Position numbers and translations under genes: made by a program
Part shown: piece after piece, positions 1 through 64,000 of the stretch
How positions within the stretch are numbered: the first letter of the stretch is position 1
Layout of the letters: each line of letters starts with the position of its first letter
Notes under the pieces: generated by a model
What the model was told of the DNA's origin: nothing
What the model saw: the letters and a program-made list of their open reading frames with translations, nothing else
Databases searched by the model: none
DNA from: an uncultured Candidatus Saccharibacteria bacterium
Lineage (GTDB): Bacteria > Patescibacteriota > Minisyncoccia > UBA6257 > UBA9933
Length of the DNA stretch: 64,000 bases
NCBI GenBank assembly: GCA_964642155.1
Contig: CAZXNT010000004.1
Coordinates: 2,040 to 66,039, forward strand
Direction: 5' to 3'

Positions 1-114
1 TTTAGGTAAAATGTTTATTAAAAATCGTCTCAAATCTTATTTAACGGGGTGCTCAATGTTGTAGATAAATTTATTTCGCTCAACATTGGGTTTCGCTTAT
101 AAATTTATACAACA

Positions 115-1302
115 TTGGCAATGACTATTTTAATTAAAAACACTCAACTTCTTGATGGTACGGGCAGGTCGGCGATAAAAGCCGATGTTTTGATAAAAAA
201 CGATAAAATTTCCGCCATCGGCAATTTCCCGAATTATAAAGCTGATGAAATTATTGACGCGATGGGCGCTTATTTAGCTCCGGGGTTTATTGATATTAAT
301 AATGAAAGCGACCATTCGTTGGAAATTTTTTCTAATGATTATCAGGAAAATATTTTAAAACAAGGAATTACTTCCGTTATCGGCGGACACGGGGGCTTTT
401 CTTTGGCGCCGCTTCTTTACGGCTCTTTGGAAGCGATTAAACCATGGGCGGATATAAGAAAAATTAATGTTGATTGGCATACTTTAACTGAATTTTTAAA
501 GACTTTTAAAACAAGAAAGCTTAATGTGAATTTTGGCACTTTTTTGGGGCATACAACCGTTCGCTTTGATATTATTCACGACGCGCATAAATTAATTTTT
601 CGCGATTTGACTCCAAACGAATCGGCGGTTTTGAATTTTGTTATGGGGAAAAATTTAAAAGCAGGAGCTTTCGGCATTTCCGTCGGTTTTGACCACTCTT
701 TGGCTTCGGAAGTGTCCTATTTTGAAATTAAAAAAATGGCGGAATTGGCCGTTAAAGTCGGCGCGCTTTTAAGTTATAATCTTAAAGACAATAAAGAAGG
801 AATCGTTGATTCCGTTAAAAAAGCGATTTTTTTGGCAAAAGAAACCGGAGTTAAAATTTTGATAAATAATTTTAAACCGTCTCTGGAAGCTTTTAATTTA
901 ATTGAAGAAAATTCCAGCAACGCTGATATTTGTTTTTGCGCGAATCTTGATGATAATTATTCCGGCGAATCGGTTAAAATGTTGCAAAGCGACAAAGCTC
1001 TTATTTCTTCCGGCTTGCCTGCGCAGGCAGGCGGCTTTGGAAAATTTTTGGAATTAGTTGAAAAGGACAAAATTATGACAATTGAAGAAGCAGTTAAAAA
1101 AATAACTTCTTTGCCGGCGGCGAAGCTTAAATTGGATAAAAGGGGAATTGTTCGGGAAGGGTATTTTGCTGATTTGGTTCTTTTCAGAATTGAAAATTCG
1201 GAAATTTCAGATGTTATTATTAACGGTAAAAGAGCGGTGAAAGAAGGGAAATTCCAAAATATTTTAGAGGGGAAGGCGTTGGTAAACGATAAATTTATAT
1301 GA
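115..1302 (+). CDS. Amidohydrolase-family protein (D-aminoacylase/dihydroorotase-like metal-dependent hydrolase)
   Basis: 395 aa ORF; N-terminal DVLIKNDKI...G.IDI.NESDHS pattern typical of amidohydrolase fold; overlaps the ftsW start by 4 nt. Confidence 0.5.
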   Translation: MAMTILIKNTQLLDGTGRSAIKADVLIKNDKISAIGNFPNYKADEIIDAMGAYLAPGFIDINNESDHSLEIFSNDYQENILKQGITSVIGGHGGFSLAPLLYGSLEAIKPWADIRKINVDWHTLTEFLKTFKTRKLNVNFGTFLGHTTVRFDIIHDAHKLIFRDLTPNESAVLNFVMGKNLKAGAFGISVGFDHSLASEVSYFEIKKMAELAVKVGALLSYNLKDNKEGIVDSVKKAIFLAKETGVKILINNFKPSLEAFNLIEENSSNADICFCANLDDNYSGESVKMLQSDKALISSGLPAQAGGFGKFLELVEKDKIMTIEEAVKKITSLPAAKLKLDKRGIVREGYFADLVLFRIENSEISDVIINGKRAVKEGKFQNILEGKALVNDKFI

Positions 1303-2396
1303 GAAAAGGACATCGGCCGGATTATATTTTTATCTCTTGTATTATTATATTGTCGGTTTTTGGCTTAGTGATTCTTTCCAGCGCTTCTTCGGATACGGGA
1401 AAAATAAAATTTAACGACACTTATTATTATCTTAAGCATCAGATAATTTACGGATTAAGTTTGGGCATCGTCGGTTTTTTAATCGCTTCCAATTTTTATT
1501 ATCAAAATTGGAAAAAAATCGCGGTTTACGCCTTACTTATCAATATCGTTCTTTTGCTTTTGGTTTTTACGCCATTGGGTTTTGCCCACAGGGGCGCGAG
1601 CCGTTGGTTGGATATCGGCTTTTTTTCATTTCAGCCGGCGGAGTTTTTAAAAATAACTTTTATCATTTATCTCGCCGCTTGGCTAAGTAACAGGAAATCC
1701 GGCCGCCAAAAAAGTTTTTTAAAAGGTTTTGTGCCGTTTATCGTTATTTCGGGAATTATAGGCGCGTTGGTTTTATTTCAGCCGGCGACAACGATTTTGA
1801 TAATCGTTATGGTTTCGGCTTTAATCGTCTATTTCGCGAGCGGATTAAAAATGTCGCATCTTTTTTTAATCGCGCTGTTGGGAATTCTCGCGCTTGTTTT
1901 CGTGATTTATGCGACTCCTTACCGCTATGAAAGAATTAAAAATTTTTTTATTGAAGATGAAGCTAAGGACGCCACCAGCCGTTATCAAATAAATCGGGCG
2001 CAAGAGGCCATTGGGAGCGGGGGATTATTCGGCGTCGGTTTTGGCAAATCAACCACGAAATTCAAATATCTTCCCGAGCCGATAGGAGATTCAATTTTTG
2101 CCGTGGTTGCGGAAGAATTGGGGTTTACGGGTTCGTTGTTTTTAATTTCCGTTTTCATACTTTTTTTTATAAGAGGAATTTTAATAGCCAAGAAGGCGAG
2201 CGATCAATTCGGGAAATTGGCGGTGATGGGGTTGGTTTCCGCTATTGCGATTCAAACATTTATTCATATCGGAGCCGTTTCCGGATTAGTTCCTTTAACA
2301 GGGGTGCCCTTGCCCTTTATCAGTTACGGCGGTACGGCTTTGGCGGTTTTTTTGACGATGAGCGGGATTATTGTTAATATATCAAAGTACACATGA
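1299..2396 (+). CDS. ftsW: FtsW/RodA/SpoVE family peptidoglycan glycosyltransferase
   Basis: 365 aa polytopic membrane protein; conserved GFGKSTTKFKYLPEPIGDSIFAVVAEELGF block; TGA stop overlaps murG ATG (dcw-type arrangement). Confidence 0.8.
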   Translation: MRKGHRPDYIFISCIIILSVFGLVILSSASSDTGKIKFNDTYYYLKHQIIYGLSLGIVGFLIASNFYYQNWKKIAVYALLINIVLLLLVFTPLGFAHRGASRWLDIGFFSFQPAEFLKITFIIYLAAWLSNRKSGRQKSFLKGFVPFIVISGIIGALVLFQPATTILIIVMVSALIVYFASGLKMSHLFLIALLGILALVFVIYATPYRYERIKNFFIEDEAKDATSRYQINRAQEAIGSGGLFGVGFGKSTTKFKYLPEPIGDSIFAVVAEELGFTGSLFLISVFILFFIRGILIAKKASDQFGKLAVMGLVSAIAIQTFIHIGAVSGLVPLTGVPLPFISYGGTALAVFLTMSGIIVNISKYT

Positions 2397-3565
2397 GAAT
2401 TTTATTCACCGGCGGCGGAACCGGCGGACATATTTATCCGATTTTAGCGGTTGTTGAAGAACTGCAAGCCTTTGCCGCGAAAAGAAACATATATATTGAT
2501 TTGCAATATCTCGGCGCTCCCGGAAATTTTCGCAAACTTTTTGTTTCCAACGGCGTTTCGGTTTCAAAAATATTATCCGCCAAATTACGGCGTTATTTTG
2601 ATTTGCGTAATTTTTTGGATTTTATTCTTTTCCCCATAAGTATTATTCAGGCGTTTTGGAAAGTTTTTTGGATTATGCCGGATGTTTTATTTTCCAAAGG
2701 CGGTCCGGGTTCGTTACCGGTTGTTATTGCCTGCAAATTTTATCAAATTCCCGTGATTGTCCATGATTCTGATTCAACAATCGGTTTAGCTAATAAATTA
2801 GCATTGTCTTTCGCGAGCCGTATTGCCGTTTCTTTTATTTCAACTGCCGAGGAAATTGTCGGAATGCAAAAAAACGCAAAAAAAGCCGAATCTTTTCGCG
2901 CCAAAATAGCGTTTGTCGGCAATCCAATCAGGCCTTCTCTTTTTAAAGGTGATATTATAGACAAACAGATGGCTAAAAAAATGCTTGGTTTTGAGTCGGA
3001 AAAACCCTTGATGCTGATTTTGGGCGGTTCGCAAGGTTCATCTACTATAAACGATTTTATGTTGAATATCGCCGGAGAATTGGTGAAAGATTGGCAAATT
3101 TTTCATCAAACCGGCATTGATAATTTTAACAGCGTTAAAAGTGAACTGGCGGTTGTCTTGAAAGGATTCGGCGAAGAGGAAAAATCACGATATAAAATTA
3201 TTCCTTATTTTGAAAATAATTTAAAAGACGCTTATTCGGCCGCTGATGTGGTAATTTCACGCGCTGGCAGTCTTTCAATTTTTGAAATCGCCACTTTCGG
3301 AAAGCCGTCAATTCTTATCCCTTTAAGCGAGAAAGTTGTGGGGGTTCATCAAATTAGAAACGCTTATGAATATGCGAAAACCGGAGCCGCCGTTGTTATT
3401 GAAGAAGAAAATCTTAAACCCCATATTTTTATGAGTCAATTAAGTAAAATTATCGGCGATGTTGATTTATTGAAAAAAATGTTTGAAGCCGCCCGCGGTT
3501 TTTCAAAACCCGACGCCGCTTCAAAAATCGCTGAAGAAATAATTCGTTTAAGCAATATGGTATAA
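2393..3565 (+). CDS. murG: UDP-N-acetylglucosamine--N-acetylmuramyl-(pentapeptide) pyrophosphoryl-undecaprenol N-acetylglucosamine transferase
   Basis: N-terminal FTGGGTGGHIYPILAV glycine-rich MurG signature; 390 aa; directly follows ftsW. Confidence 0.85.
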   Translation: MRILFTGGGTGGHIYPILAVVEELQAFAAKRNIYIDLQYLGAPGNFRKLFVSNGVSVSKILSAKLRRYFDLRNFLDFILFPISIIQAFWKVFWIMPDVLFSKGGPGSLPVVIACKFYQIPVIVHDSDSTIGLANKLALSFASRIAVSFISTAEEIVGMQKNAKKAESFRAKIAFVGNPIRPSLFKGDIIDKQMAKKMLGFESEKPLMLILGGSQGSSTINDFMLNIAGELVKDWQIFHQTGIDNFNSVKSELAVVLKGFGEEEKSRYKIIPYFENNLKDAYSAADVVISRAGSLSIFEIATFGKPSILIPLSEKVVGVHQIRNAYEYAKTGAAVVIEEENLKPHIFMSQLSKIIGDVDLLKKMFEAARGFSKPDAASKIAEEIIRLSNMV

Positions 3566-3572
3566 TTTAAAA

Positions 3573-4052
3573 ATGAACCCCGTTAGAAGTCTTAAAAAAT
3601 ATTTTTTACAAAAGGAGCCAAAGACGAAAGTCGGCTTCGCCTTTAAGATATTCAATAAAGATAATCAAGTATGGACTTCTAACGGGGTGAATTCATTGAT
3701 TTATCAAAAAAAACAAAAAGGACAAGCGATGCTTTTAGCGGTTCTATTGATTGGCACCAGTGTCTTAGTTATTACTTCTTTATCCGGTTATATGATGTTG
3801 CAAAGAATTAGAATGGGTTTTAATTTTGTTGATTCAACAAGGGCTATTTTTGCGGCTGACGCCGGAGTGGAATGCGAATTTTATAATTCTTTTAAGGGAG
3901 CGAGCGTGGATTGCGATGGTTTGGATTTTTCGGACCCATTAACAAAAGTTCAAACTATTATTGTGGCTGATGACAATGGCGTTCCGCAGTATATAAAATC
4001 AATCGGCACTTCTAATAAATCCAACCGCGCTTTCGTGGCGGAGTTTAAGTAA
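3573..4052 (+). CDS. Hypothetical membrane-anchored protein
   Basis: 159 aa ORF with one predicted TM helix (LLAVLLIGTSVLVITSL); no recognisable family. Confidence 0.35.
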   Translation: MNPVRSLKKYFLQKEPKTKVGFAFKIFNKDNQVWTSNGVNSLIYQKKQKGQAMLLAVLLIGTSVLVITSLSGYMMLQRIRMGFNFVDSTRAIFAADAGVECEFYNSFKGASVDCDGLDFSDPLTKVQTIIVADDNGVPQYIKSIGTSNKSNRAFVAEFK

Positions 4053-4105
4053 TTTTTTTAATTTTTTCTTGATTTTTATAAATAACACGAGTATATTGTT
4101 ATCGC

Positions 4106-4291
4106 GGGGTAGAAGAGTTGTGTCTCACAGTGTCTTTTAGACTCATAATTTTATTTCTATTCTTCGCCGAGATTTTCTGAAAATTTGGAGCATCTCGGCG
4201 GGGTAGAGGAACGGTACCTCGCAGTGTCTTATAGACTCATAATCCCCATTTCTGTTCTTCGCTGAAATTTTCTAAGTTGTTGGAGTATTTC
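4106..4291 (+). repeat. Two tandem degenerate copies (about 93-bp period) of the 5' half of tRNA-fMet, upstream of the intact gene
   Basis: gcggggtagaagag... (4106) and gcggggtagaggaacggtacctcg... (4199) repeat the acceptor/D-arm of the tRNA at 4292, each followed by the ctcataat(cccca) anticodon-loop remnant and diverged filler. Confidence 0.6.
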
Positions 4292-4362
4292 AGCGGGGTA
4301 GAGGAACGGTACCTCGGGGGGCTCATAATCCCCAGGAGCGGGTTCAATTCCCGCCCCCGCAA
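4292..4362 (+). tRNA. tRNA-fMet (CAT), initiator-type
   Basis: Manual cloverleaf: A1xA72 mismatch, D-stem GAGG/CCTC, anticodon loop CTCATAA, G-C rich anticodon stem, T-loop TTCAATT, 3' CCCCGCAAC as in E. coli tRNA-fMet. Confidence 0.75.
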
Positions 4363-4378
4363 CATTTTTAAAATTTTC

Positions 4379-4450
4379 GTCGGCGTAGCTCAGTGGTAGA
4401 GCGAAGGACTCATAAACCTTAGGTCGCAGGTCCGATTCCTGCCGCCGACA
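4379..4450 (+). tRNA. tRNA-Met or tRNA-Ile2 (CAT anticodon, elongator type)
   Basis: Manual fold: acceptor GTCGGCG/CGCCGAC, D-arm GCTC..GAGC, anticodon loop CTCATAA, T-arm GCAGG-TCCGATT-CCTGC. Confidence 0.7.
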
Positions 4451-4459
4451 CTGAAATTA

Positions 4460-4876
4460 ATGCGTAAACATTCCAAAAAATTTATAATTTTTTTATTAAT
4501 AATCATTACGATTGCCGGTTTTTTTTATATTTATTCGGCAATAAAAATGGAAAAAACCTATGCTTTTTTTAAGCCGTTAGAAGTATTGGGAACATTTGAA
4601 AACTTGCCGGTAGTAAAAGCGGCAACGGAATATGGTAAAAAAAGCGTTGACAAAATCGGAGAAAAAATAAAAAATCAAACAAGTGTGATTAATAATTCAG
4701 TTTCCAAAGCAACGGATAATTTTAAAAATAGCGCGTTTGAATTTGCCAAAGAAAACATAAATAGCGGTCTTAACGCCATGGGCAATGTTTTGGGAGTTGA
4801 TGAGAAATTGATTACTACAACCATTATCAGTACAAGTACAGTAAATACAATTAGCAATAAAGAGAATTGTAAATAA
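4460..4876 (+). CDS. Hypothetical N-terminally membrane-anchored protein
   Basis: 138 aa; N-terminal TM helix then polar domain; no family recognised. Confidence 0.35.
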   Translation: MRKHSKKFIIFLLIIITIAGFFYIYSAIKMEKTYAFFKPLEVLGTFENLPVVKAATEYGKKSVDKIGEKIKNQTSVINNSVSKATDNFKNSAFEFAKENINSGLNAMGNVLGVDEKLITTTIISTSTVNTISNKENCK

Positions 4877-4885
4877 TAAATAAAA

Positions 4886-5461
4886 ATGTCTCTGACTTAC
4901 AACGAATTAAAACCCGGAACTTTTATTATTTTTGAAGGACAGCCCTATGAAGTGCTGGAATTTGCGTTTTTGAGAATGCAACAGAGAAAACCGGTAAGCA
5001 AAACGAAATTGAAAAATTTGATAACCGGAAAAGTGAAAGAGCAAACCTTTCATCAAAGCGACATTTTGGAAGAAGCGGAACTTGAAAAGATGCCCTCGCG
5101 TTTTCTTTATGAAAGCAGGGGAGCTTATTGGTTTGACGAAGTCGGCAATCCAAAAAATCGTTTTTCTTTTGATAAAGAAACTTTTGGGGATTCGGTTGAT
5201 TTTTTAAAGCCGAATTTGGAAACAACAGCCGTGAAATTTGAAGGGAAAATCATCAATATAGAATTGCCGATTAAAGTCGCTTATAAGGTTGTGGAAGCTC
5301 CGCCGGCGATTAAAGGAGATACGGCGCAAGGCGGAAACAAGGCCGTGATTATTGAAACCGGCGCGAAAGTAAACACTCCGTTATTTATCAATAGCGGAGA
5401 CGTTGTTTTAGTGAATACTCAAACTGGCGAATATGTAGAGCGCGTTGAAAAAGGATTATAA
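4886..5461 (+). CDS. efp: Translation elongation factor P
   Basis: 191 aa; N-terminal NELKPGTFIIFEGQPYEVLEF and KPG loop typical of EF-P. Confidence 0.85.
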   Translation: MSLTYNELKPGTFIIFEGQPYEVLEFAFLRMQQRKPVSKTKLKNLITGKVKEQTFHQSDILEEAELEKMPSRFLYESRGAYWFDEVGNPKNRFSFDKETFGDSVDFLKPNLETTAVKFEGKIINIELPIKVAYKVVEAPPAIKGDTAQGGNKAVIIETGAKVNTPLFINSGDVVLVNTQTGEYVERVEKGL

Positions 5462-5860
5462 GGCGCAACCGCTTTCCTGTGAAAGTTTTTCAAGTGTTTG
5501 TTCTCCTTCAAATTTTTTGCCCTCAGGGGCTTGCCCTGAGTTTGTCGAAGGGAAAATCCAAGTCGGGTATCCTTCCACTCCTTTATCAATGCATAATTTA
5601 GTATTTTCCGGACATTCAATATAAGGAACATATTGAAATGAATTTCCGAAAAGTTTTTTCTGATTTTGACAATGGACGCACCATTCGGCGCCGTACATCG
5701 TGATATTTTTTTCCGCCAAACATTTGGCGAAATTGTCATATTGGCTTAGCGCGTTATTTTGCGACTTGTCTTTTTTAATCTGTAAAAAAACCAACACCGC
5801 AACAGCGATTATGGCAATAATACCAATACTAATAATAATTTTTGCGCTTTTGTTTAACAT
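5456..5860 (-). CDS. Thioredoxin-fold thiol:disulfide oxidoreductase, membrane-anchored (CxxC)
   Basis: 134 aa; N-terminal TM helix; WCVHC active-site motif; adjacent to CcdA-like gene. Confidence 0.55.
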   Translation of the reverse strand: MLNKSAKIIISIGIIAIIAVAVLVFLQIKKDKSQNNALSQYDNFAKCLAEKNITMYGAEWCVHCQNQKKLFGNSFQYVPYIECPENTKLCIDKGVEGYPTWIFPSTNSGQAPEGKKFEGEQTLEKLSQESGCAL

Positions 5861-5911
5861 ATTATTTTACAAAATAATTGAAGTCAGATTTGTTTTGAAG
5901 AACATCCCGCA

Positions 5912-5960
5912 GCCCCGACGGGCTTGGTCTGACCCCGCAAAGCGGGGGAAGCCGTCGGGG
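5912..5960. terminator. Nested GC-rich hairpin (probable intrinsic terminator downstream of the minus-strand gene 6035..6547)
   Basis: ccccgacgg...ccgtcgggg outer stem enclosing the recurrent ccccgcaaagcggggg hairpin. Confidence 0.45.
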
Positions 5961-6034
5961 CGAGGGCGAAGAAAATTTTATCGCTGGAATAAAATTATTC
6001 TGTTTCTGAAAGGCAAATCTGGCTGAAATAAAAC

Positions 6035-6547
6035 TTATTCATCGCAACAATTCACTAATTTATTTACAATATCTTCCGTTGTCCAGGCCTGCCCCGTATG
6101 CGGGGATTTTTCGTTTTTCACCTCATTTTTTAATTCGGGGATACTGATAAGTTTCAGTCGCAACGCCCAAAACAGTGAGTAAATTTTATACGCTTTGTCA
6201 AAAAAATTTTTAGCCTCTTCTTTTTTGCCGTCAGAATAAAGTTTCGTGCCGACTTCAATCAGGCGCATTGCGGTTGCGAGCAGATGTTTTGCCGCGCACC
6301 AAGTTTCGCCTTCATGCTTATCAATCATTTTCGCGAGCAGTTCTTTGCGCGTTTCCCTGATTTCGTTCATAAAATCAAAATATTCTTCTTTACCTGTTTT
6401 TTTAGCGGTGAAAAAGAAATGCTCTTCCAGACTGATTAAATTCATTATGGCGATGCTTAAATCTTCTTCGGTTGACAAGTCAAACTCGCCGCTTTTTTTA
6501 AGCTCTTGGATTTTTTCTATAAGTTTTTGAAATTTTTGTTCGTCCAT
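6035..6547 (-). CDS. Hypothetical cytoplasmic helical protein
   Basis: 170 aa ORF, charged/helical; no family recognised. Confidence 0.35.
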   Translation of the reverse strand: MDEQKFQKLIEKIQELKKSGEFDLSTEEDLSIAIMNLISLEEHFFFTAKKTGKEEYFDFMNEIRETRKELLAKMIDKHEGETWCAAKHLLATAMRLIEVGTKLYSDGKKEEAKNFFDKAYKIYSLFWALRLKLISIPELKNEVKNEKSPHTGQAWTTEDIVNKLVNCCDE

Positions 6548-6564
6548 ATATTTATTTTAACCGA

Positions 6565-7227
6565 TTATAAAAGAAAAATCACTATGCCTAAAATTATCAT
6601 TGCCAAACTGCTGATATAGCGCATTCCTTTCATATTTTCAGATTTCCATTTTTGGGTTTTTTCCAGAAGCGTTTTATTATTGGCGATTAAAAGTATGATT
6701 ATCAGTGGCAAAATGAAAACCAAATTGTAATAAATCAAATATCCGAGCCCCTTCCAAAAAGTCGCTTGGTCGTGCAAGAGGCCGAGAACCAGCAGATATG
6801 GGCCGCCGGTGCAAGGAAATTCACAAAGCCCGACAAATCCGCCGAGCAGGAAAGCCGTTGGCGCCGAACCTTTTTCCATAAGTTTCGCCATTGTTCTGTG
6901 TGAACCCTGAGGGATTTTCAGTTTAATCGGAAAATTCGGGAAAATCGCGCCGAGCAATTCAATAATTCCCCATATTATAAGAAGAGACGCGCCGACTTTT
7001 CCCATAAAATTAGGGATGTTGAAAATTTGCAAAGTTTGCAGAATTCCGAGGCCGATTAAAATATAAACAATAAAGATGCCGAAAATATAAAGCAGGCCGA
7101 TTTTCAAAATATTCAAACGGTCGCGGCCGAGAGTGAAAAGAAAGGCGATAGTCAGTATTAAAACGGAAAAAGCGCAGGGATTAACGCTGTCAACCAGAGC
7201 GGCGGTTGTGATAATTAGCAAAAGCAT
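6565..7227 (-). CDS. ccdA: Cytochrome c-type biogenesis/thiol-disulfide transporter CcdA (DsbD transmembrane domain family)
   Basis: 220 aa polytopic; conserved VDSVNPCA first-Cys motif and second Cys in CEFPCTGGPYL. Confidence 0.7.
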   Translation of the reverse strand: MLLLIITTAALVDSVNPCAFSVLILTIAFLFTLGRDRLNILKIGLLYIFGIFIVYILIGLGILQTLQIFNIPNFMGKVGASLLIIWGIIELLGAIFPNFPIKLKIPQGSHRTMAKLMEKGSAPTAFLLGGFVGLCEFPCTGGPYLLVLGLLHDQATFWKGLGYLIYYNLVFILPLIIILLIANNKTLLEKTQKWKSENMKGMRYISSLAMIILGIVIFLL

Positions 7228-7294
7228 AATTCTTAATTTTAATTGAGCGAAAACTTGAAGTCAAACGGATTTTTGTTTAGTATAAAAGCGGATT

Positions 7295-7365
7295 GGGCTT
7301 GTAGCTTAGTGGCAGAGCATCCGGTTTGCATCCGGAAGATAGGGGTTCGATTCCCCTCAAGTCCA
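7295..7365 (+). tRNA. tRNA-Ala (TGC)
   Basis: Manual fold: acceptor GGGCTTG/CAAGTCC with G3:U70 Ala identity pair, anticodon loop TTTGCAT. Confidence 0.8.
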
Positions 7366-7538
7366 AAGGAAAGGCGAGAGTTCGACCTGCCCCGTAATGT
7401 CCGCCAGAAGCGGACTATTTCGGGGTTCTCGCTTGGTCCAAAAGGTAGGGTGGGTGAGCGGTTTAAACCGCTGGTCTTGTTCCCGATTTGTATAAAATTT
7501 GTTAGAATTTTATCTACAAATCGCAATCCCGCTTAAAG
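7366..7538. other. Structured, relatively GC-rich spacer between tRNA-Ala and tRNA-Ser (nested hairpins; possible small RNA)
   Basis: gcgagag...ccccg-taatg-tccgc-cagaa-gcgga-ctattt-cgggg...ctctcgc nested stems; gagcggtttaaaccgctg hairpin; overlapping ORFs 7239..7526(-)/7243..7536(+) judged spurious. Confidence 0.3.
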
Positions 7539-7626
7539 CGGAAGGTTGGCAGAGCGGTCTAATGCGCCGCACTTGAAATGCGGTTGAGGAGAAATCCTCT
7601 CGGAGGTTCGAATCCTCCACCTTCCG
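7539..7626 (+). tRNA. tRNA-Ser (TGA)
   Basis: Manual fold: acceptor GGAAGGT/ACCTTCC, 3-bp D-stem, anticodon stem CCGCA/TGCGG loop CTTGAAA, long variable arm, T-arm GGAGG-TTCGAAT-CCTCC. Confidence 0.8.
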
Positions 7627-7629
7627 CTT

Positions 7630-7760
7630 TGTGCGGGAAAAAGCGTTATTGTGAGTTCTCCGCCTACGCGCCTCCTCCGCCGAAGCAACTTCGGCTGCGA
7701 AGGCCGGGCAAAGCTTCGGCGGATTGCTTTTGGTAGTAAAATCAAAGATTTTAACCAAAA
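7630..7760. ncRNA. GC-rich structured region downstream of tRNA-Ser (candidate small ncRNA; identity unknown)
   Basis: Perfect 9-bp stem ccgccgaag/cttcggcgg enclosing GNRA-like loops; GC far above local average; ORFs 7510..7758(-) and 7533..7745(-) judged spurious. Confidence 0.25.
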
Positions 7761-7886
7761 GGGAAGAATCTCACCCCTACCGCCAGCGTCAGTTAGAGAA
7801 ATTTAAACTTTTTTGGTATAATTAAATTGTAGTAAAAATCGCCAAGGCGTTGGGCGTTTTAATTGAGGATTTAATCAAATAAAACT

Positions 7887-8489
7887 ATGAAAGGAATTAT
7901 TTACATAATGACAACAGCCGTTTCTGGGTTGATAAAAATAGGACAAACTGGCACTGGTAATTATCAGGAACGAATGCGTAATCTTGAGGCAAATGGTTAT
8001 TATAATGTTTCCGGTCTGAAGAGATTTTTTGCGATTGAGCTTGAAGATTATAATGATAAAGAAAATCTTTTAAAGGAAATTTTTAACAAACATCGGGTTG
8101 GGGATAGTGAATTATTTGCCCTTGATTATGATTTAGTGCGACAACTTTTGTTATCATTCGAAGGCAAAGTGATATATCCCAAAGATGTAGATAAAGAAAA
8201 GGAATTTGACGAGGTTTCGAAAGCGAGAGAGCAAGGAGTACGGTTTAGTTTTTATAAAAAAGGAATTAAGAACGGAGAAGAAATTGTTTTTATAGCTGAT
8301 AAAGAAATCACTACGAAAGTAGTTGGCGAGCGTGAAGTGGAATATGGTGAACAAATTTGGAAACTTACACCATTAACGTACAAAATATATGAGCAAAAAG
8401 GAGGATTAAATGAGAGTGGCGCATACCAAGGGGCTGCTTATTGGCAATATAAAGGCAAACGACTAAGAGACTTGCCTGATATTAATTAA
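7887..8489 (+). CDS. T5orf172 (GIY-YIG-like) domain protein
   Basis: N-terminal GIIYIM...SGLIKIGQTG...ERMRNLE resembles the T5orf172/MUG113 GIY-YIG-like domain; first gene after the tRNA cluster. Confidence 0.5.
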   Translation: MKGIIYIMTTAVSGLIKIGQTGTGNYQERMRNLEANGYYNVSGLKRFFAIELEDYNDKENLLKEIFNKHRVGDSELFALDYDLVRQLLLSFEGKVIYPKDVDKEKEFDEVSKAREQGVRFSFYKKGIKNGEEIVFIADKEITTKVVGEREVEYGEQIWKLTPLTYKIYEQKGGLNESGAYQGAAYWQYKGKRLRDLPDIN

Positions 8490-8496
8490 ATAAAAT

Positions 8497-8977
8497 TATG
8501 GAACAATACTTAGAATTTGCAAAAAGTTTGGCAAAAGAAGCTGAAGAAATAGCCCTAAGGTATTTTAGTTTTGAAGTTGGAAATATTTGAAAAGAAGACA
8601 ATACGCCATTAACTCAAGCTGACACAGAAATAAAAGATTTGGTAATTAAGAGAATCAATGGAAAATACCCAGAACATAGTATTTATGGAGAAGAAAAAAG
8701 CGAGAGGAAAGAAAATTCAAAATATATTTGGGTTTGCGACCCAATAGATGGAACAATGGCTTTTTCTTGCGGTTTACCTATATTTGTTTTTTCTATAGCC
8801 TTAGTTGATCAATCAAATGGTCTACCTATTTTAGGATTAATAAATGATCCAGTAATGAAAAATCTGTATTGGGGTTATAAAGATGGTGGAGCATATAGAA
8901 ATGGTCAAAAAATATTTGTATCAAAAGATGCTACTCTTTCAAAAAAGGAGAAGATGGACTCACAAAACTACTTTTAG
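8497..8977 (+). pseudogene. Inositol monophosphatase family (SuhB-like) pseudogene: in-frame TGA after codon 29 and C-terminal truncation
   Basis: ATG at 8497 encodes MEQYLEFAKSLAKEAEEIALRYFSFEVGNI-stop-KEDNTPLTQADTEIKDLVIKR...WVCDPIDGT (IMPase metal-binding motif); ends about 120 aa short of a full IMPase. Confidence 0.6.
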
Positions 8978-9006
8978 ATAATATTATTTTTGGAATAGAA
9001 GATGAA

Positions 9007-9315
9007 TTGTTGTTTATATTTTTATACAGCTCACTAGAGGGAAAAAATAAAAATTTACTAAAAACAGATATGGGGGAATTTAAAAAAAGAGACTATATTT
9101 GGCCTTCTGAATCTAAATACCAGAATTATCCCAAAGAACTCAGTGATTTAGAGTATATTAGACATCAAATATACCATCCGAGAAGTAATAAAAATACTCA
9201 CGGAAAAATAGTATTGGAAAATGAGAAAAAACCTGTAGGTAAAAACTATTATACAGAAAAAGAACTAGCAGATGCTATAAAAAAAATGAGTGAGATATTT
9301 GGGGCTAGTAGTTGA
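9007..9315 (+). CDS. Hypothetical protein
   Basis: 102 aa ORF in accessory islet; no family recognised. Confidence 0.3.
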   Translation: MLFIFLYSSLEGKNKNLLKTDMGEFKKRDYIWPSESKYQNYPKELSDLEYIRHQIYHPRSNKNTHGKIVLENEKKPVGKNYYTEKELADAIKKMSEIFGASS

Positions 9316-9387
9316 GCATAGTAAATACGTTATAAAAACCACTTTATCAAAAACCGAAGTTAATAAAAAATTAGGAAAATAAATTTT

Positions 9388-9600
9388 ATGGAAGAAGAAA
9401 AAATTAAAAACATCAAAAAAACAATTATTAATACAATCGTATTTGCAGGATTAGCACACGGCGTGTTTAATGATTTAATTTATCCTGATCAATCAGACGA
9501 TTTTGGTGATTTTGGCGGGAATTATGTTATGAAAAATTCGGATAGTAGTGGCACAGCAGTAGCTTTTAATATAATTCCTTCAATTATAGATATAAATTAA
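9388..9600 (+). CDS. Hypothetical small protein
   Basis: 70 aa ORF; acidic C-terminal half. Confidence 0.25.
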   Translation: MEEEKIKNIKKTIINTIVFAGLAHGVFNDLIYPDQSDDFGDFGGNYVMKNSDSSGTAVAFNIIPSIIDIN

Positions 9601-9739
9601 ACTAACGAAAACGCGGCGCTAATTTAGGGGCTTATGCAAAAATCCGCTTTTGGCGGATTTTTGTTTGTTAATATGATAAAATAAATTTATGAATCCCGCT
9701 TTAATCCCGTCGGCCAACAAAAAAATCAGGCAAATAACT

Positions 9740-9769
9740 CATTGTACAATTCCATAGAATTGTACAATG
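9740..9769. promoter_or_regulatory. Perfect 13-4-13 palindrome cattgtacaattc-cata-gaattgtacaatg (candidate ArsR-family operator)
   Basis: Exact inverted repeat 25 bp upstream of the ArsR-family gene at 9795; same sequence recurs at 18820 and a variant at 10071. Confidence 0.55.
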
Positions 9770-9794
9770 ATAAATTATCCTATAATATTATTAT

Positions 9795-10061
9795 ATGAAA
9801 AGATGGACTGTAATTTTTAGAGCTTTGGCCAATATTAACCGGCTAAAAATAATTAAAATGCTGACCGGTGGCCACAAGATGAATGTCGGCGATATTGCGG
9901 AGGATTTGAATATTTCTTTTAAAGCCACTTCTAACCACCTTGCCATACTTAAAAATCTGGATGTTTTGGATGCGCAAGGCGTTGAGGGGCATGTTTTTTA
10001 TTTTATTAATCCTCAAATGCCCAAAGATTTCCAAAAAATAATTGAGATTACCCTAAAGTAA
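9795..10061 (+). CDS. ArsR/SmtB-family winged-helix transcriptional regulator
   Basis: 88 aa; ALANINRLKIIKML...VGDIAEDLNISFKATSNHLAILKNLDVL HTH. Confidence 0.7.
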   Translation: MKRWTVIFRALANINRLKIIKMLTGGHKMNVGDIAEDLNISFKATSNHLAILKNLDVLDAQGVEGHVFYFINPQMPKDFQKIIEITLK

Positions 10062-10070
10062 TTATATAGT

Positions 10071-10100
10071 CATTGAACAATTCCATAGAATTGTTCAATG
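10071..10100. promoter_or_regulatory. Variant palindrome cattgaacaattc-cata-gaattgttcaatg downstream of the arsR-like gene
   Basis: Same architecture as 9740..9769 with a compensated t-to-a change in each half-site. Confidence 0.5.
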
Positions 10101-10189
10101 GATAATCAATAAAAAAATAGGCGAGTAAATTTATGTCACATAATCTGCCTTTTATATTTTTTTATGATTTTTTATGATATAATATTTTT

Positions 10190-10384
10190 ATGAAGCGTTT
10201 ATATAAAAGTCGCGAGAATAAGGTCTTTTGCGGGGTGATTGGCGGGTTGGGGGAGTATTTCGGCGTTGATGCGGTGATTTTGCGGGTCGGGTATGTTTTA
10301 CTTTCCATCTTTACCGGCATCGTGCCCGGGCTTATAGCGTATTTTGTTATCTGTCTCGTGGTGCCGAAAAAATTAGAGAAATAG
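10190..10384 (+). CDS. PspC-domain membrane protein
   Basis: 64 aa; LYKSRENKVFCGVIGGLGEYFGVD...TM helix matches the PspC domain. Confidence 0.6.
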   Translation: MKRLYKSRENKVFCGVIGGLGEYFGVDAVILRVGYVLLSIFTGIVPGLIAYFVICLVVPKKLEK

Positions 10385-10435
10385 ATTTTAGATTTATTGT
10401 CGGTTGTTTTTCTATTATTCACCTGTTTGTCCATG

Positions 10436-10461
10436 CTCTAATTCGCGCGAATAAGCGAATA
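10436..10461. repeat. Copy 1 of repeated motif ctctaattcgcgcgaataagcgaata (core palindrome attcgcgcgaat)
   Basis: Shares 25+ bp with copies at 10811, 11119 and 18689; ORF 10438..10629(-) that covers it judged spurious. Confidence 0.5.
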
Positions 10462-10519
10462 AGGAAAATCCAGCAACGGCAAAATAAAAAGGTCGAAGAA
10501 ATGGTTAAGAAATAAATTT

Positions 10520-10789
10520 ATGGCAATAATCAAAAAGAAAATTTGGCCGGAATATTTTGAGGCCGTAGTTTCTGGCAGGAAGAAATTTGAGCTCCGCTTG
10601 AATGATTTTGAGATTAATGAAGGCGACACGCTTTTACTTGAAGAATATGATCCAATAAAGAAAGAATATACCGGCAGAAGCGTGGAAAAGAAAGTCGGTT
10701 ATGTTTTTAAATTCAAACCAACTGAACTTCCTTTTTACTCAAAAGAAGATATTGAAAAAAACGGTCTTCAAATAATTTCTCTGGAGTAA
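10520..10789 (+). CDS. DUF3850/ASCH-like small protein
   Basis: 89 aa; IWPEYFEAVVSGRKKFELRLNDFEINEGDTLLLEEY matches the DUF3850 pattern. Confidence 0.5.
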   Translation: MAIIKKKIWPEYFEAVVSGRKKFELRLNDFEINEGDTLLLEEYDPIKKEYTGRSVEKKVGYVFKFKPTELPFYSKEDIEKNGLQIISLE

Positions 10790-10810
10790 TAAAACATTTA
10801 AAGCGAGTTA

Positions 10811-10852
10811 TTCTCTATGCTCTAATTCGCGCGAATAAGCGAATAGATGAAA
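10811..10852. repeat. Copy 2 of repeated motif ttctctatgctctaattcgcgcgaataagcgaatagatgaaa, just upstream of a tataat box and the second arsR-like gene
   Basis: Exact 38-bp identity with copy 3; located 20-60 bp upstream of the 10872 start. Confidence 0.55.
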
Positions 10853-10871
10853 TTCTTGCTATAATTTATTT

Positions 10872-11132
10872 ATGCGTAAATTGGAGAAAATTTTAAAAGC
10901 ATTGGCTAATCGGCGGCGGTTGGCGATTTTGAAATATCTGAAAGAAAACAAAGAAGCGCCGGTAGGGGAAATTACCCACGAAATTGATTTGTCATTTAAA
11001 TCAACATCAAAACATCTTGGCGTTTTGTCGGCGGTGGATATTATTGAAAAAGACCAGCGAAGTTTGCAAATGTTTTATAGATTATCCGATAATCAAGAGT
11101 CGGCGGTTAAACACATTATTTCTATGCTCTAA
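10872..11132 (+). CDS. ArsR/SmtB-family transcriptional regulator (second copy)
   Basis: 86 aa; LKALANRRRLAILKYL...VGEITHEIDLSFKSTSKHLGVL HTH. Confidence 0.65.
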   Translation: MRKLEKILKALANRRRLAILKYLKENKEAPVGEITHEIDLSFKSTSKHLGVLSAVDIIEKDQRSLQMFYRLSDNQESAVKHIISML

Positions 11133-11182
11133 TTCGCGCGAATAAGCGAATAGATGAAAATGACTAATTACTCAACAAAAAA
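11119..11182. repeat. Copy 3 of repeated motif (covers the last 4 codons of arsR-2 through the HAD gene start)
   Basis: tttctatgctctaattcgcgcgaataagcgaatagatgaaaatgactaattactcaacaaaaaa; about 60 bp near-identical to copy 4 at 18689. Confidence 0.55.
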
Positions 11183-11896
11183 ATGAGAACAAAACTGCTT
11201 ACTAAAACATATAAAAGGAAAGTAGCTGTATTTGATATAGACGGAACATTTTTTCGTTCAAGCCTTTTGATTGAACTTGTAGAAGTATTCGTGCAAAAAG
11301 GTATTTTTCCCAGTAAAACAAGTAAAATTTATGAACCAGCATATAAAAAATGGCGTGATAGAAAAGAATCTTACGAAAACTATATTACTTCTGTAATTAA
11401 AGCATTTGATAAAAATATAGATGGTGTTGATTGCGATAAATTCGTAGAAATTGCCGATAAAGTTGCAAGCGTTAATCAAAATCACATTTATCGTTACACG
11501 CGAGATCTCATAAAAGAGTTAAAAGATAAGGATTATTTTATTTTAGCCATATCAAATTCGCCTTGGGGAGTTTTAGAAAAGTTTTGTAAGAAAAATGGCT
11601 TTGATAAAGTTTATGGAAGATTTTATAAAGTTGATGACAACGGAAAATTAACTAATACTGTTGAGCACGAAAAACTAATTTCGGATAAATCTAAAATCTT
11701 GATGCGCGCTATAGAAAAAGAAAACCTGACATTAAAAGGATCTATCGGAGTTGGAGATACTGAATCAGACATTCCGTTTTTAAAAATAGTTGAGAAGCCA
11801 ATTTGTTTTAATCCGAACAAAAAACTCTACGATTACGCTAAAAGCAAGAAATGGAAAATAGTTGTTGAAAGAAAAGATATGATTTATCATATTTAA
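11183..11896 (+). CDS. HAD-superfamily hydrolase, subfamily IB (phosphoserine phosphatase-like)
   Basis: 237 aa; VAVFDIDGTFF motif I and GVGDTESDIPFL motif IV. Confidence 0.65.
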   Translation: MRTKLLTKTYKRKVAVFDIDGTFFRSSLLIELVEVFVQKGIFPSKTSKIYEPAYKKWRDRKESYENYITSVIKAFDKNIDGVDCDKFVEIADKVASVNQNHIYRYTRDLIKELKDKDYFILAISNSPWGVLEKFCKKNGFDKVYGRFYKVDDNGKLTNTVEHEKLISDKSKILMRAIEKENLTLKGSIGVGDTESDIPFLKIVEKPICFNPNKKLYDYAKSKKWKIVVERKDMIYHI

Positions 11897-11922
11897 TACA
11901 GTAAATTAAAAAAGATAAAAAT

Positions 11923-13386
11923 CTACACCTTATCTAAATCTAAAGTCATATCAATCTTAATTTGCTTCACAAATTCTGGCACATGGCTTACAAGAATCAT
12001 TGCGCCGGTATATTTATCTATAGCAGAAGCAATAACAGGGATATGCCTAAAATTAATATGGTTAGTAGGTTCATCAAGAATTAATAATCCCGGTTTTTGA
12101 AGTACGAGACGAGTAAAAGCAACTAATCCTTTTAATCCTTCTGATAAATTTCCAACTTTTGTTTTTAATAATTGCTCGTTAATTAAAAATCCAGACGCAA
12201 TTGAACGAAGTTTTTGCTGAGTCATATCAGAATTATCCTTTATCACTGCTATTAGTGATTCATACACGGTATCTTCAAAATTAAGTGTAGAAAAATCTTG
12301 TCTGTAATAACCAATTTCTATACCAGTAGTAATTAGCTCTCCCTTTAAATCTCCGTGCGCTAATTTTTCAAGCAAAGTGGTTTTTCCAATTCCATTCGCC
12401 CCTGTTAAAAGTAAGCGCTCACCCTTTTTTAAAATAACATTAACTTTTTTATTAACTGATTTATGATTTTTTATGATAGAAACGGATTTTAATTCCAATA
12501 CTTGACCAACTATATCTTCTTGGCACGGAATAAAGAAACTGCGAATTGTTTTATCTTCTTGTCGTTCATCTACTATTTCTTCTTCTAATTCTTCAATTTT
12601 CGCGTTCATTTTTTTTGCTATATTACGCATCTTCCCTCCTTTTTGAGCAAAGAAATTTGCTTGTTCTTTTCTATGTATAATATCTTTTTCAAGCCGTACA
12701 TTTTTCATTCTTTCTCTTTCTAAACGCACCTTAATTTCTTCAACAACATCAAAATAGTTTCCGACATATTGCTCTACTTTATGAGTAAATATATCCAAAT
12801 AAAGAACGCCTTGCGTAAAAGCATTAAGAAAATCAGCATCATGAGAAATAACCACACAAGTTTTTTTATAATCCAAAAGAAATTGCGTTAAATGTTCAAT
12901 GCCAGCTTTATCTAAATTATTAGTCGGTTCGTCTAATAGTAATAAATCAGGGTCTTGAATAAGGGCAGATGCAAGAAGAAGGCGCGCTTGTTGGCCTCCG
13001 GAAAATGACTTAACAATCCTTTCATAAGGGGCATTTAAATTTACAATCTCGCATACAGCATCAATTCGCGGGTCAATGTTGTATATTTTTTCCGTAAAAC
13101 ATTTCTCAAAAAATTCTCGTACAGTTAAATCCATTTGATCGCGGGGGATTACTTGCCGAGCAGTGGCGACTGTAATTTTATCATCAGTATTAATTGCTCC
13201 AGATTCAGGATGTAATATTTTTGTAATAAGTTGAAAAATAGTGCTTTTCCCGGAACCATTTTGACCCATTAAAGTTATTTTTGCTCCGCGACGAATTGAA
13301 AAATCCGCCTCTTGTAAAATAGGTTTATTATGCCCATACCCAAACGACGCCTTATTAAATCTAATTATAACTTCATTTTGCGCCAT
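11923..13386 (-). CDS. ABC-F family ATPase (tandem ABC domains, no transmembrane domain)
   Basis: 487 aa; Walker A GQNGSGKST and GANGIGKTT, signatures LSGGQQARL and LSEGLKGLV, helical linker between the two domains. Confidence 0.8.
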   Translation of the reverse strand: MAQNEVIIRFNKASFGYGHNKPILQEADFSIRRGAKITLMGQNGSGKSTIFQLITKILHPESGAINTDDKITVATARQVIPRDQMDLTVREFFEKCFTEKIYNIDPRIDAVCEIVNLNAPYERIVKSFSGGQQARLLLASALIQDPDLLLLDEPTNNLDKAGIEHLTQFLLDYKKTCVVISHDADFLNAFTQGVLYLDIFTHKVEQYVGNYFDVVEEIKVRLERERMKNVRLEKDIIHRKEQANFFAQKGGKMRNIAKKMNAKIEELEEEIVDERQEDKTIRSFFIPCQEDIVGQVLELKSVSIIKNHKSVNKKVNVILKKGERLLLTGANGIGKTTLLEKLAHGDLKGELITTGIEIGYYRQDFSTLNFEDTVYESLIAVIKDNSDMTQQKLRSIASGFLINEQLLKTKVGNLSEGLKGLVAFTRLVLQKPGLLILDEPTNHINFRHIPVIASAIDKYTGAMILVSHVPEFVKQIKIDMTLDLDKV

Positions 13387-13446
13387 AACATTATAGGATA
13401 ATCTAATTTTAGTAATTTTTCCAGTATTTATAAAGAAATTTATCTT

Positions 13447-14709
13447 TTGTATACTTATATTATTATGAAAAATAATATTTGGGACGTTATTGTTATTGGC
13501 GGTGGACCGGCAGGAATGATTTCAGCTGGAAGATCGGCAGAATTAGGCAGTTCTGTTTTATTACTTGAAAAAAATCCAACACTTGGAAAAAAACTCCTTA
13601 TAACCGGAGGTGGAAGATGTAATCTTACGAATAATAGACCGGATATTCGTAATATGGTCACGCAATATAATGGAAGCGATCAATTTCTTATGTCCGCATT
13701 CTCACAGTTTGATGTTGTAAAAACATTAAGTTTTTTTAATTCTAGGGGAATGAAGATAAAAGAAGAAGCGGGCGGGAGAATTTTTCCAACCTCAGATAAA
13801 TCACAGTCAGTGTTAGATGTACTAGTAAAATATATGAGTAAGGGTGGAGTAGAAATAAAAACAAAAGCAATAGTTTCTGATTTTTCTATTGATAAAAAAA
13901 CTGGATGCGTAGTAATTCAACTTAAAACAGGAACTACTTTAATGGCGAAGTCATGTATTATCGCCACAGGAGGAACATCACATCCAGAAACAGGCTCAAC
14001 GGGAGAAGGTTTTAAATGGCTTAAAAAAATAGGACATACAATTGTAAAAAATAATTTTGCTCTTGTTCCTATTGCGATTAAAGATAAATGGGTAAAAAAT
14101 TTAACCGGAATAACACTAAACGATATTAAACTCACTGTATTGTTAGATGGAAAAAAACAAGATTCTAAAAAAGGAAGGGTACTGTTTACGCATTTTGGAA
14201 TTAGCGGGCCAATGGTATTAAATATGAGTAAAAATATTGGTGAATTATTACCTCGTGGAGAAGTAATTATTATACTGGATTTATTCCCAAAATTTGACCT
14301 CGGCGCTCTTAAAAAAACTTTGCAAAATATTCTTATAACAGAAAGTAATAAAAAATTAAAAAATACTTTAAGCGCAATTATTCCGTCAGCTATTGTTCCA
14401 ATAATACTTACAATGGCTGGAGTAGATGGTGAAACGGCAAATCACAGCATACGGCATGAAGAAAGAAAAAAACTTGTTAACTGTATGAAAGGAATCCCAA
14501 TGCGCGTAGAAGGATTATTGGGCGCGCATAAAGCAATTGTGTCTTCAGGCGGCGTTAAGCTTGAAGAAGTAAATTTTAAAACAATGCAGTCGCGCGTTAC
14601 ACCGCAAATATATCTTGTTGGAGATGTACTTAATATCAATCGTCCATCTGGAGGATACAGTCTGCAATTATGCTGGACAACGGGGTTTGTGGCAGGAAGT
14701 AATGCTTAA
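13447..14709 (+). CDS. FAD-dependent oxidoreductase, HI0933/aminoacetone-oxidase-like family
   Basis: 420 aa; WDVIVIGGGPAGMISA Rossmann motif and GGGRCNLTN signature. Confidence 0.7.
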   Translation: MYTYIIMKNNIWDVIVIGGGPAGMISAGRSAELGSSVLLLEKNPTLGKKLLITGGGRCNLTNNRPDIRNMVTQYNGSDQFLMSAFSQFDVVKTLSFFNSRGMKIKEEAGGRIFPTSDKSQSVLDVLVKYMSKGGVEIKTKAIVSDFSIDKKTGCVVIQLKTGTTLMAKSCIIATGGTSHPETGSTGEGFKWLKKIGHTIVKNNFALVPIAIKDKWVKNLTGITLNDIKLTVLLDGKKQDSKKGRVLFTHFGISGPMVLNMSKNIGELLPRGEVIIILDLFPKFDLGALKKTLQNILITESNKKLKNTLSAIIPSAIVPIILTMAGVDGETANHSIRHEERKKLVNCMKGIPMRVEGLLGAHKAIVSSGGVKLEEVNFKTMQSRVTPQIYLVGDVLNINRPSGGYSLQLCWTTGFVAGSNA

Positions 14710-14730
14710 AATTATGTTAAAATAAATCTT

Positions 14731-15621
14731 ATGAGAACTTATCTTCCTAAACTACTTATATTCATTTCAGGATTCATAATAGTTGCGTCTTTGGGATATG
14801 GCGGCTACCGCTATACTCTTACTGTAAAAGAGCTTAAAGCGACTAAAAACAATCTTGCCTCAACCACGGCAGAGTTTGAGAATAAAGTTAAACAGCTTGA
14901 AACCAATCTTTCTCAAGCTAAAAACGAAAACACAATTCTTACAAATTCACTTGTCGCCGAACAAGATAAAAATAATTTATTTGAGGGGCAGATAAGTTTA
15001 ATTCAAGGCGCCGTCAATATTCTTGAAAAACTTCGCAAAACAGACGAAGAACTTTTGCAAAAATACTCAAAAGTTTATTTTCTCAACGAAAACTATGTGC
15101 CATCCAATCTTGCCGAGATTGATTTAAAATATTTATACAACAAAAGTCAGCTTTTTCAAATACACGCTAATGTTCAACCGTATCTTTATAATTTGTTTGA
15201 AAACGCCTCTTCAAGCGGTATGTCTATGGAAATAATTTCGGCTTATCGATCGTTTGGCGCTCAGACGTCTCTTAAATTAAACTACAAAATGACGTACGGC
15301 TCGGGCGCCAATAAATTTTCGGCAGACCAAGGATATTCAGAGCATCAGCTTGGAACAACCATAGATATTACAACCCCGGATATTGGCGCGTCGTTTACAA
15401 AATTTGAAATAACAACCGCGTATAAATGGCTTACGGAAAACGCGTATAAATACGGCTTTATACTCTCTTATCCCAAACAAAACACGTATTATCGGTTTGA
15501 GCCGTGGCATTGGCGATTTGTTGGCGTTGCTCTGGCCACAAAACTGCGCGACAGTGATAAATATTTTTATAATTTGGACCAACGCGAAATTGATTCTTAT
15601 CTTGTTTCTATTTTTGATTAA
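14731..15621 (+). CDS. D-alanyl-D-alanine carboxypeptidase (peptidase M15B/VanY-like), membrane-anchored with coiled-coil
   Basis: 296 aa; SAYRSFGAQ, SEHQLGTTIDI and EPWHWRF zinc-site motifs of VanY. Confidence 0.7.
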   Translation: MRTYLPKLLIFISGFIIVASLGYGGYRYTLTVKELKATKNNLASTTAEFENKVKQLETNLSQAKNENTILTNSLVAEQDKNNLFEGQISLIQGAVNILEKLRKTDEELLQKYSKVYFLNENYVPSNLAEIDLKYLYNKSQLFQIHANVQPYLYNLFENASSSGMSMEIISAYRSFGAQTSLKLNYKMTYGSGANKFSADQGYSEHQLGTTIDITTPDIGASFTKFEITTAYKWLTENAYKYGFILSYPKQNTYYRFEPWHWRFVGVALATKLRDSDKYFYNLDQREIDSYLVSIFD

Positions 15622-15643
15622 TTTGTTATAATTAATAATATTC

Positions 15644-17167
15644 ATGATAAACATTCTTTCGCCGATTAATATTTTTAAACGAGAACAAAAATTAAAACTT
15701 CTTTTTGTCGCTTCCGAAGCGGCGCCTTTTGTCAAAGTCGGCGGGTTGGGCGAAGTAATGCGTTCTTTACCCGGCGCTCTTCGGACATTAGGCCACGATG
15801 CTCGCGTTTTTCTTCCCAAGTATGCCACTATTGATACTGAAAAATATCCCTTGCGTTTAGAACTTGAAGGTTTGCAGCCGGCGCCTTCCGAGAGAGAAGA
15901 CCCGTACGGTCTTTTTGTTTCCAATGTTTTGAGATACGATAATGATTCGGGCGAAACTATCGCGTATTTTCTTGAAAATTTGGAGTATTACGAAAAACGG
16001 GCGAATGTTTACGGCTACGCCGATGACGCGATAAGATGGGCGCTTCTTTCAAGAGCGGTTCTTGAATTTTTAAAACATTCATCCTGGCGACCGGACGTAA
16101 TTATTGCCGCTGATTGGCAAACCGGCCTTATTCCAAATTATTTTCATACTATTTACAAAAACGACCCTAAACTTTTGCCAATGGCAATTGTTTTTTCCAT
16201 TCATAATCTTTCTTTTCAAGCAATGTTTGACCATCATTTTGTTCCTGAAATGGATTATGATTCAGGGAGAGAAGCAATTCCGGATTTTAACGATTTGAGA
16301 CTCTTAAAACTTAATTTTATGAGACGGGGCATTATGTACGCCGATGTCGTTAATACTGTTTCGCCCACGTATTCACAGGAGATTACTACGCCAGAATATG
16401 GCGAGGGATTGCATGAGCTTTTAAGCGAAAGACGCTCAAGGCTTTCGGGTATTTTAAACGGTATTGATACCGACATTTATAGTCCCGAAACCGATTCTAA
16501 TATCCAATTTCACTATGGCGTAAAAACGTTGGATTTAAAAACGAAAAACAAGTTGGCTCTTCAGCGGGAATTTAATTTACCTGTTCGCGACGATGTTCCG
16601 CTTTTTGGCATTGCTTCAAGATTAACCGACCAAAAGGGATTTGGCTTGCTTATGGATGCGGCAAAACCGCTTTTAGAAAATTTTGACATCCAATTGATTG
16701 TTGTCGGTTCCGGCGAAGGGCATTTTATGACTTTTTTTCAAGAATTGGCGAAAAAATATCCCCAGAAAGTTGGTATTCACTTAAATTATGATGAAATTCT
16801 CGCTCATATGATTTATGCCGGAGCTGACGCGGTTATTATTCCTTCACGTTTTGAGCCGTGCGGCTTGACGCAAATGGAAGCGATGCGTTACGGAACTGTG
16901 CCGATTGTCCGCAAGACTGGCGGTTTGGCGGATAGTGTCGTGGATTATAATCCTACAAATCAAACCGGCACAGGTTTTGTTTTTGAAAAGTTTGACAACC
17001 ACGCTTTTTACGGCGCAATGGTGAGAGCTATTGAGACTTATCGTTATCCTGAATTTTGGCGCGATATTCAAAAACGAGCTATGAAAGCCGATTTTTCGTG
17101 GACCAAATCAGCCAGCGAATACGTTGAATTATTTAAAAAAGCTATGGAATATCATGTATTGGGCTAA
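15644..17167 (+). CDS. glgA: Glycogen/starch synthase (GT5)
   Basis: 507 aa; KVGGLGEV glycine-rich motif near the N-terminus; GT-B C-terminal half. Confidence 0.8.
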   Translation: MINILSPINIFKREQKLKLLFVASEAAPFVKVGGLGEVMRSLPGALRTLGHDARVFLPKYATIDTEKYPLRLELEGLQPAPSEREDPYGLFVSNVLRYDNDSGETIAYFLENLEYYEKRANVYGYADDAIRWALLSRAVLEFLKHSSWRPDVIIAADWQTGLIPNYFHTIYKNDPKLLPMAIVFSIHNLSFQAMFDHHFVPEMDYDSGREAIPDFNDLRLLKLNFMRRGIMYADVVNTVSPTYSQEITTPEYGEGLHELLSERRSRLSGILNGIDTDIYSPETDSNIQFHYGVKTLDLKTKNKLALQREFNLPVRDDVPLFGIASRLTDQKGFGLLMDAAKPLLENFDIQLIVVGSGEGHFMTFFQELAKKYPQKVGIHLNYDEILAHMIYAGADAVIIPSRFEPCGLTQMEAMRYGTVPIVRKTGGLADSVVDYNPTNQTGTGFVFEKFDNHAFYGAMVRAIETYRYPEFWRDIQKRAMKADFSWTKSASEYVELFKKAMEYHVLG

Positions 17168-18668
17168 CTTTTTACATTTTTACCAGCCGGCGGAACAACA
17201 ACAGGATGTTTTAGAAGCAATTGTCGCCCAAAGTTATCGTCCTCTAATTGAAGGAATAAAAAAACATAAAAGAGTTAGTCTTACCTTAAACATAAACGGC
17301 ACTCTTTTTGAGCTTTTAGATAAATATGGTTATAAGGATATTATTGACGGCTTGCGCGAAGCGAGCAGGGAAGGAAGAATTGAATTTACGTCTTCGGTAA
17401 AATATCACGCCCTTTTGCCTTTTTTAAAAGAAGACGAAATCGTCAGACAGATAAAAATGAATGACGAGACCAATAAGTTTTTCTTGGGAGATTTCTATAA
17501 ACCTCAAGGTTTTTTTCCGCCGGAGATGGCTTATAGCGAAACCTGCCTGCCGGCAGGCAAGAACATGCCGGCCTTGATTTCTTCGCTCGGTTTCAAGTGG
17601 ATTATTCTTGATGAAATAGCTTACGATGGTTTTGTCGGACATATTGATTATAAAAAAATTCATAAAATTGCCGGAAGCGATCTTTTGGTTTTTTTCCGCG
17701 AACGTCGTTTAAGCAATCTTATTATGAGCGCCGTTGTCCGATCGCGGGAAACACTACTTGAGGCGATGAAAGAAGATATTTTAAGCGGACGATATTTGGT
17801 AACGGCTATGGATGCGGAAACTTTCGGTCATCATCGGCCTGGTTTGGAAAAAATGCTTTTTGATATTTTTGACGCGCCGGAATTTGAGCTTATCAAAATT
17901 TCTGATATTTCTGACCACTACCGAGAAACAAAAGAAATTTCGCCGGTAAAATCAACTTGGGCTTCGAGCCGAAATGACATTGAAGAAAATACCCAGTTTC
18001 TTTCCTGGTCCGACCCGGAAAATATAATTCACCAATGGCAGTGGAAATTTACCGAGCTTGTTATTAAAGAAATTAACGCCATAAATAAAAACCATCCCCA
18101 TTACAGCTTAGTTAGAAAGAAAACCGACATAGCGCTCTCGAGCGATCACTTTTGGTGGGCTTCGGCTAAACCCTGGTGGAGTTTAGAAATGATTGAGGGC
18201 GGAGCCTATCGTTTGCTTGATACGATAAAACACATCCCCGATGTTTCAAAAGAGATTATTGAAGAAGCTCGCGATTATTATGAAAAGATAATAACCACTG
18301 CTTTCAATTGGCAGCGGACCGGAAAAATCAGGCAAATGATGAAAGAACAAAAATCTATTTTGCGGATTCCTTTTAAAGATAGAACTGTCGGCCGAGGTGG
18401 CGCCGAAGAAGGCGTTTATTGGGCTTTTATTAATATGATGAAGCGGTTGGAAAAAGAAGCGGCAAACAAGGGGGAATATGAAAAAGCGATTTTATGGCGA
18501 GACGCCATTTACAAACTTGAAAACAAACTCGATGTTTACGATACTATAAACGCCATCGACCTTTTACGAGTGGAAATTCCTCATAAAGAAGTTGAAGAAA
18601 CGATCGAAAAATATAAAGACAAGTACCGGCAAATTCGCGGTGGCCAACCGGAACAGCGGGGAACTTAA
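17124..18668 (+). CDS. Glycoside hydrolase family 57 protein (alpha-glucan branching/amylase-like)
   Basis: 514 aa; N-terminal LHFYQPAEQ and catalytic-region MDAETFGHH resemble GH57; immediately follows glgA. Confidence 0.55.
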   Translation: MNYLKKLWNIMYWANFLHFYQPAEQQQDVLEAIVAQSYRPLIEGIKKHKRVSLTLNINGTLFELLDKYGYKDIIDGLREASREGRIEFTSSVKYHALLPFLKEDEIVRQIKMNDETNKFFLGDFYKPQGFFPPEMAYSETCLPAGKNMPALISSLGFKWIILDEIAYDGFVGHIDYKKIHKIAGSDLLVFFRERRLSNLIMSAVVRSRETLLEAMKEDILSGRYLVTAMDAETFGHHRPGLEKMLFDIFDAPEFELIKISDISDHYRETKEISPVKSTWASSRNDIEENTQFLSWSDPENIIHQWQWKFTELVIKEINAINKNHPHYSLVRKKTDIALSSDHFWWASAKPWWSLEMIEGGAYRLLDTIKHIPDVSKEIIEEARDYYEKIITTAFNWQRTGKIRQMMKEQKSILRIPFKDRTVGRGGAEEGVYWAFINMMKRLEKEAANKGEYEKAILWRDAIYKLENKLDVYDTINAIDLLRVEIPHKEVEETIEKYKDKYRQIRGGQPEQRGT

Positions 18669-18688
18669 TTTGGAAAAGGCAAACGTTA

Positions 18689-18750
18689 TTGTCTCATCTC
18701 TAATTCGCGCGAATAGGCGAATAGATGAAAATGACTAACTACTCAACAAA
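18689..18750. repeat. Copy 4 of repeated motif, including a degraded arsR-2 3'-end-like stretch
   Basis: ttgtctcatctctaattcgcgcgaataggcgaatagatgaaaatgactaactactcaacaaa; followed by an imperfect hairpin and the 18814 palindrome. Confidence 0.55.
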
Positions 18751-18813
18751 CCCCAGTAGTAGAACGCAAGGCGTTCACTACGGGGCGAGAAAATTAGGCG
18801 ATAAATTAGGTTA

Positions 18814-18855
18814 TAAACTCATTGTACAATTCCATAGAATTGTACAATGAGTTTA
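18814..18855. promoter_or_regulatory. Extended 42-bp palindrome aaactcattgtacaattccatagaattgtacaatgagttt (third copy of the ArsR-type operator)
   Basis: Identical core to 9740..9769; lies about 180 bp upstream of the 19037-20978 operon. Confidence 0.55.
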
Positions 18856-19036
18856 TCCTGTCTGTTAAATTACACACCGCTTGCTATGGGGTAGGTAAAC
18901 TACGAGGCAGGCAAATTTATGAGAAAGTTAAATCAGGTAAAATTTGAGAAAATCGTGGGAGAGGGAATAAAAGCAATCCCGGAGTGGTAAAAGTTATCCA
19001 CAGGGATATTCGGCAATTTATGGTATAATTTAATTA

Positions 19037-19312
19037 ATGAGTAAAAACTTAAAAATTATAATAATTTTAGCAATAATCATTATTTTATCTCTAACCGGAT
19101 TTTTCGTTTGGAAGAAATTTTATCAAAAATCGCAAACCGAAAAAACAATAGAAAAAGCGGGCGAGGCCGCGGAAATTATCACCGAGAGCGCCACTCAGGG
19201 GGTTTTGCCTTTAATAAATTCCACGGCTAATCCTTATGAAAATGTTTCGGAAACCAATCCGGTTGAGAAGGCCAATCCCTTTAAAAATATAAAAACTAAC
19301 CCATTTGAGTAA
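19037..19312 (+). CDS. Small secreted/anchored hypothetical protein
   Basis: 91 aa; N-terminal hydrophobic helix; overlaps the next gene by 8 nt. Confidence 0.35.
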   Translation: MSKNLKIIIILAIIIILSLTGFFVWKKFYQKSQTEKTIEKAGEAAEIITESATQGVLPLINSTANPYENVSETNPVEKANPFKNIKTNPFE

Positions 19313-20978
19313 AAATAATATGAAAAATAAAAAACAATCTTTATTTTTATCGCTGGTGATTTTAATTTTTGGATTATCGGTGTCCGGCAGCATAATTTTT
19401 GCGCAAAATGATTTATCGGATAATAATATCCAATATCCGATAGTCGAGCTTGGCAGTTGTGAAAATAAAAATGATTGTAAAAAATATTGCGATAATTCGC
19501 AGAATTTTGACGCGTGCATCACTTTTGCCGAAAAAAATAATTTAATGCCGAAAGGAGAAATTGAAATCGCCAAAAAATTTATGGCAGGTGGCGTTAAAGG
19601 TCCGGGCGGGTGCGGGAATAAAAATGAATGCGAAACGTATTGCGACAATATTGATAAAATAAACGAATGTGTTTCTTTTGCCGAGAAAAATAATATTTTA
19701 CCGCCGAAAGAATTAGAAGAAGCCAAAAAAATAAAAGCGGCCATAGAAAAGGGAATTAAACCGCCGGCGTGCGGAAGCAAAAAGTCCTGCGATGTTTATT
19801 GCAGCCAATCCGAACATATGGAGGAATGTATTAGCTTTGCCGAAGTCGCCGGATTCATTCCGCCGAAAGAATTAGATGAAGCCAAAAAAGTTTTAGCAGC
19901 CGTTAAAAAAGGCATTAAGCCGCCGGCTTGCCGTGGAAAAGAGGAATGCGATATTTATTGTTCCGAAGAAAGTCATTTTGACGAGTGTATAGTTTTTGCC
20001 GAAGCTGCCGGTTTTATGCGGCCTGAAGAAGTGGAAATGGCGCGTAAAACAAAAGGCAAGGGTCCGGGTGGATGCAGAGGCAGAGAGGAATGCGACGCTT
20101 TTTGTCAAAGTGAATCAAATATGGAAATTTGCGCCAACTTTGCTTTGGAACACGGCTTAATGAAGCCGGAAGAAGTGAAAATGATGAGAAAGACCGGCGG
20201 TAAAAGTCCGGGTAATTGTAGAGGCAAAGAAAAATGCGAAAATTTTTGTAATAATTCAGATAATCAGGAAACTTGTTTTAATTTCGCCAAAGAACATAAT
20301 TTGATTCCTCAGGGAGAAATGGAAAAAATGAAGGAAGGAATGGGACAAATGAAAGAAAATTTTCGGATGGCGTCGCCGGAAATAAGCGAGTGTCTTAAAT
20401 CAAACGTTGGCGAAGAAGTTTTAAATAAAATACAAAGCGGGACATTTGCGCCACCGCGCGAACTTGGCGAAAAAATGAAAAATTGTTTTGAGAATTTCGC
20501 GCCTCAACGTCTTGATATTCCTCAACAACGTCTCGAGATGCCTTCTTTTGAGGGCGAGGGACAAAATTTTGAGAAAAGATTTGAAGGAACAATAGAAGAA
20601 TTAAAGAGAATGCCTCCTGCGGAAATGTTGTCACCGAATGGATTTATACCGTCTGATTATCGCCCAGAAGGCGCAATAGAGGGCAGAATGCCTCTTAATG
20701 AGTATATGAAACCGCCCGAAGGGGGAGGGTATATTCCGCAAATGTTTAAGCAGAACGAAGAAACGCGTCAATTTCAGCAATATCCATTGCAATATCAGCA
20801 AATGATGCCGCCATCTCAAGAAATACGGCAAATGATTCCGCCGCAAGAAATACAACAGATGCCGTTTCAACAAGTTCCGCAGAATATGCAGCAAACTCCG
20901 CCACTTCCTTCATCAATGAATAATCAAAAGCCGTTTGCTCAAATTCTTTATTTCTTTACCCGCTTATTAGGAAGATAA
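19305..20978 (+). CDS. Secreted cysteine-rich repeat protein (7 x 4-Cys modules, Q/P-rich C-terminus)
   Basis: 557 aa; signal peptide; seven about 40-aa repeats C-x5-6-C-x3-C-x7-9-C-x2-FA...P (28 Cys); low-complexity Q/P/M tail. Confidence 0.6.
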   Translation: MSKNNMKNKKQSLFLSLVILIFGLSVSGSIIFAQNDLSDNNIQYPIVELGSCENKNDCKKYCDNSQNFDACITFAEKNNLMPKGEIEIAKKFMAGGVKGPGGCGNKNECETYCDNIDKINECVSFAEKNNILPPKELEEAKKIKAAIEKGIKPPACGSKKSCDVYCSQSEHMEECISFAEVAGFIPPKELDEAKKVLAAVKKGIKPPACRGKEECDIYCSEESHFDECIVFAEAAGFMRPEEVEMARKTKGKGPGGCRGREECDAFCQSESNMEICANFALEHGLMKPEEVKMMRKTGGKSPGNCRGKEKCENFCNNSDNQETCFNFAKEHNLIPQGEMEKMKEGMGQMKENFRMASPEISECLKSNVGEEVLNKIQSGTFAPPRELGEKMKNCFENFAPQRLDIPQQRLEMPSFEGEGQNFEKRFEGTIEELKRMPPAEMLSPNGFIPSDYRPEGAIEGRMPLNEYMKPPEGGGYIPQMFKQNEETRQFQQYPLQYQQMMPPSQEIRQMIPPQEIQQMPFQQVPQNMQQTPPLPSSMNNQKPFAQILYFFTRLLGR

Positions 20979-21135
20979 TAAAACTTAAATCGGAGAAAAA
21001 ATCAGGGAAAATCGCTTGCCACGAGTTCTATACCCAAACAACATTCTTACAAACTTGAAAATGTTTAAATTAAGATATTTTTTTGGTAAAATTTAAAAAA
21101 GGTCGAAATTAATACAAAATTAATATTAAAAAAAT

Positions 21136-21390
21136 ATGATCAACACTAAGCATTTACTAAAAGTATCGTCAGCGTGGGTAAGTATTGTTTATATTATTTG
21201 TTATGTTGGGGTGGCGATTTATCCGCCAGTTCGGAATTTATTTATGAAATACGCGTTGCACGCAAATGTTTCCTTTCAATCTGATTTTTTAAGTTTCGGA
21301 TATTTTATTTTCGGATTGATTATTTGGAATATTGTTGCGATTGTCGGTATTTGGCTTTTTGCGGTTTTGTTTAATAGGATAAGGCAATAG
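21136..21390 (+). CDS. Hypothetical 2-TM membrane protein
   Basis: 84 aa, two hydrophobic helices. Confidence 0.3.
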   Translation: MINTKHLLKVSSAWVSIVYIICYVGVAIYPPVRNLFMKYALHANVSFQSDFLSFGYFIFGLIIWNIVAIVGIWLFAVLFNRIRQ

Positions 21391-21474
21391 AAATAAAAAA
21401 GGGTTAGCATCGCGCTAAACCCTTTTATTTTATAAGAGGTTTTGGGAAAATTTAATTTGTGATATAATAAAATC

Positions 21475-21813
21475 ATGAATAATTTCGAAAAAAATATAAT
21501 TGAAAATATAAATATAGGCGATATTGTCAGACAAGTGGCTATAGATAGAATTTGGCTCATTCGCGAATTAAATGAAAGAATGGAGGAAGAAATTAATAAA
21601 AATAAAGATGCTGACAAAGATGTTATTTTTGAGAAAATTAAAAGAGCATTTGCTGCGAATTTAAAATTCGCGGTTGAAAAAAAGATAATAGAAAGTGAGG
21701 GCGTTGACGAGAATGAAAAAGATTCTATTTTAAAATTTCGCGAAAAATATCCGCTTGAAGAAATAGAAAAGGAAATTTACGATAAAGCGGAAGAATTTTT
21801 AAAACCTTTATAA
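21475..21813 (+). CDS. Hypothetical acidic protein
   Basis: 112 aa, E/K-rich. Confidence 0.3.
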   Translation: MNNFEKNIIENINIGDIVRQVAIDRIWLIRELNERMEEEINKNKDADKDVIFEKIKRAFAANLKFAVEKKIIESEGVDENEKDSILKFREKYPLEEIEKEIYDKAEEFLKPL

Positions 21814-21820
21814 AATTTAT

Positions 21821-22507
21821 ATGGATATTAAACAAACAGTTGATAATAATTGGCCACGCGCTTTGCGCGTTACTGCCACAGTTTTCGTTCTTTTTATTTT
21901 ACAGCATTATTTCCGCCGCTTCGGACAGCCGATTGAAAAAATATATTTCACCGTTCTTTTCGCTTCCATTGCTCTTACGGGTTTAACAATGATTACCACA
22001 AGTTATCTTATAGGTCCGTTGGCGCGGCTTTGGCCCGCGAAATGGGAAAGATATCGCGATATGCGGAAACAATTCGGTTTGATAGGGTTAGCGTTTGTCG
22101 TATTCCATATATTTATGGCGCTTGTTGTTTTAACGCCGGTTTATTTCCAAAAATTTTTTTTAGAAACCGGCAGATTATCAAATTTGGGGCAAATTTCCGT
22201 ATTAACGGGAATTTTGGGATTTGTTATTTTTATGATTGTGGCGATAACTTCGCTTCCGTCAGTGGCGGGAAAAATGACGGAACGCGGTTGGTTTTTTATT
22301 CAGCGTTTAGGATTAATCGCGATAATATTTTCTGTTCTTCATTTTATTGTATTCAAATGGCGAGGTTGGTTTAATTGGGATAATTGGAATAATAATATTC
22401 CTCCCGGCACGTTTGTTGTGACGGTTTTTATTATATTGGTGTTTTTAATCCGCGCTGTCGCGTATATTTCAGAACGAAAGAGAAGAGAAGAGGATAGTAT
22501 GGGATAA
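21821..22507 (+). CDS. Ferric-reductase-like transmembrane-domain protein (MsrQ/YedZ-like)
   Basis: 228 aa, about 6 TM helices with conserved His in VFHIFMAL and VLHFIVF. Confidence 0.35.
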   Translation: MDIKQTVDNNWPRALRVTATVFVLFILQHYFRRFGQPIEKIYFTVLFASIALTGLTMITTSYLIGPLARLWPAKWERYRDMRKQFGLIGLAFVVFHIFMALVVLTPVYFQKFFLETGRLSNLGQISVLTGILGFVIFMIVAITSLPSVAGKMTERGWFFIQRLGLIAIIFSVLHFIVFKWRGWFNWDNWNNNIPPGTFVVTVFIILVFLIRAVAYISERKRREEDSMG

Positions 22508-22945
22508 TTGCTCTTTAATTATAATTATGGTAAGATATGCGTAATGAAATTGGCTGGGAAATTGAAAATTGGCTTGGATAAAAAGTTTCAAAAGGTGCTA
22601 AAAACGCCCGCGAGCTTTGATTTTTTCGTGGCAGTCCACGATTTTATTGAATATATTGAATCTCATTCTTCTCTTTTGGATAATCTTTCATCCCGCACAA
22701 AACTCAACAGGGAATTGAATATTCCCAAGAAATACGGCTATTTAAAACAAATTTATCAAGGATTGGAAGATGCCGACAGTAAATCCAATGTTGATTTGGG
22801 GCATACGAGGTATACGGTGATTTTGGAATTAAATAAAATCAAAAATAAAGATGTTTCGGAAAGCAATTCGTTTTGGAAAAAGCGCGAATTAATCAGAAGG
22901 CTTGCGGGAGAAATTTATAATAGATTAAATCCGGATTCCATATAA
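22508..22945 (+). CDS. Hypothetical protein
   Basis: 145 aa ORF; no family recognised. Confidence 0.3.
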   Translation: MLFNYNYGKICVMKLAGKLKIGLDKKFQKVLKTPASFDFFVAVHDFIEYIESHSSLLDNLSSRTKLNRELNIPKKYGYLKQIYQGLEDADSKSNVDLGHTRYTVILELNKIKNKDVSESNSFWKKRELIRRLAGEIYNRLNPDSI

Positions 22946-22975
22946 TAAATCCTTCGACTTTACTCATGGTAAATA

Positions 22976-23006
22976 AAAATACCCCCGCTAAGTAGGGGTA
23001 TTTTTA
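22976..23006. terminator. Bidirectional intrinsic terminator hairpin
   Basis: aaaaataccccc-gctaagta-gggggtattttt between convergent genes 22508..22945(+) and cspA(-). Confidence 0.6.
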
Positions 23007-23015
23007 TTTCGGCGT

Positions 23016-23216
23016 TTAAGCGCGCGATACGTTTTTAGCGCTCGGGCCCTTGTCGCCTTCAACGACTTCAAAGGTAACGGCATCGCCAACTTTGAGTTCT
23101 TCAAATGTCACTCCGTTTAATTCGTTAACATGAAAGAAAAGATCTTTTGCTTCGCCTTCGCGGGCGATAAATCCAAATCCTCTGTCTTCTCTGAGTGTTT
23201 TTATAGTTCCGTTCAT
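23016..23216 (-). CDS. cspA: Cold-shock protein
   Basis: 66 aa; GTIKTLREDRGFGFI and DLFFHVNEL RNP motifs. Confidence 0.85.
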   Translation of the reverse strand: MNGTIKTLREDRGFGFIAREGEAKDLFFHVNELNGVTFEELKVGDAVTFEVVEGDKGPSAKNVSRA

Positions 23217-23322
23217 AGTGTTTATTTTTTTATCCAGAAATTCGACTATATTTCTTATGCTTAAATAGCATTGGGTAATTATATATTAAATAATATGATT
23301 TTGTCAAATGAGATGGAATGCA

Positions 23323-24033
23323 TCAGCCCAATTTTCTAAAAAATTCTTTCAGTTCCTCTCCTTGGATTTCCTTGTATTGGCCGGGCTTTAAATCGTCGAG
23401 TTTTATATTCATAATTCGTATTCTTTCCAAATCCAAAACATTATATCTAAACACTTCGCACATTCGCCTAATCTGCCGTTTTTTACCTTCGGTTAAGATA
23501 ATCCGGAAAGATTTTTTTCCGGTTTGTTCGGCAAAACATTTTTTTGTGTAAAAATCTTCAAGTCGCATGCCCGAGCTTATGCGTTTTATAAAATTCGGCG
23601 ACAGGGGGCGGTCAACTTCCACAAGATATTCTTTTTCATGTTCGTATTTCGGATTAAGCAGTTTGTCCGTGATGCGGCCGTCGTTGGTTAAAATCATCAA
23701 TCCGTAAGAATCCTTATCTAGCCGTCCAAGCGGAAAAAGACGAGTTTTGAATTTCAAGGTTCCTTTTATGTCTTTTTGCCCTTTTGTTGAGGCGTGAGTT
23801 TCTATGCCGATTGGTTTGTTATACGCCAAATAAACGCGCTGTTTTTGCGAATTTTTGGCTTGGGCTCTTAATTTAACTTCGTCTTTTTCATAAACCTTGT
23901 CGCCGAGCTTAGCAATTTTGCCGTTAATTTTAATTTGTTTTTGCTTTATAAAATTGTCGGCTTGCCGGCGGCTACAATAATTTTTCAGCGCCAGATAGCG
24001 ATTGATTCTTATGGGATAAATAATTTCCGTCAT
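23323..24033 (-). CDS. rRNA pseudouridine synthase, RsuA/RluB family
   Basis: 236 aa; S4 domain RINRYLA...CSRRQAD and catalytic GRLDKDSYGLMILTNDG. Confidence 0.8.
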   Translation of the reverse strand: MTEIIYPIRINRYLALKNYCSRRQADNFIKQKQIKINGKIAKLGDKVYEKDEVKLRAQAKNSQKQRVYLAYNKPIGIETHASTKGQKDIKGTLKFKTRLFPLGRLDKDSYGLMILTNDGRITDKLLNPKYEHEKEYLVEVDRPLSPNFIKRISSGMRLEDFYTKKCFAEQTGKKSFRIILTEGKKRQIRRMCEVFRYNVLDLERIRIMNIKLDDLKPGQYKEIQGEELKEFFRKLG

Positions 24034-24073
24034 ATATGGATTTTACCATATTTTGGATGTATAATTCATCTTT

Positions 24074-24829
24074 ATGCCCGAATATTACAATTCTAAAAGA
24101 ACAAAAGGCCTTTACGAGCCGGATTCAAGCGAGCCGTTCAAATTAAGCCGTTCCAAATTGGAAATGTTTTTGGAATGTCCGCGGTGTTTTTATTTGGACC
24201 GCCGTTTGGGCGTGGGACGGCCACCCGGATATCCTTTTAGTCTAAACAACGCGGTGGACACTTTATTAAAAAAAGAATTTGACATTCATCGGGCGAAAAA
24301 TCAAAAACATCCGTTAATTGAAAAATACGGAGTGGACGCCGTTCCGGTTGCTCATAAAAATCTTGATTTATGGCGGCATAATTTCACCGGCGTACAATAT
24401 CTTTATGAGCCGACCAATTTATTGATTACCGGCGCGATTGACGATTTGTGGCAGAATTCAAAAGGAGAATATATTGTTGTTGATTATAAGGCGACGAGCA
24501 AAAATGAAAAAATAGAAGCATTGGACAAGGCGTGGCAGGACGGTTATAAAAGGCAGATGGAAATTTATCAGTGGCTTTTGCGTAAAAACGGATTTAAAGT
24601 TTCCGACACCGGATATTTTGTTTATTGCAACGGCATCACGGACAAAAAAGCGTTTGACGCTAAACTTGAATTTGAAATTACGCTTATTGCTTATAAAGGT
24701 GACGACTCGTGGGTGGAGAATGTTATTTTGGAGGCGCATAAATGTTTGAACGGCGATAAAATTCCCGAAGCCGGCGATAGTTGCGACTATTGTTCTTATA
24801 TTACGGCGGTGAATGGTGAGATGAAATAA
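24074..24829 (+). CDS. PD-(D/E)XK nuclease with Cys clusters (Cas4/RecB-nuclease-like)
   Basis: 251 aa; CPRCFYLD N-terminal C-x2-C, IDDLWQN...EYIVVDYK D/ExK core, C-terminal CDYCSY; no CRISPR array nearby. Confidence 0.5.
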   Translation: MPEYYNSKRTKGLYEPDSSEPFKLSRSKLEMFLECPRCFYLDRRLGVGRPPGYPFSLNNAVDTLLKKEFDIHRAKNQKHPLIEKYGVDAVPVAHKNLDLWRHNFTGVQYLYEPTNLLITGAIDDLWQNSKGEYIVVDYKATSKNEKIEALDKAWQDGYKRQMEIYQWLLRKNGFKVSDTGYFVYCNGITDKKAFDAKLEFEITLIAYKGDDSWVENVILEAHKCLNGDKIPEAGDSCDYCSYITAVNGEMK

Positions 24830-24846
24830 TATGATACAATAAATTT

Positions 24847-25263
24847 ATGAATTGGATTGTTTATGCTTTATTATCGGCTGTTTTCGCGGCGTTGGTTGCC
24901 GTGTTCGGCAAGATTGGGTTGAAGGGATTGGATTCAACGCTTGCCACCACCATCCGTTCAATCGTAATGGCGGTTTTTCTCGTGGCAGTTTCTTTTTCAC
25001 TCGGTAAATTTGCTTTTCTCGGCGCTTTTACCAGCAAGGCGGTTATTTTTATTATTCTTTCCGGAATCGCCGGCGCCCTTTCGTGGCTTTTTTATTTTTT
25101 TGCTATTAAATTAGGAACCGTTTCCGGCGTTGTGGCGATTGACAGAACGAGCGTCATATTCGCGTTTATTCTGGCAATGTTGTTTTTGGGCGAAGTTTTT
25201 ACTTGGCAAAAAGCTATCGGCGCGACGCTAGTGGCAATCGGCGCGATTTTAATGGCATTATAA
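24847..25263 (+). CDS. EamA-like small DMT-superfamily transporter
   Basis: 138 aa, 4 TM helices, EamA-type pattern. Confidence 0.55.
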   Translation: MNWIVYALLSAVFAALVAVFGKIGLKGLDSTLATTIRSIVMAVFLVAVSFSLGKFAFLGAFTSKAVIFIILSGIAGALSWLFYFFAIKLGTVSGVVAIDRTSVIFAFILAMLFLGEVFTWQKAIGATLVAIGAILMAL

Positions 25264-25296
25264 GATTTAGGATTTATGATTTAGGATTTAAAAATT

Positions 25297-27942
25297 ATGA
25301 CTAACTGGCATACAAAAACTCCAACCGAAATATTTGAAATTTTAAGAACCAACGAACGAGGTTTAAATAAAGAAGAAGTTGGTTCACGGCTGAAAGAATA
25401 CGGATTAAATAAACTGCCGGAAGCGAAAATTGACAATCCGGCGATTATTTTCCTGCGTCAATTTCAAAGTCCGCTGATTTACATTCTTTTTGCCGCCAGT
25501 TTGGCAATTTTTTATTTGAAAGATTTTATTGATGGTTTGATTATTTTAGCAGTGCTTCTTTTCAACGCTATTGTCGGCGCTTTACAGGAAGGAAAGGCGC
25601 AAAATACGCTTTTGGCGCTTAAAAATTTTATTAAAACCGATGCTGAAGTTTTAAGGGACGGCAAGGAAATTATTGTTCCGGACAGTGAATTGGTTCCCGG
25701 AGACATTATTCTCTTGCAGGAAGGGGAAAAAATACCGGCTGACGCCAGAGTTCTGGTTTCTAATAATCTTAAAATAGACCAGGCGTCTTTAACAGGAGAA
25801 TCAATTCCAGTTTATAAAACGCCGGAAGAACTTCATCGTGGAGATTTGGTCGTCATTGACCAAAAAAACATAGTTTTTAAAGGCACTTATATCGCGGCCG
25901 GGAACGGACAAGCGGTTGTTGTTGCCACTGGTTTAGATACCACCATTGGGAAAATCAGTCAGAAAATCGCGCTTATTGATACGGAAATACCGCTTAAAAA
26001 AGATATCCGCCAGCTTTCGCGGTTGATAATTATAGTGGTTGCCATTATTGGAATTATTTTGTTTTTCAGCGGAATTTTTTCCGGAAAATCTTTAATTGAA
26101 ATGTTTAAAGTTGTTGTCGCGATTTCGGTTTCTATTATTCCCGAAGGCTTGCCGATTGTCATTACGCTTGTTTTAGCCACCGGCGTTTGGCGTATGGCAA
26201 AACAAAACGCCTTAGTTAAAAAACTTCAGGCAGTTGAGGCCTTGGGTCAGGTAAAAATAATCGCGGTTGATAAAACAGGAACTATTACAAAAAACGAATT
26301 AGTTGTCCAAAAAGTTTTTACAAATGGCAAAATATTTGAAGTCAGGGGAGTCGGTTACGAACCAAAAGGTGAAATTTATTTTGAAAATCAATTGATTTCT
26401 CCGCCGGATTTTGAAGATTTAATTTTCTCCGGGAAAATCGCTTCTTTTTGCGCCAACGCGCGAGTTTTTTATTCCGAAGAAAATAAAAATTACAAAGTAA
26501 TTGGTGATCCGACCGAAGCCGCTCTTTTGGTTTTTAGCCAAAAAATAGGTTTCCAGAAAGAAATTATTGACGCGCAACATTCATTAATTAAAGAAATTCC
26601 TTTTGATTACAAAAATAAATATCACGCGGCAATCAGAAAAGTTGATGATAATAATTTTTTGACCGTTGTCGGAGCACCTGAATCGGTTATTCCGTTTTGC
26701 GGGCTTTCTAAAAAAGAAAATGAAGAATTGGAGTCTGTCTTGAATAAGATGCTGGAACAAGGATTACGGGTTTTGGCGTTCGCTTATAATCGCAGAGTTT
26801 CCGAAGATGTTGATTCCGAAAAAATGCCCAAACTTTCTTTTGGCGGTTTTTTTGGGATAAAAGACGGTTTGCGGCCGGAAGCCAAAGAGGCGATAAAAAG
26901 AGTCAAAGATGCCGGAATTAGAGTGATAATGATAACCGGCGACAATAAAATAACGGCGAGGGCTCTTGCCAAAGAAGCTGGAATTTATGCGGAAGGCGAT
27001 GGAATTTTAACGGACAAAGATTTAGACGCGCTTTCCGAAGAAGAATTGGCGAAAAAACTTCCGGAAATTTCCGTTTTTGCCCGCGTAACTCCGGAACACA
27101 AATTAAAAATTATTGAAGCCTATAAAAAAAGAAAAGAAATAATCGCGATGACCGGAGACGGCGTCAATGACGCGCCATCGCTCGTTGCCGCCGATTTAGG
27201 AATCGGGATGGGTAAAATCGGCACAGAAGTGGCGAAAGAAGTGGCGGACATCGTGCTTTTGGACGATAATTTTGAAACAATTGTTTCCGCGATTGAAGAG
27301 GGGAGAAGTATATATAAAACGATTAAAAAAGCCATTTTATATCTTTTTTCAACAAGTTTGGGCGAGGTTTTAACTATTAGCATCGCTCTTTTTTCCGGCT
27401 ATCCTTTGCCGCTTTTAGCCGGTCAAATTATTTGGTTGAATTTTGTCACCGATGGTTTTTTAACCGTAGCTTTGGCAATGGAACCGAAAGAAAAAGGATT
27501 GCTTAGAAAAAATTGGAAAAAGAAAGGGAAATATATGGTTGATATGCTGATGGCTCAAAGAATGTTTGTGATGGCGTTACCAATGAGCATCGGCGCGTTT
27601 TTTGTTTTTCAAAAATATCTTGATTTTGATTTAATAAAAGCAATGACTATGTCTTTAACCACTCTGGCGATTTTTCAATGGCTGAACGCTTGGAATTGCC
27701 GTTCGGAAGACAAATCAATTTTTAGAATGAATATTTTTTCCAATAAATGGCTGATGGGAGCCACATTTATCGTTGTTTCGCTCCAGCTTCTGGCGGTTTA
27801 CAATCCGATAATGCAAAAAATTTTACACACCGTTCCCTTGGATATTTCTGATTGGTTATTCGCGCTCGGCATTGCTTCTTCCATTATTGTAATAGAAGAA
27901 ATAAGAAAATTAATTTACAATAAACTAAGTTTTAATGTTTAA
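25297..27942 (+). CDS. P-type cation-transporting ATPase (type IIA, Ca2+/Mg2+-like)
   Basis: 881 aa; DKTGTIT phosphorylation motif, TGDGVNDAP hinge, 10 predicted TM helices. Confidence 0.85.
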   Translation: MTNWHTKTPTEIFEILRTNERGLNKEEVGSRLKEYGLNKLPEAKIDNPAIIFLRQFQSPLIYILFAASLAIFYLKDFIDGLIILAVLLFNAIVGALQEGKAQNTLLALKNFIKTDAEVLRDGKEIIVPDSELVPGDIILLQEGEKIPADARVLVSNNLKIDQASLTGESIPVYKTPEELHRGDLVVIDQKNIVFKGTYIAAGNGQAVVVATGLDTTIGKISQKIALIDTEIPLKKDIRQLSRLIIIVVAIIGIILFFSGIFSGKSLIEMFKVVVAISVSIIPEGLPIVITLVLATGVWRMAKQNALVKKLQAVEALGQVKIIAVDKTGTITKNELVVQKVFTNGKIFEVRGVGYEPKGEIYFENQLISPPDFEDLIFSGKIASFCANARVFYSEENKNYKVIGDPTEAALLVFSQKIGFQKEIIDAQHSLIKEIPFDYKNKYHAAIRKVDDNNFLTVVGAPESVIPFCGLSKKENEELESVLNKMLEQGLRVLAFAYNRRVSEDVDSEKMPKLSFGGFFGIKDGLRPEAKEAIKRVKDAGIRVIMITGDNKITARALAKEAGIYAEGDGILTDKDLDALSEEELAKKLPEISVFARVTPEHKLKIIEAYKKRKEIIAMTGDGVNDAPSLVAADLGIGMGKIGTEVAKEVADIVLLDDNFETIVSAIEEGRSIYKTIKKAILYLFSTSLGEVLTISIALFSGYPLPLLAGQIIWLNFVTDGFLTVALAMEPKEKGLLRKNWKKKGKYMVDMLMAQRMFVMALPMSIGAFFVFQKYLDFDLIKAMTMSLTTLAIFQWLNAWNCRSEDKSIFRMNIFSNKWLMGATFIVVSLQLLAVYNPIMQKILHTVPLDISDWLFALGIASSIIVIEEIRKLIYNKLSFNV

Positions 27943-28019
27943 ACAAAAATATTGACAGAATTATTAATTTGTGTATTATTAAAATAGTTTTTAAAAAATA
28001 ATAAAAGGGGGGCAAAATT

Positions 28020-28331
28020 ATGTTTGGAGAATCAGCATTAGATAGAATATATCGGGTTAATAACATTGTTTTTCGGGTTTTAGATATTGAGCCATATCCT
28101 AGAAATAAGGTCAGTAAGCAATATTTAGAAATCTTTAATTTTCCAGCGGGTGTGCTTATAGCAGTTCTTTACCGTGGGATACTTATTCCCAATATTACGT
28201 TTACAGGTGGCGTAGTGCGGCTTATGAAAGTCAAAATTATTAATGGCGATGTTTATAATAATCCCAAAGCCATTAGTGAGGTCTTGGGCGTGGAAAAGGC
28301 GATGTGTTCATACGACCTTATAAGATACTAA
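28020..28331 (+). CDS. Hypothetical protein
   Basis: 103 aa ORF; no family recognised. Confidence 0.3.
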   Translation: MFGESALDRIYRVNNIVFRVLDIEPYPRNKVSKQYLEIFNFPAGVLIAVLYRGILIPNITFTGGVVRLMKVKIINGDVYNNPKAISEVLGVEKAMCSYDLIRY

Positions 28332-28423
28332 ATTAACAAAGTAATATGGTTGTACTAGGGGCGCTTGTATTCACAGGAGCCTCTTTTATTTTTTTTAAGC
28401 GTAAAAAATGATAAGATTAAATT

Positions 28424-29386
28424 ATGAAAAATTCATTTGAACAACCAACTTTAAAAAATTCAGAAGAACAAGACGTTTGTGAACACGGAAACCCGAAGGG
28501 TTTGTGTGAGGTTTGTGATGAGAAAAATAAAGTAGAAATCAAAAATGAAAAAATAGACTACAGTAATCAACTTCATTTAAAAAAAATATTAGAAAATCCA
28601 CAAGAGCCGATTGATTTTAAAAATTGCGGAGTCCATGAATTTAGAAAAATAATTTTTGGTACAAATTCTCGTTTTAGAGAAAGAGATGGGCGGGCGTTGC
28701 TTAATAGTTTTGGGACCAAAAAAGGGATTACGGAAAACATGATTGCTTTGCTGAATTTTGCCGGAATCGAAAGAGAGTATCTTGATTATAATAATACACT
28801 TCATTTAAAGGAAATATTGGGAAAATCCAAGGAAAATATTAATTTAAATATATGCGGAGTTAAAGAATTTAGAAAAATGGTTTTTGGTACCGGTTCCCGT
28901 TTCAAAGAAATAAATGGATATGTATTGCTTGATAATTTCGGAACCAAAAAACAAGATACGGAAAACATGATTGATTTGCTTAATTTTGCCGGAATAGAAC
29001 ATGAAAATGAAAAAACGGGGGATAAAAAAGAAGAAGTTTTAAAACAATCTCTTGAAAATTTTGTTCAAGAAATATCAAATGCGGAAACTCAAGATAAAAT
29101 GGCAAAAAAAATCCGGGAAATTATGGAACTTCTACCGGAAAATGCCTGTGATATATTGCTTAAATATCATCCGGAATACAAAGGACTTAATATTGGTTAT
29201 GTAAAAAGCGTAATCGCGGATTATTTGGGCGATTTTCTTTTAATCAGGAAACTATGGGAGATTAAGGATGTTGAAATAACAAAAGAACTTTTTTCCGAAG
29301 AACAATTTGCGGAAGCATTATTTTTGAAATTTAAGGATGCTAGCTTCAATTTTTTCCAAAGAGAAAAAAAACTAATCCGGAAATAA
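28424..29386 (+). CDS. Hypothetical protein with two tandem about 95-aa internal repeats; first gene of the SNF2 operon
   Basis: 320 aa; NTLHLKEILG..ICGVKEFRKMVFGTGSRFKE..GYVLLDNFGTKKQDTENMIDLLNFAGIE repeats residues 45-140. Confidence 0.4.
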   Translation: MKNSFEQPTLKNSEEQDVCEHGNPKGLCEVCDEKNKVEIKNEKIDYSNQLHLKKILENPQEPIDFKNCGVHEFRKIIFGTNSRFRERDGRALLNSFGTKKGITENMIALLNFAGIEREYLDYNNTLHLKEILGKSKENINLNICGVKEFRKMVFGTGSRFKEINGYVLLDNFGTKKQDTENMIDLLNFAGIEHENEKTGDKKEEVLKQSLENFVQEISNAETQDKMAKKIREIMELLPENACDILLKYHPEYKGLNIGYVKSVIADYLGDFLLIRKLWEIKDVEITKELFSEEQFAEALFLKFKDASFNFFQREKKLIRK

Positions 29387-29397
29387 AAGAGCATGAT

Positions 29398-30348
29398 TTG
29401 ATAATGAAATATTTTGAGAACGCAGAACTTTTACAAGCGATAATTAAAATTCCCGAACTGCAGAAAACAATAGAAAAACTTAAAGAATATTATGAAGATA
29501 TTTTTAAATGGGCGAATAAGAAACCGGATAATATTGTGGATATTTTAGGAGAAGGGCGAACTTTTCCGGATATTAATCAATTGGTTAATATTAAAGAAAT
29601 TGTTGATAATGGCAAAATGCTTATTGCCGATGAAATGGGATTAGGTAAAAGCGCTTCAGCTATTCTATTTAAAGAATATTTAAAATTAAAGTGCGCTGTT
29701 ATTGTAGTGCCGAGCAATGTTGAAGATGTGTGGAAAAATTATTTGTCGGATAAAATAGGCGACAAAGGGGAACAAAAAGGCTATTTTAAAACAGGTTTAG
29801 CTCCAAAAGTTTTAATAATTGAGAATAAAAAGGATTTAGAAAAATTAAAAACAGAGGTTTTTGATTATATTTTGATTTCTCAGGAAAAAATATCAAGTGA
29901 GCATTATTTAGAAGCGTTGGAAGGCATTGATTTTGACATGTTAATCATAGATGAGGTGCATAAATTGAAAAACATAGAAGAGGGCATCCGTTCAGAAAAT
30001 ACCATAAAATTAGCTAAAAAAATTCAGGGTAAAGATAAATATTTAGCTATGCTTTCTGGCACTCCGATGCCCAATAAGGTAAAGGATTTAGCTATTATTC
30101 TTAAATTGCTTTATCCGGGGAAATATAAAAATATAAACGATAAAGAATTAATTAATCGTATAATTTACGGCGATATGGCTGGTTTGCGGCAGGAACTTTT
30201 TTCACGCATGCAGATGAAGGAAGTTGCTTCCAGTATTGAAATTCCTCCATTTTTACCCGAAGACGTGCGAGTTGAATTATCCAATAAAGAGAAAGAAGTT
30301 TATCAAATTCTTTTAGAAGAAGACGAATTGACTGCTTCGGAAAAATAA
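29398..30348 (+). CDS. SNF2-family helicase, N-terminal ATPase lobe (interrupted by a frameshift at a poly-A tract)
   Basis: 316 aa; motif I LIADEMGLGKSASAIL, motif II LIIDEVHKLKN, motif III LSGTPMPNKVKDL; stop created at the A5 run 30340-30345. Confidence 0.65.
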   Translation: MIMKYFENAELLQAIIKIPELQKTIEKLKEYYEDIFKWANKKPDNIVDILGEGRTFPDINQLVNIKEIVDNGKMLIADEMGLGKSASAILFKEYLKLKCAVIVVPSNVEDVWKNYLSDKIGDKGEQKGYFKTGLAPKVLIIENKKDLEKLKTEVFDYILISQEKISSEHYLEALEGIDFDMLIIDEVHKLKNIEEGIRSENTIKLAKKIQGKDKYLAMLSGTPMPNKVKDLAIILKLLYPGKYKNINDKELINRIIYGDMAGLRQELFSRMQMKEVASSIEIPPFLPEDVRVELSNKEKEVYQILLEEDELTASEK

Positions 30349-30383
30349 TTATTCTTCGACAATTTTTACTTAATCCTCAGCTT

Positions 30384-32120
30384 TTGGGAGTAGAGCCTGG
30401 ATTTGAGGGTTCTAAAGTTAAAAAATTAAGAGAAATTTTAGCTGAAGATTTAAAAATTAAAAATAGAATTATTATTTGGGTGAATAGCTATATCGATGGC
30501 GTAATTCGTCCAGAGATGGAAGAAAGCGGAAAAGTTATAACAGAAGACATTATTAGTAAATTAAAATTGCCCAAAGATATAGTATGGACAATTCACGGCG
30601 AAGACAAAAATAGAAAAAAATATCGTGAAGAATTACAAAAGCGATTTAATAGCGGCGGCGCCGGGAAAATGGTTCTTTTTGTCAGCGGCAATACGGTTGA
30701 TGTCGGCGTGGATTTTTCTGGAGCGGAAGAAATAATTCACTATAATGAACCGTGGAGTAAATATGATAAAAAGCAACAAGATAAGCGCGCTCATAGAGTA
30801 GGATTAAAGAGGCCATTAATTGCGAAAACGCTTATTACTCGCGGAACAATTGAAGAAGGAATTAGAAGATATATTGATGCCAAAGAGAAGGCGATTGAAA
30901 AACTTTTACGTGGCTTGGAAAGGACGGAGGCGGAAAATAAAATGCTCAAAAAAGACGCCAATAGTTGGAAAAAAGATATTGAAGCGGATATAAATCTTGC
31001 GGAAGATTATAATAATGAATCGAAAAAATTAATGCTTCATTTTGGAGCGGGATGGGAAGCGGGTGAAGAATATTTTAAAAATATGCCGGAAGAAGAAAAA
31101 GAAAGTTATGCCAGTTTATATAGAAAAAACAGACGGCTTTCCTATCAAGGGAATAATGCACGTGTCAGTATTTCTTTATTGGAGAAAATGATTGCCGAAC
31201 AAAGAAAAAATAATGTGCGATTAAGAATTTTAGATATTGCTTCTGGTCCGGAGATGTTGAAAAGATGCGCTAGAGAAGATTTGCGCAATCAAATTTATAG
31301 TATGGACATAAATGAAAAGCATTTTGAAGATGTTGTTGATACTAAAAGAATTTTTAGAAAAAGTTATTTAAATTTACCGGTAAGAAGCGGTTCGGCGGAT
31401 TATTATAATATTGGATTTGCCTTTCATCAAACTAAACCGTTTAGGTTTTATAAAAAAAATTATGAAAAACTTCAAGTTTTATCAGAAATGAATCGGGTTT
31501 TGAAAGTTGGCGGTCGAGCGATAATTAGTGAAATTCATAATGTAGAATTTATAAATCTTAAAAAATTTGAAGAATTAATAGTAAGATTGGGCATGAAGGT
31601 AGTTAAAGAATATAGCGGTGAAGTAAATGGGGGCGAAAATTACAGAGCGCATTTTTTAATTTTGGAAAAAGTGAGAGAAATAGAAGAATATGGAAGTGAT
31701 ACATTTAGATTAAGCGATGAAGAAAAGAAAAATAGAATTAAAAAATTGAGCGATAAACTTGGGAAAGAATTGCTCTCGGGTTTGGAAATAGGAAAGCTTC
31801 CTAAGGGAGTAAGCCATCTTAACGATCAACGACGCATGATTAATAATTTTGAATTAAATGGCAAAAATATTCAAGTAGTTTTTATAGAAGAAGACAGGAA
31901 ATTATTTGTAGAAGAAAAGAAATCTATTCAAGACGGCGAAGCGCTTAAGAAAAAATTTGGCGGAAGAATTGATGATATACCATTATTTGAAATACATAAG
32001 ATTGGTTTTAAAAGAAAATTAAAGAATCCTAATTTAATGTATAGAATTATTGAAAATGGCGGAGTAATTGTGATTAGGGGTGATAAGAAAAAAAGGAATT
32101 ATTCTAAAAGAAATGAATGA
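30384..32120 (+). CDS. SNF2-family helicase C-terminal lobe fused to a class I SAM-dependent methyltransferase-like domain (frame -1 continuation of 29398..30348)
   Basis: Open frame continues upstream to 30339 (..KIIILRQFLLNPQLL..); helicase-C motif VI KRAHRVGLKRP; MTase motif I ILDIASGPEMLKR and post-I VLKVGGRAIISE. Confidence 0.6.
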   Translation: MGVEPGFEGSKVKKLREILAEDLKIKNRIIIWVNSYIDGVIRPEMEESGKVITEDIISKLKLPKDIVWTIHGEDKNRKKYREELQKRFNSGGAGKMVLFVSGNTVDVGVDFSGAEEIIHYNEPWSKYDKKQQDKRAHRVGLKRPLIAKTLITRGTIEEGIRRYIDAKEKAIEKLLRGLERTEAENKMLKKDANSWKKDIEADINLAEDYNNESKKLMLHFGAGWEAGEEYFKNMPEEEKESYASLYRKNRRLSYQGNNARVSISLLEKMIAEQRKNNVRLRILDIASGPEMLKRCAREDLRNQIYSMDINEKHFEDVVDTKRIFRKSYLNLPVRSGSADYYNIGFAFHQTKPFRFYKKNYEKLQVLSEMNRVLKVGGRAIISEIHNVEFINLKKFEELIVRLGMKVVKEYSGEVNGGENYRAHFLILEKVREIEEYGSDTFRLSDEEKKNRIKKLSDKLGKELLSGLEIGKLPKGVSHLNDQRRMINNFELNGKNIQVVFIEEDRKLFVEEKKSIQDGEALKKKFGGRIDDIPLFEIHKIGFKRKLKNPNLMYRIIENGGVIVIRGDKKKRNYSKRNE

Positions 32121-32833
32121 AATCAAGCGATGTTAAAAAAGCTTTACGAAAAGTGGCGGATAAAAAGAAAGCGATAATTCTCGCGAGGTTTTTTAAAACC
32201 GGAAAAGACGATTACGGCGAGGGCGATGTTTTTATCGGCGTTGTTGTTCCGCGACAAAGGAAAATCGCCGCAAAATTCGCCGAGCTTCCGCTTAAAGAAA
32301 TTAAAAAACTTTTAAAAAGCAAAATTCACGAGGAGCGTCTCACGGGATTGATTATTCTGGTTAACCAATACAAAGCAAGCTTAAAAGCTGACAAGCTGAA
32401 AAGTTTACAAGACGAAATTTTCCGTTTTTATGTAAAAAATATTTCTAGCGTCAATAATTGGGATTTGGTTGATTTATCCTGCCGCGATATTATCGGCGAA
32501 CATTTAATTTTATGGTCGCGAAAAATTCTTTATCAATTCGCAAAATCGCGGAATATGTGGAAACGCAGAATCGCGATTGTTTCCACTTGGGCGTTTATTC
32601 GTAGAAATGATTTTAAAGATACTTTGTGGCTTGCAGAAATTTTTTTTAATGATAAGCACGATTTAATCCATAAAGCGGCTGGTTGGATGCTTCGCGAGGT
32701 TGGCAAAAAAAATGAATGCATTTTACGGCAGTTTCTTGATAAAAACGCCTCAAAAATGCCGCGCGTGATGTTGCGTTACAGTATTGAACGCTTGCCGGAA
32801 GATATTCGGGGAAAATACTTGCGTATGATATAA
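32117..32833 (+). CDS. DNA alkylation repair enzyme family (AlkD/AlkC-like HEAT-repeat glycosylase)
   Basis: 238 aa; FFKTGKDDYGEGDVFIGVVVPRQRKIA and WDLVD motifs of the DNA_alkylation family; 4-nt overlap with upstream SNF2-MTase ORF. Confidence 0.7.
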   Translation: MKSSDVKKALRKVADKKKAIILARFFKTGKDDYGEGDVFIGVVVPRQRKIAAKFAELPLKEIKKLLKSKIHEERLTGLIILVNQYKASLKADKLKSLQDEIFRFYVKNISSVNNWDLVDLSCRDIIGEHLILWSRKILYQFAKSRNMWKRRIAIVSTWAFIRRNDFKDTLWLAEIFFNDKHDLIHKAAGWMLREVGKKNECILRQFLDKNASKMPRVMLRYSIERLPEDIRGKYLRMI

Positions 32834-32840
32834 TATCCAG

Positions 32841-33137
32841 ATGGTTAAAAACATAAGCGCGGAAGAATTGTGCGAATCTATTAAAACTAAAAAAGACGGT
32901 ATTGAGATGATAGATGTTCGTCAGCCGGAAGAATACGCGGAATCGCATATTGAAAGAGCAAAATTGATTCCCTTGGGCGAATTATCGGAACGAATAAATG
33001 AAATAAATTGGAATAGGGAAGTTGTTTTTATGTGCCGAAGCGGAGTCAGAAGCGCTATGGCAGCCAATATCGCGGCCTCATTGGGCAAAGATGTTAGTAA
33101 TCTTGAAGGCGGAATTTTAGCTTGGCAAAAATTATGA
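32841..33137 (+). CDS. Rhodanese-like single-domain sulfurtransferase
   Basis: 98 aa; active-site loop CRSGVRS. Confidence 0.75.
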   Translation: MVKNISAEELCESIKTKKDGIEMIDVRQPEEYAESHIERAKLIPLGELSERINEINWNREVVFMCRSGVRSAMAANIAASLGKDVSNLEGGILAWQKL

Positions 33138-33155
33138 TAATATAGTATAATTATT

Positions 33156-33752
33156 ATGAATATGTTTGGAATCCAATTTAATCTTAAAAAATTCGGTATC
33201 GGACTGGCGATTATTATTGTCTTTAATTTATTTGTTAATTACGGCATTAATACTTTTTATAAATTGCCGAAGTACGAGGATTTTTGTAATCCTGAAAGGT
33301 TAAAGCAATCTTTAAACACAAGAGAAAGCTGTGAAGTTGTCGGCGGATTATGGACGGAGAACGTCGGTTATGAAACAAAGCGCCTTTACGCGCCGGCTTC
33401 TGAATTAACGCCTGCGGAAAAACCGATTCCAGTGGTGGAAATTCAAAATCAACAGCTGTCCGGCTGGTGCGACCAAGATTTCTCTTGTAGAAAAGATTTT
33501 GAGAAAATTGATAATATTTATCGGAGGAATGTTTTTGTGGTGTGGGTTGTTGTCGGCATAGCGGCAATTGTCGCGAGTTTCTTCATAGGCGCCGTTCAAA
33601 TGCTTTCCACGAGTTTTATGTTTTCCGGACTTTTGGCTTTAATTATTGGCACGATTCAATATTGGTCCGCAATGCAGGATTATCTAAGATTTATAATTTT
33701 GGGCATTGCGCTTGGTATTTTGATTTATTTGGCGTATAAAAAGTTAAAGTAA
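33156..33752 (+). CDS. Hypothetical membrane protein
   Basis: 198 aa; N- and C-terminal TM helices. Confidence 0.35.
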   Translation: MNMFGIQFNLKKFGIGLAIIIVFNLFVNYGINTFYKLPKYEDFCNPERLKQSLNTRESCEVVGGLWTENVGYETKRLYAPASELTPAEKPIPVVEIQNQQLSGWCDQDFSCRKDFEKIDNIYRRNVFVVWVVVGIAAIVASFFIGAVQMLSTSFMFSGLLALIIGTIQYWSAMQDYLRFIILGIALGILIYLAYKKLK

Positions 33753-33769
33753 AGGTCGGTGAAGTAATC

Positions 33770-33853
33770 GCTAATAATGCGAATCAATTTTAAATAATGC
33801 TAATAAACTATTCGCATTATTTGCTAAAAATTAGCATTATTCGCGAACACTAT
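33770..33853. promoter_or_regulatory. Cluster of AATAATGCGAAT / ATTCGCATTATT inverted motifs upstream of gene 33855
   Basis: taatcgctaataatgcgaat ... attcgcattatt ... attagcattattcgcgaa; near-identical 19-mer taatcgcgaataatgcgaat upstream of rplU at 46121. Confidence 0.4.
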
Positions 33854-33854
33854 T

Positions 33855-34106
33855 ATGAAGGAAGAAAAACCAATCGGCAAAATCACTCATTATTATGACC
33901 ATATCGGCGTGGCGATTATCAAATTCAATAAAGCGGTTAAAAAAGGGGAAATGATTACTATTAGGGGCGCTCACACGGATTTTACCCAAAAGATTGATTC
34001 AATACAGTATGACCATAAAGATATAAATGAAGCGAAAAAGGGGCAGGAAGTAGGAATCAAGGTGAAAGAAAAAGTTCATGATACTGATAAAATTTACGCC
34101 GCTTAA
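33855..34106 (+). CDS. Hypothetical small beta-barrel protein
   Basis: 83 aa ORF; no confident family. Confidence 0.3.
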   Translation: MKEEKPIGKITHYYDHIGVAIIKFNKAVKKGEMITIRGAHTDFTQKIDSIQYDHKDINEAKKGQEVGIKVKEKVHDTDKIYAA

Positions 34107-34119
34107 TATAATTTAAAAT

Positions 34120-34917
34120 ATGGAAAAAATTAAAAATTATTTAAATATCGCGATTATTATCGTTTTGTTTATTTTTGCTTTCTCGGCGATGTCGTATGTG
34201 GGCAGTTATTCAAAATCAATTCAACCGTCGTCTTTCAGAAGTTTTTCAGCCAACGGCGAGGGAAAAATTACGGCGATTCCGGATATTGCCCAGTTTACTT
34301 TTAGCGTGATAACGGAGGGTGACAAGGGTATTGCCGGATTGCAAAAAGAAAATATCAATAAGATAAATAAGATAATCAGTTTTATAAAATCAAATGGGGT
34401 TGAAGATAAAGATATTAAAACTCTAAATTACAATTTAGAGCCGCGATATCAACGATATGGTTGTGGTCTTTATGAACAATACCAAGCGGAAAAAAGTGGA
34501 GAACTAAATCCGTGTCCGCCGGCCGAAATTGTCGGCTATACGATTACTCAAACGGTTTCCGTAAAAATAAGGAATTTTGAAAAGATAGGGGATATTATGG
34601 CGGGAGTCGTTCAAAATGGCGCCAATTCTGTTTCGCAATTGTCTTTTGCGATAGACGACCCGTCTTCCATTCAAGATAAAGCGCGGGAGGAAGCGATTGG
34701 AAAAGCCAAGGCGCGGGCGAAATTGATTGCCAAAGCGGGCGGATTTGATGTCGGGAAATTGCTTTCAATTGATGAAAATAATTATCCTGTTCCGGTTTAT
34801 GGATATGGTATTGGCGGCGGAATGGAAAAATCAGTGGCATTGTCGGCATCGCCGCAAATAGAACCCGGTTCTCAAGAAATCACGGTAAATGTGATTTTGC
34901 GGTATGAGATAGAATAA
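34120..34917 (+). CDS. SIMPL-domain (DUF541) secreted/periplasmic protein
   Basis: 265 aa; signal/anchor then SANGEGKITAIPDIAQFTFSV SIMPL pattern. Confidence 0.5.
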   Translation: MEKIKNYLNIAIIIVLFIFAFSAMSYVGSYSKSIQPSSFRSFSANGEGKITAIPDIAQFTFSVITEGDKGIAGLQKENINKINKIISFIKSNGVEDKDIKTLNYNLEPRYQRYGCGLYEQYQAEKSGELNPCPPAEIVGYTITQTVSVKIRNFEKIGDIMAGVVQNGANSVSQLSFAIDDPSSIQDKAREEAIGKAKARAKLIAKAGGFDVGKLLSIDENNYPVPVYGYGIGGGMEKSVALSASPQIEPGSQEITVNVILRYEIE

Positions 34918-35066
34918 CGCCATCAGCAAGAAAGAAATATTTTCTTCAACCCGCTCACACCCCGCTAAGCGGGGCTGCGCTTCCGTTTAGGTTTCAGAAA
35001 AATATTTTTTCTTGCTTTTTAATATGAGGTTAGTGGCGAGAAAAGATTTTTTTTGATATAATATTA

Positions 35067-35759
35067 TTGTTTATGCAAATACTTTCAGTTAAAAATCTTA
35101 GTATTGAAATTAACAGAATTAAAATTCTTGAAGATATTAATTTTGAAATCAATAAGGGAGACGTGCTGGCGATTATCGGACCGAATGGAGCCGGTAAAAC
35201 AATACTTTTAAGAGCATTGCTTGATTTGGGGGATTATAGCGGTGAAATTAAGTGGGTTCCGGAAATTAAAGTCGGTTATGTTCCGCAAAGAATGGATATT
35301 GAAACCGATATTCCGCTTACGGTAAGGGAATTTTTTTATTTGCGCGATGCGGAAATAAACGAAGTAAAAATCAAAGAAGCGCTTGCTTTTGTCCATCTTG
35401 ACGAAAAAATTTTAAATTCCGGATTTGGCGAAATTTCCGTTGGTCAAAGACAGCGCGTTTTGGTTGCTTGGGCGGTTGTTGCTAAACCCGATGTTTTGCT
35501 TTTTGACGAACCAACAGCGGATGTGGATATCGTCGGCCAGAAATCAATTTACGAGATGCTTCATAAATTGCAACACGATTTGAATCTCACCGTAATTTTA
35601 GTTTCGCACGACCTTAATATTGTTTATAAATACGCCGATAAAGTCATCTGTCTTAATAAGAAAAAAATTTGCGAAGGCACGCCGAATGAAATATTAAATA
35701 CCGAAAGACTGCTTGAAATTTACGGAGGGGAAAAAGCCTTTTATCATCATCAGCACTAA
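35067..35759 (+). CDS. znuC: Metal (Zn/Mn) ABC transporter ATP-binding protein
   Basis: 230 aa; GPNGAGKT Walker A, LLFDEPT Walker B, ZnuC-like length. Confidence 0.7.
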   Translation: MFMQILSVKNLSIEINRIKILEDINFEINKGDVLAIIGPNGAGKTILLRALLDLGDYSGEIKWVPEIKVGYVPQRMDIETDIPLTVREFFYLRDAEINEVKIKEALAFVHLDEKILNSGFGEISVGQRQRVLVAWAVVAKPDVLLFDEPTADVDIVGQKSIYEMLHKLQHDLNLTVILVSHDLNIVYKYADKVICLNKKKICEGTPNEILNTERLLEIYGGEKAFYHHQH

Positions 35760-35762
35760 ATC

Positions 35763-35908
35763 CCTCACCCTTTAAAGATTTAAAATAATAAAATTTGAAG
35801 AGCGAGAGATTTATGTAAAAAATAAAATCTATAAAATAACATAATAACTTTAATAAATTATTTGTAAATTTCTTATGAAATTTACAAATAGATCTTTAAA
35901 GGGTGAGG
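35763..35908. repeat. Intergenic element bounded by perfect 18-bp inverted repeats (ccctcaccctttaaagat / atctttaaagggtgaggg) with internal 11-bp palindrome
   Basis: Lies between znuC stop and znuB start; inner ttgtaaatttc-ttatg-aaatttacaa palindrome; AT-rich core. Confidence 0.5.
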
Positions 35909-35909
35909 G

Positions 35910-36683
35910 ATGGATATAAATTTATTACAACCTATTTTAACAGCCGCTTTTGTCGCCGCCGCCGCGAGTTTAGTCGGTTCTTTCGCGATTTTAAAAAGAA
36001 TGGCTTTAGTCGGCGACGCTATGAGTCATGTCGCTTTGCCGGGGATAGCCATTGCCTTGCTTCTTAATCTTAATCCGTTTTTAGGAGCTATTGTTTTTTT
36101 AGCCGTGGCGATTGTCGGAATTTGGTTTATTCAATATCGCAGTAATTTGTCAATTGAGACGACTGTGGGCGTGTTTTTTACCGCTAGTTTGGCATTGGGA
36201 GCGTTAATCGCGCCGGAACACGAGCTTTTAGAGGCCTTATTGGGCAATATCACTGATTTAAGCTGGCAGGAATCTTTAGTCTCAATTATTTTATCCATTG
36301 TTTTAATTGCCGTTATTTTACGGTTAAGAAAAAAATTAGCGCTTAGCATGGTTTCATCGGAAATGGCTCATTCTATCGGCATAAAAAATAAGAGACTGGA
36401 ATTTATTTATTTGATGATTTTTGCCTTGGTGGTTTCTTTGGGCATACGTTTTGTCGGCGCTCTTTTAATGGGTTCGCTGGTTATTATCCCGGCTGCTTCG
36501 GCGAAAAATATCGCTAAGAGTTTAAATTATTTTATGGGATTAAGCGTGATTTTCGGAGTTTTGGCGGCTGCGGCGGGAATTTATTTTTCATCAATCTATA
36601 ATCTTACACCCGGTCCCATTTTTATAATTATCAGCGTCGCTATTTTTATTGTTTCTTTGGTAATAAGAGGCAGTCGTAGATAA
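35910..36683 (+). CDS. znuB: Metal ABC transporter permease (ABC-3 family)
   Basis: 257 aa; 8 TM helices; ABC-3 permease pattern. Confidence 0.7.
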   Translation: MDINLLQPILTAAFVAAAASLVGSFAILKRMALVGDAMSHVALPGIAIALLLNLNPFLGAIVFLAVAIVGIWFIQYRSNLSIETTVGVFFTASLALGALIAPEHELLEALLGNITDLSWQESLVSIILSIVLIAVILRLRKKLALSMVSSEMAHSIGIKNKRLEFIYLMIFALVVSLGIRFVGALLMGSLVIIPAASAKNIAKSLNYFMGLSVIFGVLAAAAGIYFSSIYNLTPGPIFIIISVAIFIVSLVIRGSRR

Positions 36684-36839
36684 ATCCAATATAAAACCAC
36701 TCTTTAAAGATGGGTTTTGCGCCATTATTAAAATACATCCCAGTAAATTTTTCAATGAAAAATGATTGAAAAATTTACTGCTTTAGCGATAAATTCTTTT
36801 ATTAAAATTTAAGAAAAAAGAAAGACGCCGTACCCGAAG

Positions 36840-37130
36840 GTCGTGCGCCTGATGACTAGAGAGAAGAGAAAGAAACATGTTAGATTGGCTCGAAGACATA
36901 GGTCGGTGCTCGCTGACTGAAGCAACAGCCTCCAGTCATTGAGTCTTTGAAGAGCATACGCCACCTCTCTTTGCTCGGGTCGCTGTGTCGAATCAACGCG
37001 AACTCGGTTGTCTCTCCGGGATAGAGCTTGAGACTTTCGATCTCAATCTCCTGTGTAGGCTGATGCCCGCCAGTCCCGACGCGACAAACGATGGCTTCGT
37101 CGATCACTTCTCCATTTTCGAGGATTTTAA
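36840..37130. other. GC-anomalous (about 50% GC) about 290-bp segment with no convincing gene (foreign fragment or structured RNA)
   Basis: Sharp compositional shift versus about 33% GC flanks; only short overlapping ORFs (36880..37107 -, 36985..37368 +). Confidence 0.3.
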
Positions 37131-37133
37131 CTT

Positions 37134-37499
37134 TTATTCCTTTACCGAAACCATTATCACGGAAATAAGAGGTTTATCTAATTGCCACCAAACTACAATC
37201 GCAGATAAAGCGGCGATCAAAATAGCAGTGTCGCTTTTTGTTATATTTTTTGTTCCATACTTTAGTGAGAATAAAAAGACGGCAATAACAAAAAGTGTTC
37301 CAACTGTTAAATTAAGCGCACCCCAACCACCGCCACCATACCAAATCCCCAAAACCGCAGTTCCTTGAGTGATTGCCCATATTAGCCAAGTATAGGCGTG
37401 CGGTTTGGTTTTTAATAAAAAAGTATCTCTCAAATACGGAAAGAAGGCGGCAACTCCGATAATCGTGGCAATTATGGTAAGAATTATTTTTGTATCCAT
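37134..37499 (-). CDS. Hypothetical 4-TM membrane protein
   Basis: 121 aa, hydrophobic with GGGGWG motif. Confidence 0.35.
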   Translation of the reverse strand: MDTKIILTIIATIIGVAAFFPYLRDTFLLKTKPHAYTWLIWAITQGTAVLGIWYGGGGWGALNLTVGTLFVIAVFLFSLKYGTKNITKSDTAILIAALSAIVVWWQLDKPLISVIMVSVKE

Positions 37500-37501
37500 A
37501 A

Positions 37502-37822
37502 TTAATTTTCTATTGGATAAATATCAAAAGCAACTTCCTCGTATGGATGGATTGCTTTTACTTTTTCAATAACGTTTTTCAAAATTTCTCGTGGCACAAT
37601 TACTTCAATTCTTTCTTCTTCGACAGCTTCGTGTTTTCCGGATTCACCAATAGTGGGGTTTGTTTTTTCATTTCCACGAAAACGGCCAGTGCCGCGAGAA
37701 GAAAAAGAGCAAAAGTCATAGTTTCCAATTTTGCCAGCTCCGACTTCGCCAAGAGCTTGACGCACCGCGTCAGCGTGAAAAATCGGGACAAAGATAACAA
37801 TTTTTACATTTTTAGTTTCCAT
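37502..37822 (-). CDS. NIF3/YqfO C-terminal-like (CutA/PII-like fold) small protein
   Basis: 106 aa; GAGKIGNYDFCSFSSRGTGRFRG...AIHPYEEVAFDIYPI resembles the C-terminal domain of NIF3-family proteins. Confidence 0.4.
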   Translation of the reverse strand: METKNVKIVIFVPIFHADAVRQALGEVGAGKIGNYDFCSFSSRGTGRFRGNEKTNPTIGESGKHEAVEEERIEVIVPREILKNVIEKVKAIHPYEEVAFDIYPIEN

Positions 37823-38017
37823 ACTTATTTCAAAAACTTGTCCATTGAGATACCAGTTTTCTTTTCCAAGTCTTTTCCGGTGGCCTCTATTTCCTCGTCA
37901 TTCATTTTTCTTTCATTGATTCCATGTTCGTAAATAATTACTTCAATAGCTCATCAACCGAAACATCAAGCGCATTGGCGATTTTTTTCAAATCGTATTT
38001 AATATAACTTTTATTAT

Positions 38018-38280
38018 GTGCTGTAATTATACACTTTGCGCGAACCTTTTTCGAGCGGAAAGACCAATGACTTCGCACGCTCCGCGTGAGTGGTGGCTCT
38101 GACCAAAATCGTACGCGCGGAGCGCGTGGTGAAGCGAACTCTGCGCGCCTCGTCCGCTCCCTTCGGTCGCGGGAGCAAAAACCAAAAATTTTCCTTCCTT
38201 TCTTTTAGATTCTCGGCGGGGGGTGTGGGGGGAGCCGACAAAAAATGGAAAGGAAATTTTTGGTTTTGCTTCGCCACTAC
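38018..38280. repeat. IR1-L: left copy of an about 265-bp inverted repeat
   Basis: Near-identical reverse complement at 40616..40881; internal 22-bp hairpin flanking a G6-TGT-G6 run; ORFs 38014..38277(-) and 38090..38299(+) are artefacts of the repeat. Confidence 0.85.
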
Positions 38281-38566
38281 AGACTACGAAATGAACTAAT
38301 TCTATTTTATCACTTTAGGTGATACCTTGTCGCTCATTTCTCCGTCCTTGCGGCGAGACGAGGTGCCTCCTCTAGGTGTTTGGTGGATTTATCTGCTCTT
38401 GTAAAAGCGGAGGTCAGGCTTCCACAGAAGAGTTTTATCGCCGTTCTGTTGGTGTGTTGATGCCTGACCTCAATAGACTTTCTCCTTTTCATTATTAACG
38501 TAATCATTTGAAATATGACCCCCGTATGAGATGCTCCCCTCGCTCACCAAAATAAATAACGGCTTC

Positions 38567-40324
38567 CTATCGCTCGGGGGCATATTTTTTACATTTTTTA
38601 TATTCATTGTATTTATCATGAGCATCTGGTCTGCTACCATAGTCAATATTCCATTTTATCGATGGGTCAGATACAAAAGTAGCTGAATCAATTCCTTCAA
38701 TTATAAAAATTGCTGATTTTTGCCATTCATATTCTTTACCATAACAATATAGATGGTCCTTGTCAGCCGTATAAAGATCATTAATAACCCTGAATGTTTT
38801 CGGGTCAGCATCAATTTTCGTTAATGTACAACCTTCATAACAAAGAACGGCATATACACCGCGATTATCCTTAGCATATCTATCTGATAGTGCCTCAAAA
38901 TACCTTGTATCTGACCCACTAAGGGTGTCACCGAAACCACTGAAATACACTCTTCTATTATCTCTAGCAAAACTATCATTAATCACCGTGAAGGAATCGT
39001 GGTCAGCTCCGTCTAACATTTCCGCACGACTGCCGCTATATGGATCATAGTCAAAACGATAAATATTTTTTTCATCTTCAGCATAAATACTACCGAGTAT
39101 TTTGAACGTATTTCTTGTTGAAACACCCAAGGGGCAAAATCTTTCATCAGAAAGACTGCCATACTCAATACCATTTACTGAGTTTTTTATTGCCCAGTAT
39201 TCATTCAATTTAGTTACGCCGTCACTAGGGCGAGTAGGAACACAATCTCGGTTGAAGCTGGTGGTCGTAGCTAATTTAATACTCCTTATCACTTTATCAA
39301 GTTCATCTGCAAGTTTTCTCCCGTATTTCAAAGACATTGTTTCGAAACGAAATATAATAATTTTATCTTGTATCTTTACGTAGAATGAAAAAGTGCCGAA
39401 CATCTCGGATGGTTGATGGGTTAGCGTATAAGATAAACCACTATCAGTTCTTGATTCTTTACATTTTAGTTCAAAATAAAAATCAATAATCTGAACAGCA
39501 TTGTCACAATTCAAATCATCCGCTTTTATGTTTTTTATGCTTGAATCAAGATTGGAAAAGTGCTTCAAAAAGTCTGAGGAAGTGGAAGCTGAAAATATAT
39601 AAACTCTGCCTGCTCCACCAAATTCAGGCAGGTCTGAAGGTATAAGGTAGAGAATAGCTCCCGAATTCGAGGGTTCAAATTTATTTTCTCTTAATCCCCA
39701 ATCTGCCGGGTATACAAAAGAAAATCCTAATATTGTATTTTTATACAACTTGGGGGTGGCGTTTGCAGTCGCCACTGCTTGCGGTCCGTTCGATCTTGTT
39801 GGAGTTTGAAATCGCTCAACTTCGCCTTTCAGTTCGGCAATTTGTTTCGTCGCTTCCTCTTGGCCTTTCTTGCTTGCTTCAATTGCTTGCGTGATTGCCT
39901 CTTTTGCCTCATCGGGGACCTTAATTAAAATGGTGGCTAACACATCTTGATTTCTTGAGTTGTTGTCTGCAATCGAGTTGAGCAAAGTTTCCGCCTGTCC
40001 TTTGTCTTTAACTTCTTTTGATTTTTCTGTCGCTAACGCAATATTGCTTTCATAATTGGCGATAGCCGTTTTAACCCCGTCCGGATTCTTTTCTTCCGCA
40101 ATGGCTTCTATTTCAGCTAAACGCTCATCAGCATAACCTAACGCTTTCTTGGCTTTGCTTTCAGAATCAAAAGTGAAGAAAAGACCTATATTTTCAAAAG
40201 CGGTGTCAAAGAAATAGAAAAAACTTCCTGGCTTAACGCCCGCATTTGTAGCCGCGGACACTTGCACTGGTACAACAAAAGCAAGTGAGATAAGGAGTAC
40301 CGACAGTGTGGTTAGTTTTTTCAT
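38567..40324 (-). CDS. Secreted protein with N-terminal DUF5667-like helical domain and C-terminal DKNYY-type repeats
   Basis: 585 aa; signal peptide; KPGSFFYFFDTAFENI block; repeated YAKDNRGVY / YTADKDHLY / ARDNRRVYF motifs. Confidence 0.5.
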   Translation of the reverse strand: MKKLTTLSVLLISLAFVVPVQVSAATNAGVKPGSFFYFFDTAFENIGLFFTFDSESKAKKALGYADERLAEIEAIAEEKNPDGVKTAIANYESNIALATEKSKEVKDKGQAETLLNSIADNNSRNQDVLATILIKVPDEAKEAITQAIEASKKGQEEATKQIAELKGEVERFQTPTRSNGPQAVATANATPKLYKNTILGFSFVYPADWGLRENKFEPSNSGAILYLIPSDLPEFGGAGRVYIFSASTSSDFLKHFSNLDSSIKNIKADDLNCDNAVQIIDFYFELKCKESRTDSGLSYTLTHQPSEMFGTFSFYVKIQDKIIIFRFETMSLKYGRKLADELDKVIRSIKLATTTSFNRDCVPTRPSDGVTKLNEYWAIKNSVNGIEYGSLSDERFCPLGVSTRNTFKILGSIYAEDEKNIYRFDYDPYSGSRAEMLDGADHDSFTVINDSFARDNRRVYFSGFGDTLSGSDTRYFEALSDRYAKDNRGVYAVLCYEGCTLTKIDADPKTFRVINDLYTADKDHLYCYGKEYEWQKSAIFIIEGIDSATFVSDPSIKWNIDYGSRPDAHDKYNEYKKCKKYAPER

Positions 40325-40328
40325 ATCT

Positions 40329-40550
40329 CTATTTTATAAAATAGTTAATATCTTTACTGTACATTTTCGCAAAGGTCTGAAGTTCAACAACATCAACCCT
40401 CTGCTGTCCCGATTCTACATTAGAAATATGCGATTGCGGACGCTTCAATTTCTTTGCAACCTGAACCTGTGTCAATCCCGCCTCCTCCCGAGCTTTCCGT
40501 AATCGCTCGACAAAATAAGCATATTCCTTTGTTCTTATTGACCTAGTCAT
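40329..40550 (-). CDS. XRE-family helix-turn-helix transcriptional regulator
   Basis: 73 aa; LRKAREEAGLTQVQVAKKL...SHISNVESG HTH_XRE; 4 nt upstream of the 585-aa gene. Confidence 0.7.
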   Translation of the reverse strand: MTRSIRTKEYAYFVERLRKAREEAGLTQVQVAKKLKRPQSHISNVESGQQRVDVVELQTFAKMYSKDINYFIK

Positions 40551-40615
40551 ATATTACCATTGTCTATCTAAAGATTCAATATCCAAAGTTTAGATACTGT
40601 GGTAAACTGAATTTG

Positions 40616-40881
40616 GTAGCGGCGAAGCAAAACCAAAAATTTCCTTTCCATTTTTTGTCGGCTCCCCCCACACCCCCCGCCGAGAATCTAAAAGAAAGGA
40701 AGGAAAATTTTTGGTTTTTGCTCCCGCGACCGAAGGGAGCGGACGAGGCGCGCAGAGTTCGCTTCACCACGCGCTCCGCGCGTACGATTTTGGTCAGAGC
40801 CACCACTCACGCGGAGCGTGCGAAGTCATTGGTCTTTCCGCTCGAAAAAGGTTCGCGCAAAGTGTATAATTACAGCACCAT
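40616..40881. repeat. IR1-R: right (inverted) copy of the about 265-bp repeat
   Basis: Reverse complement of 38018..38280 with one indel at the outer end; ORFs 40576..40806(-) and 40613..40975(+) mirror the artefactual ORFs in IR1-L. Confidence 0.85.
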
Positions 40882-40972
40882 AAGTAACTTGTTCGGAAAT
40901 GACTGCTCCGCGCGGCGAGTACGCCGCGCTCCGCAGGGCAAAATCCGCTTTTGTTTTCGCCGTGAAATCCCA
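40875..40972. repeat. IR2-L: left copy of a 98-bp inverted repeat (overlaps the end of IR1-R by about 7 bp)
   Basis: gcaccataagtaacttgttcggaaatgactgctccgcgcggcgagtacgcc...gtgaaatccca; reverse complement at 42426..42523 with one mismatch. Confidence 0.85.
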
Positions 40973-40988
40973 TAATTCGCCCCAGCGT

Positions 40989-42662
40989 ATGGAAACAACT
41001 CAAACCAAAACTAAATGCGTTCTCTACGCTCGCAAGAGCACCGAGGAGGACGACAAGCAAGTGATGAGCATAGACGCTCAACTTTTTGAGCTGAAAGAAT
41101 ATGCTCGTAGAGAACGCATTGAAATCGTAAAAGTATTTACGGAAGCGAAAAGCGCAAAGAAGCCCGGGCGAGACCAATTCGCCAAAATGATTGCGTATAT
41201 TGAAAGTTCTAGTGAACCGCTTGGTATTTTGGCATGGCACCCAGACCGTCTCGCCCGTAATTCTGTTGATGGCGGAAAAATTATCTATCTCATAGACATC
41301 AACAGAATTGCTTCTTTGCGCTTTCCGCAGTTTTGGTTTGAGCCAACTCCGCAAGGGAAATTCATGTTGCAAGTGGCGTTCGGACAAAGCAAGTATTTCT
41401 CGGATAACTTAGTGGAAAATGTGAAGCGCGGTATCCGCCAAAAACTCCGCCGTGGCGAATGGCTGACGCTCGCTCCTTTGGGATATGTGAATAATTACAA
41501 AACGCGGAACATTGACCCTCACCCTACATATTCCAAAGTTATCAAGCGAGCGTTTGAGGAATACGCCACCGGAAAATATACCCTTGTCGGTTTAGCGGAG
41601 TTTTTGGCGGAGCATAGCATTGTCCAAAAGAAAGGAACGTCACTTGCCAAAGTTTCCGTCGTGAAAATGCTCACGAACAGGGCATATTTGGGATTTGTAA
41701 AATTTCATGGCGAATATCACGACGGAAACTTTGAGCCGATTCTTTCCCCGACACTGTTTGAAGCAGTGCAGAAGGTTTTGAAATCCAAGCAACGACCGCG
41801 CAAACAAAAGGAGAGGTATGATTTTCCATTTACGCAGTTTGCGCGGTGCGGCGAGTGCGGCAATATGATCACGGCGCAATATGCCACTAACCGCTTCGGC
41901 ACTCGCTATACTTACTATCGTTGCACCAAGAAAAGCGGAAAGTGTAGCCAGCCGTATATTGCCGCTGACGCGCTCGCCGCTCAAGCGCAAAGACTGCTTC
42001 AATCAGTGTCGCTCCCTCTCGAAGAAATTGCGATTATGGAAAAGCAGATAAACGTATGGAAAAACGAGTCAATTTCTTTGAGAGGAGAAGTTGCCCAAAA
42101 TCTGAAATCCAAGCTTTCCGAGGCGCAGGAGAAGCTAGACCGGCTTGTGTCGCTCTATCTCGACCAAGATATCGAGCGCGACCTGTATCTCACTCGCAAA
42201 GACGCTCTCCTGCGCCAAAAAGCGAAGTTGGAGGAAAGTTTGGGAGATTTTGGGCAACAAGGAAAGAATCGGCTCGAACCCTTGTGGAGTTTCGTTTTGT
42301 CCTTGAAAGAAGCGGAAAAAGTAGCGCAAACAAAAAATTACGCCGAATGGCGCAACTTTTTCCGTTCTCTCGGCTCTAACCCCGAAATCAAGGACAAAAC
42401 GCTTTCAATCAATTGGGGCGAACTCTGGGATTTCACGGCGAAAACAAAAGCGGATTTTGCCCTGCGGAGCGCGGCGCACTCGCCGCGCGGAGCAGTCATT
42501 TCCGAACAAGTTACTTATGGTGCCCGGGGTGGGATTCGAACCCACAAACCTTTTGGGTCAAGGATTTTAAGTCCTCTGCGTAAACCGTTCCGCCACCCGG
42601 GCATATTTAAATTTCGAGGCCTGAGGCGGAATCGAACCGCCGTTATACCCAGCACCTCTTGA
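40989..42662 (+). CDS. Large serine recombinase (resolvase/invertase catalytic domain + recombinase domain + zinc ribbon)
   Basis: Start METTQTKTKCVLYARKSTEEDD (catalytic Ser), LAWHPDRLARN, zinc ribbon CGECGN...YYRCTKKSGKC; about 47% GC; ORF has no stop before 42662 and reads through IR2-R and two tRNA genes, so the true C-terminus is uncertain. Confidence 0.8.
   Translation: METTQTKTKCVLYARKSTEEDDKQVMSIDAQLFELKEYARRERIEIVKVFTEAKSAKKPGRDQFAKMIAYIESSSEPLGILAWHPDRLARNSVDGGKIIYLIDINRIASLRFPQFWFEPTPQGKFMLQVAFGQSKYFSDNLVENVKRGIRQKLRRGEWLTLAPLGYVNNYKTRNIDPHPTYSKVIKRAFEEYATGKYTLVGLAEFLAEHSIVQKKGTSLAKVSVVKMLTNRAYLGFVKFHGEYHDGNFEPILSPTLFEAVQKVLKSKQRPRKQKERYDFPFTQFARCGECGNMITAQYATNRFGTRYTYYRCTKKSGKCSQPYIAADALAAQAQRLLQSVSLPLEEIAIMEKQINVWKNESISLRGEVAQNLKSKLSEAQEKLDRLVSLYLDQDIERDLYLTRKDALLRQKAKLEESLGDFGQQGKNRLEPLWSFVLSLKEAEKVAQTKNYAEWRNFFRSLGSNPEIKDKTLSINWGELWDFTAKTKADFALRSAAHSPRGAVISEQVTYGARGGIRTHKPFGSRILSPLRKPFRHPGIFKFRGLRRNRTAVIPSTS
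42426..42523. repeat. IR2-R: right copy of the 98-bp inverted repeat, ending exactly at the 3' end of tRNA-Leu(TAA)
   Basis: tgggatttcacggcg...aagttacttatggtgc; the terminal tggtgc is the reverse complement of the tRNA discriminator+CCA. Confidence 0.85.
42521..42602 (-). tRNA. tRNA-Leu (TAA)
   Basis: Manual fold on minus strand: acceptor GCCCGGG/CCCGGGC, anticodon loop CTTAAAA, long variable arm, T-arm GTGGG-TTCGAAT-CCCAC, encoded CCA. Confidence 0.8.
42603..42661 (-). other. Truncated tRNA-like fragment (acceptor + T-arm only) between tRNA-Cys and tRNA-Leu
   Basis: minus strand cgaggcc-tcaagaggtgctgggtataac-ggcgg-ttcgatt-ccgcc-tca-ggcctcg; lacks D and anticodon arms. Confidence 0.4.
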
Positions 42663-42733
42663 GGCCTCGGGGAGAATCGAACTCCCGTATAAGAGTTTTG
42701 CAGACTCTCGCCTTACCACTTGGCTACGAGGCC
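42662..42733 (-). tRNA. tRNA-Cys (GCA)
   Basis: Manual fold: acceptor GGCCTCG/CGAGGCC, 3-bp D-stem, anticodon stem AGAGT/ACTCT loop CTGCAAA, T-arm GGGAG-TTCGATT-CTCCC. Confidence 0.8.
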
Positions 42734-42970
42734 ATATTTTCTTTTTAGTAATTCTTTTTGTTGATGGTTTTTAAGAAATTTTTCATATTTCATAGCTTCA
42801 CTTCTTGAGTTGCGTTCATAATATTCAAGTAATTTCCATGGGCGATACGCTTTTGTTGATTTTACTTTTCCTTGATTATGTAAAATAATTCTTTTTTCAA
42901 GATTTGCCGTACTGCCAATATAGATATCATTATTTTTATCGCTTTTCAAGACATAAATATAGTAATTCAT
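42713..42970 (-). CDS. GIY-YIG nuclease-family protein (free-standing homing-endonuclease-like)
   Basis: Probable start MNYYIYVLKSDKNNDIYIGSTANLEKRIILHNQG (GIY-YIG core); stop codon lies inside the D-loop of tRNA-Cys; ORF-track start 43036 is likely an upstream over-extension. Confidence 0.65.
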   Translation of the reverse strand: MNYYIYVLKSDKNNDIYIGSTANLEKRIILHNQGKVKSTKAYRPWKLLEYYERNSRSEAMKYEKFLKNHQQKELLKRKYGLVAKW

Positions 42971-42974
42971 AAGA

Positions 42975-43043
42975 GTTTTGTCTGGCTTCGCCAGATCTCG
43001 CGTAGCGAGACAGACCCTCGCTTTACCACTTAGCAACCAGGCC
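42975..43043 (-). pseudogene. Divergent 5' half of a tRNA-Cys-like gene carrying a 30-nt twin-hairpin insertion in the anticodon loop; 3' half replaced by the GIY-YIG ORF
   Basis: minus strand ggcctggttgctaagtggtaaagcgagggtctg + tctcgctacgcgaga|tctggcgaagccaga + caaaactcttATG; acceptor 5' strand does not pair with the downstream tRNA-Cys 3' strand. Confidence 0.5.
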
Positions 43044-43087
43044 GTTGCTTAATCAATTTTAAGGTTTATAAAACTTAATTGTCAAAC

Positions 43088-44551
43088 TTACTGCCACATC
43101 AAGCGGTCGCCGGCAATAATAAAAATATCGGATTCAAATATAAGTCCGCATTCTTCATTAAGCAAAACTTCGTTGACTTCCTGTTTGTATTTTTTAAGGC
43201 TGGTTATTTTACCGAAGCCGATTTCATTATTTTCGCGCGTTATTTTCAGCTGATTGTTATTTTTAATTTTTCCCCCAATAACTTTCCCTCCAATTAATTG
43301 TTTTTTTCCTTTTTGGCTGAAAATTTTCAAAATTTCCAATTCTCCTTGAAGTGGGGGAGTTTCCAATAATTTTATTTCTTTTTGTATTATTTCAATTAAT
43401 TCGTAAATTATTTCCGAAGAAATTATTTTCACATTTTGCGCTTTTGCCAAATTTTCGGCGATTTTATTCGTTTTGACGCGAAAACCGGTAATAATGGCGT
43501 TGCTTGAGAACGCGCTTTTAATGTCGCCATCCGTTATCTCTCCAATGGATTCGTTTAAAACGTTAATTTTCACGTTTTCGCTTTTGAGCGTTTTGATTAT
43601 TTCGGACAAAGTTTCAAGCGAGCCGGAAACATCGGCTTTTAAAATTAAATTTAATTCCGGTAATCTATCCTTATTTGAAGCGATAAATTGGGTTGATGGT
43701 TTTTCTGATTCTGTTTGAATTTCCATCAAATCAATATTCCCACTGGTGAATTCTTCGCCTATTTGCGGCAATGTTTCAAATCCTAAAATTATTGCCGGTG
43801 AAGAAGGGGAGAGCGTGTCCGATTTTTCGCCTAAAAAATTTTCAAGATTTTTTATTTTTCCGCAAGCGCTGGCAGTGGCGATTCTGTCGTTGGTTTTCAA
43901 AATGCCGTTTTTAACGATGGCCGAGACGATTATTCCGCTTCGGCTGTCGGCTTTGGTCTCAATAATTATGCCGTTGGCGTTTTCATCGGGATTATAAGTT
44001 AAATTTTCCATTTCCGCGGCAAGTAAAATTAAATCAAGCAATTCATTGACGCCTTGGCCGGTCTTGGCTGAAATCGCTTGCCAGCTTATATTGCCGCCGT
44101 ATCCTTCAAGTAAAACTCCATTCGTCATTAAATCATTTTTTGTTTTTTCAATGTCGGCGTTCGGCTTGTCTATTTTATTGATGGCGACCACAAAAGGAGT
44201 TTTTGTTTCTTTAATAATTTCAATTGATTCTTTGGTTTGCGGTTTTACGCCGTCTTCGGCCGCTATCACTAAAATCGCTAGATCCGCCACTTTTGCTCCG
44301 CGGCCGCGCATTTTTGAAAACGCTTCGTGCCCCGGAGTATCTATAAAAGTGATTTTTTTGCCATTGTGTTCAATTTCATATGCGCCGATTGATTGAGTAA
44401 TGCCGCCGGCTTCTTTGGCAATAATGTTTGTTTTGCGTATAAAATCAAGCAAACTGGTTTTGCCGTGATCAACGTGCCCCATCACTACCACAATCGGCGG
44501 ACGAGAAAACGAATTTTCAATTATCTTTTTTTGGTTATTATTTTTTTCCAT
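43088..44551 (-). CDS. infB: Translation initiation factor IF-2 (short form)
   Basis: 487 aa; G-domain VVVMGHVDHGKTSLLD, DTPGHEAF, NKID; C-terminal beta-barrels. Confidence 0.85.
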   Translation of the reverse strand: MEKNNNQKKIIENSFSRPPIVVVMGHVDHGKTSLLDFIRKTNIIAKEAGGITQSIGAYEIEHNGKKITFIDTPGHEAFSKMRGRGAKVADLAILVIAAEDGVKPQTKESIEIIKETKTPFVVAINKIDKPNADIEKTKNDLMTNGVLLEGYGGNISWQAISAKTGQGVNELLDLILLAAEMENLTYNPDENANGIIIETKADSRSGIIVSAIVKNGILKTNDRIATASACGKIKNLENFLGEKSDTLSPSSPAIILGFETLPQIGEEFTSGNIDLMEIQTESEKPSTQFIASNKDRLPELNLILKADVSGSLETLSEIIKTLKSENVKINVLNESIGEITDGDIKSAFSSNAIITGFRVKTNKIAENLAKAQNVKIISSEIIYELIEIIQKEIKLLETPPLQGELEILKIFSQKGKKQLIGGKVIGGKIKNNNQLKITRENNEIGFGKITSLKKYKQEVNEVLLNEECGLIFESDIFIIAGDRLMWQ

Positions 44552-44649
44552 CGCAATTCAAAGATTAACAGAAAAATCTTGTGAATACAAGGATTTTAAT
44601 AATAATTCTTGATTATTAATTCATTATTCATTATTCTTAGTAAGGGAAT

Positions 44650-44736
44650 GGAGGCGTGGCTGAGCGGTTGAAAGCAGCATCCTGCTAAGATGTTAGGGGA
44701 GCAATCCCCTCGAAGGTTCGAATCCTTCCGCCTCCG
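44650..44736 (+). tRNA. tRNA-Ser (GCT)
   Basis: Manual fold: acceptor GGAGGCG/CGCCTCC, anticodon stem GCATC/GATGT loop CTGCTAA, long variable arm, T-arm GAAGG-TTCGAAT-CCTTC. Confidence 0.7.
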
Positions 44737-44763
44737 CCTTCGCCCGCCATAGCGGGCTTCGGC

Positions 44764-44827
44764 GGACACAGTCCGCCAGAGCTTTAGCGACGGCTGGACA
44801 CAGTCCGCAAGAAGTTTGCGACGGCGG
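44764..44827. repeat. Two tandem 32-bp GC-rich repeats each containing a ggac-aca-gtcc hairpin, preceded by a gcccgc-cata-gcgggc hairpin
   Basis: ggacacagtccgccagagctttagcgacggct / ggacacagtccgcaagaagtttgcgacggcgg; directly downstream of tRNA-Ser, upstream of a GIY-YIG gene. Confidence 0.55.
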
Positions 44828-44839
44828 GATGATTAAGTT

Positions 44840-45076
44840 ATGTATATAGTTTATATTTTAAAATGTATTGATGGAAAATCATATACTGGTTGTACAGAAA
44901 ATTTAGAAGAAAGATTAAAACGACATAATAATGGTTATGTTCCAGCAACTGAAAATCATCGCCCTGTTAAACTTATAACACACATTGTGTTTAGTGATAA
45001 ATATAAAGCGTTTGAATTTGAAAAATATTTAAAATCTGGTTCTGGACGAGCATTTTTAAATAAACATTTATATTAG
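44840..45076 (+). CDS. GIY-YIG nuclease family protein (YhbQ-like)
   Basis: 78 aa; MYIVYILKCIDGKSYTGCTENLEERLKRHNNG matches the GIY-YIG core. Confidence 0.7.
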   Translation: MYIVYILKCIDGKSYTGCTENLEERLKRHNNGYVPATENHRPVKLITHIVFSDKYKAFEFEKYLKSGSGRAFLNKHLY

Positions 45077-45102
45077 AAATAAATTTTTAAAATATTATCA
45101 CC

Positions 45103-45678
45103 ATGTCGATAATTGATTTAAGAAATAAAAAACCAATAAAATATTCTGAGAAAAAGAGTGAAGGCGGAAGAGGACGGGAGAAATCCGATGAAATAATCTG
45201 GCAGATTCCGGAATATGAATACCGGCCCAAAGACGTTTCTTGGTATTGGATAAGTTTGATTGCCACAATTATTTTATTTGCTTTCGCGATTTGGCAAGAA
45301 AATTTTTTATTCGCTATTTTTGTAGTGATTGCTTTTTTTGCGTTAAATTATTTAACCAATCGTTTTCCGCCCATTTGGGAAATTAAAATGAATGGAAAGG
45401 GGATATTTATCGGATTACCTAATAGCAAGAATAAAAAATTTTATTCTATTGAAAACATTGAAATTTTTGACATTCACTCTGAAATTTACGAAGATGATAA
45501 AGAGCCGGAATATAAAAAATTAATACTCAAGTTTAAGTCAAAAATGACGCCATATTTGAAAATCAATATTTATTCAAAAGATGAATTAAGAATCAAGGAA
45601 TTTCTTTTGGAATTTGCGCCGCAAGAAGAAATTTCCAAATCCTTGGTTGATTCGCTTTCTGAATTAATAGGATTTTAA
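45103..45678 (+). CDS. Hypothetical 2-TM membrane protein
   Basis: 191 aa ORF; no family recognised. Confidence 0.35.
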   Translation: MSIIDLRNKKPIKYSEKKSEGGRGREKSDEIIWQIPEYEYRPKDVSWYWISLIATIILFAFAIWQENFLFAIFVVIAFFALNYLTNRFPPIWEIKMNGKGIFIGLPNSKNKKFYSIENIEIFDIHSEIYEDDKEPEYKKLILKFKSKMTPYLKINIYSKDELRIKEFLLEFAPQEEISKSLVDSLSELIGF

Positions 45679-45680
45679 CC

Positions 45681-45751
45681 GCCCTCATCGTTCAACGGAT
45701 AGGACATTAGATTGCGGATCTGAAGATTGAGGTTCGATTCCTCATGAGGGC
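45681..45751 (+). tRNA. tRNA-Arg (anticodon read as GCG; needs confirmation)
   Basis: Manual fold: acceptor GCCCTCA/TGAGGGC, D-arm GTTC..GGAC, anticodon stem TTAGA/TCTGA loop TTGCGGA, 4-nt variable loop, T-arm TGAGG-TTCGATT-CCTCA. Confidence 0.55.
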
Positions 45752-45772
45752 ATAAGGAAAGATAGTAAATAT

Positions 45773-46117
45773 ATGATTTTTTTTCACGTTTTAAAAGATA
45801 AATATTTAAGAGTGGTTTTTGTTTTGAATTTTTTGATTTTGTTTTTTTTGTCTTTAGTATCTTTTGTAAAATTAGCCGATATTTCTTCTCCTTTGATTAT
45901 TCATTTTGACGTTTATGAAGGAATTGATTTTTTTGGCGGTAAAATGGAAATTTTCGGAATTTTATTTTCCGCTTTTGTTATGATTTTAATAAATTTTTTC
46001 TTAGCAGATTTTCTTTACCATCGTCAGCGTTTTCTTTCATATATATTCAGTTTTGGAAGTTTGTGGATAACAATCTTGATTTTAATATCAATGGGTGTTA
46101 TTATTTCAATTAATTAA
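45773..46117 (+). CDS. Hypothetical 3-TM membrane protein
   Basis: 114 aa hydrophobic ORF. Confidence 0.3.
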   Translation: MIFFHVLKDKYLRVVFVLNFLILFFLSLVSFVKLADISSPLIIHFDVYEGIDFFGGKMEIFGILFSAFVMILINFFLADFLYHRQRFLSYIFSFGSLWITILILISMGVIISIN

Positions 46118-46178
46118 GAAATAATCGCGAATAATGCGAATTTTAAGTAAATAATGCAAATAAATAAAATTTAAGATT

Positions 46179-46481
46179 ATGAAATTTTCAATTATACAAA
46201 CAGGCGGTAAGCAGTATAAAATATCGTCTGGACAAAAATTAAAAGTGGAAAAACTGGAAGCCGAAGCTGGCACTAGCTTTATTTTTGACAAGGTTTTACT
46301 CGTGGCTGACGGCGAAAACGTTAAAATCGGAACGCCTTACGTGGAGGGCGCCAAAGTTAAAGCTAAGGTTTTAAATCAAGGGAGAGATAAAAAGAAAATC
46401 GTTTTTAAATATCATTCCAAAACTCGTTATCGCAAGAAGAAAGGCCATCGGCAGTCTTTTACGGAAGTAGAAACTATATAA
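46179..46481 (+). CDS. rplU: 50S ribosomal protein L21
   Basis: 100 aa; MKFSIIQTGGKQYKISSGQ...VLLVADG L21 pattern. Confidence 0.85.
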   Translation: MKFSIIQTGGKQYKISSGQKLKVEKLEAEAGTSFIFDKVLLVADGENVKIGTPYVEGAKVKAKVLNQGRDKKKIVFKYHSKTRYRKKKGHRQSFTEVETI

Positions 46482-46484
46482 AAA

Positions 46485-47702
46485 ATGAAAATGAAAGGTT
46501 TTACCCTCTTAGAACTTCTTGTTGTCATAGGCATATTGGCGATATTGGCATCAGTAGTAATTATAGTTCTAAATCCCGCTGAACTGATTAACTCCTCTAA
46601 GGACGCCAAAAGATTGTCAGAACTCAATACTCTTAATAAAACCCTGGCTTTATACCGTTTTGATAACACCTTGGGTTTTGGTTCGTCTTCATATGTTTAT
46701 CTCTCTATTCCCGACAGTAGTTCTAATTGTTCCAGTTATTCAGGTCTTTCTAATCCTCCTTCGGGATATACTTATATTTGTAAACCAGAATCAGAATATA
46801 GAAAAACAAACGGAACCGGCTGGATTCCCGTTGATTTCAGCAATATTTCCGCCGGAAATCCCTTATCTTCTCTTCCCGTTGACCCCGTCAACAACGAAGA
46901 ATTTCATTTTACTTATATTGTCTCGGGAGAAAATAACGATAATTGGGAACTTAATGCCAAACTCAAATCAGAATCAAAAAAACCTCTTGCCTTAAATGAA
47001 AAAGACGGAGGAGATGATAATAATAGATACGAATTAGGAGCTGTTCTTTCCGTAGTAAGCGCTGGATATCAGGCCACAGTAGCGGCAGAAGCCAATCTTG
47101 TTTCCTATTGGAAGATGGACAATAACTGGTTGGATAGCAAAAGCACAAATAATGGAACTGCTTATGGGGGGGTGACTTTTGGCACAGCCAAATACGGTAC
47201 CTATTCAGGAAGTTTTGACGGGACGGATGATTATGTAAATATGGGCGATCCTGACTCTCTTGATTTTACCACAAACATAACTGTAGAGGCCTGGATTAAA
47301 GAGACTGGTGTTCGTGATCCTAATGGTGTTGGGATCGTAACCAAGCACGATAGTGGTTGGAATGGATATGGCCTTAATTTTACTGATCCAAATAAAATCA
47401 TATTTTTTGTAGATTGGGGTTGGGACGGGAAGGAGGCATCAGCCACATTGGTTAATGACGGACAGTGGCATCATGTGGTTGGGACTTACAACGGGACTAC
47501 AATCAGAATTTTTGTGGATGGCGTTGAAGGGACGCCATACTCGTATTCAAATCCAATACCTCCTAATCCCAGTAATTTTATAATTGGCAATACTGATCTT
47601 CCAGGGCAAGATTTTTTTAACGGCCTTATCGACGAAGTCGCCATTTACAACACCGCTTTGTCGGCGGCGACAATTTCTTCTCATTACGCGGCTGGAATAT
47701 AG
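46485..47702 (+). CDS. Type IV pilin-like protein with C-terminal LamG/concanavalin-like lectin domain
   Basis: 405 aa; prepilin leader MKMKGFTLLELLVVIGILAILASVVI; C-terminal LamG-like block (YVNMGDPDSLDFTTNITVEAWIK, LIDEVAIYNTAL). Confidence 0.65.
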   Translation: MKMKGFTLLELLVVIGILAILASVVIIVLNPAELINSSKDAKRLSELNTLNKTLALYRFDNTLGFGSSSYVYLSIPDSSSNCSSYSGLSNPPSGYTYICKPESEYRKTNGTGWIPVDFSNISAGNPLSSLPVDPVNNEEFHFTYIVSGENNDNWELNAKLKSESKKPLALNEKDGGDDNNRYELGAVLSVVSAGYQATVAAEANLVSYWKMDNNWLDSKSTNNGTAYGGVTFGTAKYGTYSGSFDGTDDYVNMGDPDSLDFTTNITVEAWIKETGVRDPNGVGIVTKHDSGWNGYGLNFTDPNKIIFFVDWGWDGKEASATLVNDGQWHHVVGTYNGTTIRIFVDGVEGTPYSYSNPIPPNPSNFIIGNTDLPGQDFFNGLIDEVAIYNTALSAATISSHYAAGI

Positions 47703-47714
47703 ATAAAAACATTT

Positions 47715-48314
47715 TTAAATTCTTCGTTCCAGCGCCGAAGATAAAGTTTGTTCATCGGCAAATTCTATTTCTCCGCCGGTCGGAATCCCGCGTCCCAAGC
47801 GGGTTATTTTTTTGGCAAAGCCGTTTAATTCTTTGGTGATAATTGAGGCGTTTAAATCGCCGTAAGTCGTGGGGTTAGTGGCGATTATAATTTCTTCGGC
47901 TTGGCCGTTTAATTCTTTATTTATAAAATTTTTAAGATTATTAAGGCGTAATTTTTCTTCGCTTTCTAAAATTCCGTTTTTAGACAATTCGCCAAGAATA
48001 AGATAACGGCCGTTGAATTTTTTCGGCCTTTCAAGAGAAATTAAGTCTGTCTCTTTTTCCACAATCATTATAATGTCTTTTTTGCGGTTGGGATTCTTGC
48101 AAATTTCGCAAAGCGCGTCGGCGTTTGAATGGATAAAAAAACAATTTGAACAAATTTTTAAATTTTTTAATTCATAAATCACTCTGGCAAGCTCTTCCAC
48201 TTTATTTTTTCCGCCACTAATCAATTTAAAAGCCAGCCGCGTTGCTTGGCGCGGTCCAATACCCGGAAGGCCGGAAAAGCTTTCAATAAAATTTTTAATC
48301 TGTTGAGGAAGCAT
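47715..48314 (-). CDS. recR: Recombination protein RecR
   Basis: 199 aa; HhH, C4 zinc finger CSNCF...CEIC, Toprim domain. Confidence 0.85.
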   Translation of the reverse strand: MLPQQIKNFIESFSGLPGIGPRQATRLAFKLISGGKNKVEELARVIYELKNLKICSNCFFIHSNADALCEICKNPNRKKDIIMIVEKETDLISLERPKKFNGRYLILGELSKNGILESEEKLRLNNLKNFINKELNGQAEEIIIATNPTTYGDLNASIITKELNGFAKKITRLGRGIPTGGEIEFADEQTLSSALERRI

Positions 48315-49645
48315 TAGTGCGTTTTATCAATCTGACTGAAGCTCACTTTTTCAGGGTCAAACTTTAATTGCACGGACCCAATCGGCCCGTTTCTGTGTTT
48401 GGCAATAATAATTTCCGCCATATTTTGTTCTTCAAGAGTCGGATTAAGCCTGTCGCGGTCTTTGCGGTAAATAAACATAACGACATCCGCATCTTGTTCC
48501 CACGAACCGGTTTCACGAAGGTCGGAAAGGCGGGGGATTTTAACTTCTCTTTGGTCAACCGCGCGATTCAGCTGGGAAACCGCCAGAATCGGCAGATTAA
48601 GTTCTCTTGCCAGCGCTTTTAATCCATGGCTGATTTCGGTGAATTGCTGAACCATATTTTCCGAATTGGTTCTCGGCATCACCAATTGAACATAATCAAT
48701 TATTATAAGCCCGAGATTTTTATTTTCGGCTTGTAGCCGCCTTGACATAGCCCTTAATTGAAGGATGTTCGGCGACGGCGTATCATCAATAAAAATTTGC
48801 AATTGGGATAATTTATCCAAAGCTTCTTGAATCATTTGGAACTCTATTTCATCGGTAAGACGGCCCGTGCGCAATCTCCACAGAGGGACTCTGGCTTCGG
48901 CGGCGATAAGTCTGTCAACAACTTGTTCGCGGGACATTTCAAGGGAGAATATTGCCACGGCGCTACCGGAAGCCGCCGCGTTGCGGGCCATATCAAGGAC
49001 AAGGGTCGTTTTTCCCACAGACGGTCTGGCGCCCAAAATTATCAAATCGGAATTTTGTAGCCCGGAAAGGTAATGGTCTATTTCATTGAACCCCGTTGTC
49101 ACTCCGCGCAATCTTTTTTCTCCCTGATGTAATTTTTCAATTCTTTCATAAGCGTCTTTAAGTTCGTCTTTTAATAAAACGAAATTTTTAAGGTTTGATT
49201 TTTGAGCGATAGAAAATATTATTTGTTCAATTTCATCAAGTATGCTGTCGGAATCTTTTTGGCTGCCAAAAACTTTTTCGGCTATCTCGCTAGAAGTCGT
49301 GATTAAATCACGCAAAACTTTTTTATCGCGAATAATCTTAGCGTAATGGGCGATATGAGTTGCCGTCGGCACACCGCTGATAAGTTCCGATAAATAAGTT
49401 GAGCCACCGATATCATTTAATTGCTTTTTGTTTTTTAATTTATTGGTAACACTTAATATGTCTATCGGCTCGTTTTTATTAAAAAGTTCATAAATTGAAT
49501 TAAAAATTTTTGAATGGGACGGCTGGTAAAAATCTTCAGACGTTATTAAATCTGCTATCTTTATGATGGCGTTTTTATCAAGCATTAAAGCTCCCAAAAC
49601 GGAGCGTTCAGCTTCTATGTCCTGCGGGGGTAATTTCAGATCCAT
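48314..49645 (-). CDS. dnaB: Replicative DNA helicase DnaB
   Basis: 443 aa; Walker A GARPSVGKTT, DnaB N-terminal domain, RecA-like fold. Confidence 0.85.
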   Translation of the reverse strand: MDLKLPPQDIEAERSVLGALMLDKNAIIKIADLITSEDFYQPSHSKIFNSIYELFNKNEPIDILSVTNKLKNKKQLNDIGGSTYLSELISGVPTATHIAHYAKIIRDKKVLRDLITTSSEIAEKVFGSQKDSDSILDEIEQIIFSIAQKSNLKNFVLLKDELKDAYERIEKLHQGEKRLRGVTTGFNEIDHYLSGLQNSDLIILGARPSVGKTTLVLDMARNAAASGSAVAIFSLEMSREQVVDRLIAAEARVPLWRLRTGRLTDEIEFQMIQEALDKLSQLQIFIDDTPSPNILQLRAMSRRLQAENKNLGLIIIDYVQLVMPRTNSENMVQQFTEISHGLKALARELNLPILAVSQLNRAVDQREVKIPRLSDLRETGSWEQDADVVMFIYRKDRDRLNPTLEEQNMAEIIIAKHRNGPIGSVQLKFDPEKVSFSQIDKTH

Positions 49646-51065
49646 TGGGTGTGTCTTTTATGTTATATCCTAACTTTTCAATTTGTTTCCGCAAGAGGTC
49701 GGCGGGGATAAACTGTTTATTAGCTCTTAATTTCTCGCGTTGAGCCGCCAATCCCTTTATTTTTTGAGGTATTTTTACTGGTTTTATTTTGATGCCGAAA
49801 ATACCCAATTTTTCGTTAATAAATCGGCTCGCGGCTTTGGCTTGAGCGGGATTAATTCGCCATATTTTATCTTGAAGCGAAGCGATTAAATTAAAAATAA
49901 CCGCTAATGCTTTTGGCGTGTTAAAATCATCATCCATCGCCTCGTTAAATTTTTTATCGTATTGTTTGACGTTAATTTTCATTCCTAGTCCCTGTTTACT
50001 AGCGCCTGATGCCTTTTTTAGTTTCCATAAAAATTCTTCTATGGTTTGAATTGAGTTTTGAGCATTAACAGCAAGGTTCTTATTATAATCAACGGGCGAA
50101 CGATAATGATGTGAGAGAATAATAAATCTTAAAATCTCGGGCGGATATTTTTTTAAAAAGTCCCTGATAGTGATAAAATTTCCTAAACTCTTGGACATTT
50201 TTTCTCCGTTAACCAAAAGGAAACCAGTATGGAGCCAGATTTTGACAAAAGGTTTTTTTCCGGAAGCCGCTTCTTGCTGGGCGATTTCCGATTCATGATG
50301 GGGGAATTTCAAATCAATTGCGCCGCCGTGCAAGTCATATTGATGGCCGAAATATTTTTCGCTGATTGCCGTATCCTCAATGTGCCAACCGGGCCGACCC
50401 GAACCCCAAGGCGATAACCATGACGGTTCGCTATTAATCGTTTGTTTCTTTATTTTCGGATTTTTTCGTAGATTCGGATGCGATTCGGATTGTTCGGATT
50501 GCTCTGAAAATTTCCACAAACAAAAATCGCCCTTATTTCTTTTCTCTCTCGTGTCGTCTATTCTTGAAACCGCGTCTTCGGCTTGAGAAATGGTTCTTCT
50601 TGATAATTTTCCGTAGTCATAAAATTTTGAAATGTCGTAATAAATACCATCGCTTATTTCATAAGCAAAGCCCTTTCCCATCAATTTTTTAACTTGGTTT
50701 ACGACTTCTTTTATATGGCCGGTTGCTTTGGCGTATTTATTTACGCTGTCCACGTTCAAAACTTTCATATCTTTCATATATTCTTTTTCAAAATTCACGC
50801 TCAGTTTTTTCCAGGGGATTTTTTTCTCTTTCGCGCGGTTGATTATTTTATCGTCAATATCGGTAATATTTTGAAGATAAAAAATTTTATGCCCTTGGGA
50901 ACGGAGATATTTTACCATAATGTCAAAAGCGATATAAGTTCTGGCGTGGCCGATGTGGGAATAATCGTAAACCGTGGGCCCGCAGACGAATAATTTTAAA
51001 GGGCCTCGGCGAGGAAATTTGAGGATTTCTTTTTTGGCGCTAAATGTGTTGAAGATTTTGAGCAT
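49608..51065 (-). CDS. cysS: Cysteine--tRNA ligase
   Basis: 485 aa; HIGH (HIGHARTY) and KMSKS motifs. Confidence 0.85.
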
Positions 51066-51152
51066 TGATTTGATTATAAAAATTATTCTTCAATTTGTCC
51101 ATATTTAATAAAAAGGGCCCCCATCAATGATGTTGGGGGACCCGTGAGTTGT

Positions 51153-51530
51153 TCAAGTGGCAAACGCAGGATGTCTGGGAAAAGGCGAGGGACAGAATTG
51201 ATAGTTCTCTGCCGCGGGAAGAAATGTCGGTTTGCCCGGTATAAAACCGCTTGGGTTACCCGAATTGTTTTCACATTCCCGAAAGACGAAATGAGTCGCT
51301 CCTTTCGGTATTTTGTAGAAGCGTTTACTTCGTCTTCCACATCCTTCAAAATCAGACGAGTAAGAGGAATTATAGTGGCTGTATCGGCCACTATAAACGC
51401 CGATATGGGTTATTATTGGTAGCGGTTTGTGAGGTGGCAACGTAGTGCTGGGAATGGCGTAAATTTTATGCGGGGCGATTTCTATTTTTTGCGGCAATAC
51501 TTTAATTAACTGAAAATCAGGATTATTCAT
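51153..51530 (-). CDS. Hypothetical protein (locally elevated GC)
   Basis: 125 aa ORF; alternative overlapping ORFs present on both strands; no family recognised. Confidence 0.25.
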   Translation of the reverse strand: MNNPDFQLIKVLPQKIEIAPHKIYAIPSTTLPPHKPLPIITHIGVYSGRYSHYNSSYSSDFEGCGRRSKRFYKIPKGATHFVFRECENNSGNPSGFIPGKPTFLPAAENYQFCPSPFPRHPAFAT

Positions 51531-51675
51531 CTTTACCTCCTTTCTTTTTTGAAGTTATTTATATTTAACGCATTATTAAAAGGTACTGCTTATTAAGATA
51601 ATATATAAATATATTTATGTCAAGACGTTGAATCTATAATCTTGACACTCTAAAATTTTTTAATATAATTATAAA

Positions 51676-52206
51676 ATGTCCGATAATCCAGAAGATAAAA
51701 ATAAAAAAGAAGAAGTTGAGGAAGAGTCGGCTATGGTTGGTGAAACTGATTTGGGAAAATATCAAAAAGAACGCGATGAGTATCTTGATGGTTGGAAACG
51801 GGCGAAAGCGGATTTGATAAATTACAAAAAAGATGAGGCAAAACGTTTTGAAACAATTGCGAAATTTTCTCAGGAAATAATTATCAGGGATTTAATAACG
51901 GTTTTGGATAGTTTTGACCTCGCTTTGGCGGCGCTTGAAAGGGAAAATGGGGCGGAAAATGATTCGGCAAGGCTCACTATAAAAGGAGTTTACCTAATAA
52001 GGACGCAACTGGAAGATATTTTGAAGCAGAACGGATTAGAGAGAGTTATTATTTCCGTTGGCCAACCATTTGACCCGTCTTTGCAGGAAGCGATTGTAAG
52101 CGTTGATTCCGACCAACTAAGCGGGACTATTATTGAAGAAGTGGAAAGAGGATATTTATTACACGGCAAGTTGGTGAGGCCGGCAAGAGTAAAAGTCGCA
52201 AAATAA
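51676..52206 (+). CDS. grpE: Nucleotide exchange factor GrpE
   Basis: 176 aa; coiled-coil then GrpE C-terminal beta-domain; precedes dnaK. Confidence 0.8.
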
Positions 52207-52235
52207 AATTTAAATTATTATTAATATATAAAATT

Positions 52236-54095
52236 ATGAAAATATTAGGCATAGATTTAGGAACAACAAATTCAGCGATGGCGGTTATTGAAGCCGGTGA
52301 GCCGAAAATTTTAGAAAATCATGAGGGCAATCGTACTACGCCGTCAGTGGCTTCATTAAGCAAAACCAATGAACGATTAGTCGGTCTTTTGGCTAAACGC
52401 CAGTCGGTCGTTAATCCAAAGAACACGATTTCTTCAGTAAAGCGTCTTATCGGCAGAAATTTTGACGACCAAGAAGTCCAAAAAGATAAAGCATGGTTTC
52501 CTTTTGATATTCAAAAATCTTCAACTGGCGGTGTTGAAGTTAAGATGGGTGATAAATGGTATAAACCCGAAGAAATTTCCGCTATGGTACTCGCGAAATT
52601 AAAAGCCGATGCTGAAGCGAAATTGGGAGAAAAAATTGAAGAAGCGGTAATTACCGTGCCGGCTTATTTTGACGATTCTCAAAGACAAGCTACGAAAAAT
52701 GCCGGAGAAATTGCTGGTCTTAAAGTTCGCAGAATTATCAATGAACCGACAGCCGCAGCTTTGGCTTACGGTTTAAATCGCCAGAAAAACGAAAAAATCG
52801 TCGTCTATGATTTCGGCGGCGGAACTTTTGATATTTCAATTTTGGAAGTCGGCGACGATGTCGTGGAAGTTAAAGGAACGGGCGGCGACACTCATCTTGG
52901 CGGAGACGATTTTGACAAGAAAATAATTGAATTTTTAGTCGGGGAATACAAAAAACAGGAAGGGATTGATATTTCCAAAGACCCATTGGCGCTTCAACGG
53001 TTGAAAGAGGCGGCCGAGCGCGCCAAACATGAACTTTCAACGGCGTTTGATACGGAAATTAATTTGCCGTATATCACTTCCGACGCATCCGGACCGAAAC
53101 ATTTTGTTATAAAAATGACACGCGCCAAACTTGAAGAGCTTGTCAGCGAAGATATTAAACGTTCAATTGATTTGACAAAAAAAGCCGTGGAGGAAGCGGG
53201 ATTAAAAATTTCCGATATTAATGAAATTGTGCTTGTGGGCGGACAAACAAGAATGCCGGCCATTCAGGAGGCGGTTAAAAAATTATTCAATAAAGAACCG
53301 CATAAAGGAATTAATCCCGATGAAGTTGTGGCGGCCGGAGCTGCGGTGCAAGCCGGAATTTTCCAAGGCGATGTTAAAGATATTCTTCTTCTTGATGTAA
53401 CGCCGCTTAGTTTAGGAATTGAAACTTTTGGCGGAGTTTTCACGCCTCTTATAGAAAAAAATACGACTATTCCAACTTCAAAATCACAAGTGTTTTCAAC
53501 TGCGGCGGATAGTCAAACTTCGGTTGAGATTCATATTTTACAAGGAGAAAGGTCAATGGCAGCCGATAATAAAACATTGGGTAGATTTATATTAGATGGC
53601 ATTCCGCCGTCGCCGCGCGGTATTCCGCAAATTGAAGTGATTTTTGACATTGATGCCAATGGAATTTTAAGCGTTTCCGCCAAAGATAAAGCCACTAGTA
53701 AAACTCAAACAGTCCGCATAGAAGCTTCAACACAGCTCTCAAAAGATGAAATAGAAAAGCTTAAACAAGAGGCCGTGGCGCACGCGGAAGAAGATAAAAA
53801 GAAAAAAGAATTAGTTGAAACGAAAAATATCGCCGAACAAGCCGTTTATATGGCGGAAAAATCATTAAACGAAGCCGGCGATAAAGTTTCGCAGGAAATT
53901 AAAGACGCTATTAACGCAAAAATTACTGATTTGAAATCCGTTAAAGACGGACAGGATATTGAAGCGATAAAATCAAAAACAGCGGAACTTTCAGCCGAAC
54001 TTCAAAAAATAGGCGCGGCGCTCTATAATAAACAGGAGGATAATAAACAAGAGGATAAAAAAGATGATGGAGAACAACAGCAGCAAAATAGTTAG
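52236..54095 (+). CDS. dnaK: Molecular chaperone DnaK (Hsp70)
   Basis: 619 aa; [26 protein letters not shown] Hsp70 signatures. Confidence 0.9.
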
Positions 54096-55068
54096 CGATT
54101 CGGTGGATGTTGACAGGTCAATACTTAAAATCGCCGTTTTGGCGGTTTTTAGCGTTGTTTCTCTTTCCGCTTTCGGATATTTTTTTAAATTGTTTTTTCA
54201 AAGCGGCGAAGAAAAACTTCTTTTAATATCAGGATTATCTGCAATTATTTTTCTGATATTTTTTACACTGCAAACTTTATTTATTAAAAGTTTAAAAATC
54301 AGTTCTTTGATGATTTTTTTGAGTTGTGTCGGATTAGCAGCCGTTTTTTACGACATTGCAAATTCCGCTATATTAATAGGAATCGCGTTGGTTTTTCTGG
54401 CATTATTTTTCAGCAACCTTAATGGCGTCAGAGAATTAAGAAATTCTCTTAAAATAAGTTTTTGGAAAATAAATAAAACTGTTTTACCTAAAGCGATTGC
54501 AGCAATATTTTTATTTATAAGCATAATTTATATTTACGGCGGTTCAAAGACAAATGGAGAATTTTTTATTTCCCAGCAAAATTTTGAGAAAATAGTTTTG
54601 TCGCCTTCAATGATTATGGTACAGAGATTTTATCCTGAAATTAATACATCGCTGACCATCAACGAATTAGCCGTTAATTTAGCCAAGAAACAGATAGGGG
54701 AAAGTTCTGAATTAAATGTTCTGCCATTAACAGTGAAAAAAACAATGGTTAATCAGGCAGCTGCTGAATTAGAAAAACAAATTGCCGGATTTTTAAGCAT
54801 TTCCAAATCTGCCGGCAAAAAGTCAACGATTAGCGAGGCGATTTATGAAGCATTAAAAAATAAATTTAACACTTTTCCGGAAAATATTAAATCTTTGATT
54901 TTAATCGGTGTTGTTTTGACTATTTTCTTGACTCTTGAAGTTTTAGCCTTGCCAATTCGTTTGATAATTTCTTTTTTGGCGTTTATAGTTTATGAAATTC
55001 TTTTGGCATTCGGCTTCGCGAATATAGAATTGGAAGGAAAAAGCAAGGAAATAATAATATTAAAATAG
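54064..55068 (+). CDS. Hypothetical polytopic membrane protein inserted between dnaK and dnaJ
   Basis: 334 aa, 6-8 TM helices. Confidence 0.4.
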
Positions 55069-55072
55069 AAAG

Positions 55073-56191
55073 ATGTCTGATTATTACAAAATTCTCGGTA
55101 TAAATAAGGGAGCGTCGGATGAAGAAATCAAGAAAGCTTTCAGGAAATTGGCGCATCAGTATCATCCGGACAAAAAAGGCGGCGATGAAAAAAAATTCAA
55201 AGAAATAGCGGCAGCTTACGCGATTTTGTCGGATAAAAATAAACGCGAACAGTATGATAAATACGGCAGGGTTTTTGATGGACAGCAATCTAACGGAGGC
55301 GCCGGGCCCTTTGGTTCCGGTTTTGGCTTTTCTGCCGGAGGCGGACCAGCCTCTGGCTTTGAATTTGACCCGTCGGCTTTCAATGATTTCACTGACCTGG
55401 GAGATATTTTCAGCGCATTTTTTGAAGGAATAGGGGTTAGACAAAAAAGACGCACTTATCATCGCGGGGCGGATATTGAAATTATTCAGGAAATAACGCT
55501 TGAAGAAGCGTTTTACGGAGTTAAAAAAGAATTAAAATACAATATTGCCGTTGGTTGCGTCAAATGCGGCGGTAAGGGATATGACCAAAAAGAAGGTTTT
55601 GAAAAATGTTCTGTTTGCGGCGGCAGTGGGGAAATAAAAGAAGCGAGAAATACTTTTTTCGGCAATTTTTCCCAGATTAAACAATGTAAAGAATGTTTTG
55701 GTAGCGGGCAAATTCCAAAAAAATCTTGTGTTGAATGCCGTGGCAAAGGCATAATTTCCGGCAATCGCGACATCAAAGTAGAAATATTGTCCGGAGTTAT
55801 GGATAGCCAATTTATAAAAATAACCGGCGCCGGCGAAGCCGGAGAGCGAGGAGCCGGAACAGGAGATCTTTATGTCAGGATAAAAATCAAACCGCATTCT
55901 GTTTTTAGCAGGCGCGGGAATGATTTGTTTATCAGAAAAGAAGTAAAATTGATTGATATTTTTTTGGGAGAAAAAATTGAAATACCGATGATTTCCGGAG
56001 AAAAAATCAGCGTTGAAATTCCTGAAAATTTTGACTTGAAAAACGATTTAATCGTTCCGAAACAGGGAATGCCGATTTTCAGTTCGTCCAATCGAGGTAA
56101 TTTAGTCGTTGAATTTAAAATCAAAACCCCTAAAAAACCAAACGCTAAGGCAAAAAAAATTCTGGACGATTTTAAAAAAGAAATTGACTGA
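55073..56191 (+). CDS. dnaJ: Molecular chaperone DnaJ
   Basis: 372 aa; J-domain with HPD, G/F region, four CxxCxGxG zinc-finger repeats. Confidence 0.85.
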
Positions 56192-56202
56192 ATAATAAAA
56201 AC

Positions 56203-56240
56203 GCCCCGCAAAGCGGGGTTTACCACTAAGCTATGGGAGC
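56203..56240. terminator. Bidirectional terminator hairpin ccccgcaaagcgggg fused to a tRNA-Lys 5'-half-like fragment
   Basis: plus strand aaaaacgccccgcaaagcggggttt; minus strand reads gctcccatagcttagtggtaaa-ccccgctttgcgggg-cgttttt (first 22 nt = 5' end of tRNA-Lys at 56738). Confidence 0.5.
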
Positions 56241-56245
56241 GGCAC

Positions 56246-56533
56246 TTAGATTTCTTTTGTCGCATTATGCCACGCTTTAAGAGCTTCGCTGGATTTTTTT
56301 ATAGCCTCATCCATTAAAGAAGCGTATTTCTTAAATATAATCCTTCCTTCTTCTGTTTTATCCGGCGCACTAATAAGAATTTTATTAATTTCTTTCGCTA
56401 TTGTATCTACTTCGCTCATTGCGGCTTGCCATTCTTTATATTTTTGGCCCCCTAAATTTTCTTGAGCCGAACTTTTTTCTTTATTGGGTTGTTCACTCAT
56501 AATTTTGATAATTATTATTTTATGCTCCCACAA
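56246..56533 (-). CDS. Hypothetical protein
   Basis: 95 aa ORF. Confidence 0.3.
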   Translation of the reverse strand: MWEHKIIIIKIMSEQPNKEKSSAQENLGGQKYKEWQAAMSEVDTIAKEINKILISAPDKTEEGRIIFKKYASLMDEAIKKSSEALKAWHNATKEI

Positions 56534-56610
56534 GGAATCAGTCCCTGGGTTCTAGCTGTGCTCGTCCTGCTTCGCAAGACTGCGCTCAGAGAACCCTTCG
56601 ATTCCTTGTA
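56523..56610. other. Structured element: long hairpin (acaaggaatc ... gattccttgt) carrying a tRNA-Lys 3'-end-like fragment
   Basis: minus strand ...gattccttgtgggagca matches T-stem 3' + acceptor 3' of tRNA-Lys; 10-bp terminal inverted repeat; GC-rich internal stems. Confidence 0.4.
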
Positions 56611-56667
56611 AAAATACAATAAAATATAAATATCAAAATAAATTTAATATTTATATTTTATATTTTG

Positions 56668-56738
56668 TGCTCCCACAAGGAATCGAACCTTGATCAATTG
56701 CTTAAAAGGCAACTGCTTTACCACTAAGCTATGGGAGC
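56668..56738 (-). tRNA. tRNA-Lys (TTT)
   Basis: Manual fold: acceptor GCTCCCA/TGGGAGC, D-arm GCTT..AAGC, anticodon stem GTTGC/GCAAT loop CTTTTAA, T-arm CAAGG-TTCGATT-CCTTG. Confidence 0.8.
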
Positions 56739-56879
56739 GTATTTTATTAGTTCTTTAATATTATAACCTCCTTTTTCAATATTGGAAGTTGAGCCAATAT
56801 AATTTTTTTTATATCTATCACTTTTTATAATATAAGCATAATACTTCATAAGTCAATTAAATCCATGTAATTGACTTAA

Positions 56880-57060
56880 AAGTCCCGCAAAGCGGGGTTT
56901 ACCACTAAGCCCCGTTTCACGGGACCCCGTTTTGCGGGGCTATAGGAGCGTGTGCCCAGGGGGAGAGTCGAACTCCCATGCCTTGCGGCACGCGATTTTG
57001 CCTGCCCCGTACCGAGCTTTGCTCTGGCGCGGGGAGTCATGCGCGCCCCGCACTAAATTT
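56880..57060 (-). other. Composite of tRNA-derived fragments and GC hairpins; a complete tRNA could not be folded by eye
   Basis: minus strand: T-arm gggag-ttcgact-ctccc + cctgggca with GNRA-capped variable-arm-like stem, then gctcctatagc[hairpin insert]ttagtggtaaa-ccccgctttgcggga-ctttt (tRNA-Lys 5' half split by an insert). Confidence 0.35.
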
Positions 57061-57067
57061 TGTTTTG

Positions 57068-57151
57068 TGGCCAGGGAGGGATTTGAACCCTCACGCCCTT
57101 GCGAGCAATGGATTTTGAGTCCATATTGTCTGCCAATTCCAACACCTGGCC
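57068..57151 (-). tRNA. tRNA-Leu (CAA)
   Basis: Manual fold: acceptor GGCCAGG/CCTGGCC, anticodon stem ATGGA/TCCAT loop CTCAAAA, long variable arm, T-arm GAGGG-TTCAAAT-CCCTC. Confidence 0.8.
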
Positions 57152-57194
57152 ATTTATTTAATTATTAAGAAACAAAATTAGTGCGGGGTAAATC

Positions 57195-57232
57195 TGCCTC
57201 CGCCAGCTGGCGGACCGCCACCCGGGCATAAA
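57195..57232 (-). other. tRNA-Leu(TAA) 5'-end-like fragment fused to a ccgccagctggcgg palindromic hairpin
   Basis: minus strand atgcccgggtggcgg (identical to 5' end of tRNA-Leu at 42602) + tccgccagctggcgga hairpin. Confidence 0.4.
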
Positions 57233-57298
57233 TAATTAAAAATAACTGGGCATAACTTAGTTATTGATAATATCAAAATTTTATTTTATAGTAAAGAT

Positions 57299-58339
57299 AT
57301 GGAAGAAAATAATCAATCTCACTTGTCCGCCGAAGCTTTAGCGAAGGCGGGAAATCAAGATTCGTCCCATGACGAGCCGCCTTTTATGCTGCCGTTGACT
57401 GATACGGAAAAATACCATCAACTTGCTCCGCAAATTCAACCGCAGCCGCAGCCAGAACCGCAACCACAACCGCAAATAAATATAAATGATAAAAAATCGT
57501 TTGTTAACAACGCGATTTTTCATATTGAAATAGAAAAAATAAAACCCAATCCTTTCCAACCGCGCAAAACATTTGACGAAGAATCATTAAAAGAACTGGC
57601 AACGTCAATCAGGGAATTCGGCGTTATTCAGCCGATAGTCATCACAAAAATAGAACATGAAATTGAAAATGGAACGCAAGTTGAATATCAGCTTATTGCC
57701 GGAGAAAGGAGATTAATGGCGTCAAAATTAATCGGCCTTGAACGTATACCGGCGATTATTAAAAGAATTGCGCAAGGCGATGGAGCTGTGCAAATGGAAA
57801 TGGCGATTGTGGAGAATCTTCAACGCTCCAGCCTTAATCCCATTGAAACAGCCAGAGCTTATGCCAAACTCCAAGACCAATTCGGATTAACTCAAAGAGA
57901 AATCGCCGCTAAACTTGGTAAAAGCCGCGAAACAATCGCCAACGCGGTCCGGCTTTTGAATTTACCGACGGAAATCCAAGACGCGCTGGCAGACGAAAAA
58001 ATAAACGAAAGCCAAGGAAGATTGCTTTTAACTGTTGATGATTTGGCTCAACAAATTGCGGCCTTCCGGGACTTATTGTCCAATAATTTAAGCGTTCGGG
58101 AATTAAAGAATAAAATTAGGAGAATAACGACTCCAATTGAAGAAAAAACGGAATTATTCGCTGAAAACGCCGCTGTTGACCCGGAAATAAACGATATGCA
58201 GGAAAAATTAATGGAACTTCTCGGCGCTCCGGTAAAAATAGATCCGCCAGTCGGCGGATCCGGCAAAGGAAAAATCGTCATTCAATTCTTTTCTTCTGAA
58301 GAAATTAAAGGAATAATTAATAAGCTGACAAACCAATAA
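57299..58339 (+). CDS. parB: ParB/Spo0J-family chromosome partitioning protein (N-terminal PQ-repeat extension)
   Basis: 346 aa; ParB box IQPIVI...AGERRLMASKLIGL...IPAII; HTH GLTQREIAAKLGKSRETIANAVRLLNLP; PQPQPEPQPQ repeat. Confidence 0.8.
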   Translation: MEENNQSHLSAEALAKAGNQDSSHDEPPFMLPLTDTEKYHQLAPQIQPQPQPEPQPQPQININDKKSFVNNAIFHIEIEKIKPNPFQPRKTFDEESLKELATSIREFGVIQPIVITKIEHEIENGTQVEYQLIAGERRLMASKLIGLERIPAIIKRIAQGDGAVQMEMAIVENLQRSSLNPIETARAYAKLQDQFGLTQREIAAKLGKSRETIANAVRLLNLPTEIQDALADEKINESQGRLLLTVDDLAQQIAAFRDLLSNNLSVRELKNKIRRITTPIEEKTELFAENAAVDPEINDMQEKLMELLGAPVKIDPPVGGSGKGKIVIQFFSSEEIKGIINKLTNQ

Positions 58340-58357
58340 GCTTAAAAGCTGAAAAGT

Positions 58358-60067
58358 TTAAATAATTTTATAGCCGATTTCTTTAATCTCTTTTATCTTT
58401 TTCAATTTTAAAATCAGTTTCTCCGCTTTTTCTTTATTTATTTCGCAATGAATTTTAATTATTGACTGCCCTCTAATGTCGGTAGTGTTGATATTTTGAA
58501 TATTTATATGGCTTCTGGATATTATTGATGAAATATTTTTTATTAAACCTATTTTATCTTCCGCGGTTATTTTGAATTCAACGACATCGGGTTTTTTCTG
58601 CATAAAACTCGGCGTGTTTTTTAACGCCGCTTTAATCCTTTTTTTCGCCATTGGCGTCTTGGCAAATTCAAGCCACGATTGCGATGGCTTCTTGCTTTTT
58701 TGCGTTAAAATTTCAATTAAATCTCCCGATTGTAATTGGTAATCAAGGGGCGCTATCTTGCCGTTGATTCTAACTCCAACGCATTGATTGCCTATGTCGG
58801 TATGAATTACATAAGCAAAATCAACGGGCGTGGCTCCGGCTGGCAAATCAATCACTTCACCTTTTGGGGTAATGGCAAAAATTCTGTCCTTAAGAAAATC
58901 AATTTTTAATGATTGCAAAAATTCTTCCGAGCCTGCTGTTTCTTTTTGCCATTCTTTCAGCTGGTTAATCCAAAACAGTTCTTTTTTCTCGGCGAATATC
59001 GCTTTATTTTTTTGATAGGCTTTACTTCCTTTTGACTGAGCGTAAGCCCAATAAGCGGCAATGCCGTTTTCCGCTTGTTCATGCATTTCAGATGTTCTTA
59101 TTTGAAATTCTGTTGGTCTGTTATTAACGCAAAAAACCGTAGTATGAAGAGAGCGATAGCCGTTCGGTTTCGGCATAGCGATGTAATCCTTGATTTTTCC
59201 GGGCATCGGCGGCCAAAGCTGGTGAATAATGCCTAAAACCGCATAACAATCTTCAACTGTTTTTAAAATAATTCTTAAAGCCATTAAATCGTAAATTTGT
59301 TCTAAATTCATATTCGTTCGGAATAATTTTTTATACAAACTGCTGTATTTTTTGGCGCGAAAATCTATTTTAATGGGCTCAATTTTATGTTTTTCAAGCG
59401 TTTGCTCAATAATTATTTTTACTTTTTCCAGATATTTTTGGCGTTCTTCATAGCGTTCTTTAATATTTTCCAAAAGCCATTTATGTTCTTGCGGATGAAG
59501 ATAGGGGAAAGCTAAATCTTCCAGCTCACCTGCTAAATTTGCCATTCCTAAACGATAGGCGATTGGCGCGTAAATTTCCGAAGTTTCCAAGGCGATTCGT
59601 TTTTGTTTTTGCGGCGGTAAAACAGAAAGCGTTTTTATATTATGCAATCTGTCCGCCAGTTTAATAAATATAACTCGTAAATCCTGACTTAAAGCCAAAA
59701 TCATTTTACGGATATTTTCTGACTGTAAATTAGTTTCATTGTCATCTTGCTGGCGATATTTTATGCGTCCGAGTTTTGTAACGCCATCCACTAAAAAGGC
59801 GATATCTTCTCCAAATTGTTTTTTGATTTCTTCAAGTGAAATTTTTGTATCTTCAACAACGTCATGAAGCAAACCAGCGGCAATTGTCGTCGCATCCATT
59901 TGCCATTCGGATAATTTAAGGGCGGTTTGATAACAATGAGTGAAATAAACTTCTCCAGATCTTCTTTTTTGTCCTTGATGCGCCGCCTTGGCAAAATCAA
60001 AAGCGCGCCTAATAAGTTGCGCTTCTTCTGGCGTAAAAGATTTTTTTATTAAATCCTTGACATCCAT
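58358..60067 (-). CDS. Bifunctional (p)ppGpp synthetase/hydrolase, RelA/SpoT family
   Basis: 569 aa; HD domain HDVVEDT, synthetase block with EFQIRT, TGS and ACT-like C-terminal domains. Confidence 0.85.
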   Translation of the reverse strand: MDVKDLIKKSFTPEEAQLIRRAFDFAKAAHQGQKRRSGEVYFTHCYQTALKLSEWQMDATTIAAGLLHDVVEDTKISLEEIKKQFGEDIAFLVDGVTKLGRIKYRQQDDNETNLQSENIRKMILALSQDLRVIFIKLADRLHNIKTLSVLPPQKQKRIALETSEIYAPIAYRLGMANLAGELEDLAFPYLHPQEHKWLLENIKERYEERQKYLEKVKIIIEQTLEKHKIEPIKIDFRAKKYSSLYKKLFRTNMNLEQIYDLMALRIILKTVEDCYAVLGIIHQLWPPMPGKIKDYIAMPKPNGYRSLHTTVFCVNNRPTEFQIRTSEMHEQAENGIAAYWAYAQSKGSKAYQKNKAIFAEKKELFWINQLKEWQKETAGSEEFLQSLKIDFLKDRIFAITPKGEVIDLPAGATPVDFAYVIHTDIGNQCVGVRINGKIAPLDYQLQSGDLIEILTQKSKKPSQSWLEFAKTPMAKKRIKAALKNTPSFMQKKPDVVEFKITAEDKIGLIKNISSIISRSHINIQNINTTDIRGQSIIKIHCEINKEKAEKLILKLKKIKEIKEIGYKII

Positions 60068-60113
60068 AATGATTATAGTTTAACATATTTACAGAACTTA
60101 TCAATAAATTTAT

Positions 60114-60296
60114 ATGGAGGTGTTTATGTCTAAAGTACAAGACTTTAGTGGTGAAACATGTGAAAATAACGCCGTAGATTATATTTGCACTGAATGTAAA
60201 TATATTCTTAAAAACGGCGAATTAATGGCAAGAGAGATATGCCCTGAATGTAAAGCCATTAATCCCTTTATTATTTTTAATAAATGGCATCATTAA
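60114..60296 (+). CDS. Small zinc-ribbon protein
   Basis: 60 aa; CTEC...CPEC. Confidence 0.3.
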   Translation: MEVFMSKVQDFSGETCENNAVDYICTECKYILKNGELMAREICPECKAINPFIIFNKWHH

Positions 60297-60706
60297 CTAA
60301 TACAGGGTGTAGCGTCAAGGTGACGCATTGCGCAATAACGCAAATAAGCGCCGGCTTCCGAACGGCCGCCATAACTAAAATTTTAAAGGAGGTGTTTATG
60401 ACAGAAAAAGGATTATGTCATAGCAGATTAGAAGAAAAAAATTTTCCCTTTGATAATTTTCTTGACCCTATTCGGCATACGGATAAAAATTATATATCCA
60501 AAAAGCCGTATTTTCCATTAGCAATAGAAAGTAATGATTACAAATGTAAGGGGTGTGACAATATAATTGTCGCCGACCCGCGCGATTTACCTCACCATTG
60601 CTCCGAATGTGGAGCAGAATATTCATATATGTTAGTCCCAGCTTCTAATGAGAGCACAGAGGATATTATTAATATTGACGGCGATTTATATGCCGGCGAA
60701 AATTAA
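60284..60706 (+). CDS. Small zinc-ribbon protein
   Basis: 140 aa; CKGC...CSEC. Confidence 0.3.
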   Translation: MASLTNTGCSVKVTHCAITQISAGFRTAAITKILKEVFMTEKGLCHSRLEEKNFPFDNFLDPIRHTDKNYISKKPYFPLAIESNDYKCKGCDNIIVADPRDLPHHCSECGAEYSYMLVPASNESTEDIINIDGDLYAGEN

Positions 60707-60754
60707 ATTAAGTTATCCAATTATGAAAGTCCCATGCAACGGTATGGGGCTTTT

Positions 60755-63010
60755 TTATTTTTTAAGCGGATTATAATTCTTACAATTTTTATTAGAGCAA
60801 CGTTCCGGTATGGTTTTAGTTCCTTGCATCATTAATCCCGCGCAAGCGGAACAAATATTGCCGGTTGGCCGTGATTTCATAATAAATTTACAGTTCGGAT
60901 AATTGGAGCAGGAATAAAAAGGCCCAAATCTGCCGCGGCGTTCTACAACTTCGCCCGCCATAGCTTTAGCGGAGGCGGGTAAGCCCTTCTCACATTCCGG
61001 GCATTTAACGCCGGTTTTTCGGCGATTTTCTTCTTCAGCGCTGGTTTTTATAAATTTACATTTCGGATAATTAGAACAAGCCACAAATTTGCCAAATCTG
61101 CCTTCGCGCTCTATAAGTTTTCCCGCCTTCGCTAAAGCTTCGGCGGGCAAGCCTTCTTTACATCTCGGGCAAATTTCGCCTGTTTCTTTCGGCTCTTCCA
61201 TTATTGAACCGTCAATTTTGCGCGCGCCGGAACATTCCGGAAATTTCGCGCAGCTTAAAAATTTTCCGTTGCGCGACAATTTTATAACCATTGAGCCCTT
61301 GCAAACAGGACATTTGTATTTTTTATCCGCTTCGCCAAGATTAGTCAGTTTTTCAGTTGTTTTATCTTTTAATTTTACTTCTTTTGAAAACGGTTTGTAA
61401 AAATCGCCGAGCATTTTTTCATATTTTCTTTTTCCTTCGGCTATTTCATCAAGTTCGTTTTCCATTTCTGCGGTGAAAGAATCGCTGATGTATTTGGCAA
61501 AATTTTTTTCAAGAAAAGAACTGACAACATCTCCTGTATCAGTGGGGTGTAAAGTTTTTCCTTCTTTTGAAACATAACCTCGTTCTTGAATTGTTCTGAT
61601 AATTGTCGCATAAGTACTGGGTCTGCCAATTTCCCGTTTTTCAAGCTCTTTAATCAACCCCGCCTCAGTATATCTTGATGGCGGTTCGGTTTGTTTACCT
61701 TCGCTTTCAATGTTAATAAGTTTTAATTTTTCATCTTTATTGATTTTCGGTAATTCCACATCTTCACCTCGCGCCGCGGGGTCAGCCGCTAACCAACCGT
61801 TAAAAAGCACGATACTGCCGGTTGTTGAAAAATTCGGAATCGTTTCTAATTCCTGAATAATATTTGCCGATATTTTTGTTCTTAAAATCTTTGCGTCCGC
61901 CATTTGAGAAGCAATTGTTCTCTGCCAAATAAGCTGATAGAGTTTTTTTTGTTCATCTGCCGCGCCCGCTGATTTTTGGCTGAAATTAGTCGGCCTTATC
62001 GCTTCATGGGCCTCCTGAGCTGTTTTGCTTTTGGAAAAATAAGTCCGCGGTTCAACGTACTCTTTGCCGTATTGTTTTTCTATTGTCGCGTAAATTTGTG
62101 GCAAAGCTTCTTTGCTGACATTTACGCTGTCAGTTCTCATATAAGTGATTAGCCCTTGTTCGTATAATTTTTGCGCAATGGACATTGTGCGCGAAGGGGA
62201 ATAACCCAACCGCGAGCTGGCTGTCTGTTGAAGCGTTGAAGTGATAAACGGCGGCCGTGGCGAACGTTTAATTTCAGTTTGGCTTATATTTGTTATTTTC
62301 CACAAATTTTTTTTACCTGTTTCAATGATGCGTTTGGTCTCTTTTTCGTTTTTCGGCTGTTCGTCGCAAATCAAAATAATTTTATCATTTTTTTCTGTTT
62401 CAAATTCACCGCTTATTACCCAATAATTCTCGGGAATAAAAGCGCGAATTTCACGTTCACGCTCCATTATAATGCGCAAAGCGGGGGATTGAACCCTGCC
62501 CGCCGACAATCCGTAACGGACTTTTTTCCATATCAGACCGCTTAAATCGTATCCGACTAATCTGTCTAAAACTCGCCGCGCTTCCTGCGCTCTTACCAGA
62601 TTCATATCAATGTCGCGCGGATGTTTCATCGCTTCTTCTATGGCTGATTTGGTGATTTCATGAAAAACAACGCGCTGAAATTTAGGATTTAGAATTTTGG
62701 ATTTAGGATTTCCGAAGCCCAAAGCTTCTGTAATGTGCCAGGCGATAGCTTCTCCTTCGCGGTCCGGATCGGTGGCTAATATAATCTCTTTGGCTTTTTG
62801 GGCAAGATTTTTTATTTCAGAAATAATCTTTTCCTTTCCGGGTAAAATTTCATAATGTGGCGTAAAACCGGCCGGAATATCAATGGCTTTTTTATTATTT
62901 TTCGGTAAATCACGAATATGCCCCACGCTGGCGCAAACGACATAATCACCTTCAAGATATTTGGAAATTGTTTTTGTTTTTGTCGGAGACTCTACAATAA
63001 TTAGGTTCAT
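60755..63010 (-). CDS. topA: DNA topoisomerase I with multiple C-terminal zinc ribbons
   Basis: 751 aa; Toprim MNLIIVESPTKTKTISKYL, catalytic Tyr region, four C4 zinc-ribbon repeats. Confidence 0.9.
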   Translation of the reverse strand: MNLIIVESPTKTKTISKYLEGDYVVCASVGHIRDLPKNNKKAIDIPAGFTPHYEILPGKEKIISEIKNLAQKAKEIILATDPDREGEAIAWHITEALGFGNPKSKILNPKFQRVVFHEITKSAIEEAMKHPRDIDMNLVRAQEARRVLDRLVGYDLSGLIWKKVRYGLSAGRVQSPALRIIMEREREIRAFIPENYWVISGEFETEKNDKIILICDEQPKNEKETKRIIETGKKNLWKITNISQTEIKRSPRPPFITSTLQQTASSRLGYSPSRTMSIAQKLYEQGLITYMRTDSVNVSKEALPQIYATIEKQYGKEYVEPRTYFSKSKTAQEAHEAIRPTNFSQKSAGAADEQKKLYQLIWQRTIASQMADAKILRTKISANIIQELETIPNFSTTGSIVLFNGWLAADPAARGEDVELPKINKDEKLKLINIESEGKQTEPPSRYTEAGLIKELEKREIGRPSTYATIIRTIQERGYVSKEGKTLHPTDTGDVVSSFLEKNFAKYISDSFTAEMENELDEIAEGKRKYEKMLGDFYKPFSKEVKLKDKTTEKLTNLGEADKKYKCPVCKGSMVIKLSRNGKFLSCAKFPECSGARKIDGSIMEEPKETGEICPRCKEGLPAEALAKAGKLIEREGRFGKFVACSNYPKCKFIKTSAEEENRRKTGVKCPECEKGLPASAKAMAGEVVERRGRFGPFYSCSNYPNCKFIMKSRPTGNICSACAGLMMQGTKTIPERCSNKNCKNYNPLKK

Positions 63011-63894
63011 AGTGTATATCCGTTTCCCGTTTCTTTTATTATTCCATCAATTATTAAAAAGGCAACGGATTGATTGGCGATATGCGGTTCAAGTTTAGTT
63101 ATTTTTATAATTTCGTCAATGGTAAGCGCCTCACCGGTTTCTTGAATCGCTTTAATAATCAATAATTGATTTTTATCGGTAATATTTTTTAATTTTAAAT
63201 TGTCATTTTTATTTTTGATTTTTAAATTTTGATTTAAATTGAGATCTTCAAAAATGTCTTCTATTGATGCGACCAACCGCGCCCCGTCTCTCATTAATTG
63301 ATGCGAACCGCGATAATTTGGATTATCAATAGAACCGGGAACAACAAGAACTTCCCGGCCTTGTTCGGCTGCCAATCGCGCGGTAACAAGCGAACCGGAA
63401 CGTTCCGGAGCTTCAATAACAATAGTGGCGATACTTAAACCACTCACAATGCGATTACGTTCAAGAAAATTGCCTTTAAACGCTTCTGTCCCCGCGGGAT
63501 ATTCCGAAATAATCGCGCCGCCGAGTTCTATAATTTTTTTCGCCAAATTTTCATTTTGCGCCGGATAAATCTTATCCAATCCGTTCGCTAAAACAGCAAT
63601 TGTTTTTCCGCCGGCTAAAACCGCGCCTTCGTGAGCCGCCGTATCAATCCCCATAGCAAGGCCGCTTACTACAATAACTCCCAATTCCGTTAATTTCCGT
63701 GCCAATTCTTTGGCAAACCTGCGGCCCGCGGCGCCGGCTTTTCGCGTGCCAACAATGGCGATTTTGGAAATTTCATCATTCGGTAATTCTCCCATTAAAT
63801 AAAACATTTTTGGCGCTCCGGAAATCTCTTTAAGCAAAGAAGGGTATTCGGCATCCGTGATTTTCACAGTGTTGATTTTAAGATTTTTTTGCAT
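63007..63894 (-). CDS. dprA: DNA processing protein DprA (Smf)
   Basis: 295 aa; Rossmann-like AIVGTRKAGAAGRRFAKELARKL...GLAMGIDTAAH; 4-nt overlap with topA. Confidence 0.85.
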   Translation of the reverse strand: MQKNLKINTVKITDAEYPSLLKEISGAPKMFYLMGELPNDEISKIAIVGTRKAGAAGRRFAKELARKLTELGVIVVSGLAMGIDTAAHEGAVLAGGKTIAVLANGLDKIYPAQNENLAKKIIELGGAIISEYPAGTEAFKGNFLERNRIVSGLSIATIVIEAPERSGSLVTARLAAEQGREVLVVPGSIDNPNYRGSHQLMRDGARLVASIEDIFEDLNLNQNLKIKNKNDNLKLKNITDKNQLLIIKAIQETGEALTIDEIIKITKLEPHIANQSVAFLIIDGIIKETGNGYTL

Positions 63895-64000
63895 TATTAT
63901 AATTATATGAAAAAACAGTTAATTTTAACAGCGGGCTTGGGAGCGCTGATAATTTTAATTTTAGGCGCGGTTCTAATTATATTAAGAGCGGATATTTTAA

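Follow-up and report, generated by a model that had tools for sequence, protein, structure and literature searches.

The stretch of DNA considered here (the window) covers 64 kb from an uncultured Candidatus Saccharibacteria bacterium, and the whole stretch around the locus of interest is a long series of co-directional genes. Three successive ORFs and a downstream AlkD-like gene had been read in the initial annotation as an operon encoding a tandem-repeat protein, a frameshifted SNF2 helicase-methyltransferase fusion and a glycosylase. This arrangement raises the question of how many genes are present and why the coding sequence is interrupted. From comparison with homologues, window positions 28424-32120 are one SNF2 helicase-methyltransferase (SNF2-MTase) gene of a Patescibacteria-restricted family, split into three ORFs with the following layout.

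28424..29371, + strand: segment 1 of the broken gene, frame 2, ORF 28424-29386, with head, repeats and linker
29364..29371, + strand: frameshift site 1, an A8 run one base short compared with intact homologues, with the in-frame heptamer A_AAA_AAA
29372..30345, + strand: segment 2 of the broken gene, frame 1, ORF 29398-30348, with the SNF2 N-terminal lobe
30341..30345, + strand: frameshift site 2, where an A5 run leads into TAA at 30346-30348 and relatives have A6
30342..32120, + strand: segment 3 of the broken gene, frame 0, ORF 30384-32120, with Helicase_C, class I methyltransferase (MTase) and C-terminal domain

When intact homologues were compared with the window by tblastn, three collinear HSPs were obtained in frames 2, 1 and 3, joining at about positions 29371 and 30342, and homologues of 960-1590 aa covered all three ORFs in order. 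The head and linker of segment 1 align with proteins P0003, P0004 and P0005, and segment 2 forms a collinear HSP to P0001 and P0003. Once both breaks are mended, the product is a 1232-aa protein, collinear with intact proteins of 1050-1940 aa in about 60 Patescibacteria genomes; a single ORF of that size is found at about 60 of the 69 genome loci of the family. Because a second frameshift lies in the A8 run, the tandem-repeat protein (28424-29386) is not a gene of its own but the N-terminus of the SNF2-MTase gene. Together with the three collinear HSPs, this second frameshift sets the restored product at 1232 aa and reduces the proposed three-gene operon to one broken gene plus AlkD. The earlier prediction that restoring a single A would give a protein of about 895 aa was right as to the helicase-MTase fusion but not as to its length, which is 907 aa from TTG 29398 and 1232 aa for the full product.

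The homopolymer frameshift first described in the SNF2 gene is borne out, with the A8 site now added to it. ORF 29398-30348 ends at the TAA immediately following the A5 run and, as had been noted, the -1 frame continues without interruption, reading GKIIILRQFLLNPQLL past the run and remaining open to 32120, into Helicase_C and the class I MTase. At this site, L003 and L004 read GAA AAA ATA, an A6 run in frame; judged from these relatives, an ancestral A6 run is now A5. At site 1, the sequence with one base added reads FQREKKTNPEIKEHDLIMKYF, matching FQKEKKSNPKANEYELVMRYF of the intact homologues, and L002 reads GAA AAA AAA TCT AAT CC, in frame; alignment places the deletion at or beside the A8 run. 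Each break is therefore a 1-nt deletion relative to the relatives, and neither is present in any of them.

Two single-base losses at A homopolymers are the classic signature of a sequencing or assembly error, which would leave an intact 1232-aa gene with each A run under-called by one base. The retention of 135 of 141 highly conserved residues in the repaired protein and the census of A/T homopolymers in the window, with no run longer than 8 (21 of exactly 8), are in line with an error, and a systematic under-call could be shared by every assembly from this type of library. However, independent Logan assemblies of two runs match the window exactly over 4.3 and 8.6 kb, which argues for accurate reads: window positions 25879-34507, spanning both sites, recur unchanged in contig L001 (SRR13723394), and positions 25363-29639, spanning site 1, in contig L074 (SRR13723397), so that site 1 is the same in both runs and site 2 in one. 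Moreover, site 2 is merely A5 instead of A6, while 229 runs of exactly 6 were called in the window, and the suspicious adjacent-ORF pairs tested there proved by Pfam to be distinct intact genes, an inositol-monophosphatase remnant excepted. Since L001 and L074 are identical to the window, both deletions are probably real in the DNA, and an error is unlikely. The inositol-monophosphatase remnant, which has an in-frame TGA, is an instance of gene decay elsewhere in the genome.

Modification and defence genes often carry homopolymer switches, and the same shift (one added A, or a -1 frame change) mends both sites. A reversible or leaky switch, by which phase variation in tract length or slippage, transcriptional or -1 ribosomal, yields some full-length protein, is thus suggested by the type of gene as well as by site 1, whose A_AAA_AAA fits the slippery-heptamer pattern X_XXY_YYZ and where some full-length read-through is conceivable. 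Site 2 does not follow this pattern (G_GAA_AAA, then TAA), its A5 run is short for transcriptional slippage, and two switches in one gene would both have to fire. A gapped pattern search of metagenome contigs found no tract-length variants around site 2, the Logan contigs run unbroken through both sites, and the 70 nt 3' of each site gave no RNA structure beyond shuffled controls (z +1.11 at site 1 and -0.22 at site 2). Phase variation and programmed slippage, both put forward initially, thus find little room, about 60 relatives being uninterrupted and relatives at site 2 having A6 in frame, and such a switch is improbable here. A programmed frameshift in the strict sense was rejected because the breaks are missing in relatives and no stimulatory structure follows them, and the deletions appear to constitute no conserved recoding device.

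Alternatively, each of the three ORFs could be translated on its own, with reinitiation at ATG 29404 and TTG 30384, and the products could form an active complex. The two stops are followed by these start codons at distances of 18 and 36 nt, and the sequence is otherwise well preserved, nearly as conserved as in intact members. No relative is divided likewise, however, and the second break strips the conserved KIIxFRQFLLNP, located between the SNF2 lobes, from both products, which makes a functional split gene very unlikely.

Decay, one of two further explanations offered initially for the break, the other being the error discussed above, is the best reading. Of the 141 positions with at least 95% conservation, the repaired protein deviates at only 6 (family median 2, maximum 11); on that account the gene was most likely inactivated recently, its remaining sequence being still family-like. 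Taken as a whole, it is likely that the broken gene is a recently inactivated pseudogene produced by two independent 1-nt deletions, that AlkD is a chance neighbour and that intact members would dock on DNA, translocate or remodel, and modify a base or a DNA-bound protein.

The domain content of the repaired protein bears on this predicted role. The gene encodes, in order, a Cys/His head, an HTH-like repeat array, a linker, an SNF2 ATPase, an Rrp8/Bud23-like MTase and a family-specific C-terminal domain. In segment 1, the head (DVCEHGNPKGLCEVCD) is followed by two 76-aa HTH-like repeats at about 28556-29011, which appear at the DNA level as a tandem repeat (28570-28999, unit 228 bp, 1.9 copies), and by the conserved linker LPENACDILLKYHPEYKGL. 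This repeat, which has a weak HTH_62 match, is present in 6-8 copies in the N-terminal regions of family members L040, L054 and L058 / P0054 and P0057. A Pfam search of the fused translation identified SNF2-rel_dom (E 1e-17, 64.7 bits for a cut-off of 24.9), Helicase_C at about 30414-30803 (E 3e-8, 34.3 bits for a cut-off of 23.5) and Methyltransf_11. Both SNF2 ATPase profiles (PF00176 and PF00271) score above gathering and stand in the right order, the two lobes lying in different frames in the raw sequence. The motifs of ORF 29398-30348 (I, DEMGLGKSA; II, DEVHKLKN; III, SGTP in LSGTPMPNK) are nearly invariant in the family.

The Methyltransf_11 match is marginal (E 2.4e-4, 22.1 bits for a cut-off of 21.2, on the 907-aa product); relatives score higher for methyltransferase, e.g., P0005 with 31.6 bits. 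The MTase domain, at about 31209-31676, carries motif I as ILDIASGPE, and residues D93, A95, S96, G97, P98 and D117 are invariant across 59 sequences. Its AlphaFold model (pLDDT 90), a Rossmann-type methyltransferase fold with an acidic residue past strand 2, returned 448 methyltransferase-type PDB matches with E <= 1e-3, of which the best was 2zfu (nucleomethylin/Rrp8, E 3e-8), while searches of the region against the PDB by sequence gave insignificant matches only. With Pfam at threshold and this fold match, the methyltransferase called in the initial annotation stands, as a predicted class I SAM methyltransferase. The domain gave no N6_Mtase/MethyltransfD12-type Pfam match and has no (D/N/S)PP(Y/F) motif of N6A/N4C DNA amino-methyltransferases, the region reading DYYNIGFAFHQT, and the folds nearest to it belong to methyltransferases of RNA, proteins or small molecules.

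The gene following the broken gene is an ordinary member of its own family.

32117..32833, + strand: AlkD-like DNA alkylation repair gene, PF08713 E 1e-58, with a 4-nt overlap (ATGA) with the stop of the broken gene

ORF 32117-32833 matches PF08713 (DNA_alkylation) over profile positions 1-213 of 213 with 199 bits, which agrees with the AlkD-like call and the 4-nt overlap first reported, and its WDLVD motif and a later Trp, by eye, presumably correspond to the AlkD catalytic residues. It had been proposed that helicase, methyltransferase and glycosylase form one module serving DNA modification, repair or defence, and the overlap and shared orientation fit this proposal. AlkD is also near the gene in the two closest relatives; AlkD-type enzymes remove N3- and N7-alkylpurines, and the MTase resembles the ring-nitrogen base methylases Rrp8 and Bud23. 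However, AlkD accompanies the family gene at only 3 of 71 loci, namely the window, L002 and L003. Among the relatives, only the two closest have it within 8 kb, 3.7 kb away in one and beyond a Sua5/YrdC gene in the other, and one to four unrelated genes intervene; among about 64 more distant loci, tblastn and iterated profile searches found no AlkD homologue within 8 kb. Co-directional order throughout the stretch likewise speaks against a dedicated pairing. The comparison shows that the overlap with the 3' end reflects the local gene order of this lineage, outside of which AlkD and the SNF2-MTase family are unlinked; AlkD is here a neighbour and no conserved partner, and the proposed module is hardly credible. 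The annotation of the window is accordingly corrected from three ORFs to one probable pseudogene, and the helicase-methyltransferase-glycosylase proposal falls.

What recurs in the neighbourhood is a small gene located upstream instead of AlkD.

27952..27979, + strand: promoter-like site TTGACA-16-TATTAT, 11/12 consensus, upstream of the small partner gene
28020..28331, + strand: gene for a 103-aa protein with an AAG / formyltransferase-C-terminal (FMT-C) fold, conserved neighbour of the SNF2-MTase gene

Clustering of the flanking ORFs of 71 loci identified this gene as the only specific recurrent neighbour, directly adjoining the SNF2-MTase gene in roughly half of those loci whose flanking sequence is long enough. 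The protein of ORF 28020-28331 has an AAG-type fold; it resembles human AAG / bacterial MPG (PF02245) and the Fmt/ArnA C-terminal domain, but AAG is twice as large. The PF02245 profile matches neither the window protein nor its subfamily, one member of a sister subfamily reaching 27.2 bits for a cut-off of 27, and searches of the partner subfamily against the PDB by sequence returned insignificant matches only. In subfamily A2, only F18, L46, V65 and I85 are invariant. A conserved catalytic Glu is absent: at the position which we take, from alignment by eye, to correspond to that of AAG (ETEAY motif), some A2 members have K or Q, and the position is unconserved in A3. The small protein is thus probably a binding module and no glycosylase. 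The promoter-like site may be a candidate start of the transcription unit; it is a consensus match only, the count of such sites in the region being not above shuffled expectation.

The SNF2-MTase family appears, from the genomes searched, almost confined to Patescibacteria. No curated model matches it, and no description of it was found in the literature on SNF2-methyltransferase proteins of Patescibacteria/CPR and Saccharibacteria SNF2 proteins, in agreement with the original remark that no such system had been described. Its members include uncharacterised proteins annotated as SNF2-related or methyltransferase domain-containing, such as P0001 (1238 aa, GCA_041664225.1), P0003 and P0005. 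These Patescibacteria relatives are 60-69% identical to the window protein, collinear with it over linker, SNF2, methyltransferase and C-terminal domains, and share its Cys/His head and the small gene upstream. They differ in being single intact ORFs, whereas the window copy has two frameshifts, and in their N-terminal arrays, which either are built from another HTH repeat (EGWKT...NPEYF) or differ in copy number. Disrupted copies also occur among other family members (L012 and L042). The MTase with its C-terminal module is nearly always the C-terminal part of a protein of 1000-2600 aa. A mobile-element origin was considered and rejected, tblastn searches of 50,697 phage records and 72,556 plasmid records having yielded no match to this module.

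Based on domain identity and gene neighbourhood, a model can be proposed for intact members, in which the protein would dock on DNA through its HTH array, translocate or remodel by means of its SNF2 motor, and use the MTase to modify either a base of a nucleic acid or a protein bound to DNA. The small AAG/FMT-C-fold protein is a putative accessory subunit that would bind nucleic acid. A more specific and speculative version, which we regard as a long shot, is that the intact gene and the small gene form a two-gene nucleic-acid modification or conflict system of Patescibacteria, placing a ring-nitrogen methylpurine-type mark on DNA. The HTH-array-guided SNF2 translocase would bring the Rrp8/Bud23-like MTase to DNA to install an m1A- or m7G-like mark, the glycosylase-fold partner would read or guard this mark, and the window copy would be a case of recent loss. 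If true, an accessory, conflict-type role would lie behind the sporadic distribution of the family, its swappable arrays of N-terminal repeats, the repeated disruption of its genes and the serine recombinases nearby. The family is now defined by its combination of HTH array, SNF2 motor and Rrp8-like MTase, with a small conserved partner of glycosylase/formyltransferase-C fold, and identifying the substrate of an intact member could uncover a novel pathway of nucleic-acid or chromatin-like modification in reduced, episymbiotic bacteria.

Among known systems, DISARM DrmD, Dpd DpdE, Zorya ZorD and RapA/HepA have the SNF2 ATPase core in common with the window protein. Membership in these defence systems or in RapA was rejected on PADLOC and NCBIfam profiles, as the matches are generic SNF2 ones: all equivalog-level scores were 13-52 bits for cut-offs of 500-1500 (e.g., DrmD_b 51 vs 950, DpdE 45 vs 500 and RapA 28 vs 576), and no DrmA/B/C, Dpd or Zor companion genes recur in the flanking ORFs of the 71 loci. 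DISARM also couples an SNF2 protein with a methyltransferase, but the window MTase is not of the DNA amino-methyltransferase type. Its best structural matches, alongside weak Methyltransf_8/11 Pfam matches, are Rrp8/nucleomethylin (2zfu) and Bud23 (4qtt; Foldseek E 1e-6), two rRNA base methyltransferases with about 15% identity to the window domain, which are stand-alone enzymes without SNF2 motor, HTH array or C-terminal extension. Helicase-methyltransferase fusions do exist in phage P1 DarB and in Type ISP and Type III restriction enzymes, which likewise combine an SF2 motor and a SAM methyltransferase in one polypeptide. Their methyltransferase domains are, however, N6-adenine DNA methyltransferases, and the restriction enzymes are also nucleases, whereas the window MTase is predicted to be of another type; an SNF2 motor fused to such a non-DNA-type methyltransferase is an unusual combination.

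The region comprises the following features (window positions):

28020-28331 (+): small gene encoding a 103-aa protein of AAG / formyltransferase-C-terminal (FMT-C) fold
28424-29386: ORF containing a tandem repeat at 28570-28999 (228-bp unit, 1.9 copies, Tandem Repeats Finder)
29364-29371: A8 run, site 1
29398-30348: ORF carrying SNF2 motifs I-III and ending at TAA 30346-30348
30341-30345: A5 run, site 2, immediately 5' of this TAA; shifting back by one base gives GKIIILRQFLLNPQLL, in a frame open as far as 32120
32117-32833 (+): full-length PF08713 (AlkD-type) protein, overlapping the stop of the preceding frame by 4 nt

Insertion of one A at site 2 gives a 907-aa product starting at TTG 29398, with three Pfam domains:

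SNF2-rel_dom, E 1e-17
Helicase_C, E 3e-8
Methyltransf_11, E 2.4e-4 (22.1 bits vs a cut-off of 21.2)

The initial annotation was correct in all its sequence-level statements (A5-run stop, open second frame, domains, AlkD overlap and tandem repeat). The frameshifted gene it described is real, although the description was incomplete, a second frameshift at the A8 run having been overlooked.

The repaired protein has hundreds of database matches in Patescibacteria, 960-1590 aa long; the top one (1238 aa) shares 69% identity. Intact homologues begin with a head, MKNxFEQP...DVCxHxNPKGxCxxCD, identical in type to that of ORF 28424-29386, followed by repeat modules and a conserved linker, LPENACDILFKYHPEYKGL...FLKFKDAS..FQKEKK, which leads unbroken into ...NPxxxEYxLxMRYF... 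and then the SNF2 domain. Over the A8 run of the window, translation of the first ORF gives FQREKKLIRK* and that of the next frame gives KKTNPEIKEHDLIMKYFENAELL; a single added base restores FQREKKTNPEIKEHDLIMKYF. In tblastn, intact homologues align as three collinear HSPs (frames 2, 1 and 3) that meet at ~29371 and ~30342. Because homologues are collinear with all three ORFs, these are a single gene carrying two frameshifts, with a product of 1232 aa after repair of both sites; what had been taken for a separate tandem-repeat protein is the N-terminal part of the SNF2 gene, cut off by the A8-run frameshift.

At site 2, the close relative L003 and the family locus L004 read GAA AAA ATA (A6) in frame, where the window has A5; at site 1, the other closest relative, L002, reads GAA AAA AAA TCT AAT CC, where the window has GAAAAAAAA-CTAATCC. 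By this comparison, both breaks are single-base deletions at A runs. Logan contig L001 (SRR13723394, 8629 bp) reproduces window 25879-34507 exactly and spans both sites, while L074 (SRR13723397, 4277 bp) does so for 25363-29639 and spans site 1. This exact agreement over multiple kb, seen in two separately assembled runs, speaks for a real allele and accurate reads. Sequencing error is accordingly quite unlikely, even if the window contains no A/T homopolymer longer than 8 (21 runs of exactly 8, 94 of exactly 7), which may mean that longer runs are selected against or meet a technical ceiling, so that a true A9 at site 1 could have been under-called.

Across 69 loci, taken from genomes at one per species, about 60 contain one uninterrupted ORF of 1050-1940 aa. 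Three exceptions (L068, L069 and L073) are apparently interrupted, L068 and L073 belonging to lineages that read TGA as a sense codon; the two others are:

L012: in-frame TGA at 7461-7463, ~10 codons past the LLNPxLL motif, near the counterpart of the window's site 2
L042: frameshift at about 6540-6560, near the linker/SNF2 boundary, in a chromosome-level MAG

A gene functionally split into separate products is very improbable. Site 1 happens to fit an A_AAA_AAA heptamer, as a programmed or leaky shift would have it, but programmed frameshifting was rejected given the uninterrupted ORF of most loci, the lack of RNA structure beyond shuffled controls 3' of either site, and site 2 not being tandem-slippery; a leaky or phase-variable switch is unlikely. 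The frameshifts amount to ordinary decay of one gene that was hit twice, and the broken gene is probably a pseudogene. Since the repaired protein deviates at 6 of the 141 positions conserved at >=95% (family median 2, maximum 11), its inactivation seems recent. The window holds a second decayed gene, an inositol-monophosphatase-family remnant (about 8492-8977) whose N-terminal part is in frame yet broken by a TGA at 8588; its ORF 8639-8977 matches profile positions 53-158 of 271 only, the C-terminal half being absent. Other adjacent ORF pairs tested in the window are distinct intact genes.

The helicase-methyltransferase-glycosylase system initially envisaged is not supported. Only in the window, L002 and L003 is an AlkD homologue no more than 8 kb from the family gene, and none was found near it in any other locus, profile iteration included; in L002, 3.7 kb and four unrelated genes intervene, and in L003 a Sua5/YrdC gene. 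The overlap is therefore local synteny in a long co-directional gene run and not a module. The intervening L003 gene (Sua5/YciO/YrdC; L003 compared at 5205-5802) overlaps AlkD by 4 nt and is absent from the window, whose SNF2-MTase frame runs a few codons (NYSKRNE) longer, into the AlkD start at 32117; this suggests that the window lineage lost about 0.6 kb or that the L003 lineage gained an insertion.

Elsewhere in the window, a large serine recombinase (40899-42733, 587-aa ORF, Resolvase + Recombinase + Zn_ribbon_recom) overlaps by its 3' end an opposite-strand tRNA-Leu(taa), beside tRNA-Cys, and could point to an element integrated at a tRNA site. Between ABC-transporter genes and this recombinase lies a 585-aa protein with DUF5667 and DKNYY domains (38567-40324, -). 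At 15644-18668, a starch/glycogen synthase (Glyco_transf_5 + GT1) precedes a GH57 glycoside hydrolase, giving this reduced genome a glycogen-type pair, and two tRNA-Met(cat) genes stand in tandem at 4292-4451, 15 nt apart.

The methyltransferase call proved solid. The predicted structure of the last 387 residues (pLDDT 90, pTM 0.90) best matches nucleomethylin/Rrp8 (E 3e-8) and Bud23 (1e-6) in the PDB, together with other class I methyltransferases acting on RNA, protein or small molecules. Across 59 sequences, neither motif I (D-I-A-S-G-P) nor the acidic residue following strand 2 varies. A DNA amino-methyltransferase type was rejected, the best matches belonging to other class I enzymes. The N-terminal region of the family is a variable repeat array: in close relatives, an EGWKT...NPEYF repeat (weak HTH_29, HTH_23 or HTH_28 matches) occurs 1 to about 8 times, whereas the window has two copies (62% identical) of another 76-aa repeat, present in 6-8 copies in Moraniibacteriota members (weak HTH_62 match). 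When 1.84 billion cluster representatives were scanned exhaustively with HMMER, only 177 matches to the MTase and C-terminal module came up, nearly all at the very C-terminus of proteins of 1000-2600 aa. Record titles of family loci name Parcubacteria, Saccharimonadia, Microgenomates, Gracilibacteria, Peribacteria and others, some TPA bins being labelled otherwise. Phage and plasmid collections contained no homologue, and literature searches found no description of the family. In L017 (Taylorbacteria MAG), a second SNF2-type ORF (9687-13202, 1172 aa, SNF2-part matches only) lies directly 3' of the family gene.

Unbiased clustering of all flanking ORFs yielded a sole specific recurrent neighbour, the small gene 28020-28331. 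Its homologues occur in 27 loci. In 24 of them, about half of the loci with sufficient flank, the two genes are immediate neighbours, the small one lying upstream on the same strand at a distance of 39-155 nt, or downstream in convergent orientation at 8-79 nt. They form two homologous subfamilies (hhalign 98%, E 6e-14), one of which reaches the Pfam Pur_DNA_glyco threshold (27.2 bits). Just 5' of the window copy, a strong promoter-like hexamer pair (27952-27979) was found by consensus match only.

In intact members, anchoring on DNA would fall to the HTH array, and translocation along it or remodelling of a nucleoprotein complex to the SNF2 motor; the target of methylation by the Rrp8/Bud23-like domain would be a base or a DNA-bound protein, with the small AAG/FMT-C-fold protein as a putative partner. 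No such activity is expected from the window copy, as the gene is broken. An accessory, possibly conflict-related role may fit better than housekeeping, as weakly indicated by the return of only 69 loci from 185,579 species with search patterns covering nearly invariant motifs, by the interchangeability of N-terminal arrays, by large serine recombinases within a few kb in 8 loci, and by recurrent disruption (window, L012, L042). What stays of interest is an uncharacterised family with a conserved small partner; compared with DrmD, DpdE, ZorD and RapA, the window protein shows generic SNF2 similarity only, far under the PADLOC and NCBIfam cut-offs.

Follow-up and report, generated by a model that had tools for sequence, protein, structure and literature searches.

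Several described recombination systems bear a likeness to the locus presented here, although each of them differs from it in distinctive ways. Large serine recombinase (LSR) integrases, such as SPbeta SprA, phiC31, Bxb1, A118/LI and TP901-1, use the same three-domain enzyme with a catalytic Ser and perform conservative recombination at a short core between attP- and attB-type half-sites, in which a distal motif is displaced by about 5 bp between the two types. Unlike the phage enzymes, the present recombinase is not accompanied by phage genes and shares at most 27% identity with any phage or plasmid LSR. The element also departs from LSR integrases in targeting a wide range of tRNA genes at their 3' ends, such ends being the territory of tyrosine integrases, in retaining an intact inverted attP-like site once integrated, and in using the junction of the tRNA with its own D arm (tRNA/D, attL-like) as a target. 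As in hin, a serine recombinase gene lies within a segment bracketed by inverted sites. Hin, Gin, Cin and Pin are, however, small serine recombinases of about 190 aa with 26-bp sites, whose inversion changes the connected gene or promoter, whereas this locus combines a 511-aa LSR with identical arms of 110-263 nt, no change of connection and a strong polarity.

Integrons rely on the tyrosine recombinase IntI, single-stranded attC hairpins and a stationary platform. The present element resembles them in its recombinase platform with a promoter-like site beside the recombination site, in its promoterless-looking, interchangeable cassettes, in arrays that grow platform-proximally and in the palindromes found between cassettes in related loci; it differs in that the LSR travels with its cassette, in its long inverted-repeat brackets and in its anchoring at a tRNA gene. 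Tn4451 (TnpX), Tn5397 (TndX), SCCmec (CcrAB) and IS607 are likewise small cargo elements excised and integrated by LSRs, and the targets of such serine-recombinase transposons and cassettes are a GA dinucleotide or rlmH. To our knowledge, long inverted-repeat brackets are absent from all of them, and the present element has another target and scores far under the family cut-offs (the nearest NCBIfam models, CcrB, XisF and CcrA, are all sub-threshold, with CcrB at 85.8 bits against a cut-off of 900).

Finally, tycheposons are flanked by direct repeats of tRNA fragments and often contain replication genes; tyrosine recombinases are found in 910 of 937, and a few encode LSRs (bioRxiv 10.1101/2020.12.28.424599). 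The element shares with them the integration of cargo at tRNA genes of streamlined genomes and the formation of tandem arrays, but it has just 4-6 nt in common with the tRNA, its repeats are inverted, and it carries no replication gene. The searchable literature yielded no description of this element. Its recombinase is a standard LSR, and the novelty lies in the target and in the surrounding architecture: the segment 38018-42523 is probably an integrated unit from a family of mobile elements with two modules that is common in CPR/Patescibacteria.

Architecture of the locus

The window, a 64,000-nt stretch of DNA from an uncultured Candidatus Saccharibacteria bacterium, contains two nested inverted-repeat pairs at 38018-42523 (4.5 kb in total; Table 1). 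The length of their arms is far above chance expectation, and the region holds no other long repeats. Both pairs had been reported in the earlier note and are borne out, IR1 with 263 nt and a sole mismatch (38276 versus 40620) instead of about 265 bp, and IR2 with its 98-nt, one-mismatch stretch extending to 110-121 nt (97.3% identity and 3 mismatches over the outermost 110 nt). IR1-R and IR2-L do overlap, by exactly 4 nt (GCAC, 40875-40878); the 7-8 nt given previously would need a 1-nt indel at the left junction. A core common to all three junctions was likewise recovered, in the form GCAC. The last 6 nt of tRNA-Leu(taa), GCACCA, do form the outer end of IR2-R, with the IR2 boundary falling on acceptor nt 71-72, the discriminator and C74. 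The high GC content claimed for the recombinase region stands (0.45-0.50), but a background of about 0.33 does not, as the window mean is 0.376.

Table 1. Coordinates of the repeats, junctions and genes of the locus in the window
Feature	Position	Strand	Remarks
IR1 arms	38018-38280 and 40616-40878		263 nt, 1 mismatch
IR2 arms	40875-40995 and 42403-42523		121 nt at 93%
Left flank	37134..38017	-	XRE 3' fragment and two genes
J1 core GTGC	38018..38021	.	A arm joined to left flank
IR1-L (A' arm)	38018..38280	-	promoter-like site 38054-38026 points outward, leftward
Cargo gene 2, DUF5667 + DKNYY-repeat protein, 585 aa	38567..40324	-	Pfam
Cargo gene 1, XRE-family HTH protein, 73 aa	40329..40550	-	Pfam HTH_31/HTH_3
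IR1-R (A arm)	40616..40878	+	outer 45 nt = conserved 'A-end'
J2 core GCAC	40875..40878	.	A arm joined to D arm
IR2-L (D arm)	40875..40995	+	J2 right half-site and recombinase 5' UTR, 7 nt into ORF
Large serine recombinase gene	40989..42662	+	Pfam PF00239, PF07508, PF13408
IR2-R (D' arm)	42403..42523	-	traversed by 3' end of recombinase ORF
tRNA-Leu(taa)	42518..42602	-	ARAGORN; Rfam tRNA 60.6 bits; integration target
J3 core	42520..42523	.	tRNA joined to D arm; GTGC on + strand, GCAC in tRNA sense

The recombinase module is bracketed by D arms and the cargo module by A arms. J2 is composed of the left half of J1 and the right half of J3, which is the footprint of site-specific recombination, and represents an attP-like site that is intact and lies in the opposite orientation to J1 and J3. 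All three are reciprocal pairings, in which the left arm is either the tRNA 3' end or the A-end and the right arm is either D or the sequence after the tRNA. The left (B-type) arm of J3 is the 3' end of tRNA-Leu(taa), ...GGGCACCA. This tRNA gene is alone among the 10 of the window in encoding CCA, which indicates that CCA is supplied by the element. The A-end follows the pattern GGTTCGCGC...TATAAT...GCAC and, as consensus and conservation suggest, may combine a P-type left half-site with a promoter-like site (TCGAAA-17-TATAAT in IR1-R, at 40842-40870, facing the recombinase). The inner part of IR1-R forms a hairpin (40629-40718, loop CCCCACACCCC), and the outer ~25 nt of IR2-R are the right half-site, followed by a GC hairpin whose position is the same among subfamilies while the stem varies, as compared by eye.

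The recombinase carries Resolvase, Recombinase and Zn_ribbon_recom domains, the catalytic Ser in its YARKST sequence aligns with SprA/YokA (9dxh), and its homologues start with METTQ. Its conserved part extends to about 42430; reaching the junction without a stop, the ORF continues for 45 codons into the antisense tRNA. An open recombinase ORF traverses the D' arm in 28/28 loci checked, and the peptide beyond WGELWDF shows no conservation among them.

With regard to the cargo, a ~93% identical copy of the XRE gene is first in the L030 cassette, and the DUF5667/DKNYY protein is predicted to be secreted, an N-terminal signal peptide being visible in its sequence. The left flank, probably a leftover of an older cassette, includes the final ~80 nt (3' end) of a further XRE gene (37938-38017, of which 37938-37987 is 86% identical to the 3' end of the XRE gene in L086) and genes for a 106-aa PII-like protein (37822..37502), homologues of which were found within IR-bracketed cassettes of L089, L090, L093 and L038, and for a 121-aa protein (37499..37134). 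The presence of an XRE-gene remnant instead of a terminator counts against the reading of the segment as an integrated unit; J1 is secondary in this window, either a pseudo-site or a deletion.

Recurrence of the architecture in CPR

More than 100 independent contigs of the ultra-small CPR bacteria, obtained in many studies and with many assemblers, show the same architecture. Of 81 loci examined, 56 have both flanks, all the comparative data being short-read assemblies, in which such repeats get mis-resolved. The recombinase is bracketed by repeats of at least 60 nt (60-150 nt) in 52 of the 56 complete genome loci, and a second pair of 137-372 nt surrounds 1.7-5.8 kb of cargo in 16 loci. In every locus tRNA/D, A/D and A/flank swap partners at the same 3-6-nt core, and the bases common to the cores of all loci, ...CA..., are the last acceptor base and the discriminator. 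The outer arm abuts the 3' end of a tRNA gene in 51/59 IR2 loci, representing 11 isotypes (Leu 23, Glu 6, Gly 5, Arg 3, Lys 3, Ile 3, Tyr 2, Phe 2, Ala 2, Met 1 and Cys 1). The recombinase points its 3' end at the tRNA in 51 loci versus 2-3 exceptions. Beyond the distal A arm, the flank is mostly a terminator hairpin, that is, the native downstream sequence of the tRNA. At least 120 metagenome contigs contain the exact 29-nt A-end, and the distance from TTCG to the core is 22-23 nt in the A-end (40/40 loci) versus 16-18 nt in the tRNA.

Median arm identity is 99.1% within loci versus 57% between loci, which indicates concerted evolution and supports the ongoing gene conversion that had been suggested from this locus. 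The cargo is interchangeable: it is unrelated between loci (transporters, restriction-modification, toxin-antitoxin and secreted proteins), and its GC content is often below that of the host locus.

Insertion polymorphism and alternative readings

Two metagenome contigs, L145 and L157, share 4599 nt at 100.000% identity and split exactly after ...GGTGC, where L157 contains an extra complete 3.4-kb unit (A2'-cargo2-A2/D2-rec2-D2') beside the same tRNA. This is a natural insertion polymorphism of the whole unit at the core. Similarly, L178 and L017 show 99.2% identity over 1902 nt, stopping at the core, with the same cassette and another neighbour. The whole unit (D-rec-D'/A'-cargo-A) occurs as an insertion at the core beside the tRNA, and units stack into chains with the newer unit closest to the tRNA; chains and recombinase-less derivatives are seen in L103, L201, L188, L212, L096-type loci, L162 and L011. 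For the strain studied here, an empty tRNA-Leu(taa) site and a circular intermediate were searched for, and none was found, which counts against the mobile-element reading. The three-junction logic, the recurring core and the presence or absence of whole units support and extend the composite tRNA-targeted mobile element that the earlier note had offered as one of its two readings.

Recombinase modules also occur between two tRNAs (L011, a reliable assembly because its arms are only 93.6% identical) or between two different A-ends (L157, L103), and in some recombinase-less sites a short perfect palindrome replaces the module between the tRNA and A' (L096, L100, L102, L112, L122, L148 and L189). 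These cases would suit D-rec-D' being by itself an IS-like transposon with 110-140-nt terminal inverted repeats and the cargo module a separate passenger. We nevertheless consider this unlikely: the single clean insertion polymorphism adds both modules as one unit, the A-end beside D is conserved in nearly all loci, the A1/D..D'/A2' arrangements are explained by chains, and the palindrome can form through recombinase deletion between D-arm hairpins, as in L162. A possible route for an IS-like module would be a double crossover replacing the palindromic terminator between two left arms (cassette exchange).

Additionally, IR2 could act through RNA: the recombinase mRNA would pair its 5' UTR with its own 3' end, and the folded transcript would hide the start codon or be cut, keeping expression low. 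In the main subfamily, IR2-L spans approximately the predicted transcription start to 7-8 nt inside the ORF, folding of the A/D strand gives z = -5.5, and the D'-encoded peptide is unconserved although the ORF stays open. However, the arms of the 45%-identity subfamily, which match these in length and identity, are situated 150-210 nt upstream of the start and for the most part outside the ORF, and the outer arm boundary is always the recombination core. This explanation is improbable, a role in RNA being compatible with the DNA-level explanation but not sufficient for it.

The other reading of the earlier note was an invertible phase-variable surface-protein locus with two switchable segments. 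In such a locus the recombinase would flip 38281-40615 and/or its own gene and so switch the secreted DUF5667/DKNYY protein on and off. Both segments are indeed bracketed by long, near-perfect inverted repeats with a common core, there is one candidate cargo inversion (contigs L172 versus L179), and in L016 and L043 the tRNA is found next to the 5' end of the recombinase. Short-read assemblers, however, cannot orient segments between arms that are perfect over 437 nt (L172/L179) or at least 99% identical (L016/L043), and most 'flipped' contigs proved on inspection to be chains of units. The IR1 arms are identical for 258 nt, so inversion alters neither promoter nor ORF; the promoter-like site of the arm points outward, and the cargo differs wholly between loci. 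Real genes point away from the recombinase-proximal arm in ~13/16 bracketed cassettes, and this orientation relative to the recombinase is kept also in L089 and L157. The conserved cargo orientation and the symmetric arms make such a switch very improbable, and the proposal is not supported.

Finally, that the repeats were collapsed or chimeric in a metagenome-assembled genome is hardly credible and effectively refuted: although such repeats cause artefacts elsewhere (palindromic contigs L154 and L211, and many contigs that stop inside arms), independent same-strain Logan contigs of three runs (SRR13723394, -96 and -97) reproduce the unique segments, retain the distinguishing mismatch and stop inside the arms after exactly k-1 = 30 nt (in L001 the count starts at that mismatch, in L083/L084 at the outer arm boundary), the IR2 arms are distinguishable at 3 sites, and the architecture recurs across studies and assemblers as described above.

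Proposed mechanism

As a mobile element, the unit would read, in tRNA sense, tRNA-Leu / D - recombinase (antisense) - D' / A' - XRE, DUF5667 - A / flank, where each slash is the same 4-nt core GCAC. The LSR would cut within the core and recognise two kinds of left arm, the universally conserved T-loop/acceptor end of tRNA genes as the attB type and the A-end as the attP type. The GTTCG motif lies 4-6 bp further from the core in the A-end than in the tRNA, a displacement that fits LSR attP versus attB half-sites. The D arm would restore the tRNA by providing CCA, and would also contribute the recombinase 5' UTR. A second intact A/D site, inverted, would lie between the two modules and would give rise to the inverted repeats; as each module is bracketed by inverted sites, the recombinase would be unable to excise the modules separately. 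Gene conversion would hold the arms identical.

A circle with two identical inverted A/D sites is expected to integrate in either orientation, and the observed polarity (~51 versus 2-3) would need selection or an unknown asymmetry. According to canonical LSR rules, tRNA/D is attL-like and not a target, but it was targeted in L157, so the enzyme may follow different rules.

The repeats would then be duplicated att arms of a mobile element, and not a surface-protein switch. We think it likely that the element family is very widespread and previously undescribed, its LSR inserting variable gene cassettes precisely at tRNA gene 3' ends.

Organisation of the unit and its recombinase

The unit at 38018-42523 is built of two modules, each bracketed by long inverted repeats, and both repeat pairs described in the earlier note are present (table below). 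The A arms (IR1) enclose the cargo, an XRE regulator and a secreted DUF5667/DKNYY protein, and differ from each other at a single position, 38276. The D arms (IR2) enclose the recombinase gene, match over 110 nt at 97.3% and can be extended to 121 nt at 93%. On the plus strand the layout reads B'/A'-cargo-A/D-rec-D'/C', where B is the left flank, C the 3' end of tRNA-Leu(taa), rec the recombinase and a prime the opposite orientation. The A and D arms meet at the 4-nt core, GCAC, and the outer 6 nt of the right D arm (GCACCA) are, as had been noticed, the last 6 nt of the tRNA gene. The middle junction (A/D) combines the left half of A/B with the right half of C/D, and, judged from the sequence, this three-junction pattern is the one that reciprocal site-specific recombination would leave. 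Among the ten tRNA genes in the window, tRNA-Leu(taa) is the only one that encodes CCA, the other nine ending without it; as this is also the only element-bearing tRNA gene, the CCA must come from the D arm, which places the crossover at GCAC or to its left. Cleavage is predicted to be staggered by 2 nt within GCAC, probably at CA. The host presumably adds CCA enzymatically, with the element donating a genomic copy. The recombinase region has a GC content of 45-50%, against 37.6% for the window. The repeats are real and not an assembly artefact, a possibility that the earlier note had raised: Logan assemblies from three runs of the same strain match the unique segments at 100%, their contigs end exactly 30 nt (k-1) inside the arms, and the one distinguishing mismatch is preserved. 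Two ORFs of 87 and 120 aa within IR1 were taken as non-coding, since they have no family and are of low complexity.

The enzyme encoded between the D arms is a large serine recombinase (LSR) of 511 aa. It has the LSR features of a Resolvase catalytic domain (PF00239, E 2.9e-22), in which the serine of YARKST aligns with the catalytic-motif serine of SPbeta SprA/YokA (9dxh), then a Recombinase domain (PF07508, E 3.4e-12) and a zinc ribbon (Zn_ribbon_recom, PF13408, E 1.6e-9). LSRs integrate DNA by attP x attB recombination without cofactors and require a directionality factor for excision. The identity of the window enzyme to phage or plasmid LSRs is at most 27%, and its scores fall far under the cut-offs of the named NCBIfam families. 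Searches of viral contigs (IMG/VR), phages and plasmids returned no close relative, which rules out a phage or plasmid integrase; the features of a temperate phage are absent too, the unit holding the recombinase, the XRE gene and the secreted protein only. The longest recombinase ORF begins at ATG 40899, within IR2-L, and is 30 aa longer, while the homologues and the end of the repeat place the real start at ATG 40989. At the other end, the ORF is open throughout the D' arm in 28 of 28 loci checked; the peptide beyond WGELWDF is not conserved, and its tail past the core measures 0-47 aa and varies with the target.

Features of the unit and its neighbourhood (positions in the window)
Feature	Position	Strand	Description
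Non-coding stretch	36727-36800		74 nt after ABC-3 permease gene; 90.5% identical to stretches in L100 and L130, contigs with recombinase-less cassettes at tRNA-Leu(gag)
GC-rich stretch	36800-37130		GC 0.43-0.48; between 121-aa gene and host ABC transporter
75-aa ORF	36880-37107	minus	Inside GC-rich stretch; no Pfam or NCBIfam family
106-aa protein	37502-37822	minus	Weak PII-like Pfam match; hundreds of CPR proteins 80-89% identical
Tail of another XRE gene	37938-38017		Last ~80 nt
A arms (IR1)	38018-38280 / 40616-40878		263 nt
Mirror-loop hairpins	40629-40718, 38178-38267		Loop (TTCC)TCCCCAGACCCCTCC or TTCCCCCCACACCCCCCTT; inside A arms
ORF-free stretch	38281-38566		285 nt from DUF5667 stop to IR1-L inner end; GC ~0.44; no match in Rfam search
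Core, IR1 meets IR2	40875-40878		GCAC
D arms (IR2), extended	40875-40995 / 42403-42523		121 nt
Mirror ORF	42338-42499	minus	By-product of the repeat
tRNA-Leu(taa)	42518-42602	minus	
Partial tRNA-Cys copy	43011-43043 / 42701-42733		85% copy of tRNA-Cys 5' half, just upstream of GIY-YIG ORF
Small GIY-YIG ORF	42713-43036	minus	Adjoins tRNA-Cys
Direct repeats	44764-44817		22 nt
Second GIY-YIG ORF	44840-45076		After tRNA-Ser(gct) and the direct repeats

Arms and junctions across CPR genomes

A search with the recombinase collected 6944 proteins at E <= 1e-10, more distant serine recombinases included, of which the best 120 are 56-90% identical to it and bear CPR/Patescibacteria names wherever the source is named. 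Eighty genome loci were fetched, and, in counts of loci with both flanks that include the window, the recombinase is bracketed by inverted repeats of 60-150 nt in 52 of 56. The arm at the recombinase 3' end adjoins the 3' end of an opposite-strand tRNA gene in 51 of 59 loci, covering 11 isotypes. A second repeat pair of 137-372 nt, mostly 98-100% identical, is found in 16 loci and encloses 1.7-5.8 kb directly upstream of the recombinase. The comparison with other CPR genomes that the earlier note had proposed shows the junction core to be general: at every locus the tRNA/D, A/D and A/flank junctions switch partner at the same 3-6 nt (GCAC for Leu; TCAC for Glu, Ile and Lys; CCAC for Ala; CTCC for Gly and Cys). 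A terminator hairpin usually follows the distal A arm, as would be expected downstream of a tRNA gene. At least 120 metagenome contigs were found by scanning to contain the exact 29-nt A-end, taken from the conserved outer part of the A arm. Beyond the core they continue into a D arm and recombinase, into a terminator followed by host DNA, into another cassette across a short palindrome (L188, L212), or through a short perfect palindrome into an antisense tRNA, which is a recombinase-less derivative (L096, L100, L102, L112, L122, L148, L189). One locus (L162) keeps only the D outer end and the D hairpin, and in another (L011) the recombinase module lies between two convergent tRNA-Leu genes. 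A related element from another metagenome (L194), with a recombinase 89% identical, occupies the same tRNA-Leu(taa)/tRNA-Cys site.

Arms of one locus are 99.1% identical in the median, and left arms of different loci 57%. This bears out the ongoing homogenisation that the earlier note had proposed, of which gene conversion between the arms would be the simplest cause. Long perfect palindromes (with 1875-nt arms in L211), or a recombinase on both sides of a cassette, occur in L154 and L211 and are most likely assembler artefacts arising from these inverted repeats; many CPR contigs stop 80-350 nt upstream of the recombinase.

In the A arm, the outer 45 nt (the A-end, AAAAAGGTTCGCGCAAAGTGTATAATTACA followed by GCAC) are conserved across subfamilies. 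A promoter scan predicts TCGAAA-17-TATAAT toward the core in both A arms, one copy being directed into D and the recombinase and the other outward from the element. In 40 of 40 loci the distance from the IR2 boundary to the A-end TTCG is 22-23 nt; for the T-loop TTCG/TTCA of the tRNA it is 16-18 nt, an offset of 4-6 nt (mode 6). In LSR att sites the distal motif, bound by the zinc ribbon, is displaced outward by about 5 bp in attP half-sites relative to attB ones, and on this rule the offset makes the A-end look like a P-type copy of the tRNA end. The T-loop, in turn, appears to be what makes many tRNAs usable by the family.

Further in, the A arm is variable, yet it holds hairpins whose mirror-repeat loop, CCCCA(G/C)ACCCC, is conserved; 59 distinct instances were found in the 1.56 Mb fetched, 48 of them within 450 nt of an A-end. 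Their stems covary, measure 7-22 bp and have many different sequences, and the motif stands in either orientation with respect to the end of the arm. Hairpins of a second type have CCCCAGA as their loop, and CCCCAG is also found directly ahead of the start codon of the recombinase. No match in the arms, mirror-loop hairpins included, came from Rfam searches with gathering or E-value thresholds. The D arm consists of the right half-site, an A-rich stretch and then (G/A)TAAC or AGA(A/G)AC, and in the main subfamily it extends 7-8 nt into the recombinase ORF. It also holds a GC hairpin whose stem, by inspection, differs between subfamilies; a MAFFT alignment of D arms from the different subfamilies yielded no consensus in RNAalifold, since their hairpins do not align by sequence, and covariation in this arm was assessed by inspection only. 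An intrinsic terminator is not claimed for the D hairpin, as its U-tracts are inconsistent and the scan did not flag it.

Movement at the core and alternative readings

Of the two readings offered in the earlier note, that of a composite tRNA-targeted mobile element is supported by a presence/absence of the whole unit at the core. The contigs L145 and L157, which come from sister metagenomes, share 4599 nt at 100.000% identity; this stretch holds tRNA-His, a flank and a unit A1'-cargo1-A1/D1-rec1-D1', and the contigs split exactly after ...GTTTTGGTGC. L145 then enters tRNA-Leu(gag), whereas L157 enters a complete second unit, A2'-cargo2-A2/D2-rec2-D2', and then stops at GGTGCCC, with which the same tRNA begins. 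The whole two-module unit thus inserts as one piece, at the core and beside the tRNA; the inserted unit has its recombinase 3' end toward the tRNA and its cargo gene pointing away from the internal A/D site. A further pair, L178 and L017, have a cassette in common (99.2% over 1902 nt) up to ...ACAGCAC, past which one contig continues with a terminator and the other with a D arm that belongs to a different recombinase subfamily. The breakpoints of L152/L195 are not located at cores. Related loci contain chains in which the newer unit adjoins the tRNA and each unit has its own recombinase; the window has one unit and a probable remnant of an older cassette. The recombinase module by itself (D-rec-D') has inverted repeats as element ends and sits between varied left arms; the sole clean polymorphism moves both modules. 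For the window strain, exact-protein look-ups for an empty site or alternative orientation gave only Logan contigs broken at the arms, and no clean empty site was seen among the other tRNA-Leu(taa) genes examined.

The other reading, a phase-variable switch of a surface protein, is not supported, and cargo inversion probably does not act as a switch. The arms are identical over 258 nt in IR1 and, with 3 mismatches, over 110 nt in IR2, so that the inner segment sees the same flanks in either orientation and inversion reconnects nothing; the cargo differs by locus, and orientation is conserved. The tRNA lies at the 3' end of the recombinase in 51 loci, with three exceptions: L016 and L043, whose arms are at least 99% identical and hence ambiguous in assembly, and L011, which has a tRNA on both sides. 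Five contigs that resemble flipped isomers, their recombinase lying antisense behind an A-end (L027, L103, L126, L132, L201), are actually chains of units, with the tRNA replaced by the A-end of a newer unit, and do not count as evidence of inversion. In favour of inversion, L172 and L179 carry the same cassette (99.97% identical) in opposite orientation to their flanks, between perfect arms of 437 nt, which may be either a real cargo inversion or a mis-resolved repeat.

Known systems match the unit in part. Hin and Gin are small serine recombinases (~190 aa) with a C-terminal HTH, unlike the 511-aa LSR, and their inversions reconnect a promoter or alternative gene ends, which identical arms do not. 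Arrays of the present family are reminiscent of integrons, whose IntI is, however, a tyrosine recombinase. Islands of tyrosine integrases, including tycheposons, are flanked by direct tRNA repeats of tens of nt, whereas here the tRNA overlap is 4-6 nt and the long repeats are inverted; like tycheposons, the element is an integrative cargo island at tRNA genes. Relative to phage and plasmid LSRs, tycheposons and integrons, it differs in the combination of enzyme and target, the 4-6-nt tRNA overlap and the inverted-repeat brackets on both modules. The unit is a new architectural variant of the LSR integrative element, one that is widespread in CPR. The searchable full-text literature yielded no description of such an architecture, with an internal inverted attP-like site and each module bracketed by inverted sites.

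A broader reading, tentative and on balance doubtful, is that CPR possess an integron-like, self-mobile cassette-accretion system in which an LSR reads the universal T-loop and acceptor end of tRNA genes. The type of left arm, tRNA end or A-end mimic, would alone decide the identity of a site, the right side being irrelevant, and any tRNA-type site could recombine with any A-type site. New units would stack at the tRNA, modules would be exchanged, and the recombinase module could invert. Site choice by the left arm alone would fit the chains, L011 and the fixed cargo orientation. The inverted-site brackets would guard a module from separate excision, amounting to a natural recombinase-mediated cassette exchange, and the conserved A-arm hairpins, whose loops are mirror repeats (CCCCAGACCCC), would represent a new accessory element. 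A difficulty for the mobile-element reading itself is that the L157 insertion implies a tRNA/D target, which is attL-like and which canonical LSR rules would not allow. Excision between the left-flank and tRNA junctions would yield a circle with two identical inverted A/D sites, from which integration either way is expected, contrary to the observed polarity. Module protection, module exchange and control of recombinase expression are possible reasons for keeping the internal inverted site.

A probable older cassette, cargo and significance for CPR

The left flank of the window unit is not a terminator: it begins with the tail of another XRE gene, and then come the PII-like gene of 106 aa and a gene of 121 aa. 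Proteins 80-89% identical to the 106-aa product are encoded within cassettes bracketed by inverted repeats in L089 (beside a recombinase and tRNA-Ser), L090, L093 and L038. The XRE tail and these cassette-borne homologues make a decayed remnant of an older cassette the most likely origin of the flank, which fits accretion at the tRNA; the GC-rich stretch beyond could be its decayed end. The 106-aa gene was rejected as a host marker for the empty site, being itself cassette-associated, so that the flank is not plain host DNA. It recurs at the end of XRE-led cassettes whose other genes are unrelated (RibD_C, AAA_15/21, HNH+Ymh, NUDIX), and its product may serve the element rather than be cargo. 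The GIY-YIG ORFs beside tRNAs may be another tRNA-associated selfish gene. Downstream of tRNA-Ala in L086 (5705-6273) there are two more partial copies of the 3' end (GAGTCCTCTCTGGTCCACCA), each after a unit of ~190 nt, and then an XRE-led cassette with the 106-aa gene; this is a signature of direct-repeat accretion, distinct from the inverted-repeat family.

The cargo is different in every locus, its GC content is below that of the surrounding locus in several, and its genes point away from the internal A/D site in about 13 of 16 cassettes, as well as in L089 and L157. Elsewhere it includes a branched-chain amino-acid ABC transporter, a Na+/solute symporter, MazF toxin, a type II restriction-modification system, a helicase-nuclease, an ADP-ribosyltransferase, NUDIX and HAD hydrolases, AAA_15/21 ATPases, and HNH and Ymh proteins.

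The apparent target of these LSRs is a sequence that every tRNA gene conserves, and they tolerate at least 11 isotypes, a tolerance that is, to our knowledge, unusual for the class. LSRs directed to tRNA genes are of interest for genome engineering, and the inverted internal site raises the question of the rules by which LSRs choose their sites. The family explains why so many CPR contigs end beside tRNA genes and the palindromic mis-assemblies found there. CPR have tiny genomes and, as far as we know, few recognised mobile elements; the family seems to give them a major route to accessory genes, its cargo ranging over transporters, restriction-modification, toxin-antitoxin, secreted proteins and ADP-ribosyltransferases.

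What the first reader, a model, noticed from the sequence alone, without database searches (positions are those of the whole stretch)
42521..43043. tRNA-Cys locus disrupted by a GIY-YIG endonuclease gene, with an upstream divergent 5' tRNA-Cys half carrying a 30-nt twin-hairpin insert
On the minus strand, a tRNA-Cys-like 5' half (acceptor, D-arm, anticodon stem) is interrupted after anticodon position 34 by two perfect 6-bp hairpins (tctcgc-tac-gcgaga and tctggc-gaa-gccaga). It then resumes with the ...caaaactctt anticodon-stem 3' strand, which runs directly into the ATG of a GIY-YIG ORF.

The ORF's stop codon lies inside the D-loop of the complete downstream tRNA-Cys(GCA). A second T-arm/acceptor-only tRNA fragment sits between tRNA-Cys and tRNA-Leu.

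The divergent 5' half cannot pair with the downstream acceptor 3' strand. This looks like the footprint of homing-endonuclease invasion with co-conversion of donor flank, or a degenerate intron-like arrangement, not a simple intron.
Basis: partly seen in the sequence, partly recalled or inferred. Interest (0 to 1): 0.7.

Follow-up and report, generated by a model that had tools for sequence, protein, structure and literature searches.

The report
Nuclease cassette replacing a tRNA-Cys gene
A small mobile DNA cassette, made of a 30-base double hairpin, a tiny GIY-YIG nuclease gene and its own tRNA-Cys gene, has split this bacterium's original tRNA-Cys gene in two; the same layout recurs in about 80 other Patescibacteria species and I found no published description of it.

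Summary
On the minus strand lie a tRNA-Cys 5' part (43043-43011), two perfect abutting hairpins (43010-42981), an 85-aa GIY-YIG ORF (42970-42713) whose stop sits in the D-loop of an intact tRNA-Cys (42733-42661), and an orphan T-arm/acceptor piece (42647-42617).

They are the two halves of the resident tRNA-Cys.

Close relatives (IF-2 89-93% identical) carry that gene intact at the same site, with no ORF and no hairpins. Two others keep an ORF-less remnant. So a cassette (twin hairpin + ORF + its own tRNA-Cys) entered at anticodon-loop position 34/35.

The layout recurs in 78 of 80 Patescibacteria loci. Nuclease identity does not track host IF-2 identity.

The twin hairpin covaries strongly and is strand-symmetric. 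It also occurs in D- and T-loops of tRNA fragments, nested in itself, and in frame inside infB.

The nuclease is UPF0213/Slx1-like and has no DNA-binding domain. It is not an intron or a split tRNA.

Verdict: a mobile, homing-type cassette that brings a replacement tRNA. The hairpin's role is unresolved. No prior description was found.

The parts
43056..43085 (-). Sigma-70-like promoter TTGACA-18-TAAAAT of the resident tRNA-Cys gene. It now lies upstream of the whole cassette.
   Evidence: 11 of 12 matches. The same sequence is conserved in the empty-site alleles L082-L084.
43011..43043 (-). Resident (outer) tRNA-Cys, positions 1-34, ending at G34 of the GCA anticodon.
   Evidence: It is 33/33 identical to the intact tRNA-Cys of L083 and 32/33 to L082, against 28/33 for the inner tRNA. 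Its acceptor strand GGCCTGG pairs with 42624-42618.
42981..43010 (.). 30-nt twin hairpin (TCTCGC-TAC-GCGAGA / TCTGGC-GAA-GCCAGA) inserted exactly between tRNA positions 34 and 35. It is strand-symmetric.
   Evidence: (50.7 bits on the + strand, 50.5 on the -). Covariation across 79 loci. No sense-strand G-U bias.
42969..42980 (-). CAAAACTCTTAT, a tRNA position 35-46 remnant of the donor type. It is identical to the inner tRNA and differs by one base from the resident CAAAACCCTTAT. Its last two bases begin the ATG.
   Evidence: The twin-CAAAAC-(1-6 nt)-ATG spacing is conserved across loci.
42713..42970 (-). 85-aa mini GIY-YIG nuclease ORF. Its last 6 codons and its stop are encoded by the 5' end of the inner tRNA-Cys.
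   Evidence: PF01541, 1.6e-16; Y6, Y17, G19, R27, E63 invariant, H31 in at least 90% of sequences; C-terminal G-L-V-A-K-W in many homologues; UPF0213/SLX1; junction fixed in 39/72 loci.
42661..42733 (-). Complete incoming (inner) tRNA-Cys(GCA). It is presumably the working gene and is the only intact tRNA-Cys in the window.
   Evidence: ARAGORN; Rfam 68.2 bits. Nearly the same tRNA is retained in the ORF-less relatives L081/L085.
42648..42660 (-). AAGAGGTGCTGGG, a D-loop-like start of a partial tRNA copy that came with the cassette. The same junction is present in L081/L085.
42617..42647 (-). Resident (outer) tRNA-Cys 3' part: variable-loop remnant TATAAC, T-arm GGCGG-TTCGATT-CCGCC, acceptor strand TCAGGCC and discriminator T.
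   Evidence: D3. The T-arm to discriminator stretch (42641-42617) is 24/25 identical to the empty-site tRNA-Cys; the inner tRNA matches at about 20/25 by hand alignment (the value of 11/25 came from a misregistered slice). Blastn aligns L082 3343-3466 with window 42643-42520 at 98.4%. The rebuilt outer tRNA folds as tRNA-Cys.
42518..42602 (-). tRNA-Leu(TAA), the conserved downstream neighbour. It is not part of the insertion.
   Evidence: tRNA-Leu(TAA) follows tRNA-Cys in most loci.

Best explanation
This is a mobile, homing-type cassette that invaded the resident tRNA-Cys gene at anticodon-loop position 34/35 and brought its own replacement tRNA-Cys.

**What is shown.**
- The ancestral locus was infB, then promoter, then one tRNA-Cys, then tRNA-Leu. 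That state survives in close relatives.
- In this genome about 367 nt lie between G34 and the variable loop of that gene: twin hairpin, CAAAAC leader, 85-aa GIY-YIG ORF, a foreign complete tRNA-Cys and a short partial tRNA copy.
- The resident halves remain as flanking relics that still complement each other.
- Two other relatives carry the decayed state: ORF deleted, foreign tRNA kept.
- The same modular layout is found in dozens of Patescibacteria species.
- Nuclease identity does not follow host identity.

**What is inferred.**
- The nuclease, alone or with a partner, breaks intact tRNA-Cys genes at or near TG^CA in the anticodon loop.
- The break is repaired from an occupied allele, which copies everything between the two homologous tRNA segments.
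- Because the cassette carries a tRNA-Cys, or at least its first 34 nt fused to the ORF end, the essential gene is restored and the invasion is tolerated.
- The ORF has no promoter of its own and is read from the resident tRNA promoter.
- RNase P cutting at the inner tRNA would remove the ORF's stop codon. Only unprocessed precursor could then give full-length nuclease.

**Least certain.** The twin hairpin sits exactly at the break point and immediately before the ORF. It may plug the cut site in the relic halves, and it may be the DNA structure the Slx1-like nuclease recognises. It behaves as a mobile palindrome in its own right.
For: **The site is empty in close relatives.**
- L082, L083 and L084 (IF-2 C-terminus 89-93% identical; 86-96% nucleotide identity) have the same upstream flank.
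- They then carry one intact tRNA-Cys that equals the window's outer 5' half (33/33) plus the orphan 3' piece (24/25), followed by the same spacer and, in L082, the same tRNA-Leu.
- They have no ORF and no twin hairpin.

**A decayed state also exists.**
- L081 and L085 keep the inner-type tRNA-Cys and the GGTGCTGGG junction.
- They have lost the ORF and all but a short remnant of the hairpin pair.

**The outer halves belong together.**
- Removing the two insertions in silico rebuilds a valid tRNA-Cys.
- An upstream 5' acceptor strand pairs with a downstream orphan T-arm/acceptor in 14 loci.

**The layout recurs.**
- 78/80 genome loci have the ORF abutting or overlapping tRNA-Cys.
- The tRNA starts right after the Tyr79 codon in 39/72 loci and within 7 nt in 58/72.
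- The twin lies 7-12 nt before the ATG in most loci.

**The nuclease does not track the host.**
- Pairwise IF-2 and GIY-YIG identities correlate at Spearman 0.11.
- Mean GIY-YIG identity is 61% against 45% for IF-2. One pair has IF-2 at 86% but GIY-YIG at 64%.

**The twin travels with the ORF.**
- The two hairpins of a twin always share a class (37 C/C, 33 G/G, no G/C mixtures).
- GIY-YIG identity is higher within a class (permutation p<0.0005). IF-2 identity is not (p=0.21).

**The nuclease looks active.** The catalytic residues are conserved.

**Other supporting points.**
- The promoter lies upstream of the outer half.
- HNH ORFs sit before tRNA-Leu in six loci in a parallel layout, and a new-type tRNA-Leu follows the ORF in L084.
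Against: - No cleavage activity or specificity is known for this protein. It is only a catalytic domain (85 aa) of the UPF0213/Slx1 branch. It scores below the cut-off of the intron-endonuclease family.
- The inner tRNA-Cys keeps an intact CTGCAAAAC loop and so should remain a target. Immunity is unexplained.
- Identity of the inner tRNA does not correlate with ORF identity (rho -0.07). The tRNA next to the ORF is therefore often homogenised or exchanged.
- The 80 loci were chosen by similarity to the query, which narrows the identity range used in the correlation.
- A plug would not need a conserved palindrome. Twins also occur away from any ORF, in downstream tRNA fragments and inside infB.
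Confidence: 0.7

Rival explanations
1. Hairpin-transposon reading. The 30-nt twin hairpin is the primary mobile element: a miniature palindrome that inserts without target duplication at G^CAA. The mini GIY-YIG is its structure-specific mobilising nuclease, comparable to REP/RAYT or to IS200/IS605 with its hairpin-only derivatives. The nests of tRNA-Cys fragments and the duplicated tRNA would then be by-products of repeated breakage and repair at tRNA loops.
For: - 136 twin sites were found. 108 have CAA on the right and 94 have TG on the left.
- They sit in anticodon, D and T loops, nested inside other twins, and in frame in infB at three different positions.
- The 34/35 insertion is a clean 30-nt gain with no duplication.
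- The element is strand-symmetric. The loops are TNC and GNA, both strands score equally, and G-T versus A-C mismatches are 26 versus 19.
- The GNA loop closed by C-G matches the very stable d(GCGAAGC) mini-hairpin (my own knowledge, not tested here).
- The nuclease belongs to the structure-specific Slx1/UPF0213 branch.
- A second GIY-YIG subfamily has its own covarying hairpin pair just upstream of its ORF.
- No twin occurs in the ORF-less relatives.
Against: - GIY-YIG enzymes hydrolyse DNA and form no covalent intermediate, so a transposition chemistry is not obvious.
- The window has only one twin in 64 kb.
- About 90% of twins lie within the tRNA-Cys array itself.
- The dependence of solo twins on the nuclease was not tested genome-wide.
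Confidence: 0.2
2. Campbell-type integration. A small circular element carrying a twin-bearing tRNA-Cys segment, the ORF and a tRNA-Cys recombined with the chromosomal tRNA-Cys through a recombinase or homologous recombination. The GIY-YIG nuclease would not be the driver.
For: - Direct repeats of GGTCTG-twin-CAAAAC flank the ORF plus inner tRNA in several loci, sometimes with identical twins (L013, L052, L059).
- The outer 5' half pairs with the last 3' fragment. That is the topology such an integration predicts.
- A large serine recombinase lies next to tRNA-Leu in this window.
Against: - It requires a chromosomal tRNA-Cys that already carries a twin and is therefore broken. None was seen: no complete tRNA reappears when twins are deleted.
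- The empty alleles have no twin.
- The cassette encodes no recombinase.
- The serine recombinase belongs to a separate 5.8-kb island that is absent from L082, and most loci have none.
Confidence: 0.06
3. Functional RNA arrangement. The outer halves, with or without the twin, would be processed into a second tRNA-Cys as an intron, a split tRNA or a twintron. Alternatively the pseudo-half plus hairpins would be a domesticated regulatory leader of a host gene inherited vertically.
For: - The layout is conserved in many species.
- The upstream half is identical to the inner 5' half in about 26 loci.
- The hairpins lie at a fixed distance from the ATG.
- Group I introns at 35/36 are known in Patescibacteria tRNA genes (bioRxiv 10.1101/2025.07.03.662931).
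Against: - No group I match appears at E up to 10.
- ARAGORN in intron mode finds nothing.
- Deleting twins never restores a complete tRNA in 81 loci.
- The window's outer 3' part lacks positions 35-43.
- Presence, absence and decay all occur among close relatives.
- The stems show no sense-strand bias.
- The ORF does not track the host.
Confidence: 0.04

Closest known systems
Free-standing GIY-YIG homing endonucleases of phage T4, especially SegB in the T4 tRNA gene cluster (PMC2330249)
   Same: - A GIY-YIG nuclease gene sits outside any intron, among tRNA genes.
- It spreads with its flanking tRNA sequence by break repair.
- It shows presence/absence between relatives.
   Different: - Seg proteins are over 200 aa and have DNA-binding domains. 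This protein is 85 aa, catalytic domain only, of the UPF0213/Slx1 branch.
- Here the target tRNA gene is itself split, and a replacement copy is fused to the ORF end.
- The setting is chromosomal in Patescibacteria, not phage. A scan of the viral contig collection found no match.
- A conserved twin hairpin accompanies it.
Mobile endonuclease ORFs that create hybrid or duplicated genes in fungal mitochondria, together with the double-hairpin elements of Allomyces mtDNA (cited in PMC3787672: Paquin et al. 2000; Beaudet et al. 2013)
   Same: - An endonuclease ORF arrives together with a piece of the target gene, which replaces the resident part. The displaced resident part stays as a pseudogene.
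- Short mobile elements that fold into two hairpins occur in the same genomes.
   Different: - Those are organelle protein genes, not a bacterial tRNA gene.
- Sequence relatedness of the hairpins was not tested here.
- Here the hairpin pair sits exactly at the junction and directly before the ORF in nearly every copy.
Integrative elements that target tRNA genes and carry a tRNA segment that restores the gene (established knowledge of phage and ICE att sites)
   Same: - The tRNA gene is the target.
- The element supplies sequence that regenerates a working tRNA.
- A displaced tRNA fragment marks the far end.
   Different: - Those elements use tyrosine or serine integrases, usually act at the 3' end, and are kilobases long.
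- This cassette is about 370 nt and has no recombinase.
- It splits the gene in the anticodon loop and duplicates the 5' part or the whole gene.
Group I introns in Patescibacteria tRNA genes at position 35/36 (bioRxiv 10.1101/2025.07.03.662931) and insertion sequences in CPR rRNA genes (PMC11270868)
   Same: - Same phylum.
- The anticodon loop is the insertion point.
- Nuclease genes (HNH, LAGLIDADG, a few GIY-YIG) are associated with insertions in stable-RNA genes.
   Different: - There is no ribozyme core here and nothing to splice, because a complete tRNA lies inside the insertion.
- Neither paper mentions tRNA-Cys, mini GIY-YIG genes next to tRNAs, or the twin hairpin.
Palindromic mobile repeats: REP/RAYT, hairpin-only derivatives of IS200/IS605, and Rickettsia palindromic elements inserted in frame in genes (established knowledge)
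   Same: - These are short palindromes with conserved structure.
- A nuclease gene is flanked by its cognate hairpins.
- Insertion leaves no target duplication (IS200/IS605).
- In-frame insertions are tolerated in essential protein genes (the Rickettsia elements).
   Different: - The associated enzyme here is GIY-YIG, not a HUH/Y1 transposase.
- The unit is two abutting 15-nt hairpins.
- There are very few copies per genome, concentrated at one tRNA locus.
UPF0213 (YhbQ/YazA) and Slx1 structure-specific endonucleases (PMC7017083; PDB 1zg2, 1ywl, 7cq2)
   Same: - Closest sequence relatives with solved structures.
- Same small URI/GIY-YIG catalytic core.
   Different: - Slx1 has a zinc-finger domain and needs Slx4.
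- Bacterial UPF0213 proteins have no assigned mobile-element role that I know of, and no known link to tRNA genes (my own knowledge).

Membership tests
GIY-YIG nuclease superfamily | Pfam PF01541 match above the gathering score, with the conserved Tyr, Tyr-x-Gly, Arg, His and Glu residues. | tested here: met
   60.8 bits against a cut-off of 22.6. Y6, Y17, G19, R27 and E63 are invariant, and H31 is present in at least 90% of 34 sequences.
UPF0213 / Slx1 branch of GIY-YIG | Closest relatives are the roughly 100-aa stand-alone URI domains and the Slx1 catalytic domain. | tested here: met
   Profile against PDB: 1zg2 at 3e-11, 1ywl at 1e-8, SLX1 at 2e-6. The I-TevI catalytic domain scores only 5e-3.
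Classical GIY-YIG homing endonucleases (I-TevI, Seg) | An N-terminal catalytic domain joined to a C-terminal DNA-binding domain. | tested here: not met
   The protein is 85 aa and the catalytic domain fills it. TIGR01453 scores 24 bits against a cut-off of 56.
Classical GIY-YIG homing endonucleases (I-TevI, Seg) | The gene is present or absent at one fixed site among close relatives, with an intact target in the empty allele. | tested here: met
   L082-L084 are empty, the window is occupied, and L081/L085 are decayed.
Classical GIY-YIG homing endonucleases (I-TevI, Seg) | The protein cleaves the empty allele site-specifically. | not testable with these tools
   This needs biochemistry. The break point 34/35 is inferred from junctions only.
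Group I intron in a tRNA gene | A conserved ribozyme core (Rfam RF00028) lies between two tRNA exons that join into one tRNA. | tested here: not met
   No group I intron match was found in 42300-43300 at E up to 10. A complete tRNA lies inside the insertion.
Protein-spliced tRNA intron or split tRNA (archaeal type) | Removing the insert gives a complete tRNA, and a bulge-helix-bulge motif lies at the boundaries. | tested here: not met
   ARAGORN in intron mode finds none. Deleting twins restores no tRNA in any of 81 loci. The twin forms two closed hairpins; a bulge-helix-bulge motif was not looked for.
tRNA-targeting integrative element | Encodes a tyrosine or serine recombinase, with att repeats at both ends. 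| tested here: not met
   The roughly 370-nt cassette holds only the GIY-YIG ORF and a tRNA. The nearby serine recombinase belongs to a separate 5.8-kb island.
IS200/IS605 or REP/RAYT hairpin elements | A HUH/Y1 transposase is associated with the hairpins. | tested here: not met
   No such ORF occurs in or next to the cassette. The resemblance is functional only.

The most novel reading that the evidence does not exclude
The twin hairpin and the mini GIY-YIG gene would form a new kind of bacterial mobile system. In it, an Slx1-like structure-specific nuclease acts with its cognate 30-nt palindrome, which inserts without target duplication at G^CAA in exposed loops of tRNA genes and in frame in protein genes. 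The system would survive in essential tRNA genes by carrying a spare tRNA. Different nuclease subfamilies would each have their own hairpin pair and their own tRNA target (Cys, Ser, Lys).
Probability: 0.3. Interest if true: 0.85.

Novelty: new variant of a known kind. Interest (0 to 1): 0.74.

Why it matters
- It shows how a selfish nuclease gene can colonise an essential, single-copy tRNA gene in a minimal genome: it brings a replacement copy with it.
- All three stages of the invasion cycle (empty, occupied, decayed) are visible among close relatives.
- It explains many stray tRNA halves and over-long 'GIY-YIG' ORF calls in Patescibacteria assemblies.
- It points to a role for the large, uncharacterised UPF0213-type mini-nuclease family (5,771 cluster representatives).
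- It uncovers a conserved 30-nt DNA palindrome that can sit inside IF-2 and in tRNA loops.
- If the nuclease-hairpin link holds, this would be a compact, structure-guided insertion system of a chemistry not yet described for bacterial mobile DNA.

Tried and rejected
- **Group I intron:** an Rfam scan of 42300-43300 at E up to 10 gave only the two tRNAs and chance hits.
- **Intron-containing or split tRNA:** ARAGORN with introns up to 500 nt finds nothing new. Deleting all twins in 81 loci restores no tRNA.
- **Genome-wide repeat:** the window holds only one twin.
- **Phage origin:** the twin-in-anticodon-loop pattern has no match in the viral contig collection.
- **RNA-only structure:** there is no excess of G-U over A-C mismatches, and both strands score equally.
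- **Vertical inheritance:** the IF-2 versus GIY-YIG identity correlation is only 0.11.
- **N-terminal extension:** the 107-aa ORF call (P0002) reads through the twin. The twin-to-ATG distance varies by 7-12 nt and not in multiples of three, and homologues start at the MNYY methionine.
- **Serine recombinase as driver:** it lies in a separate island that is absent from L082.
- **Prior description:** seven full-text literature searches were run, and none turned up a description of this arrangement.
- **Alignment caveat:** MAFFT placed the empty-allele tRNA against the inner tRNA. Direct identity counts show it belongs with the outer pieces. One slice in that script was misregistered; the correct inner T-arm identity is about 20/25 by hand.


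Full report
**1. What is in the sequence**

All features lie on the minus strand.
- A strong promoter-like site, TTGACA-18-TAAAAT, lies at 43085-43056.
- It is followed by GGCCTGGTTGCTAAGTGGTAAAGCGAGGGTCTG (43043-43011). This is a tRNA-Cys from position 1 to G34 of the GCA anticodon.
- Next come two abutting perfect hairpins, TCTCGC-TAC-GCGAGA and TCTGGC-GAA-GCCAGA (43010-42981).
- Then comes CAAAACTCTTAT, whose last bases start the ATG of an 85-aa ORF (42970-42713).
- The ORF matches the Pfam GIY-YIG domain at E=1.6e-16.
- The last six codons of the ORF and its TAA stop are encoded by the 5' end and D-loop of a complete tRNA-Cys(GCA), 42733-42661 (ARAGORN; Rfam 68 bits).
- After 13 nt (AAGAGGTGCTGGG) comes TATAAC-GGCGG-TTCGATT-CCGCC-TCAGGCC-T (42647-42617). 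This is a variable-loop remnant, T-arm, acceptor 3' strand and discriminator U.
- tRNA-Leu(TAA) follows at 42602-42518.
- The twin hairpin occurs once in 64 kb and in none of 20 shuffles. As DNA it folds with z=-4.1.

**2.

- The upstream acceptor strand GGCCTGG mismatches the complete tRNA's CGAGGCC (G.G at 6:67). It pairs over all seven positions with the orphan TCAGGCC.
- Its D-stem carries a compensatory T12-A23 in place of C12-G23.
- Joining the outer pieces in silico, without the twin and without the 325-nt block, gives a cloverleaf that ARAGORN calls tRNA-Cys(GCA).
- The two 'fragments' are the halves of one gene.

**3. Related genomes: the layout recurs**

- The 85-aa protein has more than 200 close homologues named as Patescibacteria GIY-YIG proteins. 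Many are exactly 84-85 aa and end in G-x-V-A-K-W/R, which is the translation of a tRNA-Cys 5' end.
- I fetched 80 loci from species-representative genomes. In 78 the ORF abuts or overlaps tRNA-Cys(GCA), usually followed by tRNA-Leu(TAA).
- The tRNA begins directly after the conserved Tyr79 codon in 39 of 72 ungapped cases and within 7 nt in 58.
- infB lies directly upstream in 56 of the 80 loci.
- Nearly every locus has, just before the ATG, a tRNA-like 5' part ending in GGTCTG, then a twin hairpin, then CAAAAC and a few bases.

**4. The twin hairpin is a conserved module**

*Covariation.*
- I aligned 79 upstream regions chosen only by position relative to the ATG.
- The 12 stem pairs are 94% paired, against 75% in shuffles and 34-50% when the partners are slid.
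- There are 162 double-sided changes against 59 expected, and 0 of 500 shuffles reach the observed score.
- Changes are mostly C-G to G-C swaps. G-T mismatches (26) do not outnumber A-C mismatches (19; p=0.37).

*Strand symmetry.*
- A covariance model scores both strands equally, at 50.7 and 50.5 bits for the window copy.
- The loops are TNC in the first hairpin and GNA in the second, which are complementary.
- The element therefore reads the same on both strands. This points to a DNA-level palindrome, not an RNA structure.

*Insertion sites.*
- 136 twins were found in the 81 loci. 79 are in anticodon loops (CTG^CAAA), 11 in D-loops (AGC^CAAG) and 8 in T-loops.
- Several are nested inside another twin.
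- 108 of 136 have CAA on the right and 94 have TG on the left.
- A few lie in frame, as 10 extra codons, inside infB at three different positions (L021, L042, L017).

*What deletion does.*
- Deleting twins never restores a complete tRNA. They occur only in already broken tRNA pieces or in protein genes.

**5. Nested architecture**

- Downstream of the complete tRNA-Cys, many loci carry one to three partial tRNA-Cys 3' copies. These start in the D-loop, and each has a twin at 34/35.
- In 14 loci, the window included, an upstream 5' acceptor strand pairs with a downstream T-arm/acceptor fragment. In about ten of them, the window included, that strand differs from the inner tRNA's.
- In about 26 loci the upstream half has the same acceptor strand as the inner tRNA. 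Several of these have no downstream copy.

**6. The decisive result: empty and decayed alleles**

I anchored a metagenome scan on the IF-2 C-terminus. It returned five close relatives, 89-94% identical in protein.

- **Empty.**
  - L082, L083 and L084 have the same upstream flank and promoter.
  - They then carry one intact tRNA-Cys: GGCCTGGTTGCTAAGTGGTAAAGC(G/A)AGGGTCTGCAAAACCCTTATACGGCGGTTCGATTCCGCCCCAGGCCT.
  - L082 continues with the same spacer and the same tRNA-Leu.
  - Positions 1-33 of this tRNA are 33/33 identical to the window's outer half, against 28/33 for the inner tRNA.
  - Its 3' end is 24/25 identical to the orphan piece.
  - Blastn breaks the L082-window alignment exactly at 43011 and resumes at 42643.
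- **Occupied.**
  - The window's resident gene was split at 34/35 by about 367 nt.
  - The 12 nt after the twin (CAAAACTCTTAT) are of the inner-tRNA type, not the resident type.
- **Decayed.**
  - L081 and L085 keep the inner-type tRNA-Cys and the same GGTGCTGGG junction with a shortened resident 3' remnant.
  - They have no ORF and only a short remnant of the hairpin pair.
- None of these five relatives has a twin.

**7. Does the ORF follow its hosts?**

- Across 50 loci that have both genes, pairwise IF-2 and GIY-YIG identities correlate at Spearman 0.11.
- Mean GIY-YIG identity (61%) exceeds mean IF-2 identity (45%).
- One pair has IF-2 at 86% and GIY-YIG at 64%. The window and L003 have IF-2 at 47% and GIY-YIG at 77%.
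- The two hairpins of a twin always share a class (37 C/C, 33 G/G, no G/C mixtures).
- GIY-YIG identity is higher within a class (p<0.0005), while IF-2 identity is not (p=0.21). The twin therefore travels with the ORF.
- Caveat: the loci were selected by similarity to the query.

**8. The protein**

- The catalytic residues are conserved.
- The closest solved structures are the roughly 100-aa UPF0213 proteins (1zg2 at 3e-11, 1ywl) and the SLX1 catalytic domain. I-TevI is marginal at 5e-3.
- The intron-endonuclease family TIGR01453 scores below its cut-off.
- There is no room for a DNA-binding domain.
- The wider family has 5,771 cluster representatives at E up to 1e-3.

**9. Mechanism**

*Shown.*
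- A cassette was inserted into an intact resident gene.
- It arrived with a foreign tRNA-Cys.
- Decay and loss follow.
- The layout recurs widely, with little tracking of the host.

*Inferred.*
- The nuclease breaks intact tRNA-Cys genes at or near TG^CA.
- Repair from an occupied allele copies everything between the homologous tRNA segments.
- Both junctions fall at the twin, because homology begins there.
- The carried tRNA keeps the cell viable.
- Expression comes from the resident promoter.
- RNase P processing of the inner tRNA would remove the ORF's stop codon.

*Unresolved.*
- What the twin does.
- How the inner tRNA escapes cutting.

The main rival reverses cause and effect. In that reading the twin is the mobile element and the nuclease is its structure-specific partner.

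**10. Comparison with what is known**

The nearest parallels are:
- T4 SegB, a free-standing GIY-YIG homing endonuclease among tRNA genes (PMC2330249);
- mitochondrial endonuclease ORFs that bring a gene piece and leave hybrids, together with the Allomyces double-hairpin elements (as cited in PMC3787672);
- integrative elements that restore their tRNA target.

Patescibacteria tRNA group I introns (bioRxiv 10.1101/2025.07.03.662931) and insertions in CPR rRNA genes (PMC11270868) are known. Neither paper mentions this arrangement, and none of the searches run turned up a description of it.

I rate it a new variant of a known kind, with a real chance that the hairpin-nuclease pair is something new.

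Noticed in passing
window 44739-45102 (+): A second mini GIY-YIG ORF (44840-45076, 78 aa) lies directly after tRNA-Ser(GCT). It is preceded by its own GC-rich hairpin pair (44742-44830). The whole 365-nt block is absent from L083/L084, truncated in L082 and present in L081. Its subfamily has 1,678 close homologues. In other genomes it again sits just after tRNA-Ser genes, with the same covarying hairpins.
   Followed up: partly
window 56724-56960 (-): A degenerate 41-aa GIY-YIG ORF ends inside tRNA-Lys(TTT) (56738-56667). Upstream is a pseudo tRNA-Lys 5' part interrupted by GC hairpins (DNA fold z=-5.1). This is the same layout as at tRNA-Cys, in a decayed state.
   Followed up: partly
window 56953-57231 (-): A tRNA-Leu 5' fragment (GCCCGGGTGGCGG) with a hairpin (TCCGCC-AGCT-GGCGGA) precedes the complete tRNA-Leu(CAA) at 57151-57067. 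An orphan T-arm/acceptor (about 56985-56953) follows and pairs with that fragment. This is a nested tRNA-Leu with no ORF left.
   Followed up: no
window 36685-42519: About 5.8 kb here is absent from the close relative L082. The island abuts the 3' end of tRNA-Leu(TAA). It holds a large serine recombinase (ORF 40899-42662, which reads on through antisense tRNA-Leu), an HTH protein and a 585-aa protein. The recombinase gene is flanked by 121-nt inverted repeats (40875-40995 and 42403-42523, 93% complementary), and each repeat starts with the tRNA-Leu 3' end GCACCA.
   Followed up: partly
L084 3383-4019; also L085, L017, L007, L053, L073: An HNH endonuclease ORF of about 155 aa sits between tRNA-Cys and tRNA-Leu(TAA). 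In L084 and L017 it is preceded by a pseudo tRNA-Leu 5' half that breaks off in the anticodon-stem/loop region. In L084 it is followed by a complete tRNA-Leu of a different sequence type. A nuclease cassette again brings its own tRNA, this time without a twin hairpin.
   Followed up: partly
L021:1044-1073, L042:1133-1162, L017:1356-1385: 30-nt twin hairpins are inserted in frame, as 10 extra codons, at three different places in the essential infB gene. A second hairpin type (TCCGCC-AAA-GGCGGA / TCCGCC-TCG-GGCGGA) recurs in and near infB in L020, L042 and L053.
   Followed up: partly
L027:2072-2240: A second, more distant GIY-YIG ORF lies in tandem upstream of the main one. It has its own tRNA-Cys 5' fragment and a twin of another stem type (TCAGGC/TCACGC).
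   Followed up: no
window 4292-4451 (+): Two tRNA-Met(CAT) genes lie 15 nt apart in tandem. I did not examine them for fragments or insertions.
   Followed up: no
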